Positions 1 through 64,000 of a stretch of 64,000 nucleotides of DNA are shown piece by piece (within the stretch, counting starts at the first letter, position 1; every line of letters begins with the position of its first letter). Both the position numbers and the translations under genes were made by a program. The DNA comes from an uncultured delta proteobacterium (GTDB lineage: Bacteria; Desulfobacterota; Desulfobacteria; Desulfobacterales; Desulfatirhabdiaceae), in contig CAVPHN010000023.1 in NCBI GenBank assembly GCA_963704205.1, positions 1 through 64,000 of the forward strand, in the 5' to 3' direction. A model generated the notes under the pieces. That model did no database searches. It had not been told where the DNA came from and saw only the letters and a list, made by a program, of their open reading frames with translations.

Positions 1-69
1 ATCCGGAAGCCCGTTAAGTCAAATGCTGGAAATAGAAATCCCTTTTAAACATCACGGGGGTACAGTGAA

Positions 70-1089
70 TCATTGATTCTTCTTCAAAGCAGCTTCAATA
101 AAATCGACAATTTCTTTACCGTTGAGGCCTTTTTTATTCAAATCAGTGATATATTGATCCATTATGGGCGCAACGGCAGCCTTCCATCTGGCGCTCTCCT
201 TGCTGTCCTGTCCGATGATCTGGCCGCCCTGCTCCAGAAGATATTTCAATCCGATCATATCGCTGGTGTCCCAGGCTTCACCGTGCTTGACAACCCATTC
301 CGCATTGATTTCCTCGATGATTTTCTGATCCTTGGGGGAAATAGATTTCCATTTGTCTTTGTTCATGACGACAAAAAAGGACGTGGTGTATGCGGATGAG
401 AGATTGGCCGTGCAATACCGGACCACCTCGCCCAGTTTCCAGCCCTTGTTGCCTTCCAGTGGATAGACAGCCCCGTCCACGACGCCTTTTTGCAGCATTT
501 CATAGGTTTCCGGCATGGGTTTGGCTATCGGTGTTCCGCCCAGAGCCTTGACGACTTCGGCGCTGGTGCCGTGGCTTCTGAACTTCAGGGCTTTCATGTC
601 TTCCATTTTCAGAACCGGCTTATCCTTGGTGTGGATCAATCCAGGTCCGTGCGCATGCAGATACATGACCTTCGTGTCATCCAGTTCCTTGGGTTTGAAC
701 TGGTTATAGACATCATTGATGACTTTGGTGGCGGCCGCGCCACTGGTGTAACCCAGCGGCAGATCCACTGCCAGCATGACCGGGAACCGGCCCGGCGTAT
801 AGGCCAGAACCGCAAAACCGATGTCCGAGAGTCCTTCAACAACGCCATCATAGCACTGATTGGATTTGGTCAGGGTCTGTCCGGGGAAGTATTCGATTTT
901 CACGGCACCTGCGGTTCGTTTTTCAACTTCCTTGGACCATTGTTCCGCCAGAATGCTTTGAATATGGGATGGCGGGAAAAAACAACTGTAGGTCAGTTTT
1001 ACTGGCTCCGCGGAACTGATGGTGACCATTCCCGACATGATTGCGACAATGCATAATACACTGAAAAAAATACTCGCTTTTCTATTCAT
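70..1089 (-). CDS. dctP: TRAP transporter substrate-binding protein, DctP family
   Basis: 339-aa ORF with an N-terminal signal peptide (MNRKASIFFSVLCIVAIMSG...). DctP-like motif region (KLTYSCFFPPSHIQS) and typical length. Family assignment from sequence memory. Confidence 0.8.
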   Translation of the reverse strand: MNRKASIFFSVLCIVAIMSGMVTISSAEPVKLTYSCFFPPSHIQSILAEQWSKEVEKRTAGAVKIEYFPGQTLTKSNQCYDGVVEGLSDIGFAVLAYTPGRFPVMLAVDLPLGYTSGAAATKVINDVYNQFKPKELDDTKVMYLHAHGPGLIHTKDKPVLKMEDMKALKFRSHGTSAEVVKALGGTPIAKPMPETYEMLQKGVVDGAVYPLEGNKGWKLGEVVRYCTANLSSAYTTSFFVVMNKDKWKSISPKDQKIIEEINAEWVVKHGEAWDTSDMIGLKYLLEQGGQIIGQDSKESARWKAAVAPIMDQYITDLNKKGLNGKEIVDFIEAALKKNQ

Positions 1090-1670
1090 CGACAGCTCCT
1101 CCGTTTTAAGTCAGAAATTAATGAGGCTAAGAGACAATGAATCCCCGGAAACCGACAAGAATCACCTCCTTTTCCCAATTGGTAATCCAACTGAACCATT
1201 GATTTTCAGATGTGTACGATCCATCATGATCTTTCATGAATTATCCGATCCGTGATTGACCGATTAGAACTGTTTAGCGGTTTGCTTGATGATGTCTGAT
1301 TCTGAAAAATGCGGCTTATCGTATAGCCATATTGTGACTGCAATAATATTAATGCCGGGGTTGTCAAGCGTTATTATCTTCTGAACGCTGCTTTCCGGAT
1401 GCGGCTCTGAAAGTCAACCAAGAATTGTCATGTACAGAACGGATGTCTGGTGGCACAATCACATAAAATTTGAAAATAAATTGACGAGAAAAATGAAATG
1501 CAGAACGGAATCATGCTGTATGGCATGGCACATGAAACAGGTTTCATCGAAAATAAACAATTGTTCATTATAATGAACGAATATACATGAAAAGCTTATG
1601 AGATCGAAGTTTAGAGGACGGATGTTGTCGCTTGTAAGTTTATGATAAACATGGGGCAGGGTATCGTTGT

Positions 1671-2333
1671 CTACATCAACTCCTTGATGCGTTTAATGTC
1701 CTCTGATTTGCCCAGCATGATCAATAGATCGCTGTCCTTGATCACAAAATCGGCCGGTGGGGCAAGGATGAAATTTTCGGGAATGTATTCCTTGATGGCA
1801 ATGATGTTGATATGGTATCTGGCGCGAAGGTCAAGATCTTTCAGGGACTTTCCGATGAAGGCCCTGGGCGGTTCCACCTGAAGCAGGTTGTAGTCTTCGG
1901 CCAGGGGAATAAAATCCAGGATGTTGGGAGTGGAAAGCCCTTTGGCGATGCGAATGGCTATGGCCATTTCCGGGCGAATGACTTCCGTTGCGCCTACTTT
2001 TTTAAGGATTTTCTCATGGTCGTCATCAATGGCTTTGGCCACGATTTTCTTTACGCCGATTTCGTTAAGGTGTAGGCAGATCAGAATGCTGTTGCTGATC
2101 CTTTCACCGGCGCTGACAACCACGCTGTCCATTTCATTCAGCCCCAGCGCCAGTAGATTTTCTTTGTCCGTGGCGTCCATGACGACGGCTTCGGTGCAGT
2201 AAGGATCGATTTCACGGATGAGTTTTCGATCCCGATCGATGGCCACAACCTCATGTCCTTCCTCAAAAAGTGATTTGGCCACATGAAAGCCAAATTTCCC
2301 CAGACCTATCACTGCAAATCGTTTGGTTGCCAT
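1671..2333 (-). CDS. ktrA: K+ uptake regulatory subunit KtrA/TrkA (TrkA-N NAD-binding plus TrkA-C)
   Basis: 220 aa. Rossmann motif AVIGLGKFG at the N-terminus and TrkA-C-like C-terminal half. Immediately downstream of a KtrB/TrkH-type membrane gene on the same strand. Confidence 0.8.
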   Translation of the reverse strand: MATKRFAVIGLGKFGFHVAKSLFEEGHEVVAIDRDRKLIREIDPYCTEAVVMDATDKENLLALGLNEMDSVVVSAGERISNSILICLHLNEIGVKKIVAKAIDDDHEKILKKVGATEVIRPEMAIAIRIAKGLSTPNILDFIPLAEDYNLLQVEPPRAFIGKSLKDLDLRARYHINIIAIKEYIPENFILAPPADFVIKDSDLLIMLGKSEDIKRIKELM

Positions 2334-2338
2334 TTTTT

Positions 2339-3695
2339 TTATCCTAACATCATGCTTTCTTCAGAATATTCAATCCCTGCGTTTTTCTCATCACCGGCAA
2401 TGAAATAAAAAAAACTGAGGACCCCGACCCGGCCGATCAGCATCATGATGCCGAGCAGAAACTTGCCCCAATCGTTGATTGTCGTTGTAGCTCCCATGGA
2501 AAGTCCCACGGTTCCAAAAGCGGATAAGACTTCAAAGAGATAGATCAGAAAATGATTTACAGCCACTGGCCCCTGAGCGGGTATTGACGGCTGCGTGATC
2601 AACATCAAGAAAAAGATGGCGCTTATAGAAAAAACCGACATGCCGACAATTGCCAGGCTTTTTATGACATTGGTGTCACTGATGCTTTTTTTATAGATAT
2701 TGGGATGGAATACGCCCTTAAGTCTGGCTATGGCGGAAACAGCCAGAACCGTAATGGTTGTGGTCTTTACGCCGCCGGCGCATGAACCGGGCGATGCGCC
2801 GATAAACATGAGTATCATCATAAAAAACGCCCCGGCATCACTGAGCGTGGAAAGATCCAGTGTATTGAATCCGGCGGTTCTGGCGGTAACCGACTGAAAA
2901 AAGGAAGCCAGGATTTGTTGGGCCGGGTTCAAGCCTTTCAGAGAGTTGTTCTGCTCCAGCGCCAGATACAAAATCATGCCGGCATAGAATTAAAATGCCC
3001 GTTGTGGTTGTTGTAATCTTTGTTTGAAGGGATATTTTGACGCGTTTTTTTCGTCTTTTGGAAAGATAATCGTAAAGGTCAAAAATAACCGGAAATCCGA
3101 TACCGCCTAAAATGATCAGGCCGCAGATGGTAAAATTGACTGTTATTGAATCTCTGTAGCCGGCAAGGCCTGCGGGAAAAAGAGAAAAACCGGCATTGCA
3201 AAACGCTGAAACCGAGTGAAATACTGCAAAATATGCGGCCTGAGGAATCGGAAAATCGCGGCTCCAGTAAATCGTAAGCAAAACAGCGCCAAGCAGTTCC
3301 GTGAGCCCCGAAAAAATAAAAATGGATTTGAGCAGTGCATATATGTCTTTTCGGGGGGTATGGGCAAAGGACTCCTGCATGACCCTGCGATGCTGGAAGG
3401 AAACATTCATCCCGATAAACTTGAAAAATACCACGGATATGGTCATCAGTCCCAGTCCGCCGACCTGTATCAGTATCAGAATAACGGCCTGTCCGAACAG
3501 CGTAAAATGTGAACCTGTGTCAAGAACGGTAAGCCCGGTGACGCATACGGCGGAAGTCACTGTAAAAAGTGCATCCATAAAGGAAATATAGCCGGAAGCG
3601 TTTGAAACGGGTAGCGTGATCAGGGCGGCGCCAACGCTGATGCAATCCAGAAAACTGAGGATGATGATAGTTGCCGGATGATGTTTTCTGGTCAT
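2339..3695 (-). CDS. ktrB: K+ transporter membrane subunit KtrB/TrkH family (apparent frameshift near 2980-3050)
   Basis: Two overlapping minus-strand ORFs (2838..3791 and 2339..2977) together give a TrkH/KtrB-like polytopic membrane protein (MTRKHHPATIIILSFLDCISVGAALITLP..., ...GGVKTTT...). The reading frame switches near a T-rich stretch. The real start is likely the ATG at 3695. Confidence 0.7.
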
Positions 3696-3901
3696 GACTG
3701 ACGTCTTTGCCGCTGTTTTACCAACTAAAATAAATTGCTTAAAAAAGCTTTTTTGCGATTGGGTGATAACGCGAATCGAACCTAACAACACCCAGGCGCA
3801 GAAAGGTGCTAATTAAGCGCGGACGAACTTGTATCATGGTTAACAGGTAATATGCAACAGGATCATTGTTTACACGCTCAGTTACAGGCAGCCTCAAAAA
3901 T

Positions 3902-4989
3902 CTAATTACAGAGCAGGCTGCTTGCGGGGGTTATAGACTCAAGAGCTCGTCTGGCGGCTTTTTCCAGAATGGTTACGGCAAATATCAGGGACTGGAAGCG
4001 CGGGTCCCGGGTCTGTCCATGATAGAACCGGTAATAGATCTGCTGGGCGATGACCGCCAGGCGGAACAGACCAAAGCCATAATAGAATTCAAAATGATCC
4101 ACGGACCTGCCGGAAAGCCTGCTGTAATACGCCGCGATCTGCTTTCGGGTCAGCGCGCCTTCCAGATGGGTGGGAAGGGTTTTCATGGCCTGCATCTCCG
4201 GGGGTCGCCTGGCTCCACCCAGTATCCAAGGGAACTGCCCAGATCCATGAGCGGATCACCGATGGTAGCCATTTCCCAGTCCAGAACGCCGATGATGTTT
4301 AAGGGGTTGGCGCTGTCCAGAACAATGTTGTCGAATTTATAATCATTGTGAATGATGCAGGGGCAAGGGGAGTCCATCGGTTGATGTGCGTCAAGCCAGG
4401 CCATCACGGATTCGAAATCCGGAGCATCCGGAGTCCTGGCGGCCCGGTATCGGCTGCTCCATCCTTGCACCTGACGCCGGACATATCCTTCGGGTCTGCC
4501 AAAGCCTTCCATGCCGATTTTTCGGTAGTCGAGGCTATGTAGCGCATAATGTATTTCAACCACTTTTTGGAACAGGCGTTCCACCTGGGTCGGCGTCAGA
4601 AACATGCCATTGGGCAGATTCCGGCGCAGAATAATCCCCTGAATGCGTTCCATGACGTAGAAGGGACAGTCCATGATATCCGTATCTTCAGAATACGCCA
4701 GCGGTTCCGGACAATAGGGGAAAAAGGGTTTCAGCGCTTTCAGAATCCTGTATTCCCGTCCCATGTCATGGGCGGATTTGGCTTTGGCGCCAAAGGGAGG
4801 CCGGCGTAGCACCACTTCCTTGTTTTTAAATGTTATCAGATACGTCAGATTCGAATGGCCGCCGGGAAATTGCCGAACAGCCATTTCCCCTTCGAGATGC
4901 GGAATCGAATCGCGAAGAAAAGGATCAATCTTTGCAAGATCCAGTTCTTCGCCGCTGCGAACTTCCGAGGCCTGATCCATTAATTCCAT
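3902..4989 (-). CDS. Phosphotransferase family kinase (APH/ChoK-like; the type found fused to or next to ACAD10/11-like dehydrogenases), frameshifted near 4190
   Basis: The 268-aa ORF has the kinase catalytic motif IIHNDYKFDNIVLD and VLDWEMATIGDP. The 97-aa ORF 3902..4195 continues the C-terminal APH-like region in another frame. The frame changes at a G-run (ccggggg, about 4200). Confidence 0.65.
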
Positions 4990-5225
4990 ACCTTCTCCCT
5001 AAAAACGAGTATTGATCCTTGTTTCGGCCAATCGTGATGAAATCGTAAAAAGTCAAATATCGCGACATCCCGTCATTCCGGCGAATCCCGGATCGGAGTC
5101 CGGGACAGGCGCAGGAATCCTGTGTTTTCGGATAGTTGCTGAAAGACTGGACACCGGCTTTCACCGGTGTGACGAGTTTTTGCGAGACCATCAATCATGA
5201 TCGGGATAAATATCTCACCCAAAAA

Positions 5226-5939
5226 TCATCTTGATGCTTTCATGAAAAAAGCCTCGATAAATTCTTGAAGATATTTCGCATACTGGTCGACCGAAAGATT
5301 CTTCCTCGCGTATTTTCCCCGTTTCAGATACCAGTCCTGAAGCATGGCCTTGATCATGCTGGCTCCAAGCTGGGGATCATGCAAGTGAAACACGTTTTGT
5401 TCCTGTCCCTGAATCAGGATATCACAAATCAGTTTTTCCGTTGTCAGTTCGCTTTCCATGGCTTTTTGTTTTTCGTTCTGGGAAAGGTTTTTGGTTTCCA
5501 TGAACGAGAAATAGAACCAGGGCTGCATGGCTTCACTCAGGTACAGGTGGGTAAAGATAGCGGCCTTTAGTTTGGCGGGTGGGGTGGATTCGGATGCAAT
5601 CCGCTCTTCAAGAATTTCTCCGGTAATGGAGCGCCGCTGGTGCTGAAGCATTTCAAGCAGTTCATCCTTGCTGGAAAAATAATTATAGAGCGCGCCCATG
5701 CTCAGCCCGCATTCCTGGCTGAGATCCCGCATGCTCATGGACTTGAATCCTTTTTTGTTGCTGATTTTGAGTACGGCGCCAAAAATATTATCCAGGTTTT
5801 TGACCGCTGTTTTTTCTTTCTTGATGCGGTTGGTTTGACGGCCCAAATATCTCTGGGCGGCAAAGGATTCCTGGTATATCTCCATTTTGGAGATATTGAC
5901 TTCCTGGCAAAATTCGGCGTAAGTCATTGTACGATCCAT
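5226..5939 (-). CDS. TetR/AcrR family transcriptional regulator
   Basis: N-terminal HTH (SMRDLSQECGLSMGALYNYFSSKDELL). 237 aa. Located 3 nt downstream of the acyl-CoA dehydrogenase gene on the same strand. Confidence 0.8.
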   Translation of the reverse strand: MDRTMTYAEFCQEVNISKMEIYQESFAAQRYLGRQTNRIKKEKTAVKNLDNIFGAVLKISNKKGFKSMSMRDLSQECGLSMGALYNYFSSKDELLEMLQHQRRSITGEILEERIASESTPPAKLKAAIFTHLYLSEAMQPWFYFSFMETKNLSQNEKQKAMESELTTEKLICDILIQGQEQNVFHLHDPQLGASMIKAMLQDWYLKRGKYARKNLSVDQYAKYLQEFIEAFFMKASR

Positions 5940-5941
5940 TA

Positions 5942-7147
5942 TTAATTGGTTTTTTTCCCGGCGTATTTCTTTAGGATCTGCCTGGCAACCGAGATTTTAT
6001 GTACCTCATCCGCACCATCGTAAATCCTGCTGGCCCGTTCATGGCGATACAGAAAGGCGATGATCGTATCATCCGTCATTCCCAGCCCGCCATGTACCTG
6101 AAGTGCCCGGTCGATGACCTTCATCATTGTGTTGGCCACCACATATTTGATCATGGAGATTTCGGTGCGAGCCGCTTTGGCGCCCACCTTGTCGATTCTA
6201 TCCGCGGCATAAAGCACCATGAGGCGCGCGGCCTGAATGTCGGCGGCGCATTCGGCAATCCAGGCCTGAACGATCTCTTTCTGGGACAGGGTCTTGCCGG
6301 GTGCGATGGGCCGGGTAAGCGCCCGCGAGCACATGAGATCAAAACAGCGGTTGCAGATGCCGATCCAACGCATGCAGTGGTGAATTCTGCCCGGTCCCAG
6401 GCGTTCCTGAGCTATGGCAAAGGCGCTGCCCTCGGGACCCAGCAGGTTGGACTGTGGCACCCGGCAATTCTGATACAGGATCTCGCCATGTCCGAAATAA
6501 TCCTCGCCGGATTCTCCCATCACCGGAATGTTTCGCACCTGGTTGAATCCCGGCGTGTCGGTGGGAACGATGATCATGCTCGCGCGCTGGTAAGGGTGGG
6601 CTTCCGGATTGGTAACGGCCATGACAATGGCAAAACGGGCACCATCGGAAGACGAGGTGTACCATTTCTGACCGTTGATGACATAATCGCTGCCGTCTTT
6701 GACAGCCGTGGTATCCATCATCACCGGATTGGACCCGGGCATTTCCACTTCGGTCATGGAAAAGCAGCTGCGGATTTTGCCGGCCACCAGGGGGGGCAGC
6801 CATTTTTCTTTCTGCTCCGGGGTTCCGAACATATGCAGAATCTCGATATTGCCGGCATCCGGGGCCTGGCAGCCAAAAACATAATGGCCCAGGATCGAGC
6901 GGCCCAGGCATTCGGAAACCAGGGCGTGCTCCGTAAGATTGAGTCCCATGCCGCCGTATTCTACAGGGTGGTTCGGAGCCCACAACTCCATCTGCTTGAC
7001 CATCTGGCGCTTTTTTTCAAGTTCCGGAAGAACAGCCTTGAAGCCCCGTGTCAACACGGCCGGTTCCAGAGGAATCACCTCTTTTTGAACAAACTCGTCA
7101 ATCATTTGAGTAATGGTCTGCATCTTTTCCGATACGCTAAAATCCAT
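5942..7147 (-). CDS. Acyl-CoA dehydrogenase
   Basis: 401 aa. ACAD C-terminal signature region (...RIYDGADEVHKISVARQIL) and FAD/CoA-binding middle domain. Typical length. Confidence 0.85.
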   Translation of the reverse strand: MDFSVSEKMQTITQMIDEFVQKEVIPLEPAVLTRGFKAVLPELEKKRQMVKQMELWAPNHPVEYGGMGLNLTEHALVSECLGRSILGHYVFGCQAPDAGNIEILHMFGTPEQKEKWLPPLVAGKIRSCFSMTEVEMPGSNPVMMDTTAVKDGSDYVINGQKWYTSSSDGARFAIVMAVTNPEAHPYQRASMIIVPTDTPGFNQVRNIPVMGESGEDYFGHGEILYQNCRVPQSNLLGPEGSAFAIAQERLGPGRIHHCMRWIGICNRCFDLMCSRALTRPIAPGKTLSQKEIVQAWIAECAADIQAARLMVLYAADRIDKVGAKAARTEISMIKYVVANTMMKVIDRALQVHGGLGMTDDTIIAFLYRHERASRIYDGADEVHKISVARQILKKYAGKKTN

Positions 7148-7263
7148 AACCGCCTCCTGTTTTGTCTCATATCGCCTGCTGGCTGATTCAAAAGCTTTTG
7201 TATCAGATTAACCGGACTATTAGCCATGCGCGGTGCGTGTGCAAATAAAAAATTTATATAATC

Positions 7264-7334
7264 AATAGATTGTATCTATTTTTTGTATAAATATTAATGA
7301 TAAATCACCTGTTACGAAAGACTGTATCGTAACG
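7264..7334. promoter_or_regulatory. Candidate operator palindromes in the AT-rich leader upstream of the ACAD-TetR operon
   Basis: Perfect inverted repeat AATAGAT-tgt-ATCTATT (7264..7280). A second inverted repeat GTTACG-N11-CGTAAC (7312..7334). Both share a TGTATC core and lie about 120-190 nt upstream of the ACAD start codon (7147, minus strand). Confidence 0.3.
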
Positions 7335-7431
7335 CAAAGCGCCTGTCAATAAAATACGATCGCTCGTTTTATCAGGAACGGATAATTGGCCTTCATTTGA
7401 AAGCGATACCCGACATCAGGAGTCCGTGGTT

Positions 7432-7614
7432 ATGAAATTTCATCGCAGGAAACACAAGGATAACGCTACCATTGGGCGCTTTAAGGATGATATCATCGAT
7501 CATGGCGGCAATCCTGAAGCAATTGATGATGCCAGATGCGATATGTCTCATGCCATTATCAAGGGGATTAAAGTGAATCTGCCCAATGCTCAACTGGGCA
7601 ACACAGCCGTTTAG
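7432..7614 (+). CDS. Small hypothetical protein (60 aa)
   Basis: ATG at 7432 is preceded by a strong SD (CAGGAG at 7416..7421). No recognisable domain. Convergent with the CbbQ-like gene. Confidence 0.35.
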   Translation: MKFHRRKHKDNATIGRFKDDIIDHGGNPEAIDDARCDMSHAIIKGIKVNLPNAQLGNTAV

Positions 7615-7662
7615 AAACGATGAAATAGAACATCAGATATTGTAGTACATTATCTAAGCTCA

Positions 7663-8523
7663 TCACAGACTGTCATCCTTTTCTCCAAACATATCATTCA
7701 TTAAATCCAAAAGCGTTTCCTGAAGCCGCCGGTCATCGGACAAGGGAAGGCAGATAGCGGTGCGACAGGCCTCGATGATGGATATTCCCCGCTGAATGAG
7801 GCAGGCCGCATAAATCAGGAGTCGGGTGCTGGCGCCCTCGGTCAGCCCTTGCTCACGGATGTTTCGGATTTTTCCGGCCAGCAGAACCAGTTTCAGGGCG
7901 GTTTCAAAATCCAGACCGCTCTCACGTGAGACGATGGCAGCTTCATTTTCAGGATTCGGATAATGGAATTCCAGGGAGACGAAGCGCTGCCGTGTGCTTT
8001 GCTTCAAGTCTTTCAGCACGGACTGGTACCCTGGATTGTAAGAGAGCACCATCAGAAAATCGGAATGGGCCTGAATACTTTCCCCTTTTTTATCGATATG
8101 AAGGGTTCTGCGGCTGTCGGTCAAGGGATGAATCACTACGGTGGTGTCTTTTCTGGCCTCTACGATTTCATCCAGATAGCAGATGGCACCTGTGCGGACG
8201 GCGCGGGTCAGGGGACCATCCATCCAGACGGTTGCATCGTTAAAAAGCAGATACCGGCCGATTAGATCTGACGCAAAGAGATCTTCGTGGCAGGCTACGG
8301 TAATCAGGGGCCTGCCAAGTCGGTGCGCCATGTATTCCACAAAACGGGTTTTGCCGCAGCCTGTCGGCCCTTTCAGAATAACCGGAAGCCTTGCGTGGTA
8401 TGCGGCTTCAAATAGCGGAATTTCATTTGCTGACGGCAGATAGTAAGGTGCTTCGGCATCATTTTCCCCCTTTTGGGGGGCATCCTCATCCGGGCAGTTA
8501 TTGGCTGGTGACTGAAATGTCAT
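7663..8523 (-). CDS. CbbQ/NirQ/NorQ/GvpN-family MoxR-like AAA+ ATPase
   Basis: 286 aa. Walker [18 protein letters not shown] and Walker B region [14 protein letters not shown]. Strong resemblance to CbbQ/NorQ. No vWA (CbbO/NorD-type) partner gene is visible nearby. Confidence 0.8.
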
Positions 8524-8555
8524 AAAGAAAAATGCTCCGCGAAATAGTTTGCGTG

Positions 8556-8584
8556 TTGCATGAAACTATAAAATATTATATGAT
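8556..8584 (+). promoter_or_regulatory. Candidate sigma70 promoter for the traB-hydrolase-protease cluster
   Basis: TTGCAT (8556..8561), 17-nt spacer, TATGAT (8579..8584). About 100 nt upstream of the TraB-family start at 8683. Confidence 0.3.
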
Positions 8585-8682
8585 ATCAAAAATTTATACT
8601 GTTGACAGAAAACAAGCGACATGTCACAGATTTTGCTTGAGTTAATAACATTGACCCTTAACCCATAAGGATTATATACGGA

Positions 8683-9856
8683 ATGTCTGAATCCAACAAT
8701 CATAATATGGTTCACCGGCTTTGCCTGGAAGGCAAGGAAATCGTTTTGATCGGCACGGCCCATGTATCACAGGAAAGCTCGGATCTGGTCGCCGCGGTGA
8801 TTGAATCGGAAAAGCCGGATACGGTCTGCGTTGAGCTATGCGCTTCCCGCTATCAGTCCATTCGCTTGAAAGACCAGTGGCAGAACATGGACATCGTAAA
8901 GGTCATCAAGGAAAAGAAAACATTTCTGCTGCTGTCGAATCTGATTCTGGCGGCGTTTCAAAAGCGGATTGCGGCAAAGCTCGACATTGTTCCGGGCGCA
9001 GAGATGATTCGCGCCATCGAAGCCGCGGATGCATCGGGTGCGGTCATTCACCTTGCCGACCGGGAGATTCGCGTGACTCTGTCCCGGGCCTGGAAGGCCA
9101 TGACGTTCTGGGAAAAAAACAAGTTATTGTATCATTTGCTGATGTCTTTTACCGAAGCGGAGGAAATCAGTCAGGAAGATATCGAAAAAATGAAAGAGCA
9201 GGATGTTCTGGAAGCCCTGATGGCGGATGTGGGAAAAACCCTTCCCATGTTAAAGCGCATTCTGATCGAAGAGCGGGACCAGTATTTGTCTGAAAAAATC
9301 CGCACGGCACCGGGCAGAAAAATCGTGGCAGTGGTGGGAGCAGGGCATGTTGCAGGAATCAAGGATAACTGGAATAAACCCATAGATATTGCCGCGCTGG
9401 AAACGCTTCCGCCGGATGGCAGGCTTGCGGCGGTCCTTGGATGGGGAATTCCGCTGGTGATCGTCCTGATGATGGCGATCGGATTTTTCACCGGCGGTGC
9501 GCATGTGGGAACCAACATGATCACGGGATGGATACTGACAACCGGCATACTGGCGGGCATTGGCGCTGCCGCAGCCCTGGCCCATCCCCTGACGATCCTC
9601 TCCTCGATTCTGGCAGCTCCCATAACCACGCTTCATCCGCTGATTGCCGCTGGCTGGGTTTCGGGTCTGGTTGAGGCATTTTCTCGAAAGCCCAGAGTTC
9701 GGGACATCGAGGCTCTGCCGTCAGGACATCTTGTCTGTAAAAGGGTTCTGGAGGAACAAGGTGACACGGATCCTTCTGGTGGTGGTGTTTACCAACATCG
9801 GCGCCTCAATCGGAACATTTGTGGCAGTGCCTTTGATGCTGAGAATGATTCACTAA
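8683..9856 (+). CDS. TraB/GumN (TIKI-like) family protein with C-terminal transmembrane region (frameshift near 9700-9750)
   Basis: N-terminal TraB-family region (IVLIGTAHVSQESSDLV...DTVCVELCASRYQS). C-terminal TM helices. The conserved C-terminus (...KGFWRNKVTRILLVVVFTNIGASIGTFVAVPL) is found in the overlapping ORF 9644..9856 in another frame. Confidence 0.7.
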
Positions 9857-9928
9857 ACCCTTGCGCACAATTGCGGTTCAGAAGGTATTTTTCACGGGGA
9901 AAATATTATTTGAATTAAAGCCTGAAAT

Positions 9929-10685
9929 ATGATCAAATTATCACAGAAGGATGCATCCTGTACAGATTTGTCATTCTCGTCGGATGGTTTCCGGTTATCG
10001 GGGACCCTTCATTTACCTGGAATGCCTCTGCCACCGATTGTTGTGGGTTCGCACGGCCTGCTAAGCAGTGGCAGTTCACCCAAACAGATTGAATTGGCCA
10101 GGCAATGCAGCGAAAACGGCATGGCTTATTTTCCGGTTCGATCATCGCGGATGCGGCCATAGTGATGGCGGCAAGGCCGATGCCGCTGATTTTAACGGCC
10201 GTTGCCGGGACCTTCTCAGCGCTGTTGACTTTTTGAGAAACCTTGACTGCCTTAGCCCTGTGATAGGACTGTTCGGCAGCAGCCTGGGAGGGGCGGTTTG
10301 TCTTTCGGTAGCAGCCGCAACACGCGTCCATGCACTGGTTACCGTTGCCGCACCCCTTGACAGCAGCTCTTTGATTGATTCGGCTCAGGGTGTTGTCCCG
10401 GCCGGGCTTTCGGCGGATCTGGCACTTTCTCCCCGGTTTCGGTTCGATCTGTCGGACAGCCTGTCCGCTATCCGCAATCTCTTGATTTTTCATGGGGAAA
10501 ACGATTCGGTTGTACCGGTATCCCATGCCCGGAAACTGTTTGAAAAAGCAGGCCATCCCAAAAAACTGGTGATTCAGGAAAATGGAGATCATGTCATGAG
10601 CCTTCTCCTTCATCAGAAATTGTTCATGCAGGAATCCCTTTTGTGGTTTTCAACGATCCTGAAGACCGACCTGAAGAACAAATAG
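9929..10685 (+). CDS. Alpha/beta-fold hydrolase (dienelactone-hydrolase/S9-like), frameshifted near 10130
   Basis: N-terminal part in ORF 9929..10162. The remainder in ORF 10068..10685 carries the nucleophile elbow GLFGSSLGGAV, then ...IFHGENDSVVP and a histidine near the C-terminus (ENGDHV). Confidence 0.6.
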
Positions 10686-10705
10686 ATCAGGCCAAAGGAG
10701 TCATC

Positions 10706-13700
10706 ATGCCGGAAGAGCTTCCCAGACATTTTTTTACCAGAGCCTTTGTAAAAACCATCCTTCGCCGTTCGCTGGCGCTGGCAACCCTGGTGGGGCTTTT
10801 TTACGGTCTGTCAGCGCTGGTATATGCCACCCGGGCCATATTCAAAGTCAAAATGAATTACGCCGTGGTGCTGGAACGTTTTGGCGGCCACCGCGAGGCC
10901 ATCACGGACATCGGCTGGCATGTTCGCCTGCCGTATTTTACCCGCATTGAACAGGAAGTCTCCCTGATGAACCAGACACTGTTTCTGAGCGGAAGTCCGG
11001 AACCCATGAGAATTATTTCAAAGGAAAGCGTTGCGCTCTGGACATCGGCCGTGCTGACCTACCGGATTCGGGATCTGAAGACCTGGGCCATAGAGAATCT
11101 GGATCCCCTGCACCTGCTTCAGGGAGATTATGACGGCATTGTCAAGGACATCCTTCAGGCCCATGAGGTCAACCAGCTCATCAGCAGCCGTGAAAAAATC
11201 AAGGATGATATTTTTGTCGCCTTAAAATCCAGACCGATCAATGAAGGCGGCCCCACGCTTGAAAAAAAATACGGTATTGAAGTGGTGAGCTTTGTCCTGA
11301 AGGAAACCCGCTTTGGCGATAAACTGATTGAAGCCACGGAAGAAAAGAAACGCAGAGAGATGATCGCTGAAGCGGATAATTATTCGGCCGATCAGGAAGC
11401 CAGCCGGATTCGAAAGCTCTATGCCGCATATCTGGAAAGCATTCAATCCCTGCAGCAGGCCCTTGGCAGGCCGGACGGATCCACGGACGGGGCGCTTCTG
11501 CAGTTTCTGACCCAGCAGAAATGGGCCACGGCCTATGAAAAAAATGTTGAGGGCCAGAACACCATCGTGATTCAGAACACCCAGGATTCGCCGGCAATTA
11601 CCCTTCCCTCTGCTCAGCCTCACCGGAAACCCGACTGGAGAGCGGTAATGGCAAGAAGACTGACAAAAGAAGTCAGGTATATCAACCTTCCTGAAAAACG
11701 GATTGACGAAATCAGCCGGCTTGTGTCTTCCTGGCCGTATGAAACCAAAGCATTCATGCGCTCAAGACTGAATCAGTACAGCCCGCCGTCGGACTGGCTC
11801 AATACCCTGCTGGAAAATTTTCTTTCCTTCTTTTTTGCAGCCCCGGAAAAGCATTTTGTGATTCTGAAAGATCCGGAGATTCTGACCGACTGGCAGCGCC
11901 GTTTTGAAATTTCCGGAAAAACCAATCCTCAGCAGGCCTGGAACAAGATCCTGGAAAAGGAAGTATCGGCCAAGGACTATATCTATCTGCTGTCGCTTCT
12001 GGATAAGGATCTCAGCGACGTTCATGTTCCCGTGGAGCTGACAACGCTGTTTGATAAAATCTACCGGGCCCATATCCGGAAAGAATATCTTTCTGATCCG
12101 TCCGTTCCCAAGGCACCCCTGATTCTTTTTATCGGCCCGAGTGGCAGCGGCAAGACATCTACGGTCCGCCAGACCCTGGAGCAGGTTATTTTTGTCAACG
12201 AGGTGCGGCCCGAGGTGGATCTGGCGCAGAAAAAAGAAGAAGCCCTTGCCGGAGAACCTTTCTGGAAAACCATCGACCAGGTGGACCCAACCCTGGCAGC
12301 AGAAATCGCCAGACGGAAAAAAGCGTCTTTTTACAAATATCCTGGCCCAAGTGCCTGTAATCAGCCGCCTTCTGAAAAACCGGATCGGCAAAAATCTTTC
12401 TCAACTTGAAGAGCAGGGGGTTCTGGTCGATTACACCATGATCACCCCGAACGATTTCCAGACCGCCCTTGCCGGAGAACCCGGCAATTATTTCAAGAAA
12501 GCGCTGGGTGATCCGCGAAGAACAAGCATCCGTCATGTCGAAGAAGCGCACAGCGCTTTTGGAAAAATCGAAGGCAAGGACAGCAGCGGAACCGATCGTC
12601 AGCAGAGAACCCTGATCGATACCGCCAATATCGTGATCGATGAAATCATCAATGGCCGAAGAGACTGCCTGCTGATCGCCACGACGGATCAGCCCGAGCG
12701 CTTTGACCAGGCGATTTACCGGCGTTTTGTGGAAAAGGGAAAAATACTGGATCTGTCGGATTTCTGGAAAAATCCGGAAAACCTGACTGAAGTCGTTCGC
12801 CTGGAGCTGATGCGAAACGATATCGTGGTCACGGATACTCCCGATGACGTCTGTCTGCGCAACGCCCGGTGTATTTCTCCGTCCCAGGTGCGATCGGCTG
12901 TGGAAATAATCTATGTCATTTTTCAGGAAAGAACCCTTAAAATCACCCCGGCCTATGTTCGTAAGCTGGTTCATTCCATCATTGAAATACAGGGCGGCTT
13001 TTCGTCAGCCTACCTCGAGGATTCGCTTCTGGTGAGAAAAGCCTTTGAGCTGGTTGCCAGAAACGCTTTCGGCGATTTGTTCGAAAAAGTCGTGGACCGG
13101 ATGGACCGCCTCGTACACTGGGATGATTATGTGGGAAAAATAAAAGACGTGTTTTCGGAAATGGCGAACAATTGCCTTTATTACAACGTCAGCGAAGAGA
13201 AGGGCGTGGTGTTGAACGGCCCGCCGGGAAGCGGAAAAACCTTTCTTGTCCGGGCCTGGCTCAGCGAAAACAGCGATATTCACGATATCGCCACAAGCGC
13301 GTCCGCGCTTCAGGATCCGGTAAATCCGTGGGAAGGCGCGGTAGAGAACCTGGAAAAAGTCTATGACATCGCCAAAATGATTGCCCCTTCCCTGGTGTTT
13401 TTTGATGAAGGGGATTCCCTGGCGCCCCGTCGCAGTGCTTCCGGCGGCTCTCCTTCCGATAAACTGACCAATAAATTTTTGAATTTAATCGACGGCGAGA
13501 TCCCTCTCAACCAGGTGTTTACGGTTCTGACCACCAACCGGCTCGATATTCTGGATCCGGCCCTGATCCGGTCCAAGCGGCTGAAGGTGCAGACAATATC
13601 CGGCCATTTGCGGCTAAAGGATATTACGGATATTGTTCGACAGGCACTAAAGAATATTCCCCTGGCCCCTGAGCTCTCGATCGAAGCCATTGTGGAATCC

Positions 13701-15080
13701 GCCAAGGGACTCTGCAACACTCCGGCGGATTATTCGGCGTTTGTGGAAAAAGCCCGCTCGCTTCGCAGCACGGAATATGAAGTTCTGCTGCGGATTCGCG
13801 ACCTTGCCGATGATTCGAGTGCGATCCGTGATAAATTTGTCAAATTTAATTTTAAAACCCTGATGGGGATTCTTGAAGCTGTGGATGCGCCGCAGTCGCT
13901 TCGGTCCGCCGTTTATGGGGATCCTGCGGGGTTTTTGTCCCGCTATGGCGATGTGATCGAGTTGCTCAAACCGGTAACAAGTTTGGAAGGCTATCCGCTG
14001 ATGACTTCCCACCTGAATTCCGCCCGCCAGGAAATCTCTCACAGTCCGGTAAAAATAGGCAAAATGCAGCTCGATGATTTTCTGGAGGCCGAACTCAGTC
14101 AGGAACCTCAGGTGGGTTTTATTATCGGCGTGGGCGCAAGCGATGTGTCCGGCGTACTTCTTCCCATTGCCACCAGCCTGACTTACAGACTGTCCGCTGA
14201 AAAAGTTCTTGTCACAGGGGCTGTGTCATCCGGCTCCTCGGCAACAGCGGAACTCGACATGGCGGTTCAGATGACCCAGCAGTCTGCCCAGGAAGCCCTG
14301 ACAATGGTAAAAAACTATCTTCAGGAACTGGACCCCAAGGTCAGCATTCCCAAATTACTGGGTGATTTTCTCGATCGGTATACCATCCATCATCAGCTTC
14401 TTTCCGCATCCTACAACGTCGGCGGTCCATCCGCTGGCTATGCCCTTGCACTGAACACCCTGTCCGCACTGCTTCAGATTCCCATATATCACGATTTCGG
14501 GATTACCGGGGCGCCCTGGACCAAGGGCGTGAAAAAAGGCGAGGTAGGCGGCTCCGTCATCATCGGCGGGCATAAGAAAAAAACAGAAAAAGTCCTCCAG
14601 TATTTACGCAGAATGTATATGCCGCTTCAAAATTACAAAGATCTTGAAAATGAATTCCTGGTGAATTTCTGGGAACAGGGAAAAGACGTTCTTGGGGTTT
14701 CCAATTTTGGAGAACTGGTTCCGGAAGTCGTCTGCCTGGGACCGGAATATGAGGTGATACTGAAGGAACTGATTGCCATTCGGATAGAATATAAACTAAA
14801 AAAAACCGGTGGCAATTCCGCATATGATACGCATCGGGAAAAAATCCTGAAACTTAAGAAAATTCTGAAAGATCAGCTCGAGGCCCATATTGTGGATCGA
14901 CTCGAAGCCATTCGAAAATACCTCAGAAATCCTGTCAGCGATCCCCATCAGTCGCTGGATGAGATTTTTATGGAATATAAAAAATCCAAGCTTATCGGCA
15001 TATCACCGATTCTGAATTTTATGAGCAATCAGAAAAAATGGATAGGCCGCTGGTCCACCTGGGGGCGAAAACCGGAGTGA
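10706..15080 (+). CDS. Giant membrane-anchored SPFH/band-7 - AAA+ - AAA+ - Lon-type (S16) protease fusion protein (about 1460 aa; one frameshift at an A6 run near 12315)
   Basis: ATG at 10706 with AAGGAG 7 nt upstream. A TM helix (LALATLVGLFYGLSALVYA) is followed by an HflK/C-like SPFH domain (NYAVVLERFGG...IGWHVRLPYFTRIEQEVSLMNQTL...). AAA module 1 has Walker A LILFIGPSGSGKTSTV and Walker B IVIDEIINGRRD. AAA module 2 has Walker A VVLNGPPGSGKTFLVRA, Walker B LVFFDEGDSL and sensor-1 VLTTNRLDILDPALIRSKRL. The C-terminal Lon catalytic domain has NVGGPSAGYALALNTLSAL...ITGAPWTKGVKKGEVGGSVIIGGHKKKTEKV (Ser in PSAG, Lys in the GGHKKK motif). ORFs 10643..12409 and 12141..15080 overlap; both frames make sense on either side of the homopolymer. 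Confidence 0.75.
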
Positions 15081-15137
15081 CACCCGCAAGTCGTCGTTCT
15101 TTTTGACACAATCCGATACACCATCAACAGAGGGAAA

Positions 15138-16403
15138 ATGCCTGAAATCAAGCCGGTTATTTATTCACTAGTCGGGGTGGTTTTTATCGCCGTCATTTTG
15201 TCGGCAGGGTGTGACAAGCCCAAACCCCGTTTAGAATGTTCCGACGGTCTCGGATGTGTCCATGTGGCGCCTGGAGAATCCATCAAAATCGGGGTGATCC
15301 AGACCTTGTCGGGCATGGTCGCTCCACTGGGGCTTGAACAGGTTCGGGGAATTGCCCTTGCCATTGACAAACGGCAGGGCAAAATTCTGGATCATTCCAT
15401 TTTGCTTCAGACCGAGGATGCAGGCTGTACCGGAGAAGGCGGCGCCAACGCAGCCCTTAGAATCATCGCGGATCCGCAGACAGTTGCTATTCTGGGAACA
15501 ACCTGTTCAGGCGAAGCTGCCACTGCATCAAAAGTCATGTCTGATGCAGGGCTCAGCATGGTTTCCGGTAACAGCAGTTCACCTTATCTGACCAGTATTG
15601 CCGGTAATCGCGCCCCAAACTGGCAGCCGGGTTATTTCCGGACGGTTCCCAATGAGGAATCTTCTGGCATGGCCGCGGCCAATTATGCCTTTTATGAACT
15701 GGGCATTCGAAAAGCTGCCACCATTCACGATGGCGATATTTATACCCGGGGGCTGACTGAGGGATTCGGACAGAAATTCAAGCTGCTTGGGGGGGAAATC
15801 GTTTTATCCACCATGATAGACAGGGGAGATGAAGAGATGCGCCCGGTTCTGGAGGCTGTAATAAATTCAAGTGCCCAGCTCTTGTTTTTCCCGTTGTTTC
15901 AGCCGGAGGGTAATCATATCCTGTCTCAGGCCAGAAAAACACCCAGTTTTGAAAAAATTGTCCTGATGAGTGATGGTGCGTTGATTGAAAGCTCTTTTAT
16001 CGATTCGGTTAAAGATGAAGGAATAGGCCTGTATTTTGTTGGGCCTTCTTGTCCCGGAGGCCCTGACGTTGATGCGCTGGCAAGAGATTATATGGCGAAG
16101 TTTAACATTCCGCCTTCTGCAAGTTATTATCTCAATGCCTTTGATGCTGCCGGTCTGCTGATGGAGGCCATTGAGCAAGTCGCGATCAAGGAGCCTGACG
16201 GATCTTTGCACATCGGCAGGCAAGCCCTGCGAAACGCTCTGTATGCGACCAGAGGATACAAAGGGGTAAGTGGCTTTTTAACATGTGATGAATTCGGGGA
16301 TTGCGCCATTCCTGCCTTCAACATTCTGCGCCTGGATGATCCGTCAGCCGGAGTTTCCGGCCTGCAGTCCAACGTAATGTTTGCTTACACATATGAAAAA
16401 TAG
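15138..16403 (+). CDS. Type I periplasmic binding protein, LivK-like (branched-chain amino-acid ABC transporter substrate-binding lipoprotein)
   Basis: Signal peptide with lipobox (VILSAGC). LivK-family features (IKIGVIQTLSGMVAPLG...). 421 aa. Confidence 0.75.
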   Translation: MPEIKPVIYSLVGVVFIAVILSAGCDKPKPRLECSDGLGCVHVAPGESIKIGVIQTLSGMVAPLGLEQVRGIALAIDKRQGKILDHSILLQTEDAGCTGEGGANAALRIIADPQTVAILGTTCSGEAATASKVMSDAGLSMVSGNSSSPYLTSIAGNRAPNWQPGYFRTVPNEESSGMAAANYAFYELGIRKAATIHDGDIYTRGLTEGFGQKFKLLGGEIVLSTMIDRGDEEMRPVLEAVINSSAQLLFFPLFQPEGNHILSQARKTPSFEKIVLMSDGALIESSFIDSVKDEGIGLYFVGPSCPGGPDVDALARDYMAKFNIPPSASYYLNAFDAAGLLMEAIEQVAIKEPDGSLHIGRQALRNALYATRGYKGVSGFLTCDEFGDCAIPAFNILRLDDPSAGVSGLQSNVMFAYTYEK

Positions 16404-16409
16404 ACATAC

Positions 16410-19115
16410 ATGAACCCCTGGAAGCATTTTTCGCAATTTCTGGAGGATATGAGCATCTCAACCCGCTTTGGGTTGGGAATCGCGCTGCTGCTGTCGCTCT
16501 TTGTTACAGTCTCCGCAACCAGTTATCTCTCCATGGAATTCGTCATCGAAGCCCAAAAATCCATTCAAAACAGCACGAAGCGTCAGCGGTTGGTGCTGGA
16601 AATGGATCGTGGAATGGAGAAAGCCCGTCGCCTTCAGGGGGCCTTTCTTCTTCGATACCCTGAACACGGGGTGAAAAGGGCCCACGAACAGTATGCACAG
16701 CCGGCTGCGAGACATATCGCTCAGGTCGTCACCGTCAACAATGCCTTGAAGGACCTGATTGAACAGTCGAAAGTCAGCGACCCGCTTCGAAAGGCCAGGG
16801 TGGATTTAAATTTATTTCTCTCGTCCGTAAAGCGATTTGCTGAAACATCCACTCAATCCGTTGAACTGCTGACGGAACTGGCGGCTCCGGAAACAGGACT
16901 TGAGGCGCAGCTTGAGGATAATTTCGCTGTGCTGCAGGTCGAGACACGTATTTTCGAGAATCTTGCGAGACTGTTTGGCGAAATGAAATCATTTACCCAG
17001 GATTACCGGATCAGCCGAAAACGCTTTTTAATGCAGTCCGCTTTTAACACGGCTTTCAGGTTGCGCAAGGAAATCGATAATTCTCCTGCCATTGGCGTTG
17101 TGCAGAACCAGAGAATCAATACGCTGATTGACCGGTGCACTGCCACTGCCAATAAAATTCTCGATATTGATGTGGCAATTAAGGCCAATTTTAACGACTT
17201 TGCCCTGCAGGCAGAGGCGGTTGATATGGTTTTAAAAACGCTTGGTAATCTGACAGGAGAGGAAGTCAGGCAGGCACAGGATAGCATTCAACATGCGCGC
17301 AGACTTGCCCTCATTCTAATGGCTGCAATCACCTTTGTCGGCCTGATTGCAGCCTTGATCATTGCCAAGGGGCTGAATAACCGCATCACGCAGAGGGTGG
17401 TCAATTTTATCAGCTCTGCAAAAGCGTTCAGAGAGGGCAACCTGGATGTCTTTGTCAGGGAAGAAGGTGGTGATGAACTAAGTCGGCTGGCTTACACGTT
17501 CAATGTCATGACCGTTCGCATTCGGAAACTTATCGACAATCTGGAACTGAAAGTCAGGGAGCGCACCGCTGAACTATCTGAAAGCGAGCGGCGGTTCCGA
17601 CAGCTTTTTGAACACTCCAGCAGTGGCGTTGCCGTTTACGAATCCGTTGATGAGGGGAAAAATTTTGTATTAAAGGACATCAACAAGGCCGTAGAAACCA
17701 TCGAAGGTGTAAAACGTTCGGAACTTATCGGCAGAAAAGTCACTGAGGTATTTCCCGGAGTCGTCGAATTTGGCCTGCTCGATGTCTTTCGTCAGGTCTG
17801 GCAGACAGGGCAATCCGCCTGCCATCCGGTCAATTATTATTCGGAAGGACGATCGGACGGCTGGCGCGATAATTCTGTTTATAAACTTCCGTCCGGTGAA
17901 ATTGTTGCGGTATATGACGATCTTACTGCCTGGAAGCAGGCGGAGACCGAAAGAATAGCCATGGAAGACAAGCTGCAGCGGGCCCAGAAAATGGAGAGCA
18001 TCGGGCTTTTGGCCGGCGGCGTTGCCCATGACCTCAACAACATTCTGTCGGGTATTATCAACTACCCGGAGCTGCTTCTCATGCAGATGCCCAAGGACAG
18101 CGAGATGCGACAACTCGCCCAGGCCATCCATGATTCCGGACAGCGGGCCGCGGCCGTGGTCGCTGATCTGCTAACATTTGCCAGAGGCGTTGCCTGTACG
18201 AAAGAACCGGCCAACTTGAACAGCCTGGTCCAGGAATACGTGGGTTCTCCGGAACACCGGAAACTGCAATCGCTGCATGCGAACATCAGCTGCATCTCGA
18301 ATCTGGACAATCGTCTGCAGAATATTGATTGCTCTCCGGTTCATATCAAGAAATGCATCATGAATCTGGTGACGAACGCCATGGAGGCAATCGAAGGAGC
18401 GGGCCGTATCGTGATTTCGACGCAAAATCAATACATGGATGAAAAATTGGCGTTGAAAAACGGCATTAACCCTGGTGAATATGCGATGCTGACGGTAACC
18501 GATAATGGAAACGGAATTTCACAAATAGATTTGGAGCACATTTTTGAACCTTTCTATACAAAGAAGGTCATGGGGGTCAGCGGCACGGGTCTGGGGCTGG
18601 CGGTTGTCTGGAGCAGCGTCATGGACCATGGCGGCACGGTTCAGGTTGAAAGCAGTGAAAGGGGAACATCTTTTATTCTCTATTTTCCGGTGACTGAGGA
18701 AGAGGTTAAGCCGAAGGAAATCTATGCTGGAATCGAGGACTTGAAAGGCAGCGGAGAAACGGTCCTGGTCGTAGACGATGAGCCGGCGCTGCTTGATATC
18801 GCCAGCCGGATGTTAACGGTGCTGGGTTATGATGCAGTATGTGTCGATTCCGGAGAAAAAGCCGTGGCACATCTAAGGGAAAAACGGGCCGATATGGTCC
18901 TGCTGGATATGCTGATGGATTCCGGTATCAACGGCCGGCAGACGTACGAGCAAATCATCCGGATTCACCCGAACCAGAAGGCCATCATTGCCAGCGGGCT
19001 GTCTGAAAGCGAGGATGTGAAAATGGCTCAGAAACTGGGCGCCCGAGGATTTATCAAAAAGCCGTATTCCTTCGAGGAACTCGGCATGGCTCTGAAGCAA
19101 GGATTGGGCAGGTGA
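16410..19115 (+). CDS. Hybrid sensor histidine kinase / response regulator (2 TM, periplasmic domain, HAMP, PAS, HisKA, HATPase_c, REC)
   Basis: TM1 FGLGIALLLSLFVTVSA. A periplasmic region of about 260 aa. TM2 plus HAMP. PAS (ERRFRQLFEHSSSGVAVYE...). H-box ESIGLLAGGVAHDLNNIL. G-box GTGLGLAVV. C-terminal receiver (VLVVDDEPALL...VLLDMLMDSGINGRQT...). Confidence 0.85.
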   Translation: MNPWKHFSQFLEDMSISTRFGLGIALLLSLFVTVSATSYLSMEFVIEAQKSIQNSTKRQRLVLEMDRGMEKARRLQGAFLLRYPEHGVKRAHEQYAQPAARHIAQVVTVNNALKDLIEQSKVSDPLRKARVDLNLFLSSVKRFAETSTQSVELLTELAAPETGLEAQLEDNFAVLQVETRIFENLARLFGEMKSFTQDYRISRKRFLMQSAFNTAFRLRKEIDNSPAIGVVQNQRINTLIDRCTATANKILDIDVAIKANFNDFALQAEAVDMVLKTLGNLTGEEVRQAQDSIQHARRLALILMAAITFVGLIAALIIAKGLNNRITQRVVNFISSAKAFREGNLDVFVREEGGDELSRLAYTFNVMTVRIRKLIDNLELKVRERTAELSESERRFRQLFEHSSSGVAVYESVDEGKNFVLKDINKAVETIEGVKRSELIGRKVTEVFPGVVEFGLLDVFRQVWQTGQSACHPVNYYSEGRSDGWRDNSVYKLPSGEIVAVYDDLTAWKQAETERIAMEDKLQRAQKMESIGLLAGGVAHDLNNILSGIINYPELLLMQMPKDSEMRQLAQAIHDSGQRAAAVVADLLTFARGVACTKEPANLNSLVQEYVGSPEHRKLQSLHANISCISNLDNRLQNIDCSPVHIKKCIMNLVTNAMEAIEGAGRIVISTQNQYMDEKLALKNGINPGEYAMLTVTDNGNGISQIDLEHIFEPFYTKKVMGVSGTGLGLAVVWSSVMDHGGTVQVESSERGTSFILYFPVTEEEVKPKEIYAGIEDLKGSGETVLVVDDEPALLDIASRMLTVLGYDAVCVDSGEKAVAHLREKRADMVLLDMLMDSGINGRQTYEQIIRIHPNQKAIIASGLSESEDVKMAQKLGARGFIKKPYSFEELGMALKQGLGR

Positions 19116-19129
19116 CGCTATGCTGGCGG

Positions 19130-20374
19130 TTATTCCTGAATTTCAATTGCCATTTCAGCTTGGAAGACGCGATCCAGACTGTCCGGAAGATCCGAGGGGT
19201 TGCCTTTAACTGCAATCCAGGATGCGGGCATTCCAGGTGTCAGGGTTCCCATATCCGTTATTCCCAAAAGTTCTGCTCCAGTCTTCGAAGCGCATTGCAC
19301 AGCCTCCGCGATGGTATAGCCTGCCTCCAGGAGGATTCGCAGCTCTTCACTGACGCTGATCCCATGATCAACCCCCAGGCTGCCGGCATCCGTTCCAAGC
19401 GCTACCGGTACGCCCAGGTCCCTGGCCATTCGAAGCTGATCCATCTGATGGGTTAGATTCCGCTGGGCGGTGTCTGCTTCCCGGCTTGAAGGCGTAAGAT
19501 GGGCGGCATATGCCCGCATGGTAAAGGCAGTTGGTACCCAGAGGGTCTGTCTGTCCCGCATTCGCGCCAGGTTTTCGGCACCCATGAAAAAACCATGTTC
19601 AATGGAATGGCATCCGGCCTCAATGGCAAATTGCACCGGCAGCCTGCCATTGGCGTGAACCATGACTTTAAGCTGACGGCGCCTGGCTTCGCCTACGGCC
19701 TGAGCGAGTTCCTCCAGGGAAAACTGGGGCAGGGTTTCTTTTCCAAAGCAGATCAGGCTGTTTACGCCCGAATTGACCACTTTGATGTGATCGGGGCGGG
19801 TGTATTCCGACTGGCCGGCTTCGCGGCGAATGGCTTCTGCCAGCGGTTCGCCGAGTGCCGGCGATCGGCCTATCAGCTTTCCGTATCGCCCGCACTGATG
19901 CCAGGCTTTTCCGGCAACCTTGACATGAATGCCCGTATTGCAGGTCGAACCAGTTCGGGTGGGCGGTGCTTTCCCTTCACCACTCAACCCCAGGCATGCC
20001 TGTTGATACCGCTGAACAAGTCCCTTGCCGTCTCCGCCATCTCTTACTGCCCCCACACCGCTGGAAACATGCCGGCGGATATGTTCTGAAATCACGGGTT
20101 TCAGCGCATCATATCCCGCTTCAAGCTGTCGTTTTCGTGCGACAATGTCATCCGTGCCGGACATGAAAAGATGCACATGGCAGTCCACCAGTCTGGGAAG
20201 CAGGGTATATTGCGAAAGATCAAAAAAAGATGATGGATTTTTACAGGATGCTTTCAGTGCCGGTTCGATGGATTGAATGGTATGGTGCTGAATGTGTATC
20301 AGCACGTCCTTGTGAATGGGACCGCCGCTGCCATCAATCAACCAGCCCGCGTGAATGCATGATTTATTTAACAT
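19130..20374 (-). CDS. Amidohydrolase-family metal-dependent hydrolase
   Basis: 414 aa. HxH metal-binding motif near the N-terminus (VDCHVHLFMSGT). Amidohydrolase-like length and pattern. Confidence 0.7.
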   Translation of the reverse strand: MLNKSCIHAGWLIDGSGGPIHKDVLIHIQHHTIQSIEPALKASCKNPSSFFDLSQYTLLPRLVDCHVHLFMSGTDDIVARKRQLEAGYDALKPVISEHIRRHVSSGVGAVRDGGDGKGLVQRYQQACLGLSGEGKAPPTRTGSTCNTGIHVKVAGKAWHQCGRYGKLIGRSPALGEPLAEAIRREAGQSEYTRPDHIKVVNSGVNSLICFGKETLPQFSLEELAQAVGEARRRQLKVMVHANGRLPVQFAIEAGCHSIEHGFFMGAENLARMRDRQTLWVPTAFTMRAYAAHLTPSSREADTAQRNLTHQMDQLRMARDLGVPVALGTDAGSLGVDHGISVSEELRILLEAGYTIAEAVQCASKTGAELLGITDMGTLTPGMPASWIAVKGNPSDLPDSLDRVFQAEMAIEIQE

Positions 20375-20423
20375 ATTCTCTGAGTGTGTACAGGCGAATT
20401 CAGTGAATCGCAGTTTCTTTTTC

Positions 20424-20452
20424 TTGACACTTCCCCCTTATAACACTATATC
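20424..20452 (+). promoter_or_regulatory. Candidate sigma70 promoter upstream of minCDE
   Basis: TTGACA (20424..20429), 17-nt spacer, TATATC (20447..20452). About 100 nt upstream of minC. Confidence 0.3.
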
Positions 20453-20555
20453 TTCTGGAATAAAATCATTAGGTGCATCAATTTCAGGACAGGGCTGGAA
20501 TTAAAATCCGCTGCTGTTTTGCTGAAAACCATGCGGCTTGATTTAAGATGAGGAC

Positions 20556-21272
20556 TTGAGTTTGGGTAATATCAGCGGAATGGATATACAGACCCCGGAT
20601 AAATCGCAGGTGCGTTTGAAAGGGGTGAAAGATGGTTTCTGGGTCACTCTGGATCCAACACTGTCGAAAGATTTTATTGAAGAAGAACTGACGCGTCTTT
20701 TTAACCAGCTTCAGCATCTGGCATTCAATTCCCGGGTGATTCTGGATATCGGAGAGACGGCAGGTCATCAGGAAGTTGTTGACAGTCTGGCTGTTTTTTT
20801 AAAAAACAAATATAACGTGGGGTCCGTATCAGCGCCGCAGCGGGAACATGACATGACGGAGGACAAGCCTCGAAAACTGGATATGTCCAGTACCTGGCAT
20901 CAACATCACACCGATGCACTGATCATTGCCGGAAGGGTAAGGTCCGGTCAAAAGATCACTGCCAAAAAGCATCTGGTAATACTGGGGGATGTGAATCCCG
21001 GAAGTGAGATTATTGCCGGAGGCGATATTCTGATCATGGGCAATCTCGGCGGTACCGCCCTGGCCGGCCAGCCGGATAACGAAGCGGCTATTATTCTGGC
21101 CATCGGATTCAAGCCCATTCAGATCCAGATCGGTGGCATCATTGCTGCAGGACTGCCGACTTCATCCGCTCAAGCCATCGAGTTCGCCCACATTGAAAAT
21201 GGGGGCATTGTTGTGGAAGATTATATTAAAGCAAATCCATTCGGACGGCTTACGTGGCCGGTGGTTCGTTAA
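20556..21272 (+). CDS. minC: Septum site-determining protein MinC
   Basis: C-terminal beta-helix domain (LIIAGRVRSGQKITAKKHLVILGDVNPGSEIIAGGDILIMGNLGG). Directly upstream of minD and minE. Confidence 0.8.
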   Translation: MSLGNISGMDIQTPDKSQVRLKGVKDGFWVTLDPTLSKDFIEEELTRLFNQLQHLAFNSRVILDIGETAGHQEVVDSLAVFLKNKYNVGSVSAPQREHDMTEDKPRKLDMSSTWHQHHTDALIIAGRVRSGQKITAKKHLVILGDVNPGSEIIAGGDILIMGNLGGTALAGQPDNEAAIILAIGFKPIQIQIGGIIAAGLPTSSAQAIEFAHIENGGIVVEDYIKANPFGRLTWPVVR

Positions 21273-21283
21273 AGAGGTGTTCA

Positions 21284-22084
21284 TTGGAAGGTAAAGTAAT
21301 CGTTATTACGTCTGGCAAAGGCGGTGTCGGCAAAACGACAGCGACTGCTTCTATCGGTGCGGCGCTGGCTTTGGAAGGCAAACAGGTTGCCGTGGTGGAT
21401 ATGGATATCGGTCTGCGGAATCTGGATGTGGTGATGGGTCTTGAAAATCGCATCGTGTTCAATGTCGTGGATGCGGTCAAGGGCAAATGTAAGATCAAAC
21501 AGGCTGCCATAAAGGACCGGCGGATTGAAAACCTGTATCTGATTCCTGCATCTCAAAGCGACAACAAAGATGTCCTGTCCCCCGATGCCATGGTTCGGTT
21601 CTGCAAGGAACTTCGAAAGGAATTTGATTTCGTGCTGCTGGACTGTCCCGCAGGCATCGAAAGGGGCTTTGAGAACTCTGTTGCGCCTGCGGACGAGGCA
21701 GTGGTGATCTGCACCCCTGAAATTTCTTCTGTCCGTGATGCCGACCGGGTCATCGGACTGCTGTATGCGCGATCCATTACGCCGAAACTGATTGTCAACC
21801 GTATCGTTCCGGAAATGGTTGAAAGAGGGGATATGCTCAGCCATGAGGATGTGGTGGAAGTTCTGTCCATCGAACTTCTTGGCCTGGTTGAGATGGACAC
21901 CCAGGTTGTCATATCGACCAATACGGGAATCCCCCTGGTTTTGCAGAAAGATTCAAATGCCGGCCAGGCGTTCCGGCGCATTGCCATGCGAATGAATGGG
22001 CAAAAAGATCTTCCCATAGTCATTCCGCAGACCCACAAATCCTTCTGGAAACGCGTTGGCCGGAAAATCGGCGTCAGTAAATAA
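21284..22084 (+). CDS. minD: Septum site-determining ATPase MinD
   Basis: Deviant Walker A (VITSGKGGVGKTT). Strong MinD similarity throughout. Likely TTG start at 21284 with AAGAGGTG upstream; the ORF track extends to 21254. Confidence 0.9.
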   Translation: MEGKVIVITSGKGGVGKTTATASIGAALALEGKQVAVVDMDIGLRNLDVVMGLENRIVFNVVDAVKGKCKIKQAAIKDRRIENLYLIPASQSDNKDVLSPDAMVRFCKELRKEFDFVLLDCPAGIERGFENSVAPADEAVVICTPEISSVRDADRVIGLLYARSITPKLIVNRIVPEMVERGDMLSHEDVVEVLSIELLGLVEMDTQVVISTNTGIPLVLQKDSNAGQAFRRIAMRMNGQKDLPIVIPQTHKSFWKRVGRKIGVSK

Positions 22085-22093
22085 GGTGATCCT

Positions 22094-22363
22094 ATGCTTC
22101 ATGGATGGTTGAAAAAGCTGATGGGCAAAGGCGACAGCAAAGATGTCGCCAAAAAGCGGCTTCAGTTTGCACTGATATATGACAAGTTGGAAGTATCGGA
22201 CGACGTTCTGATTAAATTACACCAGGATATTGTGGATGTCATTTCCCGCTATTTTGAAATCGACAAGGAAACCCTTAAGCTGGATATTCGAAAATCCGAA
22301 GGCAAATCCGCCCTGGTTGTCAATACGCCGATATTGTCCGCCAAACGGCCACATCCGGCCTGA
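22094..22363 (+). CDS. minE: Cell division topological specificity factor MinE
   Basis: 89 aa. N-terminal MinE-like membrane-targeting/anti-MinCD sequence (LKKLMGKGDSKDVAKKRLQFALIYD). Confidence 0.85.
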   Translation: MLHGWLKKLMGKGDSKDVAKKRLQFALIYDKLEVSDDVLIKLHQDIVDVISRYFEIDKETLKLDIRKSEGKSALVVNTPILSAKRPHPA

Positions 22364-22369
22364 CAGCCA

Positions 22370-22762
22370 TCACCCTTTTCGGTGACGATTCATGTCGGCG
22401 GGGCTGATAATATAGGCGACTTCCTGAATGGTGTTTTTCCCCAGCAGAAATTTGATGTATTCAACAGCCAGAACCGACTGCATCTGATACTGGCTGAGCT
22501 GGCTCAGATATGAACCGTCTTTCATGGTTTCGGCAATCAGCTTTGCGCCTGAGCCGGCATTGTCTCTGTATTTTTGCGACAAGTGGGTGATGTATTTCTT
22601 GACCTTGTCTCTGAGCTCGTCTGCCGAAAATGTTTTGATCACGGAAAATATCTCAGCCATTTTATCCGCTGCCGGAAGATAAGGGTTTTCCAGAATCTCT
22701 TTTACGGTTTCCGAGTAACGTTGAAGTCCTTTATAGATGTGCTGATTCTGAACCATATTCAT
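22370..22762 (-). CDS. Hypothetical protein (130 aa)
   Basis: ORF with no recognisable domain. Overlaps the upstream gene by 4 nt (ATGA), suggesting translational coupling. Confidence 0.4.
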   Translation of the reverse strand: MNMVQNQHIYKGLQRYSETVKEILENPYLPAADKMAEIFSVIKTFSADELRDKVKKYITHLSQKYRDNAGSGAKLIAETMKDGSYLSQLSQYQMQSVLAVEYIKFLLGKNTIQEVAYIISPADMNRHRKG

Positions 22763-23571
22763 ATCCGCCCATCCAGCCCGAAGCCATTTGAAAACGCCGC
22801 AGCGTACCTGACGGATCCTGCACCGTCCTGCTCTATGAATACCGATACGGTATAGGAATCATACATATAGGAATTCACCCATCCCAGCCCCGGTTTGTTC
22901 AGCCCGTTCTGGCCTGAATAGAAATAATCCCAGTTGCCGTCCTTTCCCAGAACCGCTCCTTTTTTGCCCACATCCGAAACGTTTATCTGCTTGGATACGG
23001 ATATCAGGGCAGGGCGGCCTTGATATTTACACAATATCAGGATGCGGTTCAGGTCATATCCATAATAAGCGCCGGTATTCAGATCCGGGGTGATTTCTTC
23101 ATGCTCCACCCCGGAGACCATGACCGGACGATCCAGCACCGCCAGCTTTGAAGCCAAATCCGGGAAGAGCTGATTTTTTCCGTTAATCTCTGTCCAGTAT
23201 GCCAGACGCACCGAAGAGGGTGAGAGAACAAATGGCGGAATATTGGGATTAAACCCGATATCAAGGATGTGCTTGAGATCTTTATGAATATCGAATTCAT
23301 GGTAGGCTGATGAGATGTTTGACCGGTTTTCAGGAAAATATAAGTCATCGTTGTTTTTCGACATCCGGACAAATTCAATGATGTTTTCAATCATAGCGGA
23401 ATCAAAAGTCTGGGAATGCCCGGGTTCAGCCAGGGACAAAAGATAGTTCAGTCCGGGATTAACGGATTCAGGAACCGGGACGTCCTTTCCGGACTTGTCC
23501 GAAGCCATTGCAAACGAGGCAAACGCGGTTAATAAAAAAAGAAATAGATATCGGATCAATGGGGTTGCCAT
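22759..23571 (-). CDS. Hypothetical secreted protein (270 aa)
   Basis: N-terminal signal peptide (MATPLIRYLFLFLLTAFASFAMA). No recognisable domain. Confidence 0.45.
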   Translation of the reverse strand: MATPLIRYLFLFLLTAFASFAMASDKSGKDVPVPESVNPGLNYLLSLAEPGHSQTFDSAMIENIIEFVRMSKNNDDLYFPENRSNISSAYHEFDIHKDLKHILDIGFNPNIPPFVLSPSSVRLAYWTEINGKNQLFPDLASKLAVLDRPVMVSGVEHEEITPDLNTGAYYGYDLNRILILCKYQGRPALISVSKQINVSDVGKKGAVLGKDGNWDYFYSGQNGLNKPGLGWVNSYMYDSYTVSVFIEQDGAGSVRYAAAFSNGFGLDGRI

Positions 23572-23613
23572 GAGAAAAATCCTGTATTAAGCGCTTATGT
23601 TGAAAAAAAACGA

Positions 23614-26268
23614 TCAGACGATGGCTTCCAGTAGTTTCTGAATCCGGGGAAGCTCATTTTCCGAAAAACAATACTGCATTTCCTGAAACCGTTTACGAAA
23701 TGCAGTGACCTGAGACTTGACCGGCTTATTCTGAACAATGACGTCATGCGTCAGTTCCGCCAGCGTTTGAAAATCCGTTTCCTTCATGCCGAAACGTGTC
23801 ATTTCGGCAACCCCCATTCGCAGGGCGCCTGAAGCCGTGAAGCCTTCTTCGTCCGGAGCTGCCTGATAATTCACGATAATGTGGTTGTCTTCCAGCCGCC
23901 TGGCCATTTCCGGCCCCCTGGCATACCCGACCGAGAGAATCACCTGATGGGTTTCGGTAAAGGAGATGGCCGGATCACCCGCCACATTCAGACCGCAGTC
24001 CTTAAGCGCCGCAGCAAATGCCTTGGCATTGTCAATCACCTGTTTCTGATAAGCGGTTTTGAATGCATTCATTTCATAGGCGGCCAGCAGCAGGCCAAGC
24101 AATGTTCCCAGGTGATGATTGCTGACAGAGCCTGGAAATGCCCTGCGCTCGATGGCTTCCCATAGCGGATACCGCACACAGTCCCGGCTGAAATCCGATG
24201 CAATAACCCCTCTCTGGGTGCCGAAAAAAGTTTTATGGGTTGAGCCCGTGACAATATCCGCGCCTTCCCGGAAAGGATCCTGGTAAAACGGACCGCAGAG
24301 TCCCAGTACATGCGCCATATCATATAATAGCACACAATCCAGGTTCTGTGAATCCACAAAAGAGCGGATATCTGCAATCGGTTCCCGGTGAAGAATCATG
24401 CTCTTGCCGAAAATAATCAATTCAGGCTGATAATCCGCGATCATTTTACAGGAAGCAGCCACATCGATCTGATAAGGGTTTTCTTCAAGAACCGGGAAAT
24501 TGATCACCGATGGTCTTTCGGTCTGCGGGTCCCGTGCGACATAATCTCTTAATGCGCCCATGGGCTGGGCGCTGAGATGACCCCCCTTAATGATATGGTG
24601 ATTCAGCACGCGGCGAATCCGGCGCTGTTCGCTTTTTCGATCTGAACGATTGAGATAATCACACAGCGCACTGAATACGCCCGTATTGGCCATCTGACCG
24701 GAAATCGGCCGGGTTTCCACCTGGCTGCATCCAAAATAGGCGCAAAGCTCTTTTTGAAGCAGCTGTTCGACCTTTTCAATGAAGTCCACGCCCTGATAGT
24801 AATAAATATCCGCCTCACTGAATGCCTTCATCTTCTTGTGTTCGGCATATCTTCCGGATGGGTCCAGCACGGAGAGCAACCGTACCAGTTTTGACGGGGT
24901 TTGCTCGGAGGGGATGAGGTTGATGCATTCCAGCCGGCGCCAGAGGCTGTTGCGGGCAGCATCATCAATGAGCGTGTCCACTTTCTTTCGAAGAACATCC
25001 TGGCCGGATGAAAGATCTGTTTCTGTCTGATAAAGCCGGTCGAACAAAATGGCCCTTGCAAAAGGAGGGGCTTCGCTTCTCAGGTGATAGGGAACGATTA
25101 CGGCCCGCGTCATTTTTCCGCGGATATCAACGTTCAGCACATCCCCTTCACAAAGGTCACTGTCCAGAAGGGCAAGCCCGACCGATCGCATGCCTTTTTC
25201 GGCGCTCAGCCGGGACAACATGCCCCGGCCTGTCACTTTCTGATAAGGAACCATTGTGCCGCTGGTGATATATCCTACGGGTTTGTTCCCATGATACACC
25301 TGACATCCGGAACGGATCACCCCTTTATCTGTAAGAGCCAGGGGAAAAATCATGCGGGGTAGATCCTGAATCCGGGAAAAATTCCGGTCCATGATTAATT
25401 TGAGTGCCTGAAACTGACGAAAAAGAGCGGGCTTTCCAATGGAGCCGGCTTTTAAATCGGAAAAACTGACCGCAATCCGGCTTAAGGGCATGGAAAAAAC
25501 GGGAATTTCATTTCCGTTTTCATCTGTTCCCAGTTCGTGACCATAGAGGGGAAGTCCGGCTTCAAGCCGAAGGGTGTCCCTGGCGCCAAGACCTGCGGGA
25601 CAGGCCCCGTTTTCAATCAGAAGCTTCCAGAGAACCGGGGCCGCATGGCCGGGAATAAAAAGTTCAAAACCCAGCGGTTCTCCGGTATAGCCGGTTCTGC
25701 TGATCCAGGTCGCAATGCCCTGAAGCGTTGCCGTGCTCGATCGGTTTTTCAATGGCTCCGGAAGATGGCCGGAATCCATGATTGCAGCAAGAATATCCCT
25801 GGATCGTGGTCCCTGAAGGCTTATCATCCCGGTATTTTCCGTGTTGTCGGTTAATTGGACATCAGGAAAATGGGCAAGCACGGCCTGGAAATGTGCCATG
25901 TCTTTTTCGCGGTTGGACGCATTGACGACCAGCAGATACGCATCCGGAACAAAACGGTAAAGATAGGCGTCGTCGATGGCACCGCCCTGCTCATTGGGAA
26001 TGAGCGTGTACTGGCTTTCTCCGACTTCCAGGCCGGCTGCATTGTTGGAAAGGACATGCTGAAGAAACGCCAGTGCTGACGGGCCGCTGATGTGGATTCG
26101 GCCCATGTGGGAGACATCGAAAATGCCGGCATGATTTCGGGTGGCAAGGTGTTCCTGAACAATTCCTGTCCGATATTGAATCGGCATGTCCCATCCGCCG
26201 AATGCCACCATCTGGGCGCCAAGCTTCACATGCTGATCATGGATAATGGTTTTGAGAAGCGGTTCCAT
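23614..26268 (-). CDS. Fusion protein: glycine-cleavage T-protein (aminomethyltransferase, GcvT) N-terminal half plus serine hydroxymethyltransferase-like (GlyA/SHMT fold-type I PLP) C-terminal half
   Basis: N-terminal region DQHVKLGAQMVAFGGWDMPIQYRTGIVQEHLATRNHAGIFDVSHMGRI matches GcvT. C-terminal region carries SHMT-like motifs (LLYDMAHVLGL; VTGSTHKTFFGTQRG with the PLP lysine; AFPGSVSNHHLGTLLGLLLA). A single uninterrupted 884-aa ORF. AAAGGGGGG SD upstream of the ATG at 26268. Confidence 0.75.
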   Translation of the reverse strand: MEPLLKTIIHDQHVKLGAQMVAFGGWDMPIQYRTGIVQEHLATRNHAGIFDVSHMGRIHISGPSALAFLQHVLSNNAAGLEVGESQYTLIPNEQGGAIDDAYLYRFVPDAYLLVVNASNREKDMAHFQAVLAHFPDVQLTDNTENTGMISLQGPRSRDILAAIMDSGHLPEPLKNRSSTATLQGIATWISRTGYTGEPLGFELFIPGHAAPVLWKLLIENGACPAGLGARDTLRLEAGLPLYGHELGTDENGNEIPVFSMPLSRIAVSFSDLKAGSIGKPALFRQFQALKLIMDRNFSRIQDLPRMIFPLALTDKGVIRSGCQVYHGNKPVGYITSGTMVPYQKVTGRGMLSRLSAEKGMRSVGLALLDSDLCEGDVLNVDIRGKMTRAVIVPYHLRSEAPPFARAILFDRLYQTETDLSSGQDVLRKKVDTLIDDAARNSLWRRLECINLIPSEQTPSKLVRLLSVLDPSGRYAEHKKMKAFSEADIYYYQGVDFIEKVEQLLQKELCAYFGCSQVETRPISGQMANTGVFSALCDYLNRSDRKSEQRRIRRVLNHHIIKGGHLSAQPMGALRDYVARDPQTERPSVINFPVLEENPYQIDVAASCKMIADYQPELIIFGKSMILHREPIADIRSFVDSQNLDCVLLYDMAHVLGLCGPFYQDPFREGADIVTGSTHKTFFGTQRGVIASDFSRDCVRYPLWEAIERRAFPGSVSNHHLGTLLGLLLAAYEMNAFKTAYQKQVIDNAKAFAAALKDCGLNVAGDPAISFTETHQVILSVGYARGPEMARRLEDNHIIVNYQAAPDEEGFTASGALRMGVAEMTRFGMKETDFQTLAELTHDVIVQNKPVKSQVTAFRKRFQEMQYCFSENELPRIQKLLEAIV

Positions 26269-26400
26269 AAAGCCCCCCTTTATTCATAGGTTGATATGCC
26301 GGGTATAGCTCTTTGTCAGGAAAAAACGTGTTGCGTGTGCGAAATGCAACGCTGTTGATAGTGGCGCGAGTTGCTGGCCCATCCGTCACGTCTTCATAAG

Positions 26401-26429
26401 ATAATAGAAAATGCAGGCAGAGGTGTCAA
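26401..26429 (-). promoter_or_regulatory. Candidate sigma70 promoter for the gcvT-SHMT fusion gene
   Basis: On the minus strand: TTGACA (26424..26429), 17 nt, TATTAT (26401..26406). Confidence 0.3.
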
Positions 26430-26479
26430 TCTGAATCTCTGAAAGGGGAGCTGACAATAGACGGTAAATCGTAGAAAAT

Positions 26480-26518
26480 GAAGAGGGGGCTGTCGGCGGA
26501 TGCCGGCAGCCCCTCTTC
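26480..26518 (-). terminator. Rho-independent terminator downstream of htpG
   Basis: Perfect 13-bp GC-rich stem (GAAGAGGGGGCTG / CAGCCCCCTCTTC) with a 14-nt loop. A U-containing tract (AUUUUCUACGAUUU) follows on the minus strand. Confidence 0.55.
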
Positions 26519-26525
26519 GCCTGGG

Positions 26526-28457
26526 TTATACGTTCAATGCGCCGGACATCAGTTCGCCCACCATTTTGGTAAACCGCGATGGATTGTCGAGCTTGCCGCC
26601 TTCACTGATGACGGCCAGATCATAGAGAAGATCGCTGTAGTCTTTCAGTACCGGGTCGTTGCGTTGCTTATCATAAATGGCCTTGATTTTGACCACAAGG
26701 GGATGATCCATGTTCAGTTCCAGAACCCTTTTGACTTCCGGGGATTTCTGGCCCGTGGCTTTCATAATCTTCTCCATATATGCACTCATGTCATAGGCAT
26801 TTCCGGACAGGCAGGAAGCCGAGTCCTTCAGCCGGGTTGACGGTATCACCTCTTTGACTTTGTTTTCCAGATTGGACTTGATAAAGCTGAAAAGGGCATT
26901 GAACTCCTCTTTTTTGCTGTCATCCACTTTTTGAATATCCAGGTCCCCTTTTTCCGCGCTCTTAAAAGGCTTTCCTTCAAATTCTGTCAGAGACTGGACT
27001 ACCCATTCATCGATGGGATCAGCCATCAGGATGACTTCAAAATCCTTTTCTTTCAGCTGCTCAAGATGGGGGCTGTTGAGCAAGGATGTCAGATTCTCAC
27101 CGGTGATAAAAAAAATTTCTTTCTGCTCGGCTTTCATGTTGGCGACATACTCGGAAAGAGAGATCCGTTTGCCGTCAGATTTGGTGGTCTGATACCGGGC
27201 AAGTCTGGCAATTTTATCCCGGTTGTCAGAATCCATATGAATACCGATTTTCAAAATGGATCCAAATTCATTATAGAATTTATCGTAAACTTCCTTGTCC
27301 ATGTTGCCGAGAAGCTCGATAAGTTTTTTGACCAGATTTTTACGAATATTTCTAACCAGTTTGTCCTGTTGCAGGATTTCGCGGCTGACATTGAGATTGA
27401 GGTCCGGCGCATCCACAACCCCTTTGACAAAGCGGAAGTATTCCGGCATCAGATCTTCGCAGTCATCCATGATGAACACCCGTTTGCAGTACAGGTTGAT
27501 GCCATGCTTGTGTTCAGGATTGAACAGATCAAAAGGCACCTGAGAAGGGATGTACAGCAGGGCATGGTATTCGGTGGTGCCTTCAAATTTCATGTGAAGC
27601 TGAGTCAGGGGCGGATTCCAGTCATGGCTGATATGTTTATAAAATTCTTCATATTCTTCCGGAGTAACATCTTTTTTATCCTTGATCCATATGGCCTTCA
27701 TGGAATTGAGGGTTTCTTCGCGAATCACTTTCCGGGTGTTTTTGCCGACAGGCTTGCCTTCCTTATCCAAAAGTTGTTCTGCTTCGGGAATGGGTTCATC
27801 CTTTTCAACATCCATCACGATGGGATAACTGACAAAATCGGAGTGCTGCTTGACAATGCGCCTGATGGTCCATTCGTCTGTGAAATCCGTCTCGTCTTTT
27901 TCTTTTTTCTTTAAATGAAGGGTGATTTGGGTTCCGCGAGACCGCTTGGTGGCTTCCTCGATGGTATAGCTTCCATCACCGCTCGATTCCCAGAGGGTGG
28001 CCTTCTCTTCTCCGGCGGCACGGGTCAGAAGGCTGACCTTGTCCGCGACGATAAAGGAGCTGTAGAACCCGACCCCAAACTGACCGATCAACTCCGGGGT
28101 CAGCGTGTTCTGCTGATGGGTTGCGGAAATCGCTTCCAGAAATGCCGCTGTGCCGCTTTTGGCAATGGTGCCGATGTTTTCCATCACCTCGTTATAGGTC
28201 ATGCCAATGCCGTTATCAAAGATTTCAATCGTCTGTTTGATGCCGTCCGGGACAATTTTAATTTTATACTCCGTGTCATCTCCCAGAATATCGGGCTCTG
28301 TCTGGGCTTTGAACCGCAGTTTGTCAAGGGCATCGGAAGCATTGGATATCAGTTCCCTGAGAAAAATGTCTTTATTGGAATACAGCGAGTTGATGATGAG
28401 ATTGAGAAGCTGCTGAACTTCGGTTTTAAATTGCAAAGTTTCTTTTTTAGAGGACAT
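26526..28457 (-). CDS. htpG: Molecular chaperone HtpG (Hsp90)
   Basis: 643 aa. N-terminal GHKL ATPase signature ([17 protein letters not shown]). Hsp90 middle and C-terminal domains. Confidence 0.9.
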
Positions 28458-28521
28458 GTCATCTCCTGTTTGAAAAAGGGGTTAAACTGTGATAAAAAAT
28501 TTTAAATGGATTTTTTTCAAT

Positions 28522-28549
28522 ATTATGGGGTGATTTTTTCAATTGTCAA
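28522..28549 (-). promoter_or_regulatory. Sigma32-like heat-shock promoter upstream of htpG
   Basis: Minus strand reads TTGACA-N13-CCCCATAAT, which matches the sigma32 -10 consensus CCCCATnT with 13-nt spacing. About 60 nt upstream of the htpG ATG. Confidence 0.4.
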
Positions 28550-28639
28550 CCCTGAATCCGTAAGGATTTTATCCGGGTGAAGTCATCTTTTATGGGCATA
28601 TTTGTTTTCAACTTGCTGTCGGAACAGGAGGAATAAAGG

Positions 28640-29329
28640 ATGAAAATTCGAACAATGGTTTTGATGTTGTCGGCTCTGCTGCTGGCTGCCGGTTCCGGGC
28701 TTGCGGAAGCCGGAATGAATCAGATTCGGGAAGTGGAAGATGCAATTGCGATCATTCAGGAATTTTCGAGAATACCTGAAAATCAAATTCCTCCTTCCCT
28801 GCTGAAAAATGCTCAGGCCATAGCCGTTATTCCCGGTGTAATCAAGATCGGATTTATATTTGCCGGCAATTATGGCAAAGGCGTTCTGTCCGTCAGGGAT
28901 ATACGCGGTAACTGGACAAATCCTGCCTTTATCACCCTGGCTGGAGGGAGTGTCGGCTGGCAGATTGGGGCTGAGTCCACCGATATTATTCTTGTATTCA
29001 AGTCTATCAAAAGCATAAATGACATCACCGCCGGTAAATTCACCCTGGGCGCGGGAGCATCGGTTGCGGTCGGCCCGGTGGGAAGACAGGTTGCCGCTGG
29101 AACTGACTTGGAGCTGAATGCCGAAATATATTCTTACTCCAGAACCCGCGGACTTTTTGCCGGCGTATCTGTTCAGGGTGCTGCGCTTGAGATGGATTAC
29201 GACAGCATTGCCGAGTTCTATGGCAACACGCAGATTGGCGCCAGGGATATTTTTGAAACTCCTGACCTGAATGCGCCGCAGGTGGCAGCCGATTTCAGGC
29301 AAGTACTGGCAGAACAAGCCCGGCGATAG
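28640..29329 (+). CDS. SYLF (Ysc84/DUF500) lipid-binding domain protein, secreted
   Basis: Signal peptide (MKIRTMVLMLSALLLAAGSGLA). SYLF-like core (AVIPGVIKIGFIFAGNYGKGVL...GGSVGWQIG...FTLGAGASVAVGPVG). Confidence 0.65.
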   Translation: MKIRTMVLMLSALLLAAGSGLAEAGMNQIREVEDAIAIIQEFSRIPENQIPPSLLKNAQAIAVIPGVIKIGFIFAGNYGKGVLSVRDIRGNWTNPAFITLAGGSVGWQIGAESTDIILVFKSIKSINDITAGKFTLGAGASVAVGPVGRQVAAGTDLELNAEIYSYSRTRGLFAGVSVQGAALEMDYDSIAEFYGNTQIGARDIFETPDLNAPQVAADFRQVLAEQARR

Positions 29330-29359
29330 CATGGACAGCGAAATGATGTTGAATATATT

Positions 29360-29587
29360 TTGGATCTTAGAATTACTGGAGGGATGGAATTGTCCGCGGT
29401 AATCTCTATATTGAAAATGGTTGCTGTACTCCTTGCAGCTTCACTTCTGGGGAACTGGTTTTTGTCTGAATTAAAAAAATCACGCGACCTAAAAAAAAAC
29501 TGGTATGCGCCTTATCTGACGCTGCCGGGATTGCTGATCATTGTTGCCTTGTTCATTCCGGTTGTGATATGGGTACTCCAGCGTTAG
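29360..29587 (+). CDS. Small membrane protein (2 predicted TM helices)
   Basis: 75-aa ORF with two hydrophobic segments. The start may be the internal Met at 29384. Confidence 0.4.
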   Translation: MDLRITGGMELSAVISILKMVAVLLAASLLGNWFLSELKKSRDLKKNWYAPYLTLPGLLIIVALFIPVVIWVLQR

Positions 29588-29609
29588 TGGTGTCGTCACT
29601 TGAATCATT

Positions 29610-30200
29610 TTGGAGACAATTATGGCTTTTTCTTTTCAGGATCCAGTATCCATTCAGGAAATTGGCGAGTCCCTGGCAAACTTTTCACTGGATCGTGAAA
29701 GCGTTCTGTTTGCCTTGAGCCGACTGCCGGATGAGCTTTCCATCAACAAGGTTGCAATTGAATATGAGATCCAGCTCCTTAAAATCCTCAGCGTCGGGTG
29801 GGCTATCTCGTACTTCATGGAAGAGCATTCTGAGAAAACCCCGTTGATAAATAAATTCTGGGATGTTTTATTTGAATTCTCAAAGAACCTGTCATGCGTC
29901 ACCTCTCTGACTATCGGACAGGAAGTGGACTATTTCCGGGCCTTGAAAGAACGCATCGATATCTATCTGAAGGCCCTGGCCGAAGTCCCTCATGTCAAGG
30001 ACCCGGCATCTGTGATTGGCCCCACATTTGCCCGGCTTTGTAAAAACGCGGACAACGTTCACGTGATTATGGCCGGGAACCGCATCTTTCATATGTCTCT
30101 TGAAGGGGTGAAATATTTTCTGGAATCTGCATTTGCGAAAGCTGCGGATATTTTAGAGCCCCCCTGTCATGAAGAAAGATACGGCGCTTTGGAGGCCTGA
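29610..30200 (+). CDS. Hypothetical protein (196 aa)
   Basis: No recognisable domain. Same-strand cluster member. Confidence 0.4.
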   Translation: METIMAFSFQDPVSIQEIGESLANFSLDRESVLFALSRLPDELSINKVAIEYEIQLLKILSVGWAISYFMEEHSEKTPLINKFWDVLFEFSKNLSCVTSLTIGQEVDYFRALKERIDIYLKALAEVPHVKDPASVIGPTFARLCKNADNVHVIMAGNRIFHMSLEGVKYFLESAFAKAADILEPPCHEERYGALEA

Positions 30201-30235
30201 AGCAGTTCAGCGATGTCCTATTTACTAAGTTCTTC

Positions 30236-30865
30236 ATGACACATCATCCCAATACCCGTTTTGGCCTGCTACGTCACACGAAAACGGAATGGAACCAGAG
30301 CCGGCGGATTCAGGGTCATTCCGACAGCCCGCTGACTTTGACTGGAGAAACACTGGCCCTGTATTGGGGACAGCTTCTGGCTGGCGGAACCTGGAGCCGC
30401 GTCCTGTCCAGCGATCTTGGCAGGGCCCGGAAAACAACCGAGTTGATCAATCAGACGCTGAAACTTCCGGTTACACTGGATATCCGACTCCGGGAAATGG
30501 ACTGGGGGAAATGGACCGGCAAAACAATTGCCCGGCTTAAAGTGGAGTTTGCGGACATATGGGCGCAACAGATGCTGTCTGAATGGGATTTTTGTCCGCC
30601 TGGCGGCGAATCTTTCCAAAGTGTGTGGAAAAGAGGCCGGGAAGCGCTGGCCGTGGCATCCGGTAAGTGGCCAGGAGAAAAGATTCTGGTTGTCACCCAT
30701 GAAGGCATGATCAAAAGCCTTATTTATCATGAAAGCACCCTGTCCGATTTTCTGAAAGACACGCAATGCATCTTGCCGTATCACCTGCACTGCCTGACAT
30801 TCTTGAACGGGAAGGCTGCAGTTGAGACGCCTGAATTTTCTGAATTTATCCCCTTCATGATTTGA
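30236..30865 (+). CDS. Histidine phosphatase family protein (phosphoglycerate-mutase-like)
   Basis: RHG motif near the N-terminus (FGLLRHTKTEWN) and later catalytic His (VVTHEGMIKSL). 209 aa. Confidence 0.7.
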   Translation: MTHHPNTRFGLLRHTKTEWNQSRRIQGHSDSPLTLTGETLALYWGQLLAGGTWSRVLSSDLGRARKTTELINQTLKLPVTLDIRLREMDWGKWTGKTIARLKVEFADIWAQQMLSEWDFCPPGGESFQSVWKRGREALAVASGKWPGEKILVVTHEGMIKSLIYHESTLSDFLKDTQCILPYHLHCLTFLNGKAAVETPEFSEFIPFMI

Positions 30866-30866
30866 T

Positions 30867-31965
30867 ATGAAAATCATTTATTACTGTCAGCATGTCCTGG
30901 GCATGGGGCATTATTTTCGAAGTCTTGAGATATGTAAGGCATTTAAAGGCCATGAAGTCATTCTGGTATCCGGAGGCACACCAATGAACATGCCGGTTCC
31001 GGAACATGTTCGAGAAGTGAGCCTCATGCCGCTCACAATGGATCCGAATTTCAGCAGACTGGAATCGGATTCGGACATCGGAACGGTTGAACAAATCAAA
31101 GCCGTACGCCAACAGGCGCTTTATGATTTGTTTCTGTCTGAATGTCCGGATCTCTTTATGGTTGAACTTTTTCCGTTCGGACGAAAGGCGTTTGGTTTTG
31201 AACTGATTCCGATATTTGACGGAATCAGGCAAAGAAGGCTTTGTCCAGAGTCGGGTGGTATGCAGCCTTCGGGATGTTCTGGTTGAAAAAAAAGACACTC
31301 AGGCATACGAATCCAGGGTGATCGCTTCTGTTAAACCAGTGGTTTGATGCCCTCCTGATCCATTCGGATGCCGCAATCGTCAGACTGGATGATACTTTTT
31401 CCCGAATGAAAGATATCCGGATTCCTGTTGTCTATACCGGATTTGTGACTCCCCGGCCCCGGAAGGCGGATCGGACTGCCATTCGCCGATAAACTCGGCA
31501 TTGACGATGACAGCCGGTTGATTGTCGCCAGCGCCGGTGGCGGCAAGGTGGGCTTTGTGCTTCTGGATGCCGTGATTCGGGCCTTTGAGATGATATCGGT
31601 TGAAGCGGATATTTATCTTCAGGTATTTACCGGTCCGTTCATGGAAAGTGACGCGGTTCGGCGGCTTCAGGAAATGGAGAACGGATCGGATTGCTGTGTC
31701 GCGGTTTACTCCCGATTTTCCGGCCTGGCTTTGCGCAGCGGATCTTTCTGTCAGCATGGCCGGATACAATACCTGCATGAACATTCTGGCAGCCCGGGTT
31801 CCTTCCCTGGTCTGGCCTTTTTCGCAAAACCGGGAGCAGCGGCTTCGGGCCGAACGTATTTCAGAAATGGGCGGCATGCGGATTCTTGAAGATGCCGACC
31901 TTAAGCCCGATCATCTGGCAGGCTTGATGAGCCGTAATTTAACGGAACGGTATCCGTCCCGGTGA
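30867..31965 (+). pseudogene. GT28/MGDG-synthase-like UDP-glycosyltransferase, disrupted by at least 4 frameshifts
   Basis: N-terminal part MKIIYYCQHVLGMGHYFRSLEIC... (30867..31286). Continuation fragments in other frames (...DVLVEKKDTQAYESRVIASVKPVV, ...ALLIHSDAAIVRLDDTFSRMKDIRIPVVYTGFV, ...LGIDDDSRLIVASAGGGKVGFVLLDAVIRAFEMIS, ...LSVSMAGYNTCMNILAARVPSLVWPFSQNREQRLRAERI). The first break is at an A8 run (31286). Confidence 0.55.
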
Positions 31966-32040
31966 TTCTGTTGATCTGGACGGTGCTGACCATACGGCCA
32001 ACTGGATCCTTTCCTGGATGGCAACACAAAGGAATGACTG

Positions 32041-32832
32041 ATGCATCATCTGCCTTCGCTTTTATGGAACTCACCCTTGATGGATTTGAAACCGCGGCTT
32101 AAGGACTGTGTGGATCAGTCCCTGGGCAGGCCCGGCTGCCACTTGCCTGTCCAGGTTTATTTTCGTGCCGATGACATCGGGGCTCCTGGAAAACCGCTTT
32201 TTCGCTTATTGGATTTGTTTCTCGACTGTCAAACGCCGCTATGCCTTGCGGTGGTGCCTTCATGGCTCAGCCGCCAGCGATGGGACGTTTTTCAAAAAAA
32301 AGATCAGAAAGCTTCGGGGTTATTGTGCTGGCATCAGCATGGGTGGCGGCACGTCACCCATGAAACTCAGGGTAAAAAACAGGAATTCGGTCCGGTCCGA
32401 TCCATTGGCGAGATCCAGAAGGATATTGTCCGCGGCCGGGAGAAACTGGAATATCTGATGAAAGATCAGTTCACGCCCGTGTTTACCCCGCCCTGGAACC
32501 GTTGTGACGGCAGAACCCTGGCTGTAATAAAAAATAATGGATTCAAAGCAGTTTCGAGGCATCGTTGCAGCATGCCCAGGCCACTGAAAGGGCTGCCGGA
32601 TTTCTCTGTCAATGTCGATCTGCATACCCGCCGGGAAAACACACCGGAAGAAGGGTGGCAATCCCTCTGGAAAGAGCTTTCAACCGCGATTTCAAGCGGA
32701 ACCTGCGGGTTCATGATCCATCATCAGCGAATGAATGAAACGGCTTTTGAATTTCTGAAAGTATTGCTGGAGGTCATGATGGACAATTCCCATATCCGGC
32801 CGGTCCATTTCAAGAATATGCTCCATGCATAA
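32041..32832 (+). CDS. Hypothetical protein, possibly polysaccharide-deacetylase-like
   Basis: 263-aa ORF. Weak resemblance around YFRADDIGAP to deacetylase/DUF2334-type motifs. Low confidence on function. Confidence 0.4.
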   Translation: MHHLPSLLWNSPLMDLKPRLKDCVDQSLGRPGCHLPVQVYFRADDIGAPGKPLFRLLDLFLDCQTPLCLAVVPSWLSRQRWDVFQKKDQKASGLLCWHQHGWRHVTHETQGKKQEFGPVRSIGEIQKDIVRGREKLEYLMKDQFTPVFTPPWNRCDGRTLAVIKNNGFKAVSRHRCSMPRPLKGLPDFSVNVDLHTRRENTPEEGWQSLWKELSTAISSGTCGFMIHHQRMNETAFEFLKVLLEVMMDNSHIRPVHFKNMLHA

Positions 32833-33830
32833 GACCATTGTCATCACCACCATTTATCCGGCATCGCCATCGGTCCGCAAATGGACAACTTTTACAGACT
32901 GGAAAGTGGTGGTCGCCGGTGACAAAAAAACACCCGTGGACTGGAAGTGCCTCCCGGCTACGTATCTGTCTGTAGCGGATCAGGAAAGTGCGCAATTTCG
33001 GATCGCCCGAAAGCTTCCCTGGAATCACTATGCGCGAAAACTCATGGGATATCTGGTTGCCATTCAACATGGCGCTGAAATCATAATGGATACCGATGAC
33101 GACAATATGCCCAATTCGGACTGGTCCATTCCCGAATTTCACGGCAACTACTTGATGACCCTGCCTGGCAATGGGCTTTGTAAATGTGTATCGTTATTTT
33201 ACGGATCAGCACATCTGGCCCAGAGGCTTTCCGCTGAACCGGGTCTGTGATCCGGCTTCGCGCTTGGCCGCCGATTCCATGCAGACAGCGCCGGTCAGGA
33301 TCGGGATCTGGCAGGGACTTGCTGATGGAGATCCGGATGTGGATGCCATCTATCGAATGACCGTAAATACACCCTGTTTTTTTGACGCTAAAAGTCCCGT
33401 GGTTCTGAATACGGGGACGGTATCTCCCATTAATTCCCAGAATACCGCCTTTATCAAGCCCGTATTTGCGCTGCTGTATCTGCCGGCTTCGGTCAGTTTC
33501 CGGTCCACCGATATTATCCGGGGGCTGGTGGCTCAGCCGATCCTCTGGAGCGCGGGCTATTCACTGGGGTTTACCGGGGCAACCGTTGTTCAGAACCGTA
33601 ATGAGCACAATTATCTGTCTGATTTTGAATCGGAAATCCCCTGTTACCTTTATCCGGAAAAAATCATTGATTTGGTTGAAGGGGCGGTTTCATCCCGGTT
33701 TACCATTGAAGACAATCTTATTAGCGCTTATGAAAGTCTGATTCGACATGACCTGGTCCCAAAACGGGAGATGGATCTGGTCCTGGCATGGGTGCAGGAT
33801 ATTCAGGATTTGGCTGGAAACAAGCCGTGA
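32825..33830 (+). CDS. Putative glycosyltransferase of the DUF288/STELLO-like family (frameshift near 33170-33250)
   Basis: Two overlapping ORFs (32825..33250 and 33171..33830). N-terminal IVITTIYP motif and a DxD-like region (IIMDTDDDN). Family assignment from memory; moderate confidence. Confidence 0.5.
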
Positions 33831-34673
33831 ATGGATTTCACTTCAGGCGCCATGCTGATTACGGATCTGGACGGGACCCTGCTGGGTTCAAACGGAAGTC
33901 TGACAAAGCAGGATCAGGATGCCCTTCTCTGTCTGGGGAATAAAGGGATTGTCCGGGTGATTGCAACGGGACGCTCCCTGTATTCCTTTAGAGCTGTCGC
34001 CGGAAAAGACATGCCGGTGGACTATGTCATCTTTTCTACCGGCGCCGGTGTCATCACGTTTCCGGATGGCCGGCTGATTCGAAATATTCACCTGGATTCC
34101 GGGGCGGTTTTATCCGCTGTCCGGATTTTTATGGAATTTGAACTCGATTTCATGGTGCATCAACCCATTCCGGATAATCACCGGTTTGCCTATTACTGGA
34201 CCGGCCGGGACAATCCTGATTTTCACAGGAGGCTTGGCCGTTACGGCGAATTCTGTCAACCGCTTAATAATGCGTTTTCAAATATCGGATCCGCTTCTCA
34301 GTTGCTTGCCGTGGTCAATCATGATAACAGTGCATCCGTGCTGACGGCTTTACAATCGAAATTGCCGGGTTACAGCGTCATTCGATCTACTTCGCCACTG
34401 GATGGCAAATCCACATGGATTGAGGTTTTTGCACCTGGCGTCAGTAAAAGCCAGTGCGCTGCATGGCTTGCCGACCGGTTGAATATCAGCAAGGAACTTG
34501 TTCTGGCCGTGGGCAATGATTATAATGACCTGGATATGCTTGAATGGGCCGGGACCGCTTTTCTGGTTGACAATGCTCCTGATTTGCTGAAAAACCGATT
34601 TGCGTCTGTGGCGTCCCACAATCACAGCGGTGTGGCGGAAGCAATTCGCATGTGGCTTGCCATAGATGGTTAG
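33831..34673 (+). CDS. HAD-IIB (Cof-type) phosphatase
   Basis: HAD motif I (LITDLDGTLL). Cof-like cap region and C-terminal GNDYNDLDML motif. 280 aa. Confidence 0.8.
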   Translation: MDFTSGAMLITDLDGTLLGSNGSLTKQDQDALLCLGNKGIVRVIATGRSLYSFRAVAGKDMPVDYVIFSTGAGVITFPDGRLIRNIHLDSGAVLSAVRIFMEFELDFMVHQPIPDNHRFAYYWTGRDNPDFHRRLGRYGEFCQPLNNAFSNIGSASQLLAVVNHDNSASVLTALQSKLPGYSVIRSTSPLDGKSTWIEVFAPGVSKSQCAAWLADRLNISKELVLAVGNDYNDLDMLEWAGTAFLVDNAPDLLKNRFASVASHNHSGVAEAIRMWLAIDG

Positions 34674-34739
34674 CGGCCTGAAATGAGAATTCGTCAGATT
34701 GAAATAAATGATTCATGTCAGTAAATACAGTCTCTCAAA

Positions 34740-36149
34740 ATGGACGAAACGCCAAAAAGGAGGTTTAACGTGACTGAACATTCCTATAAGATGTCAAAGG
34801 ATTTTGAAAAAGCCCTGAATGTGGGCAGACCCCCCAGCATTGTTCAGCTTTTTCCCAATTCAAAAGCGCTGATTGTCAGTGGAAAATATGTTGACCGGGC
34901 CATGCTGGCAAAAGGCAAAGCGATCTCAATTGCGGCAAACGGAAGAAGCATTTTTGTCATTCGGGGTGCGCTTGCCGCCGCCCAGCGGGCCGATTCAGTC
35001 ATCATCATCGAGATCGCCAAGTCAGAAGGAACTTACTGCGCGGTCAATTTCTGGAACATCGCCCGCCAGGTGGACGCCCTTTGCAATGAGATGGGGATTA
35101 CCATTCCGGTAGCGATTCATGCGGACCATTATGGAATCAAGTCCCAGGCCGATATTGCGCAGGCCATGGTTGAGATCCCGACCGCTTTTGAAGCTGGTAT
35201 CACTTCCATTGCCGTTGATGCCTCTCACATGCCGGATGACCAGAACCTGATGGCAAATCTTGCGCTGTATCCTTTTATTCCCAAGTGGGCAGGGCTTGAA
35301 ACAGAGGTGGGTGAAATTAAAGGCAAAACCGGGCTGTCAACAGTTGATGAGGCTCAGTTTCTCATTCGGGGATTAAACGCGCATGACATCTTCCCGGATT
35401 GGATTGCATTGAATAACGGAACCACCCATGGCATCGAGGCCAGCGACCAGGGGATCCAGGTTGAGCTGACCCGGAGCATCCATGAGGCGCTGTCGCCTTA
35501 CAGCATTTCAGGGGCCCAGCATGGCACATCAGGGAACAGTTCGGATCGCCTCAGGGAAATTGCCGACCTGACCCGGACCACCAAGGCCAATGTTGCCACA
35601 GCCCTTCAGATGATTTCCTGGGGACTTGAAGTCAATGATTATGGAAACGCCATTCTGGACCCGGATGGTAAATTCATCAAGGTTAAGGGACAGGGCGTTA
35701 CCGAAGAGATGTGGCAGGAAATGGTGGCATATGCGGATGCCAAGGGCCTAAAAAAAGGCGACTATAAAAAACTGAACCTTCCGTTTGAAAGTAAACTCCT
35801 CGCCCAGCCAAAAGCAATTCGCGACCGCATGTCCAAACGGGTGGAAGACTTTGTTTATCAGATGCTGATGACGGTGTTTAACGCCGGCGGCACGGCGCCG
35901 CTGGCCATTGATGCCATTCTCGGGGCGAATTCTTATGATCCGGGCCAAAAGCCGGCCGGATTGAAGATCCGGCAGAATGGACACCTGAAAAAATTGCTGT
36001 CCGGGTTTTATCTGTTGAAGCGGATAAGGGCGCCAAAGGCAATTTTGATGATTAATGCTTTTATGTTCCGGCCTTGGAACCTTTGGCGACAAGCGTTGGT
36101 CATTGCGGCGTACGATTCGTGCGCTGCAATGACCAGGGAAGAAGCTTAA
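34740..36149 (+). CDS. Class II fructose/ketose-bisphosphate aldolase family protein (long form; C-terminus possibly frameshifted)
   Basis: Class II aldolase zinc/substrate motifs (VAIHADHYG, AVDASHM, TTHGIE, GAQHGTSG). The last 60 or so residues look non-native (possible indel). Confidence 0.7.
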   Translation: MDETPKRRFNVTEHSYKMSKDFEKALNVGRPPSIVQLFPNSKALIVSGKYVDRAMLAKGKAISIAANGRSIFVIRGALAAAQRADSVIIIEIAKSEGTYCAVNFWNIARQVDALCNEMGITIPVAIHADHYGIKSQADIAQAMVEIPTAFEAGITSIAVDASHMPDDQNLMANLALYPFIPKWAGLETEVGEIKGKTGLSTVDEAQFLIRGLNAHDIFPDWIALNNGTTHGIEASDQGIQVELTRSIHEALSPYSISGAQHGTSGNSSDRLREIADLTRTTKANVATALQMISWGLEVNDYGNAILDPDGKFIKVKGQGVTEEMWQEMVAYADAKGLKKGDYKKLNLPFESKLLAQPKAIRDRMSKRVEDFVYQMLMTVFNAGGTAPLAIDAILGANSYDPGQKPAGLKIRQNGHLKKLLSGFYLLKRIRAPKAILMINAFMFRPWNLWRQALVIAAYDSCAAMTREEA

Positions 36150-36198
36150 CGCAGATATTGGACTTTTTACCAAGCCATCAACAATTCAGGAGATTCGT

Positions 36199-36522
36199 AT
36201 GTCTGAGAAAATGATCATTCCCGATGAGTTCCAAGGATCTATCAGGCGGCTGTTGAACCGGGTTCCATCCGAGCAGCGGGATGACGAAACCCTTCAAGCC
36301 GCCCTGCTGGTGTATTTGAAGCTGGGCGGAGAAAAACTGGCCCGTCATTACATTGAAGTATCCAAAAAAACATTTCCGGACCAGACGGTTCTGGTCAAAA
36401 AGCAGTTTCGCGATGGGGTTGACGAAGATGAAGATTCGGATGGGGACAACCCGGATGATGCTGAAAGAGATGAAAAATACGCTGCTGATTTCAATAAACC
36501 GGATGCTGATGCTGAAGAATAA
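36199..36522 (+). CDS. Acidic hypothetical protein (107 aa)
   Basis: ORF with SD (CAGGAG) upstream. Highly acidic C-terminal tail (DEDEDSDGDNPDDAERDE). Confidence 0.4.
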   Translation: MSEKMIIPDEFQGSIRRLLNRVPSEQRDDETLQAALLVYLKLGGEKLARHYIEVSKKTFPDQTVLVKKQFRDGVDEDEDSDGDNPDDAERDEKYAADFNKPDADAEE

Positions 36523-36562
36523 GTCTGATTCAGTTCATTTATTACCTGTTGCCACCGCCGTA

Positions 36563-37871
36563 TCAGGTCAGCCGAACCCTGACGGAGCGTGCGTGGGCGC
36601 CGAGCCCTTCGATTTCCGCCAGCCGGATGATATCCGGCGCCTCCTGCCTGAAAGCCGCTTCTGAATAGTGAATCAAACTGGTTTTTTTAATAAAATGGTC
36701 CACGGAGAGCGCAGAAGAGAACCGGGCCGTTCCTGATGTGGGCAGCACATGATTGGGTCCTGCGATGTAATCCCCAACGGGTTCAGGCGTATAATGTCCC
36801 ATGAAAACGGCCCCGGCGTTTCGAATGCGTTCGATATATTCCAGCGGAGAATTCAAATGCAGTTCAAGATGCTCCGGCGCAATGGCATTGGCAAGGTCGA
36901 ATGCAGCAGTAATGTCTTTAACCACAAATACAGCGCCATAGTTTTTAAGCGATTCTTCGGCAATGTCCTGACGCGTCAAATCCGTCAACTGTCTACTGAC
37001 TGCTTCAGCAACCTGTTTGGCCACTTTTCGTGAAGGGGTAACCAGTATGGCGGATGCCATCGGGTCGTGTTCGGCCTGAGACAGCAGGTCTGCTGCAGTA
37101 AATTCTGGATTTGCGGATTCATCGGCAATGATCAGAATCTCACTCGGGCCTGCGATCATGTCAATGCCGACAGCCCCTGCAACCATTTTTTTGGCAAGGG
37201 TGACGTAAATATTTCCTGGCCCCACGATGACATCGCATTTAGGAACCGTGCCTGTGCCATAAGCCATTGCGGCGATTGCCCAGGCGCTGCCGACCTTGTA
37301 AACCGCATCGATCCCGACCCGTTTTGCAGCAATCAGAATATGGGGATTGACTGCCCCGTCCGGAGTTGATGGCGTCGCCATGACAAGGGTGGACACGCCG
37401 GCGATTCTGGCCGGAATGGCGCACATCAAAACTGTCGAAACCAGACGGCGTTTTGCCGGCTGTACCGCCGGGAACATATATTCCAGCGGTACTCACGGGA
37501 TTTACGATCTGTCCCAAAAGCGTTCCGGGCCTCGGGGTATCAATCCAGGATTTTGAAGACTGGTTCCGGTGAAAGCATTCGATTTGGGATGCGGCGCGGT
37601 CCAGGGATTCCATGAATTCCGGACTTACCTTAAGAGCTGCTTCTTCAAATTCCTGAACGCCTGCCCGAATGGTCCCGATGTTGAGACCTGGTGAATCAAA
37701 CCGGTTTGCATAATTGATCAGTGCCGTATCTCCGTTTTTGCGCACATCTTCAAGGATGCGTGCGACAGCCCGCTGATCTTTTTGGTTGAATGATTGCACC
37801 CGGTTTTCAATAACCGAAAGCCGTTTTTCAGCTGATGAAGAAGGATAGGAAAAGATTTTCATGAAAACCAT
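36563..37871 (-). CDS. hisD: Histidinol dehydrogenase (frameshift near 37440-37480)
   Basis: N-terminal part in ORF 37239..37871 and C-terminal part in ORF 36563..37477 (...HYTPEPVGDYIAGPNHVLPTSGTARFSSALSVDHF). Together they cover a full HisD. Confidence 0.85.
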
Positions 37872-37894
37872 AAACCCTCAAAAGAGTGATATTC

Positions 37895-38747
37895 TCAATA
37901 AATTCTGTTAGACTCAAAGACCATGTCTTTGGCAACTGCAAAGCAGGTGATGGAACTGCCCTGTTCTCTGAGTCTCTGGTTGCAGTCGGCAACAATGGCA
38001 TCCATTTGCAGATCGGTCCGTTCCTGATTGATGTGAAAGAGTCCCAATCGCTTTACGCCTGCCTGAACCGCGAGCTTGAGAACATCGGTGTAAACCGAAT
38101 GCCCCCATTCGATGGTTGTCCGGTACTCCTCGGGCGTGTATTCGGCGTCATGAATCAAAAGATCGGCGCCTTCACAAAAATCCCGGTACGCTTCAAACGG
38201 CAACCCCTTGGGGTGAATATATCCGAGTTCGTTATCTGTCAGAAAATACGATTTTTTTGTTATTTTCGATAAACTTGTAACCGCTGCCGCTGTTGGGGTG
38301 GCACATCGGGATGGGAATCACTGAAACCGAACCAATTTCAAACTGGGAAGGACAGGCTTTCTCATATTCAATATTTGCCTTTACATCCGAATATCGTATC
38401 GGGAAATTGGGAGGCGTCATGACCTTTGAAAGCATGGTTTCAACAAATGTCTTCTGAAACGGGCAGCGGTGCATGAGAAGTTGCGCATCTTTGGAGTACA
38501 GGGGTTTGAAAAAAGGGAACCCCATCAGATGATCCCAGTGTGCATGGGTAAAAATAAAATGGTATTTCAGGATGTTCTCTTTCATCAGGTGGTGGCCGAG
38601 TCTGCGAATCCCTGTTCCGGCATCCACGATGATGATATCGCCGCTATCCGTTTGAATTTCCATACAGGTTGTATCGCCGCCGTATTTGAGATATTCGGCC
38701 CCGGAAACCGGGATTGAGCCCCGGGATCCCCAACATTTGATCCGCAT
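37895..38747 (-). CDS. MBL-fold metallo-hydrolase (frameshift near 38205-38235 at a T-run)
   Basis: HxHxDH motif (FTHAHWDHLMG) in ORF 38232..38747. The C-terminal continuation is in ORF 37895..38203. Confidence 0.7.
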
Positions 38748-38759
38748 GATGACCTGCCT

Positions 38760-39601
38760 TTATTCGAATTTCCTTATGCCCCAGTATGTAAACCAGATTC
38801 CGTCTCGCACCCATTTATTTAAAATGCTGACAGGCAGTTGCATCAGCCTGTTTTCGATATCCGCTGCCTCGCTGCGAAGCAGCCCGGATAAAATAAATGT
38901 GTTTTTTTCCAAAAAACCGCTTGAGCAGACCAGTCGTTTCATCACATCGTAATGGATATTGGCAATCAATAGCGACGCCTGGATATGAATAAAGTCGTCA
39001 GCGCTTCCCTGAACGGCCAGAACTGACTGCTGCAACTGGTTGAGTCGAATGTTCCTTTGTGCAGTCCTTGCGGCAAGCCGGTTCGTATCAACGGCAAGGG
39101 TAAGCGGACATCCCAGCCGGGACGCTGCGATGGCAAGAATCCCTGTGCCTGTTCCAAGATCGATCGCTGAGCATACGGGTTGGGACTGAAAAGTCATCTC
39201 CAGGGCTTCAATGCAATCGCGGGTTGTGGGGTGAGCACCGGTTCCGAAAACCACACCCGGATCCAGCGTAATTTGCAATTTAGATGACGGCGGAATGGAC
39301 GAATCCCAGGGAGGGCGAATGAAAAACCGATCGGTGCAAAAGGGTGTAACCTTATCGCCCACCCAGTCATGGTATGACATCTGATAGTGATCTATAAAAC
39401 GCAACAAAGGGGATACATGGACCAGATCCTGAACCTGGTCCAGGGACGGTTCGGAGAAAAACAGAAACGAAAATCCGTCTTCCTGCCAGTTACCAATGAA
39501 ATGTTTCAGGTCTAGGGATCTTCCCGCAGCGAGCCTTCGAGATAGTAGATGAAGAGCTCGCCGCAGGGCGGTGAATTTTCAACTTCAGCGGTAAAAGGCA
39601 T
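38760..39601 (-). CDS. prmA: Ribosomal protein L11 methyltransferase PrmA (frameshift near 39500)
   Basis: SAM-binding motif (AIDLGTGTGILAIAAS) and PrmA-like flanks. The N-terminal 30 aa (MPFTAEVEN...) are in another frame starting at the ATG at 39601. Confidence 0.7.
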
Positions 39602-39611
39602 GAATAAGGCG

Positions 39612-40316
39612 CTATTTTGAGTCCTTGATTTCTGTCTTGGGAAGCTGATCCATGTACCATTCCATGGGATCCAGCAGGGTATATCCCTTCTCTTTCAGTT
39701 TCTTTTTGACATTGACGACGTTATTGGTCAGCAGATACGGAAATACCGCGCGTTTGCCTTCTTCCCAGTATCTGGCAACCAGAATGCTGCCAAAGGAAAT
39801 TTTCTCTTCGGTGATGATATCCACAATCTTTTTCATCTGGCCGATTTTTTCTTCAACCAGGATGCAGAGCAGGGTTCCGGGCTGTCCAATCCCCAGAACA
39901 TTGACAAATGCCCTTAATAAGTCCCGAACCGAAATAATCCCCTGCAGTTTGTCTTTTTCATCAACAACCGGCAATGCACCCACGAGTGTTTTCTGAATCA
40001 GCAGCAGCGCGTCCTGAATGGTATCCATTGGCGAAAGCGTAACCAGATCCTGAGCCATGATTTCCTTGACTTTAATGGATTGGGCGGCGGCTTTTTTTGT
40101 CTGCGCTTTATCTTTTTTGAAAAAAGTTGAAGGCAGCGCGCTGCGAAGGTCACGATCGGTAATAATGCCGATCAGAAGGCCGTCCGGTTCAACAACTGGC
40201 AGGTGGCGAATCTGATACTGCTCCATTAACTCTTTTGCCTCAAGAATATCAGCATCCTTATTGATGGTAACAACCTTCTGGGTCATTGATCTACTGACAA
40301 ACATAATGGCCTCCAC
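39612..40316 (-). CDS. CBS-domain pair protein with C-terminal ACT-like region (AcuB-like)
   Basis: Two CBS motifs (VTINKDADILEAKELM..., VTLSPMDTIQDALLLI...). 234 aa. Confidence 0.7.
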   Translation of the reverse strand: MEAIMFVSRSMTQKVVTINKDADILEAKELMEQYQIRHLPVVEPDGLLIGIITDRDLRSALPSTFFKKDKAQTKKAAAQSIKVKEIMAQDLVTLSPMDTIQDALLLIQKTLVGALPVVDEKDKLQGIISVRDLLRAFVNVLGIGQPGTLLCILVEEKIGQMKKIVDIITEEKISFGSILVARYWEEGKRAVFPYLLTNNVVNVKKKLKEKGYTLLDPMEWYMDQLPKTEIKDSK

Positions 40317-40427
40317 TATGTAAAAGACGAAATAATTGACATCTAAATCTCAGTGCCGATGAATAAAACAACATAAACCCTTTGAAAACGTCATGCAATA
40401 AAACCATGGTTCCAGGGGACATGAGGA

Positions 40428-41378
40428 TTATCCTTTCAATAAAATCTCAATATGGTTATTCACCAGCTCTGGAAGCCGTTTGAGAGAATAGCCGCCTTCC
40501 AGGATAGAAATGATTCTTCCGCCGGAATGTTTGTTGGCTGTTTCAACAAGCCGTTCCATGATATAGGTAAACCCCTCTGATGAAAGATTGATGCCCGACA
40601 TATCATCATCCGCATGGGCATCGAAGCCAGTGGAGATCAGCAGGACTTCCGGTGCAAACTGATCAAACAAGGGAATAAAGTCATTGTCAATGACGGATTT
40701 GTATTCCGCGTCTCCCTGGCCCGGTAATACGGGATAGTTTCGGGTAAATCCCGTACCTTCGGCAGTTCCTTTTTCAAAAGCCCGTCCGGTTCCCGGAAAG
40801 GCAAAAGAAGGATGCTCATGGATGGAGTAATAAAATACAGACGAATCTTTTTCAAAAATATTCTGGGTTCCATTACCATGATGGACATCAAAATCCATGA
40901 TACCTACCCGCTTGATTCCCCATTCGCTCTGGATGTAGCGGGCTGCAATCGCAATATTGTTGAAGTAGCAAAATCCCATGGCGTGGTCAATCTCTGCATG
41001 ATGCCCGGGAGGCCTGACCGCACAGAAAACGTTGTCCAGGGCGCCTTCCATAACCATCTTTGATGCTTCCAGAATGCCGCCGACTGCCAGTCTGGCGATG
41101 TCATACGTCTGATAACATAACTGGTTATCCTCGCATTCAAAAGAACGCTTGCCGGACTGACTGACGGATTTGAATCGTTCGATGTAATCCTTGTCATGTA
41201 CCGATTCTATCCATTTCATTTCTGCCATGCTGCCTTCAAGGCGGACCAGCTTGGAAAGCAGTCCGGATCGCTCCAGCCCGGCATATATGACGGAAAGGCG
41301 ATCCGGGGCTTCTGGATGATAGGGGCCCGTGTCATGCAAAAGGTACCTGTCGTCATATAAAAAGCCTGTCTTTTTCAT
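40428..41378 (-). CDS. Histone-deacetylase-family amidohydrolase (AcuC-like)
   Basis: HDAC signatures (CAVRPPGHHAE, GIMDFDVHHGNGTQ, GFDAHADD). Confidence 0.8.
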   Translation of the reverse strand: MKKTGFLYDDRYLLHDTGPYHPEAPDRLSVIYAGLERSGLLSKLVRLEGSMAEMKWIESVHDKDYIERFKSVSQSGKRSFECEDNQLCYQTYDIARLAVGGILEASKMVMEGALDNVFCAVRPPGHHAEIDHAMGFCYFNNIAIAARYIQSEWGIKRVGIMDFDVHHGNGTQNIFEKDSSVFYYSIHEHPSFAFPGTGRAFEKGTAEGTGFTRNYPVLPGQGDAEYKSVIDNDFIPLFDQFAPEVLLISTGFDAHADDDMSGINLSSEGFTYIMERLVETANKHSGGRIISILEGGYSLKRLPELVNNHIEILLKG

Positions 41379-41417
41379 ATTAATCCCTATAACGACCGAA
41401 TTTGATGGTGGACTTGA

Positions 41418-42188
41418 TCATTTGATGATGGCGTCAAATATCCCATAGGCTGCCTGAATTGCGGCATTGCCCGCGGGAATGGCTACAGTCGGTTGTCCGT
41501 TTAAGTCATACGCGTAGATATCCGGGTCTTCCGGAATGGTTCCCGCAAGCGCTATTCCGGCATCCTGAACAATCTGAGTGATTTCCGGGGTGAGTTCATC
41601 TTTGACCTGATTGATGATCAGGTAGCTTTTTGTAACGCCGATCCGAAGTTCTCTGGCCAGTTGATCAATGCGAATCGCGGAAAGAATGCTGCGTCGGGAA
41701 GTGTCCGAGACCATCAGCAGCACATCCACATTTCGTGTCGTCAGCCTGCTGATATGTTCCATGCCAGCTTCATTGTCCATGACAACATAAGGATAATTAT
41801 GAATAAGTTTGTCCAAAAAGGCGATCAATAGCGAGTTGGCTGCGCAATAGCATCCGGAGCCTTCCGGTTGTCCCATGACGATAAGGTCATAGCCTTTGGC
41901 TTCTACAATAGCCTGTTGAAGCTTCATGGACATGAACACATCTTTGGTCATGCCGCCGGGAACCACTCCTTTTTTCATTTCTTCACGGGCATTGCTAAGG
42001 GTGTCGCAAAGTTCAAGTCCAAGCACTTCGTTCAAATTGGCATTGCTGTCGGCATCCACTGCCAGAACCGGTGATTTGCCCCTCTCCACTAGATATTTGA
42101 TGAGCATTCCTGCTATGGTTGTTTTTCCGGTTCCTCCTTTTCCGGCCAAGTGCGATTGAATACGGCATGCGATAAGAATTCCTTTCAA
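41418..42188 (-). CDS. CooC/AcsF-family P-loop ATPase (MinD/ParA superfamily; nickel-insertion accessory type)
   Basis: Deviant Walker A (AGKGGTGKTTIAG) and CooC-like downstream sequence (VLAVDADSNANLNEVLG). No CODH/ACS gene in the window. Confidence 0.7.
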   Translation of the reverse strand: MKGILIACRIQSHLAGKGGTGKTTIAGMLIKYLVERGKSPVLAVDADSNANLNEVLGLELCDTLSNAREEMKKGVVPGGMTKDVFMSMKLQQAIVEAKGYDLIVMGQPEGSGCYCAANSLLIAFLDKLIHNYPYVVMDNEAGMEHISRLTTRNVDVLLMVSDTSRRSILSAIRIDQLARELRIGVTKSYLIINQVKDELTPEITQIVQDAGIALAGTIPEDPDIYAYDLNGQPTVAIPAGNAAIQAAYGIFDAIIK

Positions 42189-42517
42189 AATTGATGTTTA
42201 TTGGTAATATGAATGACCATATCCCTTAAGGTCACTTATTGCCAACAGTCAAGTAACTTTTTTCGAGATGCTCATAAGGAAAATCAGCGTTCAGACATTT
42301 TATAAGGATTCCAAGTCGCATATCCCAAGCAAATCCCTTGCAAAGCCATTTTGTCTATGTTAAATCCTGAACGGTCACTCGGAATATGCTGTTCTGTTTT
42401 TTTGCTTCGAAATGGATTTTGACTTCTTTGCCGGTGTATCCAGAAAAAATGTTTTTTTTGAAATTATATAAAGGCCATTTGCCAGGATTAATCAAACCGT
42501 AAGAACTGGAGGAAAAA

Positions 42518-43672
42518 ATGGATTTTGAACTCACCAAGTCACAGATCGAGATTCAGAAAGCAGCAAGAAATTTTGCCAAAGGCGAATTCGACAAGGATCT
42601 TGCGCTTGAACTTGAGAAAAAGCACGAATTTCCAACGAAAATATGGAAAAAAGCTGCTGAGCTCGGTTTTATCGGCATTCACTTTGACGAAAAATATTCC
42701 GGCCAGGGCCTTGGCGTTATGGAAAATATCATCGTTGCAGAAGAACTCTGCGCTAAGGATTCCACAATCGGCGCCTGCCTCATTCTTGCAGGGTTTGCAT
42801 CCGAATGTCTGCTTCGCTTTGCCAGTGAAGATCTCAAGCAGAAATTCCTCCCCCTGGTTGCCGAAGGCAAGACGCTTTCCGCAGGCGCGTTTACAGAGCC
42901 CGATCATGGCTCTGATATTACTTCCATGAACACGACTGCGGTTCGTGACGGCGATGAATGGGTCATTAACGGCACCAAAACCTTCATTACCAATGGCTGC
43001 CTTGCAGGTTTTTTTACGGTTCTCTGTCAGACAGATCCAGATGCCAAGCCTTCCCACCGGGGAATCAGCATGATTCTGGTTGAAGCAGATCGAAAAGGTG
43101 TTGCCTCCGCGGACGTTGGCGATAAAATGGGCATTCGTATGATGTCCACGGCCGAGGTTAATTTCAAGGAAGTCCGGGTACCGCTGACACATCTGATTGG
43201 AAAAGAAGGCAAGGGATTTTATCAGGTCCTGGAGTTTTTTGACGAAAGCCGGATTCTGATTGCCGCCCAGGCATTGGGTACGGCTCAGGGGGCATTTGAC
43301 AGGGCGCTGGCCTATGTCAAACAGCGCGAGCAGTTTGGAAAGAAAATTGCGGAATTTCAGATCACCCAGCACAAGCTGGCGGATATGGCCACCAAAATCG
43401 AGCTTGCCCGGCTGATAACCTATAAGGCTGCCTGGAATTATGACAAAGGCCACATCGATCCCAAGCTGACCTCAATGGCCAAGATGTATGCGGCCAGGAC
43501 GGCTGTTGAAGTTGCCGATGAGGCGATTCAGCTTCTGGGCGGATATGGATACATGGCGGAATACGAGGTAGAACGTTTCTATCGCGACGCTAAAATCACC
43601 GAAATCTATGAAGGCACCAAGGAAATTCAGAAAAATACTATTGCCAGCGCTGTACTGGGTAAATTTAAATAA
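42518..43672 (+). CDS. Acyl-CoA dehydrogenase (short/medium-chain type)
   Basis: 384 aa. ACAD motifs including the C-terminal EIYEGTKEIQKNTIA. GGAGGA SD. Confidence 0.85.
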   Translation: MDFELTKSQIEIQKAARNFAKGEFDKDLALELEKKHEFPTKIWKKAAELGFIGIHFDEKYSGQGLGVMENIIVAEELCAKDSTIGACLILAGFASECLLRFASEDLKQKFLPLVAEGKTLSAGAFTEPDHGSDITSMNTTAVRDGDEWVINGTKTFITNGCLAGFFTVLCQTDPDAKPSHRGISMILVEADRKGVASADVGDKMGIRMMSTAEVNFKEVRVPLTHLIGKEGKGFYQVLEFFDESRILIAAQALGTAQGAFDRALAYVKQREQFGKKIAEFQITQHKLADMATKIELARLITYKAAWNYDKGHIDPKLTSMAKMYAARTAVEVADEAIQLLGGYGYMAEYEVERFYRDAKITEIYEGTKEIQKNTIASAVLGKFK

Positions 43673-43722
43673 AGTATTTGGGCTGAGTTCACCATAACCC
43701 ATTTCTATAAAGGAGAGCTGAT

Positions 43723-44022
43723 ATGCTGGACTTCATTAAAAAAACCATGTTGACGGGTATTGGTCTTGCGATGAAAACCAAGGATGAACTGGAAGAATGG
43801 GTAAAAGAAATTGTTAAAAAAGGCGAGATGTCTGAAAAAGAAGGCAAAAATTTTTTAGACGATCTTAAAGAAAAATCCGAGAAGGCTCAAAAAGAATTTG
43901 AAGAGAAAATTGAGTCAAAATTCAAGGACCTGCTTAAAAAAGCAGACATCGCCACTCGCGACGAAGTCAATGATCTGAAAAATGAGATTCAGGAATTGAG
44001 AAAAACACTCGATTCAAAATAA
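43723..44022 (+). CDS. Phasin-like coiled-coil small protein
   Basis: 99 aa, Lys/Glu-rich with heptad pattern. Resembles phasin/granule-associated protein family members. Lies between two ACAD genes. Confidence 0.45.
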   Translation: MLDFIKKTMLTGIGLAMKTKDELEEWVKEIVKKGEMSEKEGKNFLDDLKEKSEKAQKEFEEKIESKFKDLLKKADIATRDEVNDLKNEIQELRKTLDSK

Positions 44023-44045
44023 TTCGACAGACACAGGGCAGGGGT

Positions 44046-45851
44046 ATGGCAGATAAGTTTATCAGTATACGAAATTTGAAGTTTCTGCTTTTTGAAGTAT
44101 TTGATGTGCTGTCGCTCTCCGAATACCCGTATTTTTCTCAGCACAATCAAAAGATGTACAACCTGGTGCTGAATGCGGCCCTGAAAATGTCCTCACGCCT
44201 GCTGCATCCGCTCTTCGAGGAGATGGACCGAAACCCCCCGGAATTGATCGCCGGGCAGGTGAAAGTCCATTCGGCAGTTACCGGAATCATGAAGGAGTTT
44301 GGGCAAGGGGGATGGATTTCCGCAACCTTTCCGCTTGAGTCGAACGGCGAGCAACTGCCCAGCATGGTCGCCAATGCGTGTTTCATGATGTTTTCCGCTG
44401 CCAACTACTCGGCCAGCGTCTATCCCGGCCTGACGGCCGGAGCGGCCCGGCTGATCGACTCCTTCGGCAATGCGGAAATAAAGAAAACATTCCTGAATAA
44501 AATGCTTTCCGGTCAGTGGCAGGGCACCATGGCACTGACCGAACCCCAGGCCGGCAGCTCGCTGACCGATATTGCCACCACAGCATTGCCCGCTGCAGAT
44601 GGATTTTACAAAATCCGCGGAAGAAAGACGTTCATTTCCGCAGGCGACCATGACGGCGCGGAAAACATCATTCATCTGATGCTGGCGCGGATCGATGGCG
44701 CGCCTGCCGGTCCCAAGGGGATATCCCTTTTCGTTGTTCCCAAAAAGCGTCTCAATGCAGCCGGGGTTCTGGGCTCAAACGACATCAATGTCTCCCAGAT
44801 TTTCCATAAAATGGGGTATCGGGGCGCCCCGATCGCCGAACTGAGTATCGGCGATAAAGAAGACTGCCACGGCTATCTTCTGGGAGAGCCGCACCGGGGT
44901 CTGGCCTACATGTTTCAGATGATGAACGAGGAGCGGATCGGTGTCGGGCTGGGGGCGGCTTCCATTGCCTCAGCCGCCTATTATGCGGCCCTAAATTACT
45001 GCAAACAAAGACCCCAGGGCCGAAGGCTTACGGATAAGGACCCGGCATCACCCCAGATTTCCATTATCGAACATGCCGATGTCAAGCGGATGCTGCTGTT
45101 TCAGCGCGCCGTGGTTGAAGGCTCTTTTTCGTTGCTCATGCAGTGCAGTCAGTACGAAGACATGAGCCGGGCGGCCTTGCCCCATGAGACGAGCCGTTAC
45201 CGCCTGCTGCTGGAACTGCTCACGCCTGTTGCAAAGACCTATGCATCGGAGATGGGTATACTGTCAACCAGCCAGAGCATTCAGTGCTTCGGCGGCTACG
45301 GATACTGCCAGGATTTTCCCGTGGAACAGCATTTTCGCGATATGCGCATTCACCCGATTCACGAGGGAACCACCGGCATTCAGGGCATGGATCTTCTGGG
45401 AAGAAAAGTCCTCATGGAAAACGGCAAGGCATTTGCCTTGTTTCTGGAAGAGGTTCAGGCCGCCTTGGACACGGCCCGGAAGTTTCCTGCCCTTCAGCCC
45501 ATGGCCAGTCAGTTGGATACGGCCGTTAAGCAGCTTCAGGATGTCACCCTTCAGCTTGTGGCCATTGCACATGAAAAAGGCCCGGAAGTCTTTCTGGCCG
45601 ACGCCACCCTTTACCTGGAATTTTTCGGAATCATCACGGTTGCCTGGCAGTGGCTTCTTCAGTCAGTTTCGGTCCAGAAGGCTCAGGCAGGGGAACTTTC
45701 CACTGCGGAAACCGATTTTTATCAGGGGAAACTCTTTACAGCCCGTTATTTTTTTGCCTATGAACTGCCAAAAATCAGCGGACTGGCTCAGCGCCTGTCA
45801 GACGGCAATCCGCTGACTGTTGAAATGCGGCCGGAGTATTTCTCCGACTGA
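44046..45851 (+). CDS. Acyl-CoA dehydrogenase, long form with C-terminal extension (FadE-like)
   Basis: 601 aa. ACAD N/M/C domains (…GTMALTEPQAGSSLTDI…, …CFGGYGYCQDFPVEQHFRDMRIHPIHEGTTGIQ) plus an extra C-terminal domain of about 150 aa. Confidence 0.8.
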   Translation: MADKFISIRNLKFLLFEVFDVLSLSEYPYFSQHNQKMYNLVLNAALKMSSRLLHPLFEEMDRNPPELIAGQVKVHSAVTGIMKEFGQGGWISATFPLESNGEQLPSMVANACFMMFSAANYSASVYPGLTAGAARLIDSFGNAEIKKTFLNKMLSGQWQGTMALTEPQAGSSLTDIATTALPAADGFYKIRGRKTFISAGDHDGAENIIHLMLARIDGAPAGPKGISLFVVPKKRLNAAGVLGSNDINVSQIFHKMGYRGAPIAELSIGDKEDCHGYLLGEPHRGLAYMFQMMNEERIGVGLGAASIASAAYYAALNYCKQRPQGRRLTDKDPASPQISIIEHADVKRMLLFQRAVVEGSFSLLMQCSQYEDMSRAALPHETSRYRLLLELLTPVAKTYASEMGILSTSQSIQCFGGYGYCQDFPVEQHFRDMRIHPIHEGTTGIQGMDLLGRKVLMENGKAFALFLEEVQAALDTARKFPALQPMASQLDTAVKQLQDVTLQLVAIAHEKGPEVFLADATLYLEFFGIITVAWQWLLQSVSVQKAQAGELSTAETDFYQGKLFTARYFFAYELPKISGLAQRLSDGNPLTVEMRPEYFSD

Positions 45852-45894
45852 AAATCCCGATCGCTGATCAGCTCCGTAAAATCTTCATAACCCT

Positions 45895-47448
45895 TTACGA
45901 AACCATCAAGGCTTCGATGAGACAGGGTCCTTTTGTCTTCATGGCTTCAGCAAATTGCAGATGGAATTCATCGGCTGTGCAGGAGCGGGTCGCACGAACA
46001 CCCATGCCCTGTGCGATTTGGACCCAGTCAATTGAAGGCGGGGAGAGACTCAGCATGGTCAGTGTCTGATCATTGGGCCGGCCGGCGCCGACACGCGCCA
46101 GCTCAATGTTTAAAATTGCATAACTGCGGTTGTTGAGCAGAACAACGGTGACATCCGATTTTTCCCTGGCCAGGGTCCAAAGCGCCTGTAGGGTATACAT
46201 GGCGCTGCCGTCTGCCTGCAATGCCACGACCTTGCGATCCGGGCAGGCCACTGCCGCGCCAAGACTCAGCGGCAATCCCTGTCCGATCGCACCTCCGGTC
46301 AGGGTCAGCCAGTCGTGTGCCGCTGCGCCTTGCGTGCAGTTGTAGATATCGAGCCCGCAGGTAATGCCTTCATCGGACAGAATGGCCTGCTCCGGGAGCA
46401 GAATATTAAGGCTTTTTCCGATGGCCTGCGGTGTTAATGTGCCGGTGGGCAATGTCAGTTCGATGCGCGCCTGCCGCCCCCCGGGTTCAGGGGGGGCTGT
46501 CAATCTGTCGGCCAGCAGCTTCAAGGCTGACTACGGAACAGTTATCAACGGTTGCAAGTGTTTTGATGTCGCTGTTTTCCGGAACCAGCATGCTTGGTTT
46601 TCCGGGATAGGCAAAGAATGCCACCGGAACCTGCGCACCCACAAGAATGAATTGTTCATAGCTCTGAAGAAATTCCACCGCCTTTTCGACAAAATAAGGG
46701 ATGCGGGCGACCCTGACCCGTCCGGCGCCGCGCTGCATGCGGGCAGGAAAAGTCTCGCAGAGGAGTTCGACTCCTGTGGCATCTGCAATGCGGCCGGCCG
46801 CTTTCAGCGCCTCTTCGCGCAGGGCACGGCCCCCGAGGATGAGCGCACTGCGTTTGCCATTGGTCAATGCTTTTGCAATGTCATCGACCGTCTCAGGCAA
46901 AATCATTTCCTGCGGAGCAGGCAACGGCGGCGACAGCATTTCACTGATTTCTTCCCAGGCATGATTGGCAGGTGCGATCAATGTGGCGACTTTGCCCGAA
47001 CCTCTCATGGATGCCTGAACCGCCAGCACTCCCGAAGGTGCCAGATCATCAGCGGATTTCGAAACATGGATCCAGTCCGAGCAGATTTTCGCATGGCCGG
47101 GGATGTCGGAAGTCAGCGGGGAATTGTATTTCAGGTGGTAGGTGGCATGGTCTCCGACAATGTTTATAACGGGAACGTGGGCCTTGCGGGCGTTGTGCAG
47201 ATTGGCCATGCCGTTTGACAAATCCCGGGACCCATATGAAGCAGGGTGATTGCAGGTTTATCGGCCATTCGGCCATAGCCGTCGGCAGCGCCGGTCGCCA
47301 CGCCCTCAAACAGGCACAGAATCGGCCGGACAGCATCGGTTTTTCCGATTGCCAGTACCAGGTGCATCTCTGAAGTGCCGGGATTGGCAAAACAGATTTC
47401 AACGCCGGCTTCGACCAGGACTTTTAAAAGCGCTTGCGCACCGTTCAT
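45895..47448 (-). pseudogene. Thiamine-pyrophosphate enzyme (acetolactate-synthase/benzoylformate-decarboxylase family), split by 2 frameshifts
   Basis: TPP_enzyme_N in ORF 47164..47448 ([15 protein letters not shown]...[19 protein letters not shown]). Middle domain in ORF 46487..47221. TPP-binding C-terminal domain in ORF 45895..46524 (GGAIGQGLPLSLGAAVA...). Confidence 0.6.
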
Positions 47449-47576
47449 CGTGACTCTCTTTCAATTTTCAGGTTTAAAATGCTCGGGCAATGGCGCTTTT
47501 AATACCATTCCCAGAAGAAATAGTCAGTTTTGTTCAGTTCTTATCATTACATATTTGATGCGATAGATCAAATTTC

Positions 47577-48377
47577 TTGACAAACAAACACATCAAAAGG
47601 GACGACTCCATGAAAATAGGCATAATGAACAATCCGTCAAAATCGGTCTATGATGAGGTGGCGTTCTGTGGCAAGGCCGGTTTCGACTTTTTGGATTTGA
47701 CCATCGAAGGGCCTAATGCCACCACGGTTGATGTTGCCAGATTACGCCCGATCCTTGATTCCTATGACCTATCCATCACAGGGCATACCGACCCCTGCCT
47801 GCCGCATGCATATCCAATCCAGGGAATCCGGGAGGCTTGTCTTAAGGAACTGGAGCGATGTGCCGGGATATTTTCCGCCTTGGGGGCAAAGGTCATGAAT
47901 ATCCATCCCTGCTATTTTTGTCCGCCAGCCATGAGAAAAGATTTGATTGCATTCAATATCGAGGCATTACAACCCATTGTTGAAATGGCCGCATCATATG
48001 GACTGACAGTGGTGATTGAAAACTATAAAGCCCCTTTTGACCGGGTTTCCACCTTTAAAAAAATGCTGACGGCAGTGCCGGGTTTAAAACTGCATCTTGA
48101 TTTCGGACACACAAACTTCGGTCTCGATAATCATGAGGTTTTTTGCAGAGAACTGGGAAAACACATCCGGCATGTCCATTTTTCTGACAACCGATCCAGA
48201 TCCGATGATCATATGCCCTTGGGCGTAGGAACCGTTGATTGGGAAAATGCAGTGAATTCATTAAAGGCAACCGGTTACGATGGTACCATTACATTGGAAA
48301 TATTCTGCAATGATCCGGATATGCAATACAAATATCTGGATCTGAGCCGAAAGTTGGTTCAGGAGCTCTGGAATTAG
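47577..48377 (+). CDS. Sugar phosphate isomerase/epimerase (xylose-isomerase-like TIM barrel)
   Basis: TIM-barrel AP-endonuclease-2-like motifs (VVIENYKAP, HLDFGHTN, HVHFSDN). The start is probably the ATG at 47610 (MKIGIMN). Confidence 0.7.
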   Translation: MTNKHIKRDDSMKIGIMNNPSKSVYDEVAFCGKAGFDFLDLTIEGPNATTVDVARLRPILDSYDLSITGHTDPCLPHAYPIQGIREACLKELERCAGIFSALGAKVMNIHPCYFCPPAMRKDLIAFNIEALQPIVEMAASYGLTVVIENYKAPFDRVSTFKKMLTAVPGLKLHLDFGHTNFGLDNHEVFCRELGKHIRHVHFSDNRSRSDDHMPLGVGTVDWENAVNSLKATGYDGTITLEIFCNDPDMQYKYLDLSRKLVQELWN

Positions 48378-48537
48378 TCCCAGCCGAAAGGCGTTCAATT
48401 CGTAATCATAGATGTTTTTCACTCGATAATTATGATATGGACACCCTATCGGGATAGTCGTTGTCCGGCTCTGATGGATTTGCAAAGCGCGGGACAGATG
48501 ACATTTTCGAGGTTCTGATTTAAGGAAGAAATCGGGT

Positions 48538-49032
48538 ATGAATGAGATCGTGATCCGCAGAGATTATGTTCCCGGTGCTATCGGCCGTGTTGTCGAGCTG
48601 CATGGCACGTATTATCATGAACATTGGGGGTTTGGTGCATTTTTCGAAGCCAAGGTGGCAGGCGGTCTTGCGGAGTTCATTAACCGTTATGACAATCAAC
48701 GCGATGGTTTTTGGACTGCCGCGATCAACAGCCGCGTGGAAGGCGCCATTACCATCGACGGATTGCACGCGGCGCACGAGGGCGCGCATCTGCGGTGGTT
48801 TGTCATGTCCGATGCGCTCCGCGGTCAGGGAGTGGGCAAACGACTCATTGGCACCGCCATAGACTTCTGTCGCAGCAGGAAGTATCCGCGCGTTTTCCTC
48901 TGGACTTTCGAGGGCCTCCACGCAGCACGGCATCTCTATGAACAGGCAGGCTTTTTGCTCGTTGAACAACACCGCGGCGCCCAGTGGGGGACAGAAGTTT
49001 TGGAACAGAGATTCGAACTGTCCCTTACATAG
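48538..49032 (+). CDS. GNAT-family N-acetyltransferase
   Basis: Acetyl-CoA-binding motif (RGQGVGKRLIGTAI). 164 aa. Locally elevated GC, about 57-58% (eyeball estimate). Confidence 0.7.
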   Translation: MNEIVIRRDYVPGAIGRVVELHGTYYHEHWGFGAFFEAKVAGGLAEFINRYDNQRDGFWTAAINSRVEGAITIDGLHAAHEGAHLRWFVMSDALRGQGVGKRLIGTAIDFCRSRKYPRVFLWTFEGLHAARHLYEQAGFLLVEQHRGAQWGTEVLEQRFELSLT

Positions 49033-49085
49033 CGCATCCGACTCCTAAGTAAGGAAAAACCATCCCAAAGAAATCTGGGAAGAAT

Positions 49086-50112
49086 ATGCATACTGCAAAT
49101 GAAAGATCCTTGATCGGCATCGACGGGCGCCCTCGTTTCGGTATCTACACGCAGCCCCCTGACATCACTTGATCTGGACGATTTCCGTCCCTACGGCGAG
49201 AATGCCGGAGCATTATCCGCCAAGCACTGGATTTTGAAGTACCGGATCAAGCGATGGGAATATCTCGGCATCTGCAACAACGACATCATCTTCGGCATCG
49301 CCGTCGTCCGCCTCGGCTATATGTGCAATCTGTTCACTTATCTCTTTGACCGCCGTAGCGCCCGGATCAGCGAATATGACATCCTCACGCCTGGCGGAGG
49401 TGCTGCGATCTTCAAGGGAAACTCCCAGACAGGCAGCATCACTTTCAAGAGCGGAAAAACGGCGGTCCGCATGACAAGCGATCCTGAAACCATTACCGTT
49501 GAGGGGTCCATAAAGGAAGCGCTTTCCGTTAGCCTTTCTTTCCGCAAGTATGAGGCAGCCGCTTGTCTGCCTGACCCGGACAGGCCTGAAAGGTTTTAAC
49601 TACACCCACAAAGAGGCAGGTATCCCCGTCCGGGGGACGATACGCCACAAGGAGGAGTCGTGGGATATTCAGGAAGCCGCAGTCTTTCGGTGTCCGGGAC
49701 TATACGCTGGGCTACCTGGCCCGTCAGACGTTCTGGAACTGGGCCTCTGGAGGCGGTATGGACAAGGCGGGGAACCGCATCGGCTTTAATCTTGTCCAGG
49801 GGGTCAACGAAACCGGATTTACGGAAAACGCATTCTGGATCAATGGCCGCCTTGTCAAAACAGATGTCGTGGATTTCCGCTATGACGATCTGGACCTGCT
49901 GAAGCCCTGGCACATCGAATCCAACGACGGCCGGGTCCGGCTCCGGTTTCTGCCGGAGGGCAGCCGTTCGGCGAATACGCATGCAGGGTCTGATCGTGAG
50001 CAGATTTCACCAGCCTTTTGGCCGCTTTGAAGGGACGTTACAGGCCGGGGATCAGATCTGCGAACTGCAAAACGTCTCCGGGTTTACGGAAGAACACTAC
50101 GCCAAGTGGTAG
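49086..50112 (+). pseudogene. DUF2804-like protein, disrupted by at least 2 frameshifts
   Basis: Fragments across three frames (MHTANERSLIGIDGRP..., MKYRIKRWEYLGICNNDIIFGIAVV..., ...NRIGFNLVQGVNETGFTENAFWINGRLVKTDVVDF...). Family assignment is tentative. Confidence 0.35.
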
Positions 50113-50293
50113 CTCAGGTCTGCGGAACCATTTTGGCCGTATTATTCTGCGTCACCGAAAGCCTGGTTCAATTCCAAGTCCCCGGCATGCGGCTCTATCT
50201 AAAGATATAGGAGATACAGAAAACGGATCCACGCCATGATGCCGTCAAGGCCGCTATTGCCGAGCATGCCGGATTCTTCAAACAGAAAAATCC

Positions 50294-50614
50294 TCACCGG
50301 TGGTAATGGGCTGATACAGCATTAGGATTCATAGCGAAACCAGCCTTACGTCCCAGATTTGGATGGCCCAATCCAAGCCGACAGGCAATGTCGATGTCCT
50401 CAACAGTGGCTACACCTTCTTCAACAAAGCGGTTAGCCTCGATCCACATGGCGTGCAACAGACGGTTGACGGCAAATCCTGTCACGTCTTTGACGCGAAT
50501 GGGCGTTTTCCCAATTTGGCGACAGACGTCCATAATTGCTTCGGCTGTTTCCTCGGTTGTATCCAAACCTGGTATGACTTCCACCAACGGCTTCAACGAC
50601 ACCGGCGAAATCAC
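50294..50614 (-). pseudogene. 3-hydroxyacyl-CoA dehydrogenase C-terminal-domain fragment (truncated remnant)
   Basis: 106-aa ORF matching the 3HCDH C-terminal domain (…VKDVTGFAVNRLL…EEGVATVEDIDIACRLGLGHP). The N-terminal NAD-binding domain is absent. Confidence 0.55.
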
Positions 50615-50829
50615 AGGAGATCAGGCGCATGATGACGGATTGATCAATCCCTCTGGGTGTTTGATATGGGGTGTGGCGTATGGTTTTGCCGCAACTATGC
50701 AGCCTGCCGCAGCGCTTCGTACTTCGGCAAGTGAGTCATCAGCGCCATCAATGCGTATCTTTCAGGCGTGAATTTTTGGAAGCGCGCTCCTTCATCCGGG
50801 GCGTTAATCGCGACACGATGCCGTTCAAT

Positions 50830-51126
50830 TCACCGGTACAATTCATTCTTCTTATGCACTTTAGCTACATCCTTACTGCCTTCAAGAGACCTTCGCATCA
50901 AGTCCCGTTCGGCTTTTGCCTTTCTGAGCCGATCTTTCAATATCTCATGATTCTGAGTCGGAGCAGCCAAAAGCTCTTTTTCAAGCTTTTCCACTTCCCG
51001 AATAATTCGATACAAATCTTGTGCGATCAATCTCAAAGACATAAGGAAAAACGGGCTCCTCGCTATTTCATGTGGCAAAACCTTATGAAGAACCGATTTC
51101 GAGAATAAGCAATTTTCTTTGGACAA
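50830..51126 (-). other. Possible IS3-family OrfA-like remnant (very tentative)
   Basis: 98-aa ORF. Its coiled-coil tail (…EVEKLEKELL…LKDRLRKAKAERDLMRRSL) resembles the leucine-zipper end of IS3 OrfA proteins. Adjacent to a tRNA and to gene fragments. Confidence 0.25.
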
Positions 51127-51160
51127 GATAAAAATGAAAAGGCCCGATTTCTCAGGCCTT
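51127..51160 (-). terminator. Rho-independent terminator downstream of the tRNA gene
   Basis: Minus strand shows the hairpin AAGGCC-tgagaaatc-GGGCCTT followed by UUUUCAUUUUU. A second 8-bp stem-loop (CAGTATCG-ga-CGATACTG) lies between it and the tRNA 3' end. Confidence 0.4.
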
Positions 51161-51194
51161 TATGGACAGTATCGGACGATACTGGACTGTGCGG

Positions 51195-51271
51195 TGGTGG
51201 CGATGCAGGGATTTGAACCCCGGACACTGCGGATATGAGCCGCATGCTCTGACCAACTGAGCTACATCGCC
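51195..51271 (-). tRNA. tRNA with CAT anticodon (elongator tRNA-Met or tRNA-Ile2/lysidine)
   Basis: 77 nt: GGCGATGTAGCTCAGTTGGTCAGAGCATGCGGCTCATATCCGCAGTGTCCGGGGTTCAAATCCCTGCATCGCCACCA. Fits the cloverleaf (7-bp acceptor, GTAGCTCAGTTGG D-arm, anticodon loop CTCATAT, GGTTCAAATCC T-loop, encoded CCA). G1-C72 is paired, so it is not an initiator. Confidence 0.85.
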
Positions 51272-51375
51272 AAAGGAATTGACGGTACTTCAGAGAACAA
51301 ATTAAATTTTCTCTGAAATACCGTCAAAACTTGGATTAAATATCAATTTATAACAAATGCGTCAAGTAAAAAAGT

Positions 51376-53213
51376 CTATGAAGCAACGGAAGAAATGATT
51401 TCTGTGGTAAATTCTTCGAGGTTCGTCGGCAGGTTGAAAAAGACGATCATAAACGGTATCGTTGCGCCGGGTAAGACTTTCTGGTTGATGCGATTGTCGC
51501 CGGAACGGTTCTGAAGTCGCTGCTGGAGCGTGGTTGCATCTGCATTGGCCAGATCCAAGTCCGAAAGAATATTGCCGCAGAACACGGTTTCCGTTTTTAC
51601 AAGAGCTTTATCCTTGGTATAGAGTTTTCCAGCGATCTGGATAGAGCCGCGGGCAGTCGGATATTCGTTTTTAACCTTGCCGGTGATGACAAAGAGTTTT
51701 CCGATTTTATCATTATCAACAAATTTGCTGCTGATATCAAAGGACTTGATATTGAGATTTCCCGGATCAGAGACCTTGGAAGGGGCTTGCTGGCTGATAA
51801 ACGGAATGGAAATTCCCATGGAGTTCAGCAGCATATATCCGCCATAACTCACCGCGGCAATCACGGCCATGATAAGCGCAATCAGAATCAGGGGGCTGAT
51901 TCCTTTTTTGGGTGCCGGACGCGTGTCGTTCTGCTCTTCGTCAATATCCGCACCGATGGAAGAGTTCATTTCCTTGTCTTCAGATACGGTCGTCCAGGCT
52001 GAAGGTTTCAGGCTGCAGGACAGGTTCGGCAGGGGGTTCAGGAATTTCGGATAAATGGGGTTGGAACGATTCTTTGATTTCCAGCAGGGTGGCGGATTCC
52101 GAGTCATCCTTATCCAGTTGAAGTTCATCAAATGTCAGATACTGATCTTCCATTTCCAGCGGTTCATCGGTTTCTGTTGATGAAGCCGGCAGGGGAAAGA
52201 TGATCGAATCAGCGCGCTGGAAGTTTTCATCGCCATCATTTAAGGCGCTTGCGTTGACCTCCTGCTTTTCTATAAGACTTTCTATGTCTGACAGATCCAG
52301 TGTTTCAATGTCGTTGAAGCCGATGAGCGTATCTTCAGAAAACGGCGCATCTTCTGATGCTTGATCTGTTTTGATTTCCGAATCAGCAGCCTCTTTTTTC
52401 TGGTCAGCGGCTGTTTTCGATTCGGCAGAAGAAACGAGTGAGATATCGGAAAAATCCATTTCAAGTGTATTTTTCAAAATCGTCTATCGACAAATCTTGG
52501 GGTTTCGGGCTCAGAAAAGTCCAATTTTGTTTCGGTTTCGAGATTCACACCTGGAACTTGATCTCATCAAGGTCAAAGGATTCATCGAGTGAAATATCGG
52601 AAAAAACCTGTTCAAATGTTTCATCTGTTTTGTCGGAGAGAAGATCTGAATCCTCTGTTTCGATAAGATCAGGCGTTTCCAAATCAGAGCTGGGTTCATC
52701 CTGTCCGTCCTTGATTTCAGGCAGATCCAGTGAAATTTCAAAAAGGTCGGATTCCACCGCTTGTCCGATGCTTCAGAGAAATCAAGCGGGCCTGATGGTT
52801 CACCGGAAGATAGAAAGGACGCCTCCGGAAGCTGATCCTCTTGAAGATTCGAGAATGCGTCCTCTGATTTGTCCTTGTTATCTTCCTGCAGTAATTTATC
52901 GAGTTCTGAAAAATCGAATTCGGCAATATCCTTAAAATCCCCAGGCAAAGCAGATGTTTCAGGCGAATGACCTGAGACTGCGAGCGCCGGGTTCATCCAG
53001 TGCAGGCATTTGAAAAAGGGGCGGAGAAAGAGAAAATTCAGGGGATTTATCAGAAAGTTCTACGGGCAGCGGTGGAGAAATATCCTCGGGAACGAAAGGG
53101 AAAACCTTGAAAACCTTATGGCATTTCGAACATCGTACTTTTGAACCGGATGGTTTAATGAGTTCATCGTTCAGGTTAAAGGTTGTAAAACACGCTTCAC
53201 AGGTTACGATCAT
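51376..53213 (-). CDS. MJ0042-type zinc-ribbon / acidic-repeat / TM / DUF3426 protein (at least 2 frameshifts in the repeat region)
   Basis: N-terminal zinc ribbon (MIVTCEACFTTFNLNDELIKPSGSKVRCSKCHKVFKV). Long acidic region with degenerate D-[LF]-S-[DE]-I/L repeats spread over three ORFs (52511..52996, 51980..52477, 52545..52757). TM helix (ISPLILIALIMAVIAAVSYGGY) and DUF3426-like C-terminal domain in ORF 51376..52131. Confidence 0.55.
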
Positions 53214-53756
53214 GACATTTGCCTCGCTGCTTATAATTTTAAGATGATAGATGCCCGGTAATCCCCTGTAGTTTTCTGCGTAATCCAGGCCATATCCAAC
53301 CAGAAATCCTTCATGGGTGGTGTGACAGGTATAGTCAACCCGGATATCCGCCTCCCGTCTTTCATATTTATCGATAAAAGAACATATCTTGACGGATGCA
53401 GGCCCCTGCGAGAAAAAATATTTCTGAATACAGGACAAGGTCAGACCGGTGTCGACAATATCTTCAACAAGCAGGAGATGCTTGTCCCTCACATCAATCT
53501 GAACCGTATGGGTCAAGGTAACCGTGCCGGATGAAGACATGGCGTCGCCATAACTGGATGCACGGACAAAATCGATCTGAGCCGGAATTGAAAGATGTCT
53601 GAGCAGATCCGAAAGGAAAATGAAAGCCCCTTTCAGAACGCCAATGAGCAGCAACTCTTTTCCCGCATAATCCCTGGAAATTATACCGGCAATATCAATG
53701 ATTTTTTGTTGAATTTCTTCTTTGGTCAGGATGGGAACAAGCTCTGGAGTCGTCAT
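53214..53756 (-). CDS. hpt: Hypoxanthine phosphoribosyltransferase
   Basis: PRPP-binding motif (LLLVEDIVDTGLTL) and HPRT-like flanks. As read, the ORF runs without a stop into the next gene. A TGA overlapping the downstream ATG (ATGA) is in the -1 frame, so a C-terminal indel is suspected. Confidence 0.8.
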
Positions 53757-53758
53757 TA

Positions 53759-54677
53759 TTACAAACCGGTTTCCGCCAATTGTTCAATCAGCTTTTTTTG
53801 TTCCTTGGTTAAATGTTTCGGCATCTGAACATCGATCTGCACATACAGATCCCCCCTGATTTCTTCATTCATAAAGGGAAGGCCGTTGCCGGACGAGCCT
53901 CATCTGCGTTTTGTGCTTGACCCCTGCAGGGATTTTGAGGCCGAGTTCTTTCCCGTCAATTGTGGGAATGGGCAGCGTGATACCCAATATCGCCTCGGTA
54001 AGTTTGATGCTGCGCTTGATGTATAAGTCCTGGCCCTTGACATCAAACATCGGATCATCAAGGATTTTGGCTTTTATGTATAAATCGCCGGCAGGTCCGC
54101 CGTAAGGACCGGGTTCGCCTTTGCCGGATATCCGCAGTTTTTTGCCGGTAATCAATCCTTTGGGAATTTTGACCGTTAAGTTCTCTGACTGGGGGCCATG
54201 CTGGAAGCTGACCTGTTTGCTGGCACCCGAAACCACTTCCTGGAGCGTGAGCGGCAGTTCATATACAAGATCCGATCCTCTTATCGGTGATTGCTGGCCG
54301 GTAAAATTTCCAAAAGGAGATCCACCGCCAAAAGAGAATTTTCTCCCGCCCCCTTTTCTTCCCGCGGAAAAACCAGCGCCTCCAAGCCCGAATCCGCGCA
54401 GGATATCTTCCATGTCAAAACCCCTGAAAATATCTTCCTGAGAGTATCGCTGCTGGAATCCACTGGAGCCGAAGGTGTCATACTGCTGGCGTTTTTCCTT
54501 GTCGCTTAACACGGCATAGGCTTCGCTGACCTGCTTGAATTTCTCCTCGGCGGCTTTGTCTTCCTTGGCATGGTCCGGATGGTACTTCATCGCAAGTTTG
54601 CGATACGCTTTTTTGATTTCGTCTTCGGTTGCGCTCTTGTTGACGCCTAATGCTTTATAATAATCTGTTTCAGCCAT
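53759..54677 (-). CDS. cbpA: DnaJ-domain co-chaperone lacking the Zn-finger (CbpA-type), frameshift near 53880
   Basis: J-domain ([31 protein letters not shown]). G/F-rich linker. C-terminal domains but no CxxCxGxG repeats. The last 40 aa (…[37 protein letters not shown]) are in another frame. Confidence 0.75.
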
Positions 54678-54830
54678 CGTACAATCCTTGATGGTAATTC
54701 GAATGAACGGCTTGCCTGTTTAGATGAGCAATTCTGATTGCTGGAGAAGGCTAAAAACGAGTCATTTCCCGCAACTGCATATTTCATTTTTAACAATAAG
54801 TTTAAAGCTGTAACATGTCAAGAATATTAG

Positions 54831-56722
54831 TCAAGCAGTAATATCCGCATGTCTGTCAAACACTTTTATCGCAATCATCAATACGGAAATGGCCGAAGGT
54901 GTCATGCCGTCAATCCGGGAAGCCTGGCCCAGAGATGCGGGTTTGACCGCAGCAAGTTTTTCTTTCAGTTCATTGGAAAGCCCGTGAATGTCGGCATAAT
55001 TCAAGGATTCCGGAATTTTCATGCGCTCCAGATTTCTGAATTTGTCGATTTCCCGGTATTGACGCTGGATATAGCCTTCATACTTGATTTCAATTTCAAC
55101 CTGCTGGCTGATTTTAAAAGACAGGGGTTGTGCGTGCAGGGGCCAGAGTTTCCACAACCCGGTAGTCCAGTTCCGCCCGTTTCAGCAGATGATCCAGATG
55201 GATTCCGTTATCAATGGGTTTTGTTCCCTGTTCACTCAGATAGGCGTTGACGCTGTCCGTTGGTTTGATGACCGTTGTCTTGACGCGTTGAATCTCATTT
55301 TCAATTTCTTTTTTTCGCTCTTTGATATCTGTCAGGGTATTTCGGTCAATGAGCCCGAGTTCAAAGCCGGTTTCCATCAGACGCAGATCGGCATTGTCTT
55401 CGCGAAGCATCAGGCGGTATTCTGCCCGGGATGTGAACATGCGGTAGGGCTCTCGGGTTCCCCGGGTGACCAGATCGTCAATCATCACACCCATGTATGC
55501 CTGGGAGCGGTCCAAAATAAACGGCGGCCTTTTTTGAATTCTACAGGCGGCATTGATGCCGGCCCATAGCCCCTGGGCAGCCGCCTCTTCGTATCCGGAT
55601 GTTCCGTTTATCTGACCGGCCAGATAAAGACCTGAATACAATTTTGTTTCCAGCGTGGGTTTCAATTGAATCGGATTGACATAATCGTATTCAATTGCAT
55701 ATGCCGGCCGCATGATTTCGGCATTCTCAAGCCCGTCCACAGAGCGGACGACTTCAATCTGTACTTCCAGGGGAAGGCTGTTTCCGAGGCCGCTGGCATA
55801 AATTTCTTCGGTCTCCAGTCCTTCTGCCTCCAGAATGACATGATGCCGGTCTCTTTCGGGAAATTTTACCACCTTGTCTTCAAAAGACGGGCAGTATCTG
55901 GCGGAAACTCCCTGAATGACGCCCCCGTAAAGCGCTGAACGGCCGATGTTGTTCTGAACAATCTGATGGCACCGTGAATTGGTGTATCCCATAAAGCTTT
56001 CAACCTGAGGCAGAGAAATGTTTCTGGAAAAATATGAAAACAGTTTCGGATTTTCTTCAGAGCCCTGGGCCGTAAATTTTGAAAAATCGATGCTGGATTT
56101 TTTCAGGCGCGGAGGGGTTCCGGTTTTCATCCGGCCGAGGGCAAAGCCCAGGGTTCTCAGATGTTCCGGAAGGCTGTAGGAGGCAAATTCACCGGCCCTT
56201 CCTGCCTGCATGGACCGAAATCCAACGTGAACCAAGCCGCTCAGAAAGGTTCCGGTCGCCAGAATCACACACGGAGGCGCTATATCCAAAGCCGGTGTGA
56301 TCTTCAATCCCCACAACAGCGTTGCCTTCAATCACCAGACGTTCCACCATGGCCTGCTTCAGATCCAGGTTCGGCTGGCGCTCAACAACGGATTTCATCA
56401 GGGTATGGTACCGGTTTTTGTCATTCTGGGTTCGGGAAGAGTGAACCGCAGGGCCTTTCTTGGTATTTAATGTCCGGTACTGGATGGCGGTTTGATCTGC
56501 AATTCTGGCCATTTCTCCGCCGATTGCATCGATTTCCTTGACAAGCTGACCCTTGGCCATTCCGCCGATTGAAGGGCTGCAGGGCATGGTTGCAACCTTA
56601 TCCAGATCAATTGCCAGCAGCAGAACCGCGCACCCCATTCGCGCCGCAGCCAGAGCCGCTTCACAGCCGGCATGTCCTGCGCCCACCACAATAATATCGT
56701 AATGTTTTGTATAGAAAACCAT
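54831..56722 (-). CDS. mnmG: tRNA uridine-5-carboxymethylaminomethyl modification enzyme MnmG (GidA), 2 frameshifts
   Basis: FAD motif ([23 protein letters not shown]) in ORF 56189..56767. Central domain in ORF 55114..56331. C-terminal helical domain in ORF 54831..55157. Together they give an MnmG of about 630 aa. Confidence 0.85.
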
Positions 56723-56759
56723 TGGTAAAAGCCCTTTGGTATGATAAAAAAAGCAGGTT

Positions 56760-57646
56760 ATGGACAAACGCTATACCGACTACAACTCCTATCTGCGACA
56801 GATCTTCGGATGCAGGGTCCAGAAAATCTCGATTGACGCCGGCATGTCCTGCCCCAATCGGGACGGTCGAACCGGTACGGGCGGCTGCATTTATTGCAAT
56901 GCCAGGGGATCCGGTACGGGCGCGTTTGCTCAAGGGGTTTCGGTTGCTGAACAGATTGTCCGCAGCAAGGCGTTGATGGCAAAGCGATACAAGGCCACAA
57001 AGTATATAGCCTATTTCCAGTCTTTTTCCAATACCTATGCGCCGGTTTCTGTTTTAAAACAGCCTCTATGACGCGGCGCTGACGGTTCCGGGGGTTGTGG
57101 GACTTGCCATCGGAACCCGGCCGGACTGCGTGGATGCGTCGATCCTCGACCTGCTTGAAAGTTATGCGGATGCATTATCTGGTATGGATTGAATACGGTC
57201 TTCAGTCCGCACACGACCAAACCCTGCAGCGGATTAACCGGGGGCATGACTTCGAGTGTTTTCAAAAAGCCGTGTCATTGACCCGAGACCGGGGAATAAA
57301 TATCTGTACCCATTTGATTCTGGGGCTTCCCGGAGAAACCCGGAAGATGATGCTGAATACCGCCAGAACCATTGCCGCTATGGGGATTGACGGCGTCAAG
57401 CTGCATCTGTTGTATGTCGTCAAGGGAACGGCTCTTGAAACCCTTTACCGGCAGGGGGATTACCGCTGTCTGGAGCAGCAGGAATATGTGGATATTGTCT
57501 GCGATGTTCTGGAGCTGCTTCCCCGGGAAATGGTCATTCAGAGATTGACCGGAGATCCCCATCCCGAAGAGCTGGTCGCGCCTTTCTGGTCTCTGGCAAA
57601 AATCTCAAACCTTATCCATGATAGCGGAAACGCTCAAAAACCGTGA
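56760..57646 (+). CDS. Radical SAM protein, TIGR01212 (YhcC-like) family (frameshift near 57040-57130)
   Basis: N-terminal signature (KISIDAGMSCPNRDGRTGTGGCIYCN). The C-terminal two-thirds are in ORF 57095..57646. Confidence 0.7.
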
Positions 57647-57794
57647 CTCCTGGCAGGGCAAAAATGCCTGACAGCTTGGCATTCACGCTTATTTTGAGCA
57701 ATAACAACTTCCCTTTTGGCACCTCTTTTCAAAGGAGGGATTATTTGCGCCAATGTCATTAATAACAGTCTTATTTTAGAAATGAAGGAAAACG

Positions 57795-59376
57795 ATGCTG
57801 ATTACAGAAATACTGGCCAGAAACGCCCGAATGTATGGGGCGGAAACCGCATTGATCGAGCGGGAACCGGCGAAAAACCGCAGGGTGGAAATCACCTGGA
57901 AAGAATTTGATGACTGCTCCAATCGCATTGCCCGGGCCCTGATCAGTCGCGGCATCCGCAAAGGCGATAAAGTCGTTCAACTCATGACCAATTGCATTGA
58001 ATGGCTTCCGATCTATTTTGGCATCCTGCGCACCGGCGCATGGGTTGTTCCGCTGAATTTCCGCTTTGACGCCGCCACCATTCTGCAGTGTGCTGAAACC
58101 GCGGAGGCCAGGGCTTTTATATTTGGCTCCTGAATTCATCGAGCGGGTTGAAACCATCAAGTCAAAAATGGATTCATTCCTTGACATTTACTGGTTTGTC
58201 GGGGACGCGTCGATCCGGCCCGGCCTATGCAGAGCCTTATCCGGATGTGATCGCACCTTTTGCACCCGAAGACCCGGCAATCGCGATCCACTTGACCGAC
58301 GAGGCCGGGCTTTATTTTACATCCGGCACAACGGGCGCACCCAAGGCAACGCTGCTGACCCATCGAAATCTGGAGTTTGCCTGCGTGGTTGAAAATCACC
58401 ACCATCACCAGACCCATTTCGATAATTTTCTCTGTCTTCCTCCTCTGTATCATACCGGCGCCAAGATGCACTGGTTCGGAAATTTTATTGTCGGCGCAAA
58501 GGCGGTGATTTTAAAAGGCGTTGAACCCCGGCAGATTATTCAGGTGATTTCCGAAGAAAATGTGACCATTGTCTGGTTACTGGTTCCCTGGGCACTGGAT
58601 ATCTTGTTTGCCGTCGAAAGCGGCGAGATCAAACTGAAGAATTATCAGCTGAATCAGTGGCGGCTGATGCATATCGGCGCCCAGCCGGTTCCGCCCAGCC
58701 TGATCCGGGAATGGAAAAAAGTCTTTCCCCGAACATGAATATGATACCAATTACGGACTGACGGAGTCCACAGGGCCCGGCTGCGTGCATCTTGGGGTGG
58801 AAAACATGCACAAGGTCGGCGCCATCGGCCGGCCGGGTTTTGACTGGGAATACAAAATCGTTGATGTCAATCTCAACCCAGTTGAAAAAGGAAATCCCGG
58901 AGAGCTCATGATCAAGGGGCCCGGGGGTGATGAAGGAATACTATCGCAATCCGGAGGCAACACAAAGCGTGCTGATTAACGGATGGCTCATGACCGGGGA
59001 TATTGCCAGAGAGGATGAAGAGGGGTTTATCTGGCTGGTGGACCGGAAAAAAGATGTGATCATTACCGGCGGTGAAAACATTTATCCGGTAGAAATCGAA
59101 GACTGGCTTCAATCTCATCCCAAAGTTCAGGACGTTGCGGTCATCGGTCTTCCCAGTTTTCGCCTGGGAGAGATTGCAACCGCAATTGTTCAGGTAAAGC
59201 CGGGTCAGGATCTGACCAAGGATGAAATCAATGCATTCTGCAACAATCTTCCCCGGTACAAAAGACCCCGAAAGATTATTTTTGCAGAGGTTCCACGAAA
59301 TCCTACCGGAAAGATCGAAAAGCCAAAACTGCGGAAAACATATGCCGGAACTGCGGAAAGCTTCAAGATTGAATAA
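57795..59376 (+). pseudogene. AMP-dependent acyl-CoA synthetase/ligase, disrupted by at least 4 frameshifts
   Basis: Fragments in ORFs 57795..58133, 58148..58738, 58785..58979 and 58927..59376. They carry the AMP-binding motif (YFTSGTTGAPKAT), YDTNYGLTES, GWLMTGDIA and VIITGGENIYPVEIE. Confidence 0.65.
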
Positions 59377-59515
59377 GGTGGCTGTAAAAAGAATATCTGC
59401 GTTGAGCTTCATCCTGCATTGCAGCGTACATGAAGCCGCAATGACAAAGGATTTGCTTGCCATAACCTTGGCAGTGAACCGGTCTTTACGTCAACTTCAG
59501 CAGCTCTGCAGATGG

Positions 59516-61454
59516 TTATTTTTTTTCTTTGACTTCCTCAAAATCCGCGTCCACCACATCATCATCAGACGGTTTTTTTGACGAAGTTCCCTCTGATCCG
59601 GGACCGCCCGCGTTTCCTGCTCCGTTTTCGGAAGGGTCGCCGGACTGGGACGCTTTCTGATACATGGCTTCGGCAATCTTGTGAGATGCCTGCATGAGCT
59701 GATCGGTCAGGCGCTTGATCTGTTCGATGTCGTCGCTTTCCATCGCCTTTTTAAGCGGCGTGACCGCTGCTTCCACCTGGCCGCGGGTTGCGCCGTCCAC
59801 TTTATCCCCCAGATCCTTCATGGACTTCTCTGTTGAATAGATCAGCGTGTCCGCGGCATTTCGCGCCTCGACCAGTTCTTTTTTCTTCTTGTCTTCTTCG
59901 GCATGCAGTTCGGCATCCCGGATGAGCTTATCGATTTCATCCTTATTCAGCCCGCTGGAGGCGGTAATCTTGATGGACTGTTCCTTGCCGGTTCCCATAT
60001 CTTTTGCGGAAACATTCACGATGCCGTTGGCGTCAATGTCAAAGGTCACTTCGACCTGCGGCACGCCGCGCGGGGCCGGCGGAATTCCGACCAGCTCAAA
60101 ACGGCCCAGGGTTTTGTTCCCGTTTGCCATTTCCCGTTCGCCCTGAAGCACATGAATGGAAACCGCGGGCTGGTTGTCCGCGGCTGTTGAGAACACCTGG
60201 CTTTTTTTGGTTGGGATGGTGGTGTTCTTTTCAATCAACCGGGTCATCACACCGCCAAGCGTTTCAATGCCGAGTGACAGCGGCGTCACATCCAGAAGCA
60301 GAACATCCTTGACGTCTCCGCCCAGAACCCCGCCTTGAATGGCAGCTCCGATGGCGACAACCTCATCCGGGTTGACGCCTCTGTGGGGTTCCTTGCCGAA
60401 AATACGTTTGACCCGATCCTGAACCGCGGGCATGCGGGTCATACCGCCGACCAGAACCACTTCCTGAATGTCGCTGGGGGTCATGCCGGCATCTTTCAGT
60501 GCCATTCGGCACGGACCTTCAAGGTTGTCCAGCAGGTCCGAAACCAGGGCTTCCAGTTTTGCACGGGTGATCCGGAGATTCAGGTGCTTGGGGCCATTGG
60601 CGTCCGCAGTGATAAAGGGCAGGTTGACATCGGTTTCCATGGAGGTCGAAAGCTCCATTTTGGCTTTTTCCGCCGCCTCTTTCAGGCGTTGAAGGGCCAT
60701 TTTATCGTTTCGAATGTCTATTCCCTGTTCTTTTTTAAATTCGCTGGCCAGATATTCAATCAGCCGAAGGTCAAAGTCCTCGCCGCCAAGATGGGTGTCG
60801 CCGTTTGTGGATTTGACTTCAAATACACCTTCGCCGATCTCCAGAATGGATACGTCAAATGTTCCGCCGCCCAGGTCAAAAACCGCAATTTTTTCTTCTT
60901 TTTTCTTGTCCAGTCCATAAGCCAGCGATGCCGCAGTCGGCTCGTTGATGATGCGAAGCACATTCAGGCCGGCATATTTTCCCGGCGTCTTTTGTTGCCT
61001 GGCGCTGGCTGTCATTAAAATAAGCCGGAACCGTAATGACGGCATCCGTAACGGGTTCTCCCAGATAATCTTCGGCGGTCTTCTTGATATTGGCCAGAAT
61101 ATAGGAAGAAATTTCCGCCGGGCTCAGATTCTTGTCCCGAAGACTAATGCGGATATCGCCGTTGCCGGCTTCTTCCAGTTTGTAGGGAAGAACTTTGATG
61201 TCTCTTTGCACTTCCGGGGTCTGAAATTTACGGCCAATCAGCCGTTTGACAGCAAAAACGGTATTTTCCGGATTGGTAATGGCCTGACGCTTGGCAATCT
61301 GGCCGACAAGACGTTCTCCGCTTTCTGAAATCGCCACAATCGATGGTGTGGTTCGACCGCCTTCAGCATTTGTCAATACCTTGGCTTCGCCCCCTTCCAT
61401 GATGGCTACGCAGGAGTTGGTGGTTCCTAAATCAATTCCAATAATTTTGCCCAT
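59516..61454 (-). CDS. dnaK: Molecular chaperone DnaK (Hsp70), frameshift near 60950-61040
   Basis: N-terminal region ([19 protein letters not shown]) in ORF 60876..61454. The remaining 509 aa are in ORF 59516..61045 (…[18 protein letters not shown]…, substrate-binding and lid domains, acidic C-terminus). Confidence 0.9.
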
Positions 61455-61544
61455 GGGTAATCCTCCTTGGATATATAAAAGAAAATATCTTTAACGGTAT
61501 GTATTGCAGCCGGGACAAATGATGTCTCGGCTGCCGTATGGTTG

Positions 61545-62141
61545 TTAGTCAGTTTTATCAGGCCCTTTGGAGACCACCACCATGGAAGGCCGCAAAAGCC
61601 TGTCATGAAGCAGGTATCCTTTCTGAAACTCGCGGATAATGATGTTTTCAGGGTATAAATCCGATGCTTCCTGCATCATGGCCTGGTGAAAATTGGGATC
61701 AAAGGGTTTTCCGACAGCTTCAATGAGTTTGACTGAAAATTTCTCAAAAATCTTCAGAAGGGCCTTCAGGGTCATCTCAACACCTTCGATGACGCATCCG
61801 GCTGCGTTATTTCCGCTGCCGGTGGATTGAATGGCGCGTTCCAGATTGTCCACGACCGAAAGCAGCTCCAGAAGCAGCAGTTCGTTGGAATATTTTCTGA
61901 AATCATCAGCCTCTCTGAAAGAGCGTTTCTTGAAATTCTCGAAATCGGCAGAGACCCTGAGCATACGTTCATAATGTCTGCCTTGACTCCTGCTCCGCAG
62001 TTTCGCATCGTTTTTCCAGTTCCTTGACAGGATCGCAAACAGATTCGATTTCGACAGATTGTTCATCAGCAGGGGGTTGGAGGGTATCCGCTTCGGGATG
62101 TGATATTTCAGTTTTTATTTGAGAGGATTTGGTTTTGCTCA
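61545..62141 (-). CDS. grpE: Nucleotide exchange factor GrpE (frameshift near 62000)
   Basis: GrpE signature (…RVSADFENFKKRS…) and C-terminal beta-domain in ORF 61545..62066. The N-terminal approximately 45 aa (MSKTKSSQIKTE...) are in another frame starting at the ATG at 62141, which has an AAGGAG SD. Confidence 0.75.
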
Positions 62142-62287
62142 TGTTCCAGAAGGATCTCCTTAGTTCTTTATAAAATTCTTTCTGATTTTTAATAACTGCC
62201 TGATGATGATTCGGTTGTCTGAAAAATAATACTGGTACGACTGATGTCAAGACCAGTTTAGAAAGACAATTGCCAGATTTCAATCGA

Positions 62288-62992
62288 TCAAACGGTCTGT
62301 TCAAGATTTTTCACGGCAAAGTCCCAGTTGACGAGATGCTCCAAGAACGCCCGGACATAGTCGGCCCTTCGATTCTGATAGTCCAGATAATAGGCGTGCT
62401 CCCACACATCAAGGGTTAAAATGGGGATCATTCGCTTGGCAATCGGTGTATCGGCATTGCCGGTGTTGATCACCTTTAATTGATTGGCGTCCTTTACCAG
62501 CCAGGTCCAGCCGCTGCCGAACTGGGATGCGGCGGATTCTGAAAATATTTTGACAAACGCATCAAAAGTTCCAAAAGATTGCTCAATGGCCTGGTGGATT
62601 TTCCCCTGGGGACTGCCACCGCCATTTGGTTTCATGCTTTCCCAATAAAAATTATGGTTAAAAAGCTGAGCTGCATTGTTGTAGGTAGAAACAAGTTCAG
62701 TATTTCCATGCGTTTTTTGAATGATATCCTTTAGCGGCAATTTCGCCAGCTTCGTTCCATTAATCAGTTTCAAGGTATTGGCTGCATACCCCTGATGGTG
62801 CTTGGTATAATGGAATTCGACGGTGCGGGCGGAAATGTAGGGCTCAAGGGCATTTGTATCATAGGGAAGGGGGCTTAAGTTTGATGTCGGATCACCAGCA
62901 TCCGGCTGGCGTGAGCAGCCGATTCCACCCAGTTGTATCATGGCCAATGCACTCAGATAAAACGATGTTTTTAAAAAATCGCGTCTGTCCAT
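62288..62992 (-). CDS. sodB: Fe/Mn superoxide dismutase with twin-arginine (Tat) signal peptide
   Basis: Tat motif (MDRRDFLKTSF…AMIQLG). SOD metal-ligand motifs (HYTKHHQ, DVWEHAYYLDYQNRR). Confidence 0.85.
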   Translation of the reverse strand: MDRRDFLKTSFYLSALAMIQLGGIGCSRQPDAGDPTSNLSPLPYDTNALEPYISARTVEFHYTKHHQGYAANTLKLINGTKLAKLPLKDIIQKTHGNTELVSTYNNAAQLFNHNFYWESMKPNGGGSPQGKIHQAIEQSFGTFDAFVKIFSESAASQFGSGWTWLVKDANQLKVINTGNADTPIAKRMIPILTLDVWEHAYYLDYQNRRADYVRAFLEHLVNWDFAVKNLEQTV

Positions 62993-63090
62993 TTATTTTG
63001 CCTCCTCTGAATTGGATTGGTATTATCATGAAGTGATCCGTAAAACGTAACGGATAGATTTTCAACATGTGGATGCACTGCCACGATGGA

Positions 63091-64000
63091 TTACCCGGAC
63101 ACCCGCATTGTGTCGGTTTTGGGCAATTCACTCAGGTGTTTTGCAAGTGGATATCTTCTGCCGTATCCAAAGGCTTTGGAGGTGACTTTAAGTCCGGGAG
63201 CCGCCTGATTGCGTTTGTATTCGTTTCGATCGATCCGGGAAAGGATATCCCTGACCAGAGCCGGTTCAAATCCCATGCGGACGATTTCATCAAAAGTCTT
63301 GAGATCCTCGATGCTGGCCTTAAGGATGGCATCCAGCACTTCATAAGGCGGCAGATCGTCCTGATCGGTCTGGTCGGGTTTGAGTTCGGCCGATGGCGCT
63401 TTTTCCAGAATGCGCTCGGGGATGACGGGATCTTCGAGTATTGATATATCGGGCAAGGTCATACACCAGGGTCTTGGGAACATCGGATATCACCGCCAGG
63501 CCCCCGTTCATGTCGCCGTAGAGCGTACAGTAGCCGACAGCAAGCTCGGATTTGTTTCCGGTGGAAAGAACCAGGCTGCCGTTCATGTTTGAAAGGGCCA
63601 TCAGCAGGGTTCCCCGGATTCTGGCCTGAATATTCTGTTCGGCAATTCCCGGATCATCGGTCTTGAAGCCGGGGGACAAAACGGCTGTGAATTCCCTGAA
63701 AATGCCGTCGATGGGAATGGTGGAAAGTTCGATGTCAAGCCGCCGGCAGAGCTCAGCCGTATCCGCATAATTATCCGCCGAGGTGTAGGGCGATGGCATG
63801 AATACGGCCGAAACGTTTTCTCTGCCAAGGGCCATCTTGGCAATCACCAGGGTCAGCGCAGAGTCGATCCCGCCGCTCAGGCCAACGACTGCTCGGGAAA
63901 AGCCGCATTTATTCACATAATCCCGGGTGCCCGGTAACAAGTGCCTTTAACACCGATGCAGTACGGGATTCAGAAACAGGATGAATTTCCCGGTTGCCGG
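63091..64000 (-). CDS. nadE: NAD+ synthetase NadE (partial, runs off the window end; frameshift near 63460)
   Basis: PP-loop motif ([10 protein letters not shown]) in ORF 63341..63940. C-terminal part in ORF 63091..63483. The N-terminus lies beyond 64000. Confidence 0.75.

Follow-up and report, generated by a model that had tools for sequence, protein, structure and literature searches.

Membrane proteins of the SPFH family are encoded together with proteases in two described systems. In HflK/HflC-FtsH, an SPFH membrane scaffold is encoded with, and presumably regulates, an ATP-dependent AAA+ protease; FtsH is a membrane-anchored zinc metalloprotease with a single AAA module. The stomatin-NfeD/STOPP operon (e.g. 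Pyrococcus PH1511/PH1510) is a conserved two-gene operon of an SPFH protein and a Ser-Lys serine protease, which is ClpP-like, ATP-independent, and membrane-bound. The Lon proteases (LonA, LonB, and LonC) carry a C-terminal S16 domain in which a conserved serine (GGPSAG) is followed downstream by a lysine. The canonical form has one AAA+ module of the HCLR clade, and LonB has a TM insertion. Cdc48/p97/VAT proteins possess tandem D1-D2 AAA+ modules of the classic clade behind a double-psi-barrel N domain and hand their substrates over to a separate 20S proteasome. The MoxR ATPases NorQ and CbbQ are paired with NorD and CbbO, respectively. Among the known systems, these are some of the closest to the genes described here.

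The window is a stretch of 64,000 nucleotides, over which all coordinates are counted, and the region of interest within it spans 7432-15080 (Table 1). The first-pass annotation had described this region as a protease neighbourhood with one operon of three hydrolases, and every domain that it named was found with Pfam: CbbQ/NorQ, TraB, an alpha/beta hydrolase, and, within 10706-15080, Band_7, two P-loop/AAA modules, and Lon_C. The arrangement is best read, with a probability of roughly 70%, as two independent conserved modules that lie side by side only in a genus-level clade of Desulfobacterales. Module A (9929-15080) would be a membrane-associated ATP-dependent proteolysis cassette of SPFH and AAA-Lon proteins. 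Module B (7663-9856) would be the remainder of a TraB/CbbQ cluster with a displaced vWA gene, and the broken frames and the apparent giant gene would be 1-nt insertion errors of the assembly.

Table 1. Features of the region, in window coordinates.
Feature	Coordinates	Strand	Basis or remark
ISL3-family transposase relic (60-aa ORF)	7432..7614	+	Pfam, tblastn; convergent with cbbQ
CbbQ/NorQ-type MoxR AAA+ ATPase, 286 aa, intact	7663..8523	-	AAA_5 + CbbQ_C, PDB matches
Divergent intergenic region, 159 nt	8524..8682	.	candidate promoter 8556..8584 (+); AAGGA Shine-Dalgarno ahead of traB
TraB/PrgY/GumN (Tiki-fold) membrane protein, 390 aa without insertion 9721	8683..9856	+	PF01963, TIGR00261
Alpha/beta-fold serine hydrolase, 251 aa without insertion 10128	9929..10685	+	Hydrolase_4, Abhydrolase_1
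SPFH/Band_7 membrane protein, 313 aa, stop bypassed via insertion 11634	10706..11648	+	Band_7
Tandem-AAA+ (Cdc48-like D1-D2) + Lon-type Ser-Lys protease, soluble, 1143 aa without insertion 12339	11648..15080	+	AAA + Lon_C

The ORF listing and tblastn revealed frame switches in the three plus-strand "genes", none of which is an intact ORF. The alignment with a 95.4%-identical locus with intact genes (L004) placed exactly four 1-nt insertions, at 9721, 10128, 11634, and 12339. Three of them break the TraB, hydrolase, and AAA-Lon frames, and the one at 11634 joins SPFH to AAA-Lon, so that an SPFH-AAA-AAA-Lon fusion appears. The giant gene proposed from the raw sequence is therefore two genes, and the junction alignments put their boundary at 11648 in a TAATG overlap of stop and start. 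SPFH (~313 aa) and AAA-AAA-Lon (~1140 aa) are separate genes in every homologue: a separate SPFH gene of 313-334 aa is found in L001, L002, L003, and L004, and the best 120 AAA-Lon homologues are all ~1140 aa long. Were the insertions real, the locus would be pseudogenised, with TraB, hydrolase, SPFH, and AAA-Lon decaying in this strain, or SPFH/AAA-Lon would be a genuine new fusion. The presence of a 1-nt insertion in each of four consecutive genes, none of them in a homopolymer run, is in line with such a reading. However, similar splits were read from the translations of the housekeeping genes dnaK, mnmG, hisD, nadE, and trkH across the window, the 95%-identical copies in L003 and L004 are intact, and no stop codons, larger deletions, or other lesions were seen. 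In addition, dN/dS against relatives is 0.04-0.08 for the SPFH and CbbQ genes of the window. Real frameshifts are thus quite unlikely, and single-base assembly errors best explain both the split frames and the apparent giant gene. The correction also changes the spacing, for which gaps of 10 and 20 nt between same-strand genes had been given. The gap of 20 nt between hydrolase and SPFH holds, while that between TraB and hydrolase is 72 nt because the true TraB stop is at 9856.

The AAA-Lon protein combines parts of two known families. Its Lon_C domain (PF05362) scored 30.8 bits, above the cut-off of 21.1, and its Ser-Lys dyad is predicted to be S927 (GGPSAG) and K977. Among members of 33-88% identity these two residues are invariant, as are the Walker A lysine K169, GPPGSGKT, E586, and R640/R643. 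In D1 the Walker B motif is non-canonical (EE) and the sensor-1 residue varies. The best PDB fold matches of the AF2 model (pLDDT 76) are p97/Cdc48, over ~740 columns covering D1 and D2 (Foldseek E=1e-20). The similarity to VAT (phmmer E=1e-42) comes mostly from D2, which shares 30-35% identity with its counterpart in p97/VAT. The protein is not a canonical Lon, since it has two classic-clade AAA modules and a p97/Cdc48 fold and the full-length Lon models stay below cut-off: TIGR00763, TIGR00764, TIGR02902, and TIGR02903 gave 33-43 bits against cut-offs of 517-723, and no NCBIfam Lon model passes. Archaeal LonB protease domains are nonetheless the closest PDB sequences to its protease domain. 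Unlike Lon, the window protein also has an N-domain made of helices and, at its C-terminus, a long helical extension. A canonical Cdc48/p97/VAT is likewise excluded, because the N-terminal double-psi barrel/beta-clam is missing, the N-terminal 150 residues are helical in the model, and the CDC48 model TIGR01243 gave 86 bits, far below its cut-off of 803. Moreover, D1 carries a large helical insertion, and the protease is fused in cis.

The SPFH protein matched Band_7 (PF01145, E=4e-16, 60 bits with the cut-off at 23.6) and is anchored by a single hydrophobic N-terminal TM helix at about residues 22-41. In having one TM helix at the N-terminus and a basic tail in the cytoplasm it resembles HflK/C. 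Counts of K+R are 5.4 before the helix and 3.1 after it. The topology is ambiguous, and an N-in orientation with a periplasmic SPFH domain is weakly favoured from these sequence features. The membrane would separate a periplasmic domain from AAA-Lon, which is cytoplasmic, and this counts against the association proposed below. In contrast to the K/C pair, one SPFH gene is present in the window. The alpha/beta hydrolase with a GxSxG elbow was confirmed by Hydrolase_4 and Abhydrolase_1. The elbow is GSSLG (G116-S-S118-L-G120), and the triad of S118, D192, and H221 is kept in at least 93% of 28 orthologues.

The SPFH and AAA-Lon genes form a pair, with SPFH upstream, in all of the Desulfobacterales species loci that could be evaluated (71 of 71), and a Woesearchaeota homologue (n=1) of 38% identity likewise has an SPFH gene directly upstream. 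The hydrolase lies upstream of the pair on the same strand in 30 of 63 species loci. On the other hand, at species level TraB was found upstream of the pair in only 5 of 50 loci and CbbQ in 8 of 47. The idea of a dedicated proteolysis module thus stands for SPFH and AAA-Lon, often with the hydrolase, and fails for TraB, since AAA-Lon homologues mostly occur without it, an outcome that the first-pass annotation had itself named as a refutation. An anti-phage or conflict island of SPFH protein, AAA+ protease, and MoxR ATPase was also considered, as some defence systems contain SPFH proteins and AAA+ ATPases, and PADLOC gave weak matches to the IetA and TRIP13 AAA domains. These matches reflect generic AAA similarity only. 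No system-specific protein model was matched, and the PADLOC search gave nothing for SPFH, hydrolase, and TraB. The place in the chromosome is stable in 71 species, selection is strongly purifying, and the neighbours are housekeeping genes (amidohydrolase, CinA, rRNA/tRNA methyltransferase, and minCDE). A defence role is therefore very improbable.

TraB belongs to a different context. The family assignment was upheld by PF01963 (E=4e-39) and by a full-length match to TIGR00261 (368.7 bits; cut-off 178.35). In six sequences that are 58-69% identical, the GTAHVS, VELC, ERD, and GAGH motifs with H27, E51, E197/R198/D199, and H222 are invariant. As in TraB/PrgY/Tiki proteins, the motifs GxxH, E, and ERD and the TM helices at the C-terminus are conserved, whereas the pheromone or Wnt context of that family does not apply here. 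At 50 of 57 metagenomic TraB loci, TraB is divergent to a cluster of CbbQ/NorQ, a NorD-like vWA protein (~920 aa), and a 140-aa protein, or to the 140-aa gene alone. A divergent CbbQ is present at 26 of the 57, the vWA gene follows it at 18 of these 26, and only three of the 26 have room for a vWA gene yet lack one; at a further 24 of the 57 the 140-aa gene is directly adjacent. The protease cassette was found at none of the metagenomic TraB loci: SPFH or AAA-Lon at 0 of 38 with at least 2 kb downstream, and the hydrolase at 0 of 50 with at least 1 kb downstream. Our literature search found no report of a linkage of TraB to a MoxR-vWA pair. Module B would thus be what remains in the window of this widespread cluster.

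The CbbQ/NorQ-type ATPase, said to be divergent from TraB, is indeed so, across the 159-nt spacer. It matched AAA_5 (PF07728, E=2e-32) and CbbQ_C (PF08406, E=5e-28) as well as the structures of NorQ (9qh4, E=7e-103) and CbbQ (5c3c, E=1e-99), at about the E=1e-100 level. It is 97% identical to P0121 and under strong purifying selection (dN/dS 0.07 within the clade). It had been called an orphan beside a protease cluster, and a tblastn search of the 64-kb window with four vWA queries turned up no vWA gene of the NorD-like type. However, such a gene adjoins the CbbQ orthologues in L006, L090, L091, and 18 metagenomic loci, directly downstream in relatives as in the NorQ/NorD and CbbQ/CbbO pairs. 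Its product matched the NorD structure 9qhd (E=9e-39) and is ~300 aa longer than NorD. In the same-clade locus L018, cbbQ and the vWA gene are still within 2 kb of each other, and stand-alone vWA orthologues occur in L093-L096, one of them from the same sample as L001. CbbQ is thus an orphan only by position. Unlike in the NorQ and CbbQ systems, its cluster neighbours are TraB and the 140-aa protein of unknown function, and cNOR or Rubisco client genes were absent from the window, L001-L009, and L090-L092. Rearrangements in the clade would have parted the vWA gene from cbbQ, so that CbbQ only looks orphan, and its working partner is presumably still a NorD-like protein whose gene lies at another site.

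The 60-aa ORF with a strong Shine-Dalgarno sequence, listed as following CbbQ, proved to be a convergent fragment of an ISL3 transposase (DDE_Tnp_ISL3, E=0.004; 49% identity to annotated ISL3 transposases, tblastn E=9e-7) and is absent from all clade relatives. The homology of the window to L003 and L004 ends at position 7663, the stop codon of cbbQ, and the ACAD gene on the left flank is non-orthologous. The ISL3 relic marks a synteny breakpoint immediately downstream of cbbQ, which is probably the break that parted the vWA gene in this genome.

A single dedicated operon of TraB, hydrolase, and SPFH-AAA-Lon, serviced by a divergent CbbQ without vWA, as first proposed, would account for the shared strand, the short gaps, and the promoter-like block upstream of traB. 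That block, a sigma-70-like TTGCAT-17-TATGAT candidate, is kept among seven clade members, most of which have a perfect TATAAT as the -10 element, and the AAGGA sequence before traB is conserved. While the proposed promoter sequence is present and clade-conserved, the promoter scan did not report it (8/12, below threshold), promoter-like sites in the region are no commoner than in shuffles, and no Rfam family matched in the intergenic region. The whole arrangement is also kept within the clade (L001, L003, L004, L010, L014, L018, L019, and L076). Furthermore, in L015-L017 cbbQ directly adjoins SPFH-AAA-Lon without TraB, and CbbQ may therefore be linked to the protease cassette in this clade. 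Nevertheless, the one-operon model is unlikely, given how rarely TraB and CbbQ precede the cassette at species level, the TraB loci elsewhere that carry CbbQ-vWA-140aa and never the cassette, the usual position of the vWA gene next to CbbQ orthologues, and its survival nearby in L018. Two independent modules remain the preferred reading.

The pair of SPFH and Cdc48-like-Lon proteins appears to be a so far undescribed variant of the known SPFH-protease systems. Like HflK/HflC-FtsH, it would join a membrane scaffold to an ATP-dependent AAA+ protease, although the window protease is soluble, with two AAA+ modules and a Lon-type Ser-Lys dyad. Like the stomatin-NfeD operon, it couples an SPFH protein with a Ser-Lys protease, here of the Lon kind and joined to an unfoldase with two AAA+ modules, and its loci often have an extra serine hydrolase. 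In the proposed mechanism, the single-pass SPFH scaffold would be translationally coupled through TAATG to the soluble unfoldase-protease, with a presumably active alpha/beta serine hydrolase ahead of the pair in about half of the species. An interaction of SPFH with AAA-Lon is suggested by synteny: the constant pairing, the TAATG overlap, and the archaeal homologue. HflK/C-FtsH and stomatin-NfeD serve as the models here: an SPFH oligomer at the membrane would most likely recruit the AAA-Lon hexamer or gate it there, and AAA-Lon would then pull out and degrade membrane or membrane-proximal proteins.

All of the domains named in the first-pass annotation were recovered in the window by ORF listing and Pfam. 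Its three plus-strand genes were not recovered as drawn, and the frame switches in the ORF listing showed that none of them is a single intact ORF. The TraB ORF switches frame near 9720, the alpha/beta hydrolase ORF is split into 9929..10162 and 10068..10685, and that of the supposed giant SPFH-AAA-AAA-Lon gene falls into 10643..12409 and 12141..15080. The closest relative retrieved (L003/L004), which is 95.4% identical at the nucleotide level across 7.4 kb, carries all of these genes intact. A base-by-base alignment against L004 located four 1-nt insertions in the plus-strand genes of the window, and their removal gave proteins of 390, 251, 313, and 1143 aa, in agreement with the relatives. 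An A-run at 12317–12322 was rejected as the site of the AAA-Lon frameshift because the L004 alignment placed it at 12339. The sole further length difference in the 7.4-kb alignment was a 3-nt in-frame deletion of the window at 15063, close to the poorly conserved C-terminus of AAA-Lon. Overlapping same-strand ORF splits were found in many genes throughout the window, at a frameshift density of about 1 per 4–5 kb. Since housekeeping genes are split likewise and the window copies show low dN/dS against their relatives, the frameshifts are most likely assembly or sequencing indels rather than marks of pseudogenes.

Coordinates of the features in the window and in the homologous loci (L-numbers) compared with it
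Feature	Position	Strand	Basis or remark
Spacer beyond cbbQ stop	7148-7662		AT-rich, with ISL3 transposase relic
60-aa ORF	7432..7614	+	ISL3 transposase fragment
CbbQ/NorQ-type ATPase	7663..8523	-	Pfam, AAA_5 and CbbQ_C
Candidate promoter TTGCAT-17-TATGAT	8556-8584		
GGAATATATAC-like sequence	8660-8682		ahead of traB start
TraB_PrgY_gumN protein	start 8683	+	Pfam
Alpha/beta hydrolase	start 9929	+	Pfam
Band_7, AAA, Lon_C	between 10706 and 15080	+	Pfam
SPFH	10706..11648	+	corrected coordinates
AAA-AAA-Lon	11648..15080	+	corrected coordinates
1-nt insertion T, TraB	9721		alignment to L004
1-nt insertion A, hydrolase	10128		alignment to L004
1-nt insertion A, ahead of SPFH stop	11634		alignment to L004
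1-nt insertion A, AAA-Lon	12339		alignment to L004
trkH	2339-3791		overlapping same-strand ORFs
hisD	36566-37877		overlapping same-strand ORFs
mnmG	55117-56770		overlapping same-strand ORFs
dnaK	59519-61490		overlapping same-strand ORFs
nadE	63094-63946		overlapping same-strand ORFs
Further split genes	22376-23571, 37898-38759, 49114-50027, 51379-52483		overlapping same-strand ORFs
cbbQ divergently adjoining SPFH-AAA-Lon	L015 8070-9944; L016 5234-7140; L017 8069-9944		no TraB or hydrolase between
Desulfosarcina-type arrangement	L025, L027, L032, L034, L058, L066, L083 and others		about 1.4-4 kb upstream of AAA-Lon
Woesearchaeota-annotated AAA-AAA-Lon locus	L178 1-3844		JAAOXZ010000014.1
CbbQ, 924-aa vWA protein, 141-aa protein	L006-L008		in this order
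TraB divergent from CbbQ, then 905-917-aa vWA and 140-144-aa proteins	L090 6648-12090; L091 6702-12378; L092		
TraB divergent from CbbQ	L009		without vWA gene

The giant gene resolves into two genes. The best 120 homologues of its fused translation are all about 1140 aa long and cover just 77–78% of the query. Band_7 is encoded by its own gene of 313–334 aa in L001, L002 (Desulfosarcina ovata), L003, and L004, where a gene of about 1140 aa follows. Lying 12 nt ahead of the SPFH stop, the insertion at 11634 puts that stop out of frame and thereby fuses the two ORFs. Without it, the SPFH stop and the AAA-Lon start overlap as TAATG in the window, as they do in L001. The giant gene and the 60-aa ORF once noted beyond cbbQ are artefacts. 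For annotation, the lesson is that single-base assembly errors can mimic a giant multidomain gene and also a small ORF that has a strong Shine-Dalgarno sequence.

The SPFH and AAA-AAA-Lon genes form a conserved pair. At the 50% identity level, only about ten full-length AAA-AAA-Lon clusters came out of an exhaustive search through 1.84 billion cluster representatives, and 339 relatives were obtained among 185,579 species genomes scanned. According to the record titles, the best 80 of the 339 are nearly all Desulfobacterales or unclassified Deltaproteobacteria MAGs, the rest being labelled Thermodesulfobacteriota, Desulforhopalus, Proteobacteria/Pseudomonadota, or Olavius symbiont. Neighbourhoods were counted in these best 80 species-level loci, with the loci of sufficient sequence as denominators. 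An SPFH gene is immediately upstream of AAA-AAA-Lon in 71/71 loci, and the orthologous alpha/beta hydrolase is upstream of SPFH in 30/63. The synteny thus upholds a conserved proteolysis module in the window, made of the hydrolase, SPFH, and AAA-Lon. TraB is near the cassette in 5/50 loci and CbbQ in 8/47, every one of the latter in the clade of the window. In 13–14 Desulfosarcina-type loci, the hydrolase is replaced by a 411-aa protein and a second SPFH protein of 384 aa, in which Band_7_1 is joined to double zinc ribbons. DjlA-like, vWA, and PspA genes also occur within 10 kb in D. ovata. The remaining cassette neighbours are housekeeping genes. A homologue of 38% identity is annotated to a Candidatus Woesearchaeota archaeon, and a partial SPFH gene (29% identical, E = 6e-7) lies immediately upstream of it. 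From this single archaeal (DPANN) example, the pairing appears to span the bacteria-archaea divide, whether by ancient origin or by horizontal transfer.

The catalytic residues of AAA-Lon are well kept. Across members with 33–88% identity, the alignment retains the Walker A lysine of D1; in D2, GPPGSGKT, the Walker B glutamate, and the arginine fingers; and in the Lon domain, the serine (S927) of GGPSAG and the lysine (K977). The AlphaFold2 model (mean pLDDT 76) contains two AAA+ folds, and its best PDB fold matches are p97/Cdc48 chains over about 740 aligned columns. The nearest sequences to the protease domain are archaeal LonB protease domains, and no NCBIfam equivalog model fits the protein. 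A defence system was considered for the cassette and rejected, as PADLOC gave only generic AAA matches and no system model fits. The hydrolase retains a Ser-Asp-His triad. In the SPFH protein, a conserved basic tail leads into a single N-terminal TM helix. The positive-inside count (5.4 before the helix versus 3.1 after) leans weakly towards an N-in topology like that of HflK/C without deciding the matter. The gene set suggests that the products would work at the membrane as an SPFH-scaffolded, ATP-dependent unfoldase-protease. HflK/C-FtsH and stomatin-NfeD are proposed as analogues. The literature search found nothing describing a pairing of SPFH + AAA + Lon or of Lon-like + Cdc48 + SPFH.

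TraB had been assigned to the same protease module, and this assignment does not hold. In order to survey its neighbourhood, metagenomes were scanned with a TraB alignment, which gave 80 loci (L098–L177, 63–85% identity), 57 of them with enough upstream sequence. CbbQ divergently adjoins TraB in 26 of the 57; of these, 18 continue with the vWA gene, 5 run out of contig, and 3 lack a vWA gene despite having room for one. The gene of a 140-aa protein is directly divergent from TraB in another 24/57, and neither gene is beside TraB in 7/57. Downstream of TraB, a hydrolase was found in 0/50 loci with at least 1 kb of sequence, and SPFH or AAA-Lon in 0/38 with at least 2 kb. Therefore, the conserved partner of TraB is the cluster of CbbQ, a NorD-like vWA protein, and the 140-aa protein, not the protease cassette. 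The CbbQ of the window matches solved NorQ and CbbQ structures (E ~1e-100), and its orthologues across Desulfobacterales are 74–80% identical to it. The vWA proteins of the cluster, which is conserved in Desulfobacterales, are 905–950 aa long, and the C-terminal 295 residues match NorD of the NorQD complex (E = 9e-39). The 140-aa protein is soluble, carries the motifs W-GWGG, SCxGHIAT, and P(R/K)WRPL, and matched no Pfam or NCBIfam family. A 153-aa ORF after cbbQ in L009 was tested as this protein and rejected. No paper linking MoxR, vWA, and TraB was found; both the protease cassette and the TraB/CbbQ module appear to be uncharacterised.

The TraB and CbbQ of the window are part of this separate cluster, which is partly dismantled. 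CbbQ had been called an orphan. It is so within the 64-kb window, where there is no NorD-like gene, but the vWA partner is kept in relatives. In the clade member L018 (89% nucleotide identity), the order is cbbQ, metallophosphoesterase, LysE, a vWA gene (949 aa), and an MBL-fold gene, with the vWA partner 2 kb downstream of cbbQ. Its orthologues (75–81% identity) stand alone without cbbQ in L093–L096. No link was found between a stand-alone vWA gene and an orphan cbbQ in one MAG, the candidate P0397 being encoded on a contig of 9.7 kb from an unrelated assembly; the two are connected only by co-occurrence in sample ERZ25039527, from which both L096 (stand-alone vWA) and L001 (cbbQ without vWA) derive. 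The homology of the window to L003/L004 stops exactly at the cbbQ stop codon (breakpoint 7662/7663). The left flank of the window carries ACAD, TetR, APH, and TrkAH genes, and the corresponding flank of L003/L004 adenosine-deaminase-like, OYE-type, and ACAD genes. A simple deletion, with the two ACADs as orthologues, was rejected; they are just 25% identical, and the left flank is therefore a different genomic region. The dN/dS of CbbQ in the clade is 0.07, as low as that of SPFH (0.066), and higher values (0.17–0.18) were obtained for the PBP and histidine kinase genes nearby. As judged from its sequence, cbbQ is a functional gene. On the simplest reading, the operon was split by rearrangements, and the vWA partner would be encoded elsewhere. 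In three species of the wider clade (L015–L017), cbbQ lies divergently right beside SPFH-AAA-Lon, an arrangement most likely reached through deletion; it is the lone observation that could hint at a link between cbbQ and the cassette.

Tight spacing of the plus-strand genes was confirmed between hydrolase and SPFH (20 nt), but not between TraB and hydrolase: the real TraB stop is at 9856 and the gap is therefore 72 nt instead of 10. The promoter proposed ahead of traB agrees with just 8/12 consensus positions. Its block is conserved among seven clade members, where the -10 is usually TATAAT, and the site is therefore a reasonable candidate. A promoter scan showed no excess of promoter-like sites in the region over shuffled sequence, and an Rfam search of the window gave tRNA-Met alone. 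The GGAATATATAC-like sequence ahead of traB recurs in several distant lineages (L009, L090, L091, L116–L124). Being present in only 18/70 loci examined, it was rejected as a general element and is probably simply a Shine-Dalgarno sequence with an AT-rich spacer.

Membrane protein quality control repeatedly relies on pairs of an SPFH scaffold and a protease, such as HflK/C-FtsH, stomatin-NfeD, and prohibitin-m-AAA. We tentatively propose, with a probability of roughly 0.4, a joint reading of the two gene sets. SPFH and the Cdc48-like double-AAA-Lon protein would constitute a separate class among membrane-tethered ATP-dependent proteases, common to Desulfobacterales and DPANN archaea, in which one chain holds both an unfoldase of the p97 type and a Lon peptidase and is invariably accompanied by an SPFH scaffold of its own; TraB, together with the conserved 140-aa protein, would be the client of a MoxR-vWA chaperone of the NorQ/NorD type for remodelling or metal insertion, or work alongside it. 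If this is true, a soluble Cdc48-like unfoldase-Lon fusion with its own SPFH would be a third architecture, widening the SPFH-protease principle, and would serve as a compact model in bacteria for extraction of the p97 type directly coupled to degradation. Bacterial TraB is a Tiki-fold putative metalloprotease. Its tight linkage with a chaperone resembling NorQ/NorD provides a testable hypothesis for the bacterial TraB family and, if the partnership is real, would be the first functional handle on it.

Follow-up and report, generated by a model that had tools for sequence, protein, structure and literature searches.

Several described systems bring an SPFH protein together with a protease. In HflK/C-FtsH of E. 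coli and prohibitin/m-AAA of mitochondria, the SPFH protein has a classic-clade AAA+ protease as its genetic partner in trans, and in the stomatin-STOPP/NfeD (PH1511/PH1510) and QmcA-YbbJ systems a prokaryotic SPFH gene shares its operon with the gene of a serine protease or another partner. The Cdc48/p97/VAT unfoldases carry tandem D1-D2 classic AAA+ modules, and Lon proteases carry ATPase and protease on one chain. These features all appear to recur at the locus described here. It lies in the window, the 64,000-nt stretch of DNA that was analysed, and a sequence-only reading had taken it for one gene of about 1460 aa that places scaffold, unfoldase and protease on a single chain, in cis, in contrast to the known in-trans partnerships. 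We favor a different explanation, with a probability of roughly 80% for the whole of it, that is, for the gene pair, the error reading and the proposed mechanism taken together. The locus would consist of two adjacent, translationally coupled genes, an SPFH/Band-7 gene (10706..11648) and an AAA-AAA-Lon_C protease gene (11648..15080), and the fusion reading would be due to stray inserted bases. All coordinates are on the + strand.

The ORF listing of the window contains two overlapping frames, 10643..12409 and 12141..15080. As the window reads, the SPFH and downstream frame is continuous through ...PHRKPDWRAVMARRL...; the uncorrected product is a 567-aa read-through with its stop at 12409, and no 1460-aa product is encoded. 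MAFFT alignments with three relatives (L001, L002 and L003) reveal a surplus base near 11633, at 11631..11634 (aaacccGactgg), that is absent from all three and sits 15 nt before the SPFH stop. Deletion of any one of the bases 11631-11634 restores a 313-aa ORF ending at TAA. Without the extra base, the SPFH frame closes as ...PHRKPTGER-TAA at 11646-11648 and overlaps the ATG at 11648, and the junction (11637..11650) reads as a GGAG Shine-Dalgarno-like motif followed by TAATG (TAA 11646-11648, ATG 11648-11650). The apparent fusion therefore arises because the extra base shifts the SPFH frame into that of the downstream ATG. The genes called in L001, L002 and L003 have the same arrangement, namely a Band_7 gene of 313 aa in the corresponding position, with 92-97% identity to the window gene, and a 1142-aa AAA/Lon_C gene that overlaps it by 1 nt.

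The separation of the two genes extends well beyond these three relatives. All 50 related loci whose upstream DNA is complete (59-95% amino acid identity) contain the SPFH and AAA-Lon pair, and in every one of them a stop terminates the SPFH gene, with none fused in frame. Across these loci the SPFH gene encodes 306-327 aa and the AAA-AAA-Lon_C gene, with its own ATG, 1130-1147 aa. The SPFH stop falls between 29 nt past and 104 nt before the downstream ATG, and the 1-nt stop/start overlap is found in 17 of the 50 (16 TAATG, 1 TGATG), including the closest relatives. The best database homologues of the joined query, 120 of 120, are 1069-1147 aa long, cover 74-78% of the query and lack Band_7. 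A search for the fused architecture found no intact junction-spanning protein among 1.84e9 (1.84 billion) representative proteins; the sole junction reader among them is P0194, an error-ridden fragment of 183 aa. One uninterrupted, conserved SPFH-AAA-AAA-Lon_C frame occurs neither in the 50 loci nor among the 1.84e9 representatives, and the single gene of the sequence-only reading has to be given up.

A genuine strain-specific fusion, produced by a real 1-nt insertion just upstream of TAATG and leaving only the 12340 break as a sequencing error, would account for the open frame across the junction in the window. Such a fusion is easy to form because the genes overlap by 1 nt, so that a single upstream base insertion suffices, and P0194, a metagenomic fragment, also crosses the junction. 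However, P0194 degenerates into out-of-frame sequence, fusion is seen in 0 of 50 related loci and intact in none of the representatives, and the GGAG and ATG of the downstream gene are retained in the window. A genuine fusion would also require that one +1 insertion be taken as real while another of identical kind 700 nt downstream is corrected, in a window with further +1 breaks in dnaK, hisD, trkH, the TraB gene and the hydrolase gene. We regard it as highly improbable.

The downstream break, at 12338..12341 (aaataTcctgg), lies within the protease gene. The window reads caaataTcctgg there, against CAAAAA-TCTG or CAAATC-CCTG in relatives, a surplus of one base, and because of this base the AAA-Lon gene is split into the two listed ORFs. 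Its removal gives ...RRKKASFYKYLAQVP..., in agreement with ...RRKKVAFYKSLSRVP... in the relatives. The sequence-only reading correctly recognised the two listed ORFs as pieces of one interrupted gene but joined them at an A6 run (12317..12322), which yields the incorrect RRKKRLFTNILAQ; L001 and L002 also have A6 there, and the run was rejected as the frameshift site. That reading had further proposed that read-level evidence of an intact stop between the two listed ORFs would speak against a single chain. The listed ORFs are one gene, and comparison with relatives places the stop upstream, between the SPFH and AAA parts and inside the first ORF. Judged against relatives at 80-90% nucleotide identity, the extra bases at 11633 and 12340 are best taken as assembly errors.

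Comparable damage is found elsewhere in the same 64 kb. dnaK, hisD and trkH are also split, into adjacent halves of one Pfam profile, and together with the breaks in the TraB and hydrolase genes they indicate that the 64-kb sequence is error-prone; all window frame breaks, a set of at least seven, are +1. Compared with L001 and L003, and with L002 in the part that it covers, the window has single-base insertions at 9721, 10133, 11633 and 12340, in the TraB, hydrolase, SPFH and AAA-Lon genes, which are four consecutive genes within 2.6 kb. This clustering exceeds the expectation from a uniform window-wide error rate, and no +1 insertion falls in the coding sequence of the next 10 kb after the cluster (15.1 to 25.2 kb). 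Such a cluster could reflect recent pseudogenes, with real and inactivating frameshifts in all four genes and no functional product, fused or not. Against this, the same +1 break is found in the essential or housekeeping genes dnaK, hisD and trkH, and the fact that every break is an insertion points to a technical bias. The corrected genes have dN/dS values of 0.05-0.10 relative to relatives, by which measure the SPFH and AAA-Lon pair is under purifying selection, and no other lesions (stops or larger indels) are present in the 4.4 kb compared with relatives, although both observations are compatible with very recent inactivation. Pseudogene formation is unlikely, if the least unlikely of the alternatives considered.

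Programmed +1 ribosomal frameshifting, at either site or at both, might also yield the long protein, and a +1 shift is indeed what both breaks would need. Yet neither site is frameshifted in relatives, inspection of 11633 and 12340 found no known +1 slippery or stop context, and the same +1 breaks affect unrelated housekeeping genes, so that we give this explanation next to no credence. The stop in 50 of 50 loci, the lack of any intact fusion and a read-through that depends on one base in an error-prone window together imply that the partnership is in trans, like the known ones.

With the extra base near 11633 removed, the SPFH/Band-7 gene encodes 313 aa. Hydropathy identifies a single N-terminal hydrophobic membrane segment (aa 22-41, 10769..10828) after a basic 21-aa tail, with a Kyte-Doolittle 19-aa mean of 1.9-2.8 in 51 orthologues, followed by the Band_7/SPFH domain (aa 47-232, 10844..11401; Pfam PF01145, E 1.1e-15, and 2e-16 for an orthologue). 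Both the membrane anchor and the SPFH domain had been recognised in the sequence-only reading. PF01145 scores of 58.5-61 bits, against a gathering cut-off of 23.6, place the protein in the SPFH / Band 7 superfamily. The AF2 monomer (pLDDT 85) has one long helix (8-44), the SPFH domain (45-203), a long helix at aa 205-252 and another at 262-281 (to nt 11548), and Foldseek matches it to HflK/C (4.7e-14), prohibitin (2.2e-13), stomatin (4.8e-13) and QmcA (8.3e-13). Like HflK/C and prohibitin (fold matches 7vhq, 9cz2, 7wi3 and 8rrh), the protein combines one N-terminal helix with an SPFH domain and an extended coiled coil, and its SPFH fold is also that of stomatin and QmcA (9oh9, 8z5g). As modelled, the combination of membrane anchor, SPFH fold and long C-terminal coiled-coil helix is the layout of ring- or cage-forming members. 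The protein is not an HflK or HflC proper, as the SPFH orthologue has no NCBIfam match at E <= 1e-3, and in contrast to the HflK/HflC pair there is only one SPFH gene; a PDB sequence search with the orthologue gave no match at E <= 0.01. The N-tail contains 4-8 K/R in the 51 orthologues, and this basic character favors an N-in orientation with a periplasmic SPFH domain, as in HflK/C.

Corrected for the extra base at 12338-12341, the AAA-AAA-Lon_C gene encodes 1143 aa, laid out as an N domain (aa 1-150), D1 (151-481), D2 (482-720), a helical linker (721-815), the Lon domain (816-1031) and a helical tail (1032-1143). Its homologues of 1069-1147 aa are 69-92% identical. Pfam searches with the joined 1457-aa query detected AAA, with its best stretch at 834-962 (E 6.7e-29) and a second P-loop at 472, and Lon_C at 1125-1315 (E 6.1e-7); Band_7, AAA and Lon_C all exceed their gathering scores, far beyond chance. 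An alignment of 31 sequences shows little or no variation in the two Walker A motifs, the D2 Walker B, sensor 1, the Arg fingers or the Ser-Lys dyad. The P-loop of D1 is intact, with Walker A GPSGSGKT (12134..12157; G163, G168, K169 and T172 invariant), and D1 also has sensor 1 LLIATTD (12669-12689; T345 at least 90% conserved) and the Arg finger IYRRF (12714-12728; R357 and R358 at least 90% conserved). Its Walker B is a variant, IRHVEEAHS (12528..12554), with E-E and not D-E (E298 at least 90% conserved, E299 invariant), and a helical stretch of about 60 aa is inserted in D1. D2 follows the canonical pattern, with a classic AAA core at 13218..13583 that matches VAT, Cdc48 and p97 D2 in the PDB to 5e-43; in all, two stretches of the protein have matches to VAT and p97. 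It comprises Walker A GPPGSGKT (13218-13241), the pore loop PWEG (13326-13337), Walker B LVFFDEGD (13392-13415), sensor 1 VLTTN (13524-13538) and the second region of homology DPALIRSKRL (13554-13583), and D585/E586, N629, R640 and R643 are invariant or nearly so. The presence of two AAA+ modules had been correctly called. The protein belongs to the classic-clade AAA (PF00004) type II ATPases, with E298-E299 of the D1 Walker B as the exception.

The Lon S16 domain (14094..14741) has its Ser in GGPSAG (14421-14438) and its Lys in IGGHKKK (14562-14582), as the earlier assignment of a Ser-Lys protease had it. S927 and K977 are invariant in the 31 sequences, Lon_C (PF05362) scores 29.6-30.7 bits in 30 of the 31 family members against a cut-off of 21.1, and a profile of the domain finds the protease domains of LonB-type and LonA proteins in the PDB (8dvh, 1.4e-11; 1xhk, 2e-11), and its Ser and Lys motifs align with theirs. 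These results place the protein in the Lon protease family (MEROPS S16). A C-terminal helical extension of about 110 aa follows (14742..15077; AF2 helices 1031-1052, 1059-1092 and 1109-1136) and ends in a basic/hydrophobic tail that varies across relatives. The AF2 model, made for P0001, has a pLDDT of 80.8, and its best Foldseek matches are p97/Cdc48 D1-D2 over 620-770 alignment columns. The conserved motifs suggest that the protein is catalytically competent. No transmembrane segment was found in it, and it must therefore be cytoplasmic.

Comparison with the known protease families shows what is shared and what is not. The AAA modules are most similar to Cdc48, FtsH and PAN, and the top PDB sequence match is VAT (5vc7, 5e-43). 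In contrast to Cdc48/p97/VAT, the N domain is family-specific, with no CDC48_N double-psi barrel detected by Pfam, D1 has the E-E Walker B and the helical insertion, and TIGR01243 reaches 84.2 bits against 802.65, matching D2 only. The protease is covalently attached, whereas Cdc48-20S proteasome and Cpa-type unfoldases work with a separate 20S particle. The protein shares with LonA, LonB and LonC a C-terminal S16 domain with a GPSAG Ser and a GG-x-K Lys. Whereas the AAA+ module of Lon proteins is single and of Lon type (HCLR clade), there are two here, of the classic clade; a LON N-domain and a LonB membrane insertion are also missing, and TIGR00763, TIGR00764, TIGR02902 and TIGR02903 score 32-39 bits against 517-723, in the protease domain only. 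FtsH differs in having an M41 zinc peptidase where this protein has a Lon S16 Ser-Lys protease, and one ATPase ring where this protein has two, Cdc48-like; Pfam detects no M41, there is no transmembrane segment, and TIGR01241 reaches 65.6 bits against 600, in the AAA core only. We found no dedicated family model for the AAA-AAA-Lon_C protein, nor did the searchable literature yield any account of such a protein, so the suggestion of an undescribed architecture survives for this protein, although not for the fusion, which is not real.

The two genes probably encode a trans SPFH/AAA-protease partnership with a Lon-type protease. The protease gene product would assemble as a hexamer, with a two-ring unfoldase on top of a Lon protease ring, and its working partner would be an oligomeric SPFH platform at the cytoplasmic membrane. 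Membrane or membrane-associated proteins would be extracted or unfolded and then degraded, and the pair would be the Lon-type counterpart of HflK/C-FtsH and prohibitin/m-AAA. Unlike in HflK/C-FtsH, the ATPase has no transmembrane or periplasmic domain for a cage to enclose; if the SPFH domain is periplasmic and the protease cytoplasmic, contact would be possible only through the short N-tails or another membrane partner. The stomatin-STOPP/NfeD and QmcA-YbbJ systems differ in that the partner here is soluble and predicted to be ATP-dependent, and Pfam detected no NfeD OB-fold or ClpP-like domain in the pair. We see about even odds that the pair represents an uncharacterised ATP-dependent protease system of Desulfobacterota and a Woesearchaeota MAG, in which a two-ring classic-clade unfoldase is joined covalently to a Lon ring and its own SPFH scaffold recruits or regulates it at the membrane. 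If so, the SPFH/AAA-protease partnerships would gain a Lon-type member, and the few self-compartmentalising AAA+ proteases a new architecture. In the searchable literature we found no operon of SPFH and Cdc48-like (AAA)2-Lon_C genes described.

Lon-type proteases and AAA ATPases are also known in defence systems, and the pair could instead be a mobile anti-phage module with an SPFH membrane sensor and an AAA-Lon effector. PADLOC returns weak generic AAA matches (IetA, TRIP13), and an integrase lies near the distant locus L068. However, these matches concern the AAA core only (E 1e-9 to 1e-10), the SPFH protein has none, and no known anti-phage system in PADLOC specifically matches both proteins. 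GC content is not distinctive, and the locus lies in chromosomal synteny conserved across relatives, with TraB, hydrolase, periplasmic binding protein, histidine kinase and minCDE genes. A defence role is therefore very unlikely. The linkage of the two genes extends to distant homologues: of five that are 33-38% identical to P0001, L069 has no SPFH neighbour, and the other four retain the pair, namely L064, L066, L068, where the SPFH neighbour is recognised by hhalign at 98.6%, and L067, the Woesearchaeota MAG, at 38% identity.

The joined translation proposed by the sequence-only reading, in which two overlapping plus-strand ORFs (10643..12409 and 12141..15080) meet at an A6 run to give 1457 amino acids, does contain the domains ascribed to it. 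Band_7 (aa 47-232, E 1.1e-15), AAA (E 6.7e-29 for the best stretch, aa 834-962; there is another P-loop at 472) and Lon_C (aa 1125-1315, E 6.1e-7) all exceed their Pfam gathering scores, and the domain observation is real and far beyond chance. The NCBIfam models for CDC48, PAN, FtsH and Lon match the joined product partially and far below threshold only.

The single polypeptide of about 1460 amino acids does not survive comparison with close relatives, which encode two genes. Three loci (L001, L002 and L003, at about 90-92% amino acid identity to the window) share the gene order TraB/PrgY/GumN-family, alpha/beta hydrolase, Band_7 (313 aa) and AAA/AAA/Lon_C (1142 aa). In all three, the Band_7 stop codon and the ATG of the AAA/AAA/Lon_C gene share one base, the A (TAATG or TGATG), and that ATG is preceded by a GGAG at a distance of 8-11 nt. 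Against L001 and L003, and against L002 over the part it shares, MAFFT alignment of window positions 7.7-15.1 kb revealed exactly four coding-sequence insertions of a single base: at 9721 in the TraB/PrgY/GumN-family gene (8683..9918, plus strand; TIGR00261, 321 bits), at 10133 in the alpha/beta hydrolase gene (9929..10685, plus strand), at about 11633 in the SPFH gene, 15 nt ahead of its stop, and at 12338-12341 in the AAA-Lon gene. The A6 run is not the break because the relatives also have it; the true break is the extra base at 12338-12341, where the corrected sequence, RRKKASFYKYLAQVP, agrees with the relatives' RRKKVAFYKSLSRVP, and the earlier join gave RRKKRLFTNILAQ. Read-through in the window needs the base at about 11633, which places the SPFH sequence in frame with the downstream ATG, so that ...PHRKPDWRAVMARRL... 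replaces ...PHRKPTGER-stop. Removal of one base at each of these two sites gives a 313-aa SPFH gene (10706..11648, plus strand) and a 1143-aa AAA-Lon gene (11648..15080, plus strand). The two ORFs do overlap, but the break was misplaced and the SPFH part belongs to a separate gene. A 1460-aa protein is not encoded by the window, whether the extra bases are errors or signs of decay. One stray base just 5' of a TAATG stop/start overlap is sufficient to make two genes look convincingly like a "giant fusion protein".

Several lines of evidence point to sequencing or assembly error as the probable source of the extra bases. Each of three minus-strand genes elsewhere in the window is broken into a pair of overlapping ORFs that match adjacent parts of one Pfam profile: dnaK (59516..61454; HSP70 1-159 and 152-599), hisD (36563..37871; Histidinol_dh 5-119 and 118-411) and trkH (2339..3791; TrkH 26-263 and 301-488). 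All of the breaks in the window require a +1 correction, that is, each has one extra base, and the base in dnaK lies within a non-homopolymer sequence, AAAATATGCCGG. At least seven such +1 errors occur in the window, the one in dnaK among them, and a uniform insertion bias that strikes an essential chaperone gene looks technical rather than biological. With roughly one stray base per 9 kb, ORF-level findings and frameshift repairs in the window need to be checked against relatives. We allow a small chance that the TraB-hydrolase-SPFH-AAA-Lon cluster has recently become a set of pseudogenes, because the insertions lie closer together than expected from a uniform error rate: four (9721-12341) fall within 2.6 kb, one in each of four neighbouring genes, and there are none in the coding sequence from 15.1 to 25.2 kb. 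This cluster could represent a local region of low coverage or strain heterogeneity, or else recent decay of the genes. The same +1 breaks in dnaK, hisD and trkH speak against decay, and the corrected SPFH and AAA-Lon genes have a dN/dS of 0.05-0.10 (dS 0.27-0.56) against the three relatives, which indicates purifying selection of the two genes and not decay. Error is the preferred explanation. Programmed frameshifting was also considered as a source of the long protein and was rejected.

A search of 5.8 billion clustered proteins with the joined query gave 360 matches, and the best 120 of the 360 are 1069-1147 aa long, cover 74-78% of the query and without exception lack Band_7. Band_7 and Lon_C had been placed on one chain, and yet exhaustive HMMER searching of 1.84 billion representative proteins with amino acids 1-545 of the read-through product found no intact protein spanning the junction. 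The junction is crossed solely by the metagenome protein P0194, a 183-aa fragment that joins the C-terminus of SPFH to the N-terminus of AAA-Lon and then degenerates into out-of-frame sequence. Another metagenome protein from the same search, P0219 (147 aa), is a chimeric fragment leading from the SPFH C-terminus to the D2 region. Since both are chimeric metagenome gene calls, the same kind of artefact is present elsewhere in the databases. The cis fusion is an artefact, and what underlies it is a trans pair.

What remains after the fusion falls is a tight, translationally coupled and deeply conserved pair of an SPFH protein and a Cdc48-like double-AAA/Lon_C protein. Scanning one genome per GTDB species yielded 60 loci, the closest with about 89% nucleotide identity to the window, from Desulfobacterales, Desulfobacteraceae and Desulfosarcinaceae MAGs, Desulfatitalea, Desulfospira joergensenii DSM 10085 and an Olavius symbiont. 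Desulfospira joergensenii DSM 10085 and Desulfosarcina ovata are among the carriers in culture. Fifty of the 60 loci have complete upstream DNA, and in all 50 a stop-terminated SPFH gene (306-327 aa) lies directly upstream. Its stop lies between 29 nt beyond the downstream ATG and 104 nt ahead of it, and the 1-nt stop/start overlap is the commonest arrangement (17/50). The two genes are separate and translationally coupled. A promoter and terminator scan of 8400-15300, with counts at the level of shuffled sequence, detected no terminator between them.

The pairing extends to distant homologues. Five loci (L064 and L066-L069) encode AAA-Lon homologues of 1068-1132 aa with 33-38% identity to P0001, a database homologue of the AAA-Lon protein. 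A Band_7 gene is found directly 5' of the homologue in L064 and L066, and likewise in L067, whose protein (MBR9683063.1) is labelled Candidatus Woesearchaeota archaeon; the 367-aa upstream protein of L068 is SPFH by profile comparison (hhalign 98.6%). L069 is the only one of the five without an SPFH neighbour, and its protein is also without a Lon_C match. Because the SPFH neighbour has been kept in distant homologues, the pairing appears to be an ancient functional unit. The pair of the L067 MAG (GCA_018221085.1, JAAOXZ010000014.1, 1-3844), at 38% identity, has as neighbours genes for a TFIIS-type zinc-ribbon protein, for DHFR and for thymidylate synthase. Its presence in this MAG suggests that the pair either is old or has been transferred between archaea and bacteria. 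The TraB and hydrolase genes precede the pair in close relatives only (at least about 78% identity), and about a dozen more distant loci have a hydrolase of 41-47% identity upstream. Further upstream, in window positions 1..7670, synteny with L001 and L003 stops ahead of a CbbQ-like AAA_5 gene (7663..8523, minus strand); a 735-aa adenosine-deaminase-domain gene present in L001 and L003 at the synteny end is absent in the window, and the CbbQ-like gene of the window contains a 24-nt in-frame insertion (8455-8478).

The AAA-Lon ATPase-protease is soluble: it has no transmembrane segment, and its highest 19-aa hydropathy, 1.66, falls within the Lon domain. In the PDB its sequence matches VAT, Cdc48 and p97, over two stretches and down to 5e-43, and 620-770 columns of its AF2 model (made with P0001; pLDDT 80.8) align by Foldseek to D1-D2 of p97/Cdc48. 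The C-terminal domain matches solved Lon protease domains by profile (8dvh 1.4e-11, 1xhk 2e-11, 1z0b, 3k1j and 1rr9), and its GPSAG serine and GG-x-K lysine motifs align with theirs. In 31 AAA-Lon sequences with 33-91% identity to P0001, the invariant residues (31/31) are P-loop G163, G168, K169 and T172 and E299 in D1; P-loop G523, G526, G528 and K529 and E586, N629, R640 and R643 in D2; and, in the Lon domain, all of G924-G929 (GGPSAG, catalytic S927 included) and K977. E298, T345, R357, R358 and D585 are at least 90% conserved. The catalytic motifs are intact and conserved. D1 departs from the canonical form in its E-E Walker B and in an inserted helical stretch of about 60 residues (model aa 192-253).

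The SPFH scaffold is membrane-anchored. It has a single hydrophobic segment (aa 22-41), preceded by a conserved basic 21-aa tail with 4-8 K/R, and on hydropathy and charge count the positive-inside rule favours an N-in topology with the SPFH domain periplasmic. The AF2 model (pLDDT 85) comprises a long N-terminal helix, the SPFH domain (45-203) and helices 205-252 and 262-281; Foldseek gives HflK/C, prohibitin, stomatin and QmcA-YbbJ as its best matches (E 5e-14 to 1e-12), and at sequence level nothing in the PDB or NCBIfam matches it.

By analogy with Cdc48, FtsH and Lon, and with the HflK/C-FtsH and prohibitin/m-AAA complexes, the AAA-Lon protein would form a hexamer in which two stacked AAA rings feed a Lon protease chamber. 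It may act at a platform that the SPFH oligomer builds on the membrane, as in the latter two systems, and there extract and degrade membrane or membrane-associated proteins. If the SPFH domain is periplasmic, contact between the proteins would be limited to the conserved N-tails or to another partner. The SPFH protein is a candidate recruiter, gatekeeper or substrate, stomatin being a substrate of the STOPP protease. Although the pair may work like HflK/C-FtsH, it is not a member of that system: the AAA-Lon protein has neither M41 nor a transmembrane segment, and has two AAA rings. It possesses an S16 domain but fails all of the LonA, LonB and LonC equivalog models, and it resembles Cdc48 but lacks the Cdc48 N domain and scores below the family level. 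A PADLOC scan of both proteins yielded nothing beyond generic AAA-core matches, and a defence-system reading was set aside. The suggestion that this is not a described family holds for the pair: neither protein has a family-level model in NCBIfam, database names for AAA-Lon are generic only ("AAA family ATPase", "transitional endoplasmic reticulum ATPase"), and no description of the pair or of a classic-AAA/Lon_C fusion was found in open-access text. The pair is absent from Hinderhofer 2009 (PMC2636767), the PSP paper (PMC11237479) and the 2008 serine-protease survey (PMC2605481), in which none of the Lon_C architectures then known has tandem AAA. If the two proteins cooperate, they would represent a third chemical protease class for SPFH scaffolds, a Lon Ser-Lys protease beside the FtsH zinc and NfeD/ClpP-like serine proteases, and a tractable bacterial system for the control of AAA+ proteolysis by an SPFH ring. 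Amino acids 47-64 of the AAA-Lon protein (PSDWLNTLLENFLSFFFA, 11786..11839), in the N domain, have pLDDT below 50, are aromatic and hydrophobic and may be amphipathic; in distant homologues the segment varies by indels but keeps its hydrophobic/basic character. Speculatively, it could form a membrane-binding helix lying in the plane of the membrane and so tether the protease, which is otherwise soluble.

What the first reader, a model, noticed from the sequence alone, without database searches (positions are those of the whole stretch)
23614..26268. Fused aminomethyltransferase (GcvT) and SHMT-like protein
One uninterrupted 884-aa ORF carries an N-terminal GcvT region (FGGWDMPIQY…AGIFDVSHMGRI) and a C-terminal SHMT-like fold-type I PLP domain (YDMAHVLGL; GSTHKTFFGTQRG; AFPGSVSNHHLG). 

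GcvT produces 5,10-CH2-THF and SHMT consumes it to convert glycine to serine. A covalent fusion could channel the one-carbon unit, which is relevant to glycine-serine interconversion and reductive-glycine-type metabolism. This is a clean ORF in a window full of frameshifts, which argues the fusion is not an artefact.
Basis: partly seen in the sequence, partly recalled or inferred. Interest (0 to 1): 0.6.

Follow-up and report, generated by a model that had tools for sequence, protein, structure and literature searches.

The report
Fused glycine-cleavage T-protein and SHMT enzyme
One intact gene joins the T-protein of the glycine cleavage system to an archaeal-type serine hydroxymethyltransferase; this conserved two-enzyme protein probably links glycine breakdown to serine formation, occurs in many anaerobic bacteria and some tiny archaea, is labelled only "GcvT" in databases, and I found no paper describing it.

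Summary
Window 23614-26268 on the minus strand is one 884-aa ORF. Residues 1-393 are a full-scoring GcvT, 394-430 a linker, and 431-884 an SHMT-family PLP domain. It is not an assembly artefact. At least 120 protein clusters and 80 verified species genomes share the full architecture, out of 570 or more candidates, mostly Desulfobacterales. Both halves are under purifying selection (dN/dS 0.08-0.17). About a third of bacterial loci place the fusion beside gcvH, gcvPA/PB, lipA, lplA or lpd, often in the gcvT slot with no other gcvT nearby. The SHMT half is archaeal-type, about 34% identical to M. jannaschii SHMT and 27% to E. coli GlyA. It keeps every catalytic residue, but the folate-contacting Asn347 is Gln. 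All fused forms, plus stand-alone forms encoded next to gcvT or gcvP, make one clade (bootstrap 97). Woesearchaeota carry fused and split versions at one syntenic site. AlphaFold2 gives a confident compact model (pLDDT 91.7, pTM 0.88). Best reading: a bifunctional T-protein/SHMT for glycine-serine interconversion. Channelling of methylene-THF is plausible but untested. No describing paper was found. I rate it a new variant of a known kind, of moderate interest.

The parts
23614..26268 (-). Complete CDS of the GcvT-SHMT fusion (884 codons plus TAA/stop codon at 23614-23616)
   Evidence: ORF list and translation. Full-length homologues at 63-95% identity. Codon map.
25516..26241 (-). GcvT folate-binding domain (aa 10-251). 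Includes the catalytic Asp100 codon at 25969-25971.
   Evidence: Pfam GCV_T E 7e-81. The E. coli D97N mutant entry 3a8k differs from wild type at the residue aligned to D100. D99/D100 are invariant in 61 fused sequences. Foldseek TM 0.89 to T. maritima T-protein.
25090..25341 (-). GcvT C-terminal barrel domain (aa 310-393)
   Evidence: Pfam GCV_T_C 34.1 bits vs cut-off 25.9. NCBIfam GcvT models align over aa 5-394.
24979..25089 (-). Inter-enzyme linker (aa 394-430). Contains the conserved R397-S-E-A-P-P402 motif, followed by a variable stretch.
   Evidence: Conservation profile. Modelled as a beta-hairpin 396-406 with pLDDT about 86-88, and only 411-430 is lower. dN/dS 0.14-0.34.
23617..24978 (-). 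Archaeal-type SHMT (fold-type I PLP) domain, aa 431-884. Key codons: PLP-Lys679 at 24232-24234; His564 at 24577-24579; Asp650 at 24319-24321; Arg817 at 23818-23820; Gln802 (E. coli Asn347 position) at 23863-23865.
   Evidence: Pfam SHMT E 8e-34. Best PDB relatives are M. jannaschii SHMT 4bhd/4uqv at 185 bits. Residue table against verified E. coli GlyA. Foldseek TM 0.88-0.90.
26401..26429 (-). Sigma-70-type promoter-like site, TTGACA-17-TATTAT (11 of 12), about 130 nt upstream of the ATG
   Evidence: Consensus scan. Hexamers and most of the spacer are identical in L001, L005 and L006, while the leader is not conserved. Function is inferred.
26273..26281 (-). Shine-Dalgarno-like AAAGGGGGG, 4 nt upstream of the ATG
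   Evidence: Read directly from the sequence. The GGGGG core is conserved in relatives.
26486..26513 (-). G+C-rich hairpin (GGGGCTGCCGG...CCGACAGCCCC) followed by a T-rich tail, just after the htpG stop. Likely the htpG terminator, separating the fusion from the upstream gene.
   Evidence: Read directly from the sequence. The stem is conserved in relatives. It was not reported by the terminator scan, so this is an inference.

Best explanation
The gene encodes a bifunctional enzyme.

The N-terminal ~393 residues are the T-protein (aminomethyltransferase) of the glycine cleavage system. This half takes the aminomethyl group from lipoyl-GcvH and, with tetrahydrofolate, releases NH3 and 5,10-methylene-THF. 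The reaction is reversible.

The C-terminal ~450 residues are a PLP-dependent serine hydroxymethyltransferase of an archaeal-type clade that is dedicated to the glycine cleavage system. This half interconverts glycine plus methylene-THF with serine plus THF.

The two halves are held in a fixed, compact arrangement by a short, partly conserved linker. Together with GcvH, GcvP and Lpd encoded elsewhere in this genome, the protein would catalyse 2 glycine + NAD+ -> serine + CO2 + NH4+ + NADH, or the reverse, with folate recycled locally.

What is shown: the architecture, catalytic-residue conservation, purifying selection, genomic linkage to gcvH/P/lpd/lipoylation genes, clade structure, and the confident compact model.

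What is inferred: both activities, use of THF, dimerisation through the SHMT core, the physiological direction, and any direct hand-over (channelling) of methylene-THF. I put channelling at about 0.35.
For: - Domain and family scores: GcvT is above the curated cut-offs, and SHMT is above the Pfam gathering score.
- Catalytic Asp100 maps to E. coli D97 and is invariant.
- The SHMT residues S35, Y55, E57, Y64, Y65, H126, D200, H203, H228, K229, F357 and R363 are all conserved.
- dN/dS is 0.08-0.17 in both halves.
- In L004 the order is AsnC-type regulator, fusion, gcvH, gcvPA, gcvPB, lplA, lipA.
- 29 of 83 bacterial loci have gcvH/P within reach. In 11 of them gcvH follows the fusion on the same strand, 10 of these at 35-316 nt.
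- Only one locus has a second gcvT-like gene within 10 kb.
- An unbiased neighbour census finds only GcvP, GcvH, LipA, LplA, Lpd and AsnC as recurrent functional partners.
- A glycine riboswitch lies directly upstream of the fusion in L016.
- L-serine dehydratase beta and alpha lie directly downstream in L047.
- Stand-alone members of the same SHMT clade sit next to stand-alone gcvT (18-bp gap in L085-L087, with a truncated upstream ORF in L088; 4-nt overlap in L092-L093, with a truncated upstream ORF in L094). In L092/L093 they also lie near lipA and lpd.
- Fused and split forms occupy the same syntenic site in Woesearchaeota.
- The clade of all fused plus GCS-adjacent forms has bootstrap 97.
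- The AF2 model has pLDDT 91.7 and pTM 0.88. Each half superposes on T-protein or M. jannaschii SHMT at TM about 0.9.
Against: - No enzyme activity was measured.
- The window (64 kb) and its closest relatives carry no gcvH/P near the fusion. For this organism the link to the glycine cleavage system rests on homologues.
- The SHMT half is below NCBIfam's GlyA cut-off (240 vs 335).
- The SHMT half has Gln at the THF-contacting Asn347 position, plus an 8-10 residue insertion beside the folate loop. Cofactor use could therefore differ.
- Its nearest characterised relatives are selective for H4MPT or sulfopterin (PMC3697235).
- The riboswitch was found in only 1 of 15 loci scanned, and the serine dehydratase link in one locus.
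- If flux runs serine to 2 methylene-THF, or in the reductive glycine direction, both sites use folate in the same sense and nothing is channelled.
- The model is a monomer prediction of a protein whose SHMT core is expected to dimerise. I could not inspect its coordinates.
Confidence: 0.78

Rival explanations
1. The enzyme is the same bifunctional protein but works biosynthetically, in the reductive glycine pathway. The T half helps make glycine from methylene-THF, CO2 and NH3. The SHMT half adds a second methylene-THF to give serine. Both sites consume methylene-THF, so the fusion gives co-expression and co-localisation, not channelling.
For: - The glycine cleavage system is reversible (established knowledge).
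- Desulfobacterota are a group for which this pathway is discussed (PMC12827605).
- One stand-alone clade member lies directly after formate dehydrogenase alpha (TIGR01591, 743 bits) in a cluster that also has a GcvP fragment.
Against: - The glycine riboswitch (L016) points to glycine consumption where any regulatory or pathway clue exists, as does the downstream serine dehydratase (L047).
- No fhs, folD or formate dehydrogenase recurs next to the bacterial fusions in the census.
- PMC12827605 does not mention the fusion.
Confidence: 0.25
2. The GcvT-like half is not a T-protein acting with GcvH. Instead it is a folate 'capture' module for the PLP half, as in dimethylglycine oxidase, sarcosine oxidase or TMAO demethylase. 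The SHMT-like domain, with its altered folate site (Asn347 to Gln), would cleave serine, and the C1 unit would be trapped on THF bound in the GcvT fold.
For: - GcvT-fold domains do serve this role in DMGO, sarcosine oxidase and TMAO demethylase, which appear as weaker hits.
- The fused clade has a signature Asn-to-Gln change and an insertion next to the folate loop.
- Many loci, including the window, lack adjacent gcvH/P.
Against: - The N half passes the GcvT equivalog cut-offs, while the demethylase and oxidase models score far below theirs.
- The fusion occupies the gcvT position in operons that have gcvH and gcvP but no other gcvT.
- E57, Y64, Y65, H126 and F357 of the SHMT folate and catalytic site are retained.
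Confidence: 0.08
3. The C half is a different SHMT-fold PLP enzyme, such as a threonine aldolase or transaldolase, or an alpha-methylserine type enzyme, and not a serine hydroxymethyltransferase.
For: - The L-threonine transaldolase ObiH (7k34) is the third-best PDB sequence hit (105 bits) and a good fold match (TM 0.84).
- The SHMT half is below the curated GlyA cut-off.
Against: - M. jannaschii SHMT scores far higher (185 bits).
- The fluorothreonine transaldolase model scores 126 against a cut-off of 650.
- The folate-dependent catalytic set is intact.
- Genomic partners are glycine cleavage genes, not natural-product clusters.
Confidence: 0.05
4. The long ORF is an assembly or frameshift artefact, or a decaying pseudogene, that joins two neighbouring genes.
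For: - The adjacent downstream gene in this window does carry a frameshift.
- Naturally separate gcvT + SHMT gene pairs exist in some archaea.
Against: - The same 880-890-aa architecture occurs in at least 120 clusters and 80 independent genome assemblies from several phyla.
- Both halves are under purifying selection.
- The linker motif is conserved.
- The whole-chain model is confident.
Confidence: 0.01

Closest known systems
Glycine cleavage system T-protein (aminomethyltransferase GcvT, EC 2.1.2.10), e.g. T. maritima 1woo, B. subtilis 1yx2, E. coli 3a8i
   Same: - The N half has the GCV_T and GCV_T_C domains.
- It exceeds both NCBIfam GcvT cut-offs.
- It keeps the catalytic Asp.
- It superposes at TM 0.89.
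- In relatives it sits in the gcvT slot of gcvT-H-P operons.
   Different: - It is about 30-40 residues longer through insertions (around aa 250-305 and 343-360).
- It is covalently followed by a second enzyme.
- In this window it is not next to gcvH/P.
Archaeal SHMT (M. jannaschii, PDB 4bhd/4uqv), an H4MPT-dependent enzyme
   Same: - It is the best solved relative of the C half (185 bits, about 34% identity, TM 0.88-0.90).
- The PLP-lysine motif GSTHKTFFG is identical.
- Gln is shared at the E. coli R235 position.
   Different: - The fused clade has Gln instead of Asn at E. coli position 347.
- It has an 8-10 residue insertion between E57 and Y64, and a further insertion after the GGH motif.
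- It is found mainly in bacteria and is fused to, or encoded beside, gcvT.
- Pterin specificity is unknown.
Canonical bacterial GlyA (E. coli SHMT, 1dfo)
   Same: The same fold and the same catalytic residues.
   Different: - Only about 26-29% identity.
- It lies on a long separate branch.
- The fusion's C half is below the NCBIfam GlyA cut-off.
GcvT-fold folate domains fused to C1-releasing enzymes: dimethylglycine oxidase/dehydrogenase (1pj5, 4pab), sarcosine oxidase alpha (2gag), TMAO demethylase (9q5a)
   Same: A GcvT-fold THF-binding module is covalently coupled to a partner enzyme, so that a one-carbon unit ends up on folate.
   Different: - In those enzymes the GcvT-like module is C-terminal and divergent, and it works without GcvH.
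- Here it is N-terminal, scores as a true T-protein, and is linked to gcvH/P.
- The partner here is itself a folate enzyme.
Non-covalent GDC-SHMT coupling in plant mitochondria (photorespiration), and classic fused folate enzymes (DHFR-TS, FolD, formiminotransferase-cyclodeaminase)
   Same: The reaction pair is the same (2 Gly -> Ser + CO2 + NH3), and so is the logic of keeping consecutive folate steps together. This comparison rests on established knowledge, not on tests made here.
   Different: - In plants the two activities are separate proteins.
- None of the known fused folate enzymes combines a T-protein with SHMT.

Membership tests
GcvT (glycine cleavage T-protein) | GCV_T folate-binding domain plus GCV_T_C barrel | tested here: met
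   Pfam GCV_T 271.6 bits and GCV_T_C 34.1 bits, both above the gathering scores. Foldseek TM 0.89 to 1woo/1wos.
GcvT (glycine cleavage T-protein) | Score above the curated whole-protein cut-off of the GcvT models | tested here: met
   NF001567 312.9 vs 300; TIGR00528 252.9 vs 235.85.
GcvT (glycine cleavage T-protein) | Catalytic aspartate (E. coli D97 / human D101) | tested here: met
   D100 aligns to the position mutated in 3a8k (D97N). It is invariant in 18 and in 61 fused sequences.
GcvT (glycine cleavage T-protein) | Genomic association with gcvH and gcvP | tested here: inconclusive
   Met for the family: 29 of 83 loci, and the fusion is often the only gcvT in the operon. Not met in this 64-kb window or its three closest relatives. 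The rest of the genome could not be searched.
GcvT (glycine cleavage T-protein) | GcvH-dependent aminomethyl transfer to THF | not testable with these tools
   This needs an enzyme assay.
SHMT (serine hydroxymethyltransferase, fold-type I PLP) | SHMT domain above the Pfam gathering score, and an SHMT fold | tested here: met
   PF00464 117.4 bits vs 27. TM 0.88-0.90 to 4uqv.
SHMT (serine hydroxymethyltransferase, fold-type I PLP) | PLP-binding lysine and catalytic set (E. coli S35, Y55, E57, Y65, H126, D200, H203, H228, K229, R363) | tested here: met
   All are conserved in the window protein and invariant across 61 fused sequences. The E. coli reference sequence was verified as identical to 1dfo_A.
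SHMT (serine hydroxymethyltransferase, fold-type I PLP) | THF-binding residues (B. stearothermophilus Asn341/Tyr60/Phe351 = E. coli N347/Y64/F357) | tested here: inconclusive
   Tyr (Y490) and Phe (F810) are kept, but Asn is replaced by Gln802 in nearly all fused and gcvT-adjacent forms. The residues are named in PMC3697235 ref. 49. The effect on pterin choice is unknown.
Canonical bacterial GlyA subfamily (NCBIfam NF000586) | Score above the curated cut-off | tested here: not met
   240.2 bits vs cut-off 335. About 27% identity to E. coli GlyA. It sits on a separate long branch.
Archaeal-type SHMT radiation | Closest characterised and solved relative is archaeal SHMT, and the domain groups with archaeal-type sequences in a tree | tested here: met
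   4bhd/4uqv 185 bits vs 105 or less for all others. In the NJ tree the domain falls among archaeal-type SHMTs, with E. coli as a distant outgroup. Deep nodes inside that radiation are poorly supported (2-27%), so the exact sister group is unresolved.
GCS-associated SHMT clade (defined here) | Monophyly of SHMT domains that are fused to gcvT or encoded beside gcvT/gcvP | tested here: met
   A clade of 23 sequences with bootstrap 97 contains all fused forms plus P0125, P0132, P0155 and P0170. Three of those four were checked and lie beside gcvT or in a cluster with gcvP. P0155 was not checked.
Threonine/fluorothreonine transaldolase | Score above the curated cut-off of TIGR04506 | tested here: not met
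   126.4 bits vs 650.

The most novel reading that the evidence does not exclude
The fusion and its split relatives define a previously unrecognised 'glycine-to-serine synthase' module, found in bacteria and in DPANN archaea.

In this reading a rigid T-protein/SHMT bienzyme has a remodelled folate pocket (Asn347 to Gln, plus a clade-specific loop). A single folate molecule is held and shuttled between the two active sites, almost like a prosthetic group. Glycine cleavage would then be coupled to serine synthesis without drawing on the free one-carbon pool. That would be especially useful in organisms with small or absent folate pools, such as Woesearchaeota.
Probability: 0.2. Interest if true: 0.75.

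Novelty: new variant of a known kind. Interest (0 to 1): 0.55.

Why it matters
The glycine cleavage system and SHMT form the core of glycine/serine catabolism, of photorespiration, and of the reductive glycine pathway that is being engineered for formate and CO2 assimilation.

A natural, widespread, rigid fusion of the T-protein with SHMT gives a direct experimental handle on a long-standing question: is methylene-THF handed over between these two steps? It could also serve as a ready-made scaffold for pathway engineering.

There is an annotation problem as well. Hundreds of genomes label the 880-aa protein only as "GcvT", or as "hypothetical" in archaea. Metabolic reconstructions therefore miss an SHMT activity, or may wrongly assume the organism's only SHMT is a canonical glyA.

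The clade-specific change at a folate-contacting residue raises a testable question about cofactor specificity, because the domain's nearest characterised relatives use H4MPT.

Tried and rejected
- **First structure prediction.** The 18-sequence alignment gave an unusable model (pLDDT 58.8, pTM 0.41). It was replaced by the 61-sequence run.
- **Glycine riboswitch as a general regulator.** It was found in only 1 of 15 loci and not in the window. The window's leader is not conserved among close relatives. I therefore dropped the idea of a conserved riboswitch here.
- **The 400-aa gene downstream as a conserved partner.** It is a lineage-specific secreted protein, downstream of the fusion in 7 of the sources searched and elsewhere in the locus in L014, and not a family-wide partner.
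- **Co-occurrence with canonical glyA or a second gcvT.** tblastn with the verified E. coli GlyA against 1.38 Mb of held loci found only the fused or split SHMT halves. With both halves of the fusion as queries, only L008 has a second gcvT-like gene, and it scores below the GcvT cut-offs. Whole genomes could not be searched, so the question stays open.
- **Literature.** Eight full-text searches and three papers probed by term search found no description of the fusion. The library does not cover most subscription journals, so this is absence of evidence only.
- **First bootstrap run.** The Biopython distance calculator timed out. The tree was redone with a numpy Kimura-distance NJ.
- **Suspected second frameshift at 10643-15080.** These are two different genes, Band_7 and AAA+Lon_C.
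Full report
**1. Observation**

The finding's coordinates hold exactly. The ORF lies on the minus strand: 23614..26268, ATG start, 884 codons plus a stop. The plus-strand translation of the same interval is full of stops.

Pfam places GCV_T at aa 10-251 (E 7e-81), GCV_T_C at 310-393 and SHMT at 429-838 (E 8e-34). NCBIfam scores the N half above both curated GcvT cut-offs (312.9/300 and 252.9/235.85). It scores the C half as SHMT, but below the GlyA cut-off (240/335).

**2. Not an artefact**

A search of 5.8 billion proteins returned at least 120 clusters (90% identity) of 880-934 aa with the same domains, at 63-95% identity. Where a source gives a name, it is "aminomethyltransferase" or "GcvT".

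Of these, 570 were confirmed as relatives, and the best 80 all cover residues ~1-880. The 80 are mostly Desulfobacterales/Desulfobacteraceae. They also include:
- Desulfobulbales: Desulforhopalus singaporensis DSM 12130 and Desulfocapsa
- Syntrophobacter
- Pirellulales
- Acidobacteriota
- several Gammaproteobacteria: Woeseiaceae, Xanthomonadales, Wenzhouxiangellaceae, Chromatiales
- Caldilineaceae
- Spirochaetales

The window's nearest relatives are Desulfobacteraceae MAGs (83-90% aa identity).

Against close relatives, dN/dS is 0.12-0.17 for the GcvT half, 0.08-0.13 for the SHMT half and 0.14-0.34 for the linker. Both halves are therefore maintained by selection. The window does contain at least one real frameshift, in the very next gene (22373-23571; intact at 400 aa in L001/L005/L006). 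That makes the intact 2.65-kb frame more telling.

**3. What each half is**

*N half.* The best solved relatives are T-proteins of B. subtilis, T. maritima and E. coli (205-169 bits). The E. coli D97N mutant entry differs from wild type exactly at the residue aligned to D100 of GGAIDD. D99 and D100 are invariant in 61 fused sequences.

*C half.* It is much closer to M. jannaschii SHMT (185 bits, motif GSTHKTFFG identical) than to any bacterial or eukaryotic SHMT (90 bits or less) or to the transaldolase ObiH (105 bits). I verified that my recalled E. coli GlyA sequence is identical to 1dfo_A and mapped residues against it. S35, Y55, E57, Y64, Y65, H126, D200, H203, H228, K229, F357 and R363 are all conserved.

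The C half differs from canonical SHMT in three ways:
- N37 is Gln.
- N347 is Gln (VNYQ in place of VNKN).
- There is an 8-10 residue insertion between E57 and Y64.

N347 corresponds to B. stearothermophilus Asn341. A review lists Asn341 with Tyr60 and Phe351 as the residues studied for THF binding. The same review states that characterised archaeal SHMTs prefer H4MPT or sulfopterin (PMC3697235).

**4. Genomic context**

In the window the gene lies between htpG (upstream) and a frameshifted secreted protein of unknown function, then minE-minD-minC. This synteny is shared with L001, L005 and L006. No gcvH, gcvP or second copy of either half occurs in the 64 kb.

Elsewhere the picture is clear. 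In L004 the order is AsnC-type regulator, fusion, gcvH, gcvPA, gcvPB, lipoate ligase, lipoyl synthase. Overall, 29 of 83 bacterial loci have gcvH/P within reach, as do 11 of the 32 loci with at least 5 kb on both sides. Arrangements:
- 11 with gcvH downstream on the same strand, 10 of them at 35-316 nt
- 11 divergent
- 5 upstream on the same strand
- 2 downstream on the opposite strand

Only L008 has a second gcvT-like gene nearby, and it scores below the GcvT cut-offs.

An unbiased clustering of all ORFs around the fusions found few recurrent functional neighbours: GcvPA/PB (27 loci), GcvH (20), LipA (11), LplA (11), dihydrolipoyl dehydrogenase (7; TIGR01350, 494 bits) and the AsnC-type regulator (6). 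In Desulfocapsa (L057) the order is AsnC, gcvH, gcvPA, gcvPB, lplA, lipA, lpd, fusion.

Three further clues:
- A glycine riboswitch lies directly upstream of the fusion in a Pirellulales MAG (L016; 57.4 bits against a gathering score of 32). It was found in only 1 of 15 loci scanned.
- In a Caldilineaceae MAG (L047), L-serine dehydratase beta and alpha follow the fusion directly.
- In three Gammaproteobacteria the fusion lies with a transketolase-like TPP enzyme and a class I/II aminotransferase. One Acidobacteriota locus has the aminotransferase only. This is unexplained.

**5. A dedicated SHMT clade, fused and split**

An exhaustive HMMER search of 1.84 billion representatives with the C half found fusion-length proteins (870-961 aa) down to 37% identity. 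Some come from Candidatus Woesearchaeota and are named "hypothetical protein". The search also found stand-alone proteins of 416-485 aa.

The context of the stand-alone proteins:
- P0132/P0271 (457 aa) lies 18 bp downstream of a stand-alone 438-aa gcvT in three assemblies (L085-L087). In a fourth (L088) the upstream ORF is cut off by the contig end and has no Pfam call.
- P0170 (470 aa) follows a stand-alone gcvT with a 4-nt overlap in two assemblies (L092, L093). In a third (L094) the upstream ORF is truncated. In L092/L093, lipoyl synthase (389 bits against a cut-off of 310) and dihydrolipoyl dehydrogenase lie within 4 kb.
- P0125 follows formate dehydrogenase alpha, in a cluster with a GcvP fragment.

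The Woesearchaeota fusion locus L090 is syntenic with the split-gene loci L085-L087 (VKOR, DoxX, diphthamide synthase | gcvT/SHMT | NAD synthase ... DnaJ, DnaK, GrpE). Fusion or fission therefore happened in place.

In a neighbour-joining tree (411 columns, 100 bootstraps), all fused forms plus these stand-alone forms make one clade with 97% support. The clade sits among archaeal-type SHMTs, with E. coli GlyA on a long outgroup branch. Deeper nodes are weak. The Asn347-to-Gln change tracks this clade.

**6. Structure**

With a 61-sequence alignment, AlphaFold2 gives mean pLDDT 91.7 and pTM 0.88 over all 884 residues. No segment is below 50. The conserved linker motif forms a beta-hairpin at 396-406.

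By the way pTM is defined, two equal-sized domains placed independently would give roughly 0.5. The model therefore predicts a fixed mutual orientation. This is my inference, and it concerns a monomer model of a protein whose SHMT core is expected to dimerise.

Foldseek superposes the N half on T-proteins (TM 0.89) and the C half on M. jannaschii SHMT (TM 0.88-0.90). No PDB chain covers both halves (best query-normalised TM 0.44). I could not access the coordinates to measure the distance between the sites.

**7. Mechanism and direction**

The best-supported reading is a bifunctional glycine-cleavage T-protein/SHMT.

Shown: the architecture, intact catalytic sets, purifying selection, linkage to H, P and L proteins and to lipoylation genes, a dedicated clade, and a confident compact model.

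Inferred: both activities, THF as the carrier, and the direction of flux.

The few regulatory and pathway clues (riboswitch, serine dehydratase) favour glycine -> serine (-> pyruvate). In that direction the T site makes the methylene-THF that the SHMT site uses, so hand-over is possible.

There are two alternatives. In complete oxidation of serine, both sites release methylene-THF. In the reductive glycine pathway, both sites consume it. In neither case is anything channelled, and the fusion would only ensure co-expression and proximity. I put the bifunctional reading at about 0.78, direct channelling at about 0.35, and a mainly reductive role at about 0.25.

**8. Comparison and novelty**

Both halves belong to known families. 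The N half is a member of GcvT by every sequence test available. The C half is a member of the SHMT family, but not of the canonical GlyA subfamily.

The combination resembles the logic of other GcvT-fold fusions (DMGO, sarcosine oxidase, TMAO demethylase) and of fused folate enzymes. The partner and the domain order differ.

NCBIfam (June 2026) has no fusion-specific model; only the separate GcvT and SHMT models hit. Sources name the protein GcvT or hypothetical. Eight full-text searches found no description. The library lacks most subscription journals, so prior mention cannot be excluded.

I rate it a new variant of a known kind, with interest 0.55.

**9. Limits**

- There are no activity data.
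- I had no whole-genome view, so co-occurrence with canonical glyA, stand-alone gcvT and gcvH/P in this organism is unknown.
- The tree uses a simple distance method.
- The structural inference rests on summary confidence scores only.

Noticed in passing
window 22373-23571 (-): The gene directly downstream of the fusion is split into 270-aa and 130-aa ORFs by a frameshift near 22800. In L001, L005 and L006 it is one 400-aa protein with a signal-peptide-like N terminus and no Pfam or other family match. It is conserved downstream of the fusion only in this lineage (also L010, L015, L022).
   Followed up: yes
L096 3132-5801 and L097 760-3429 (protein P0133): This 889-aa GcvT-SHMT fusion has an intact frame, but its SHMT half has lost its key catalytic residues: PLP Lys to His (GSAHHTFFG), H126 to Leu, H203 to Gln, E57 to Thr. 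It was seen in two sequencing runs. It may be a pseudo-enzyme domain kept for structural reasons.
   Followed up: partly
L027 7620-9947, L032 2401-4794, L068 960-3287 and adjacent genes; L013 8504-10039: In three Gammaproteobacteria the fusion is preceded on the same strand by a 776-798-aa transketolase-like TPP enzyme. A ~445-aa class I/II aminotransferase lies beside it. The Acidobacteriota locus L013 has the aminotransferase only. This may be a different serine/glycine-linked pathway, and it is unexplained.
   Followed up: partly
L095 1056-12154: This cluster has a NuoF-like subunit, formate dehydrogenase alpha (TIGR01591, 743 bits), a stand-alone SHMT of the fused clade (4-nt overlap), an epimerase, an aminotransferase, a cysteine-synthase-like PLP enzyme, NAD kinase and a GcvP fragment. 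It looks like a reductive-glycine-type gene set, on a contig named with '3x' coverage.
   Followed up: partly
L008 4086-5363: One Desulfobacteraceae MAG has both the fusion and a divergent stand-alone gcvT-like gene (425 aa; 34% identical; 206 bits against a cut-off of 300). The stand-alone gene lies between the AsnC-type regulator and gcvH-PA-PB.
   Followed up: partly
window 26401-26429 (-) and alignment A3: The promoter-like TTGACA-17-TATTAT site upstream of the fusion, including most of its spacer, is identical in four relatives. The ~130-nt leader is variable. This suggests control at the promoter by an unidentified factor.
   Followed up: partly
window 51198-51271 (-): A tRNA gene (Rfam RF00005, 69.8 bits). 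It is the only Rfam family found in the window at gathering threshold.
   Followed up: no
window 10643-15080 (+): Two long ORFs overlap by about 270 nt: Band_7/SPFH (588 aa) and AAA+Lon_C (979 aa from a GTG). The relative L001 has a 1142-aa AAA/Lon_C gene. The true start of the window's gene, or a frameshift, is unresolved.
   Followed up: partly
L016 5101-5340 (+): A cobalamin riboswitch (64.2 bits) lies about 4.5 kb upstream of the glycine riboswitch, fusion and gcvHP operon in the Pirellulales MAG.
   Followed up: no
L089 15474-17339 (-): The SufB/D gene of the Woesearchaeota contig carries a LAGLIDADG_3 domain hit, suggesting an intein-containing SufB.
   Followed up: no
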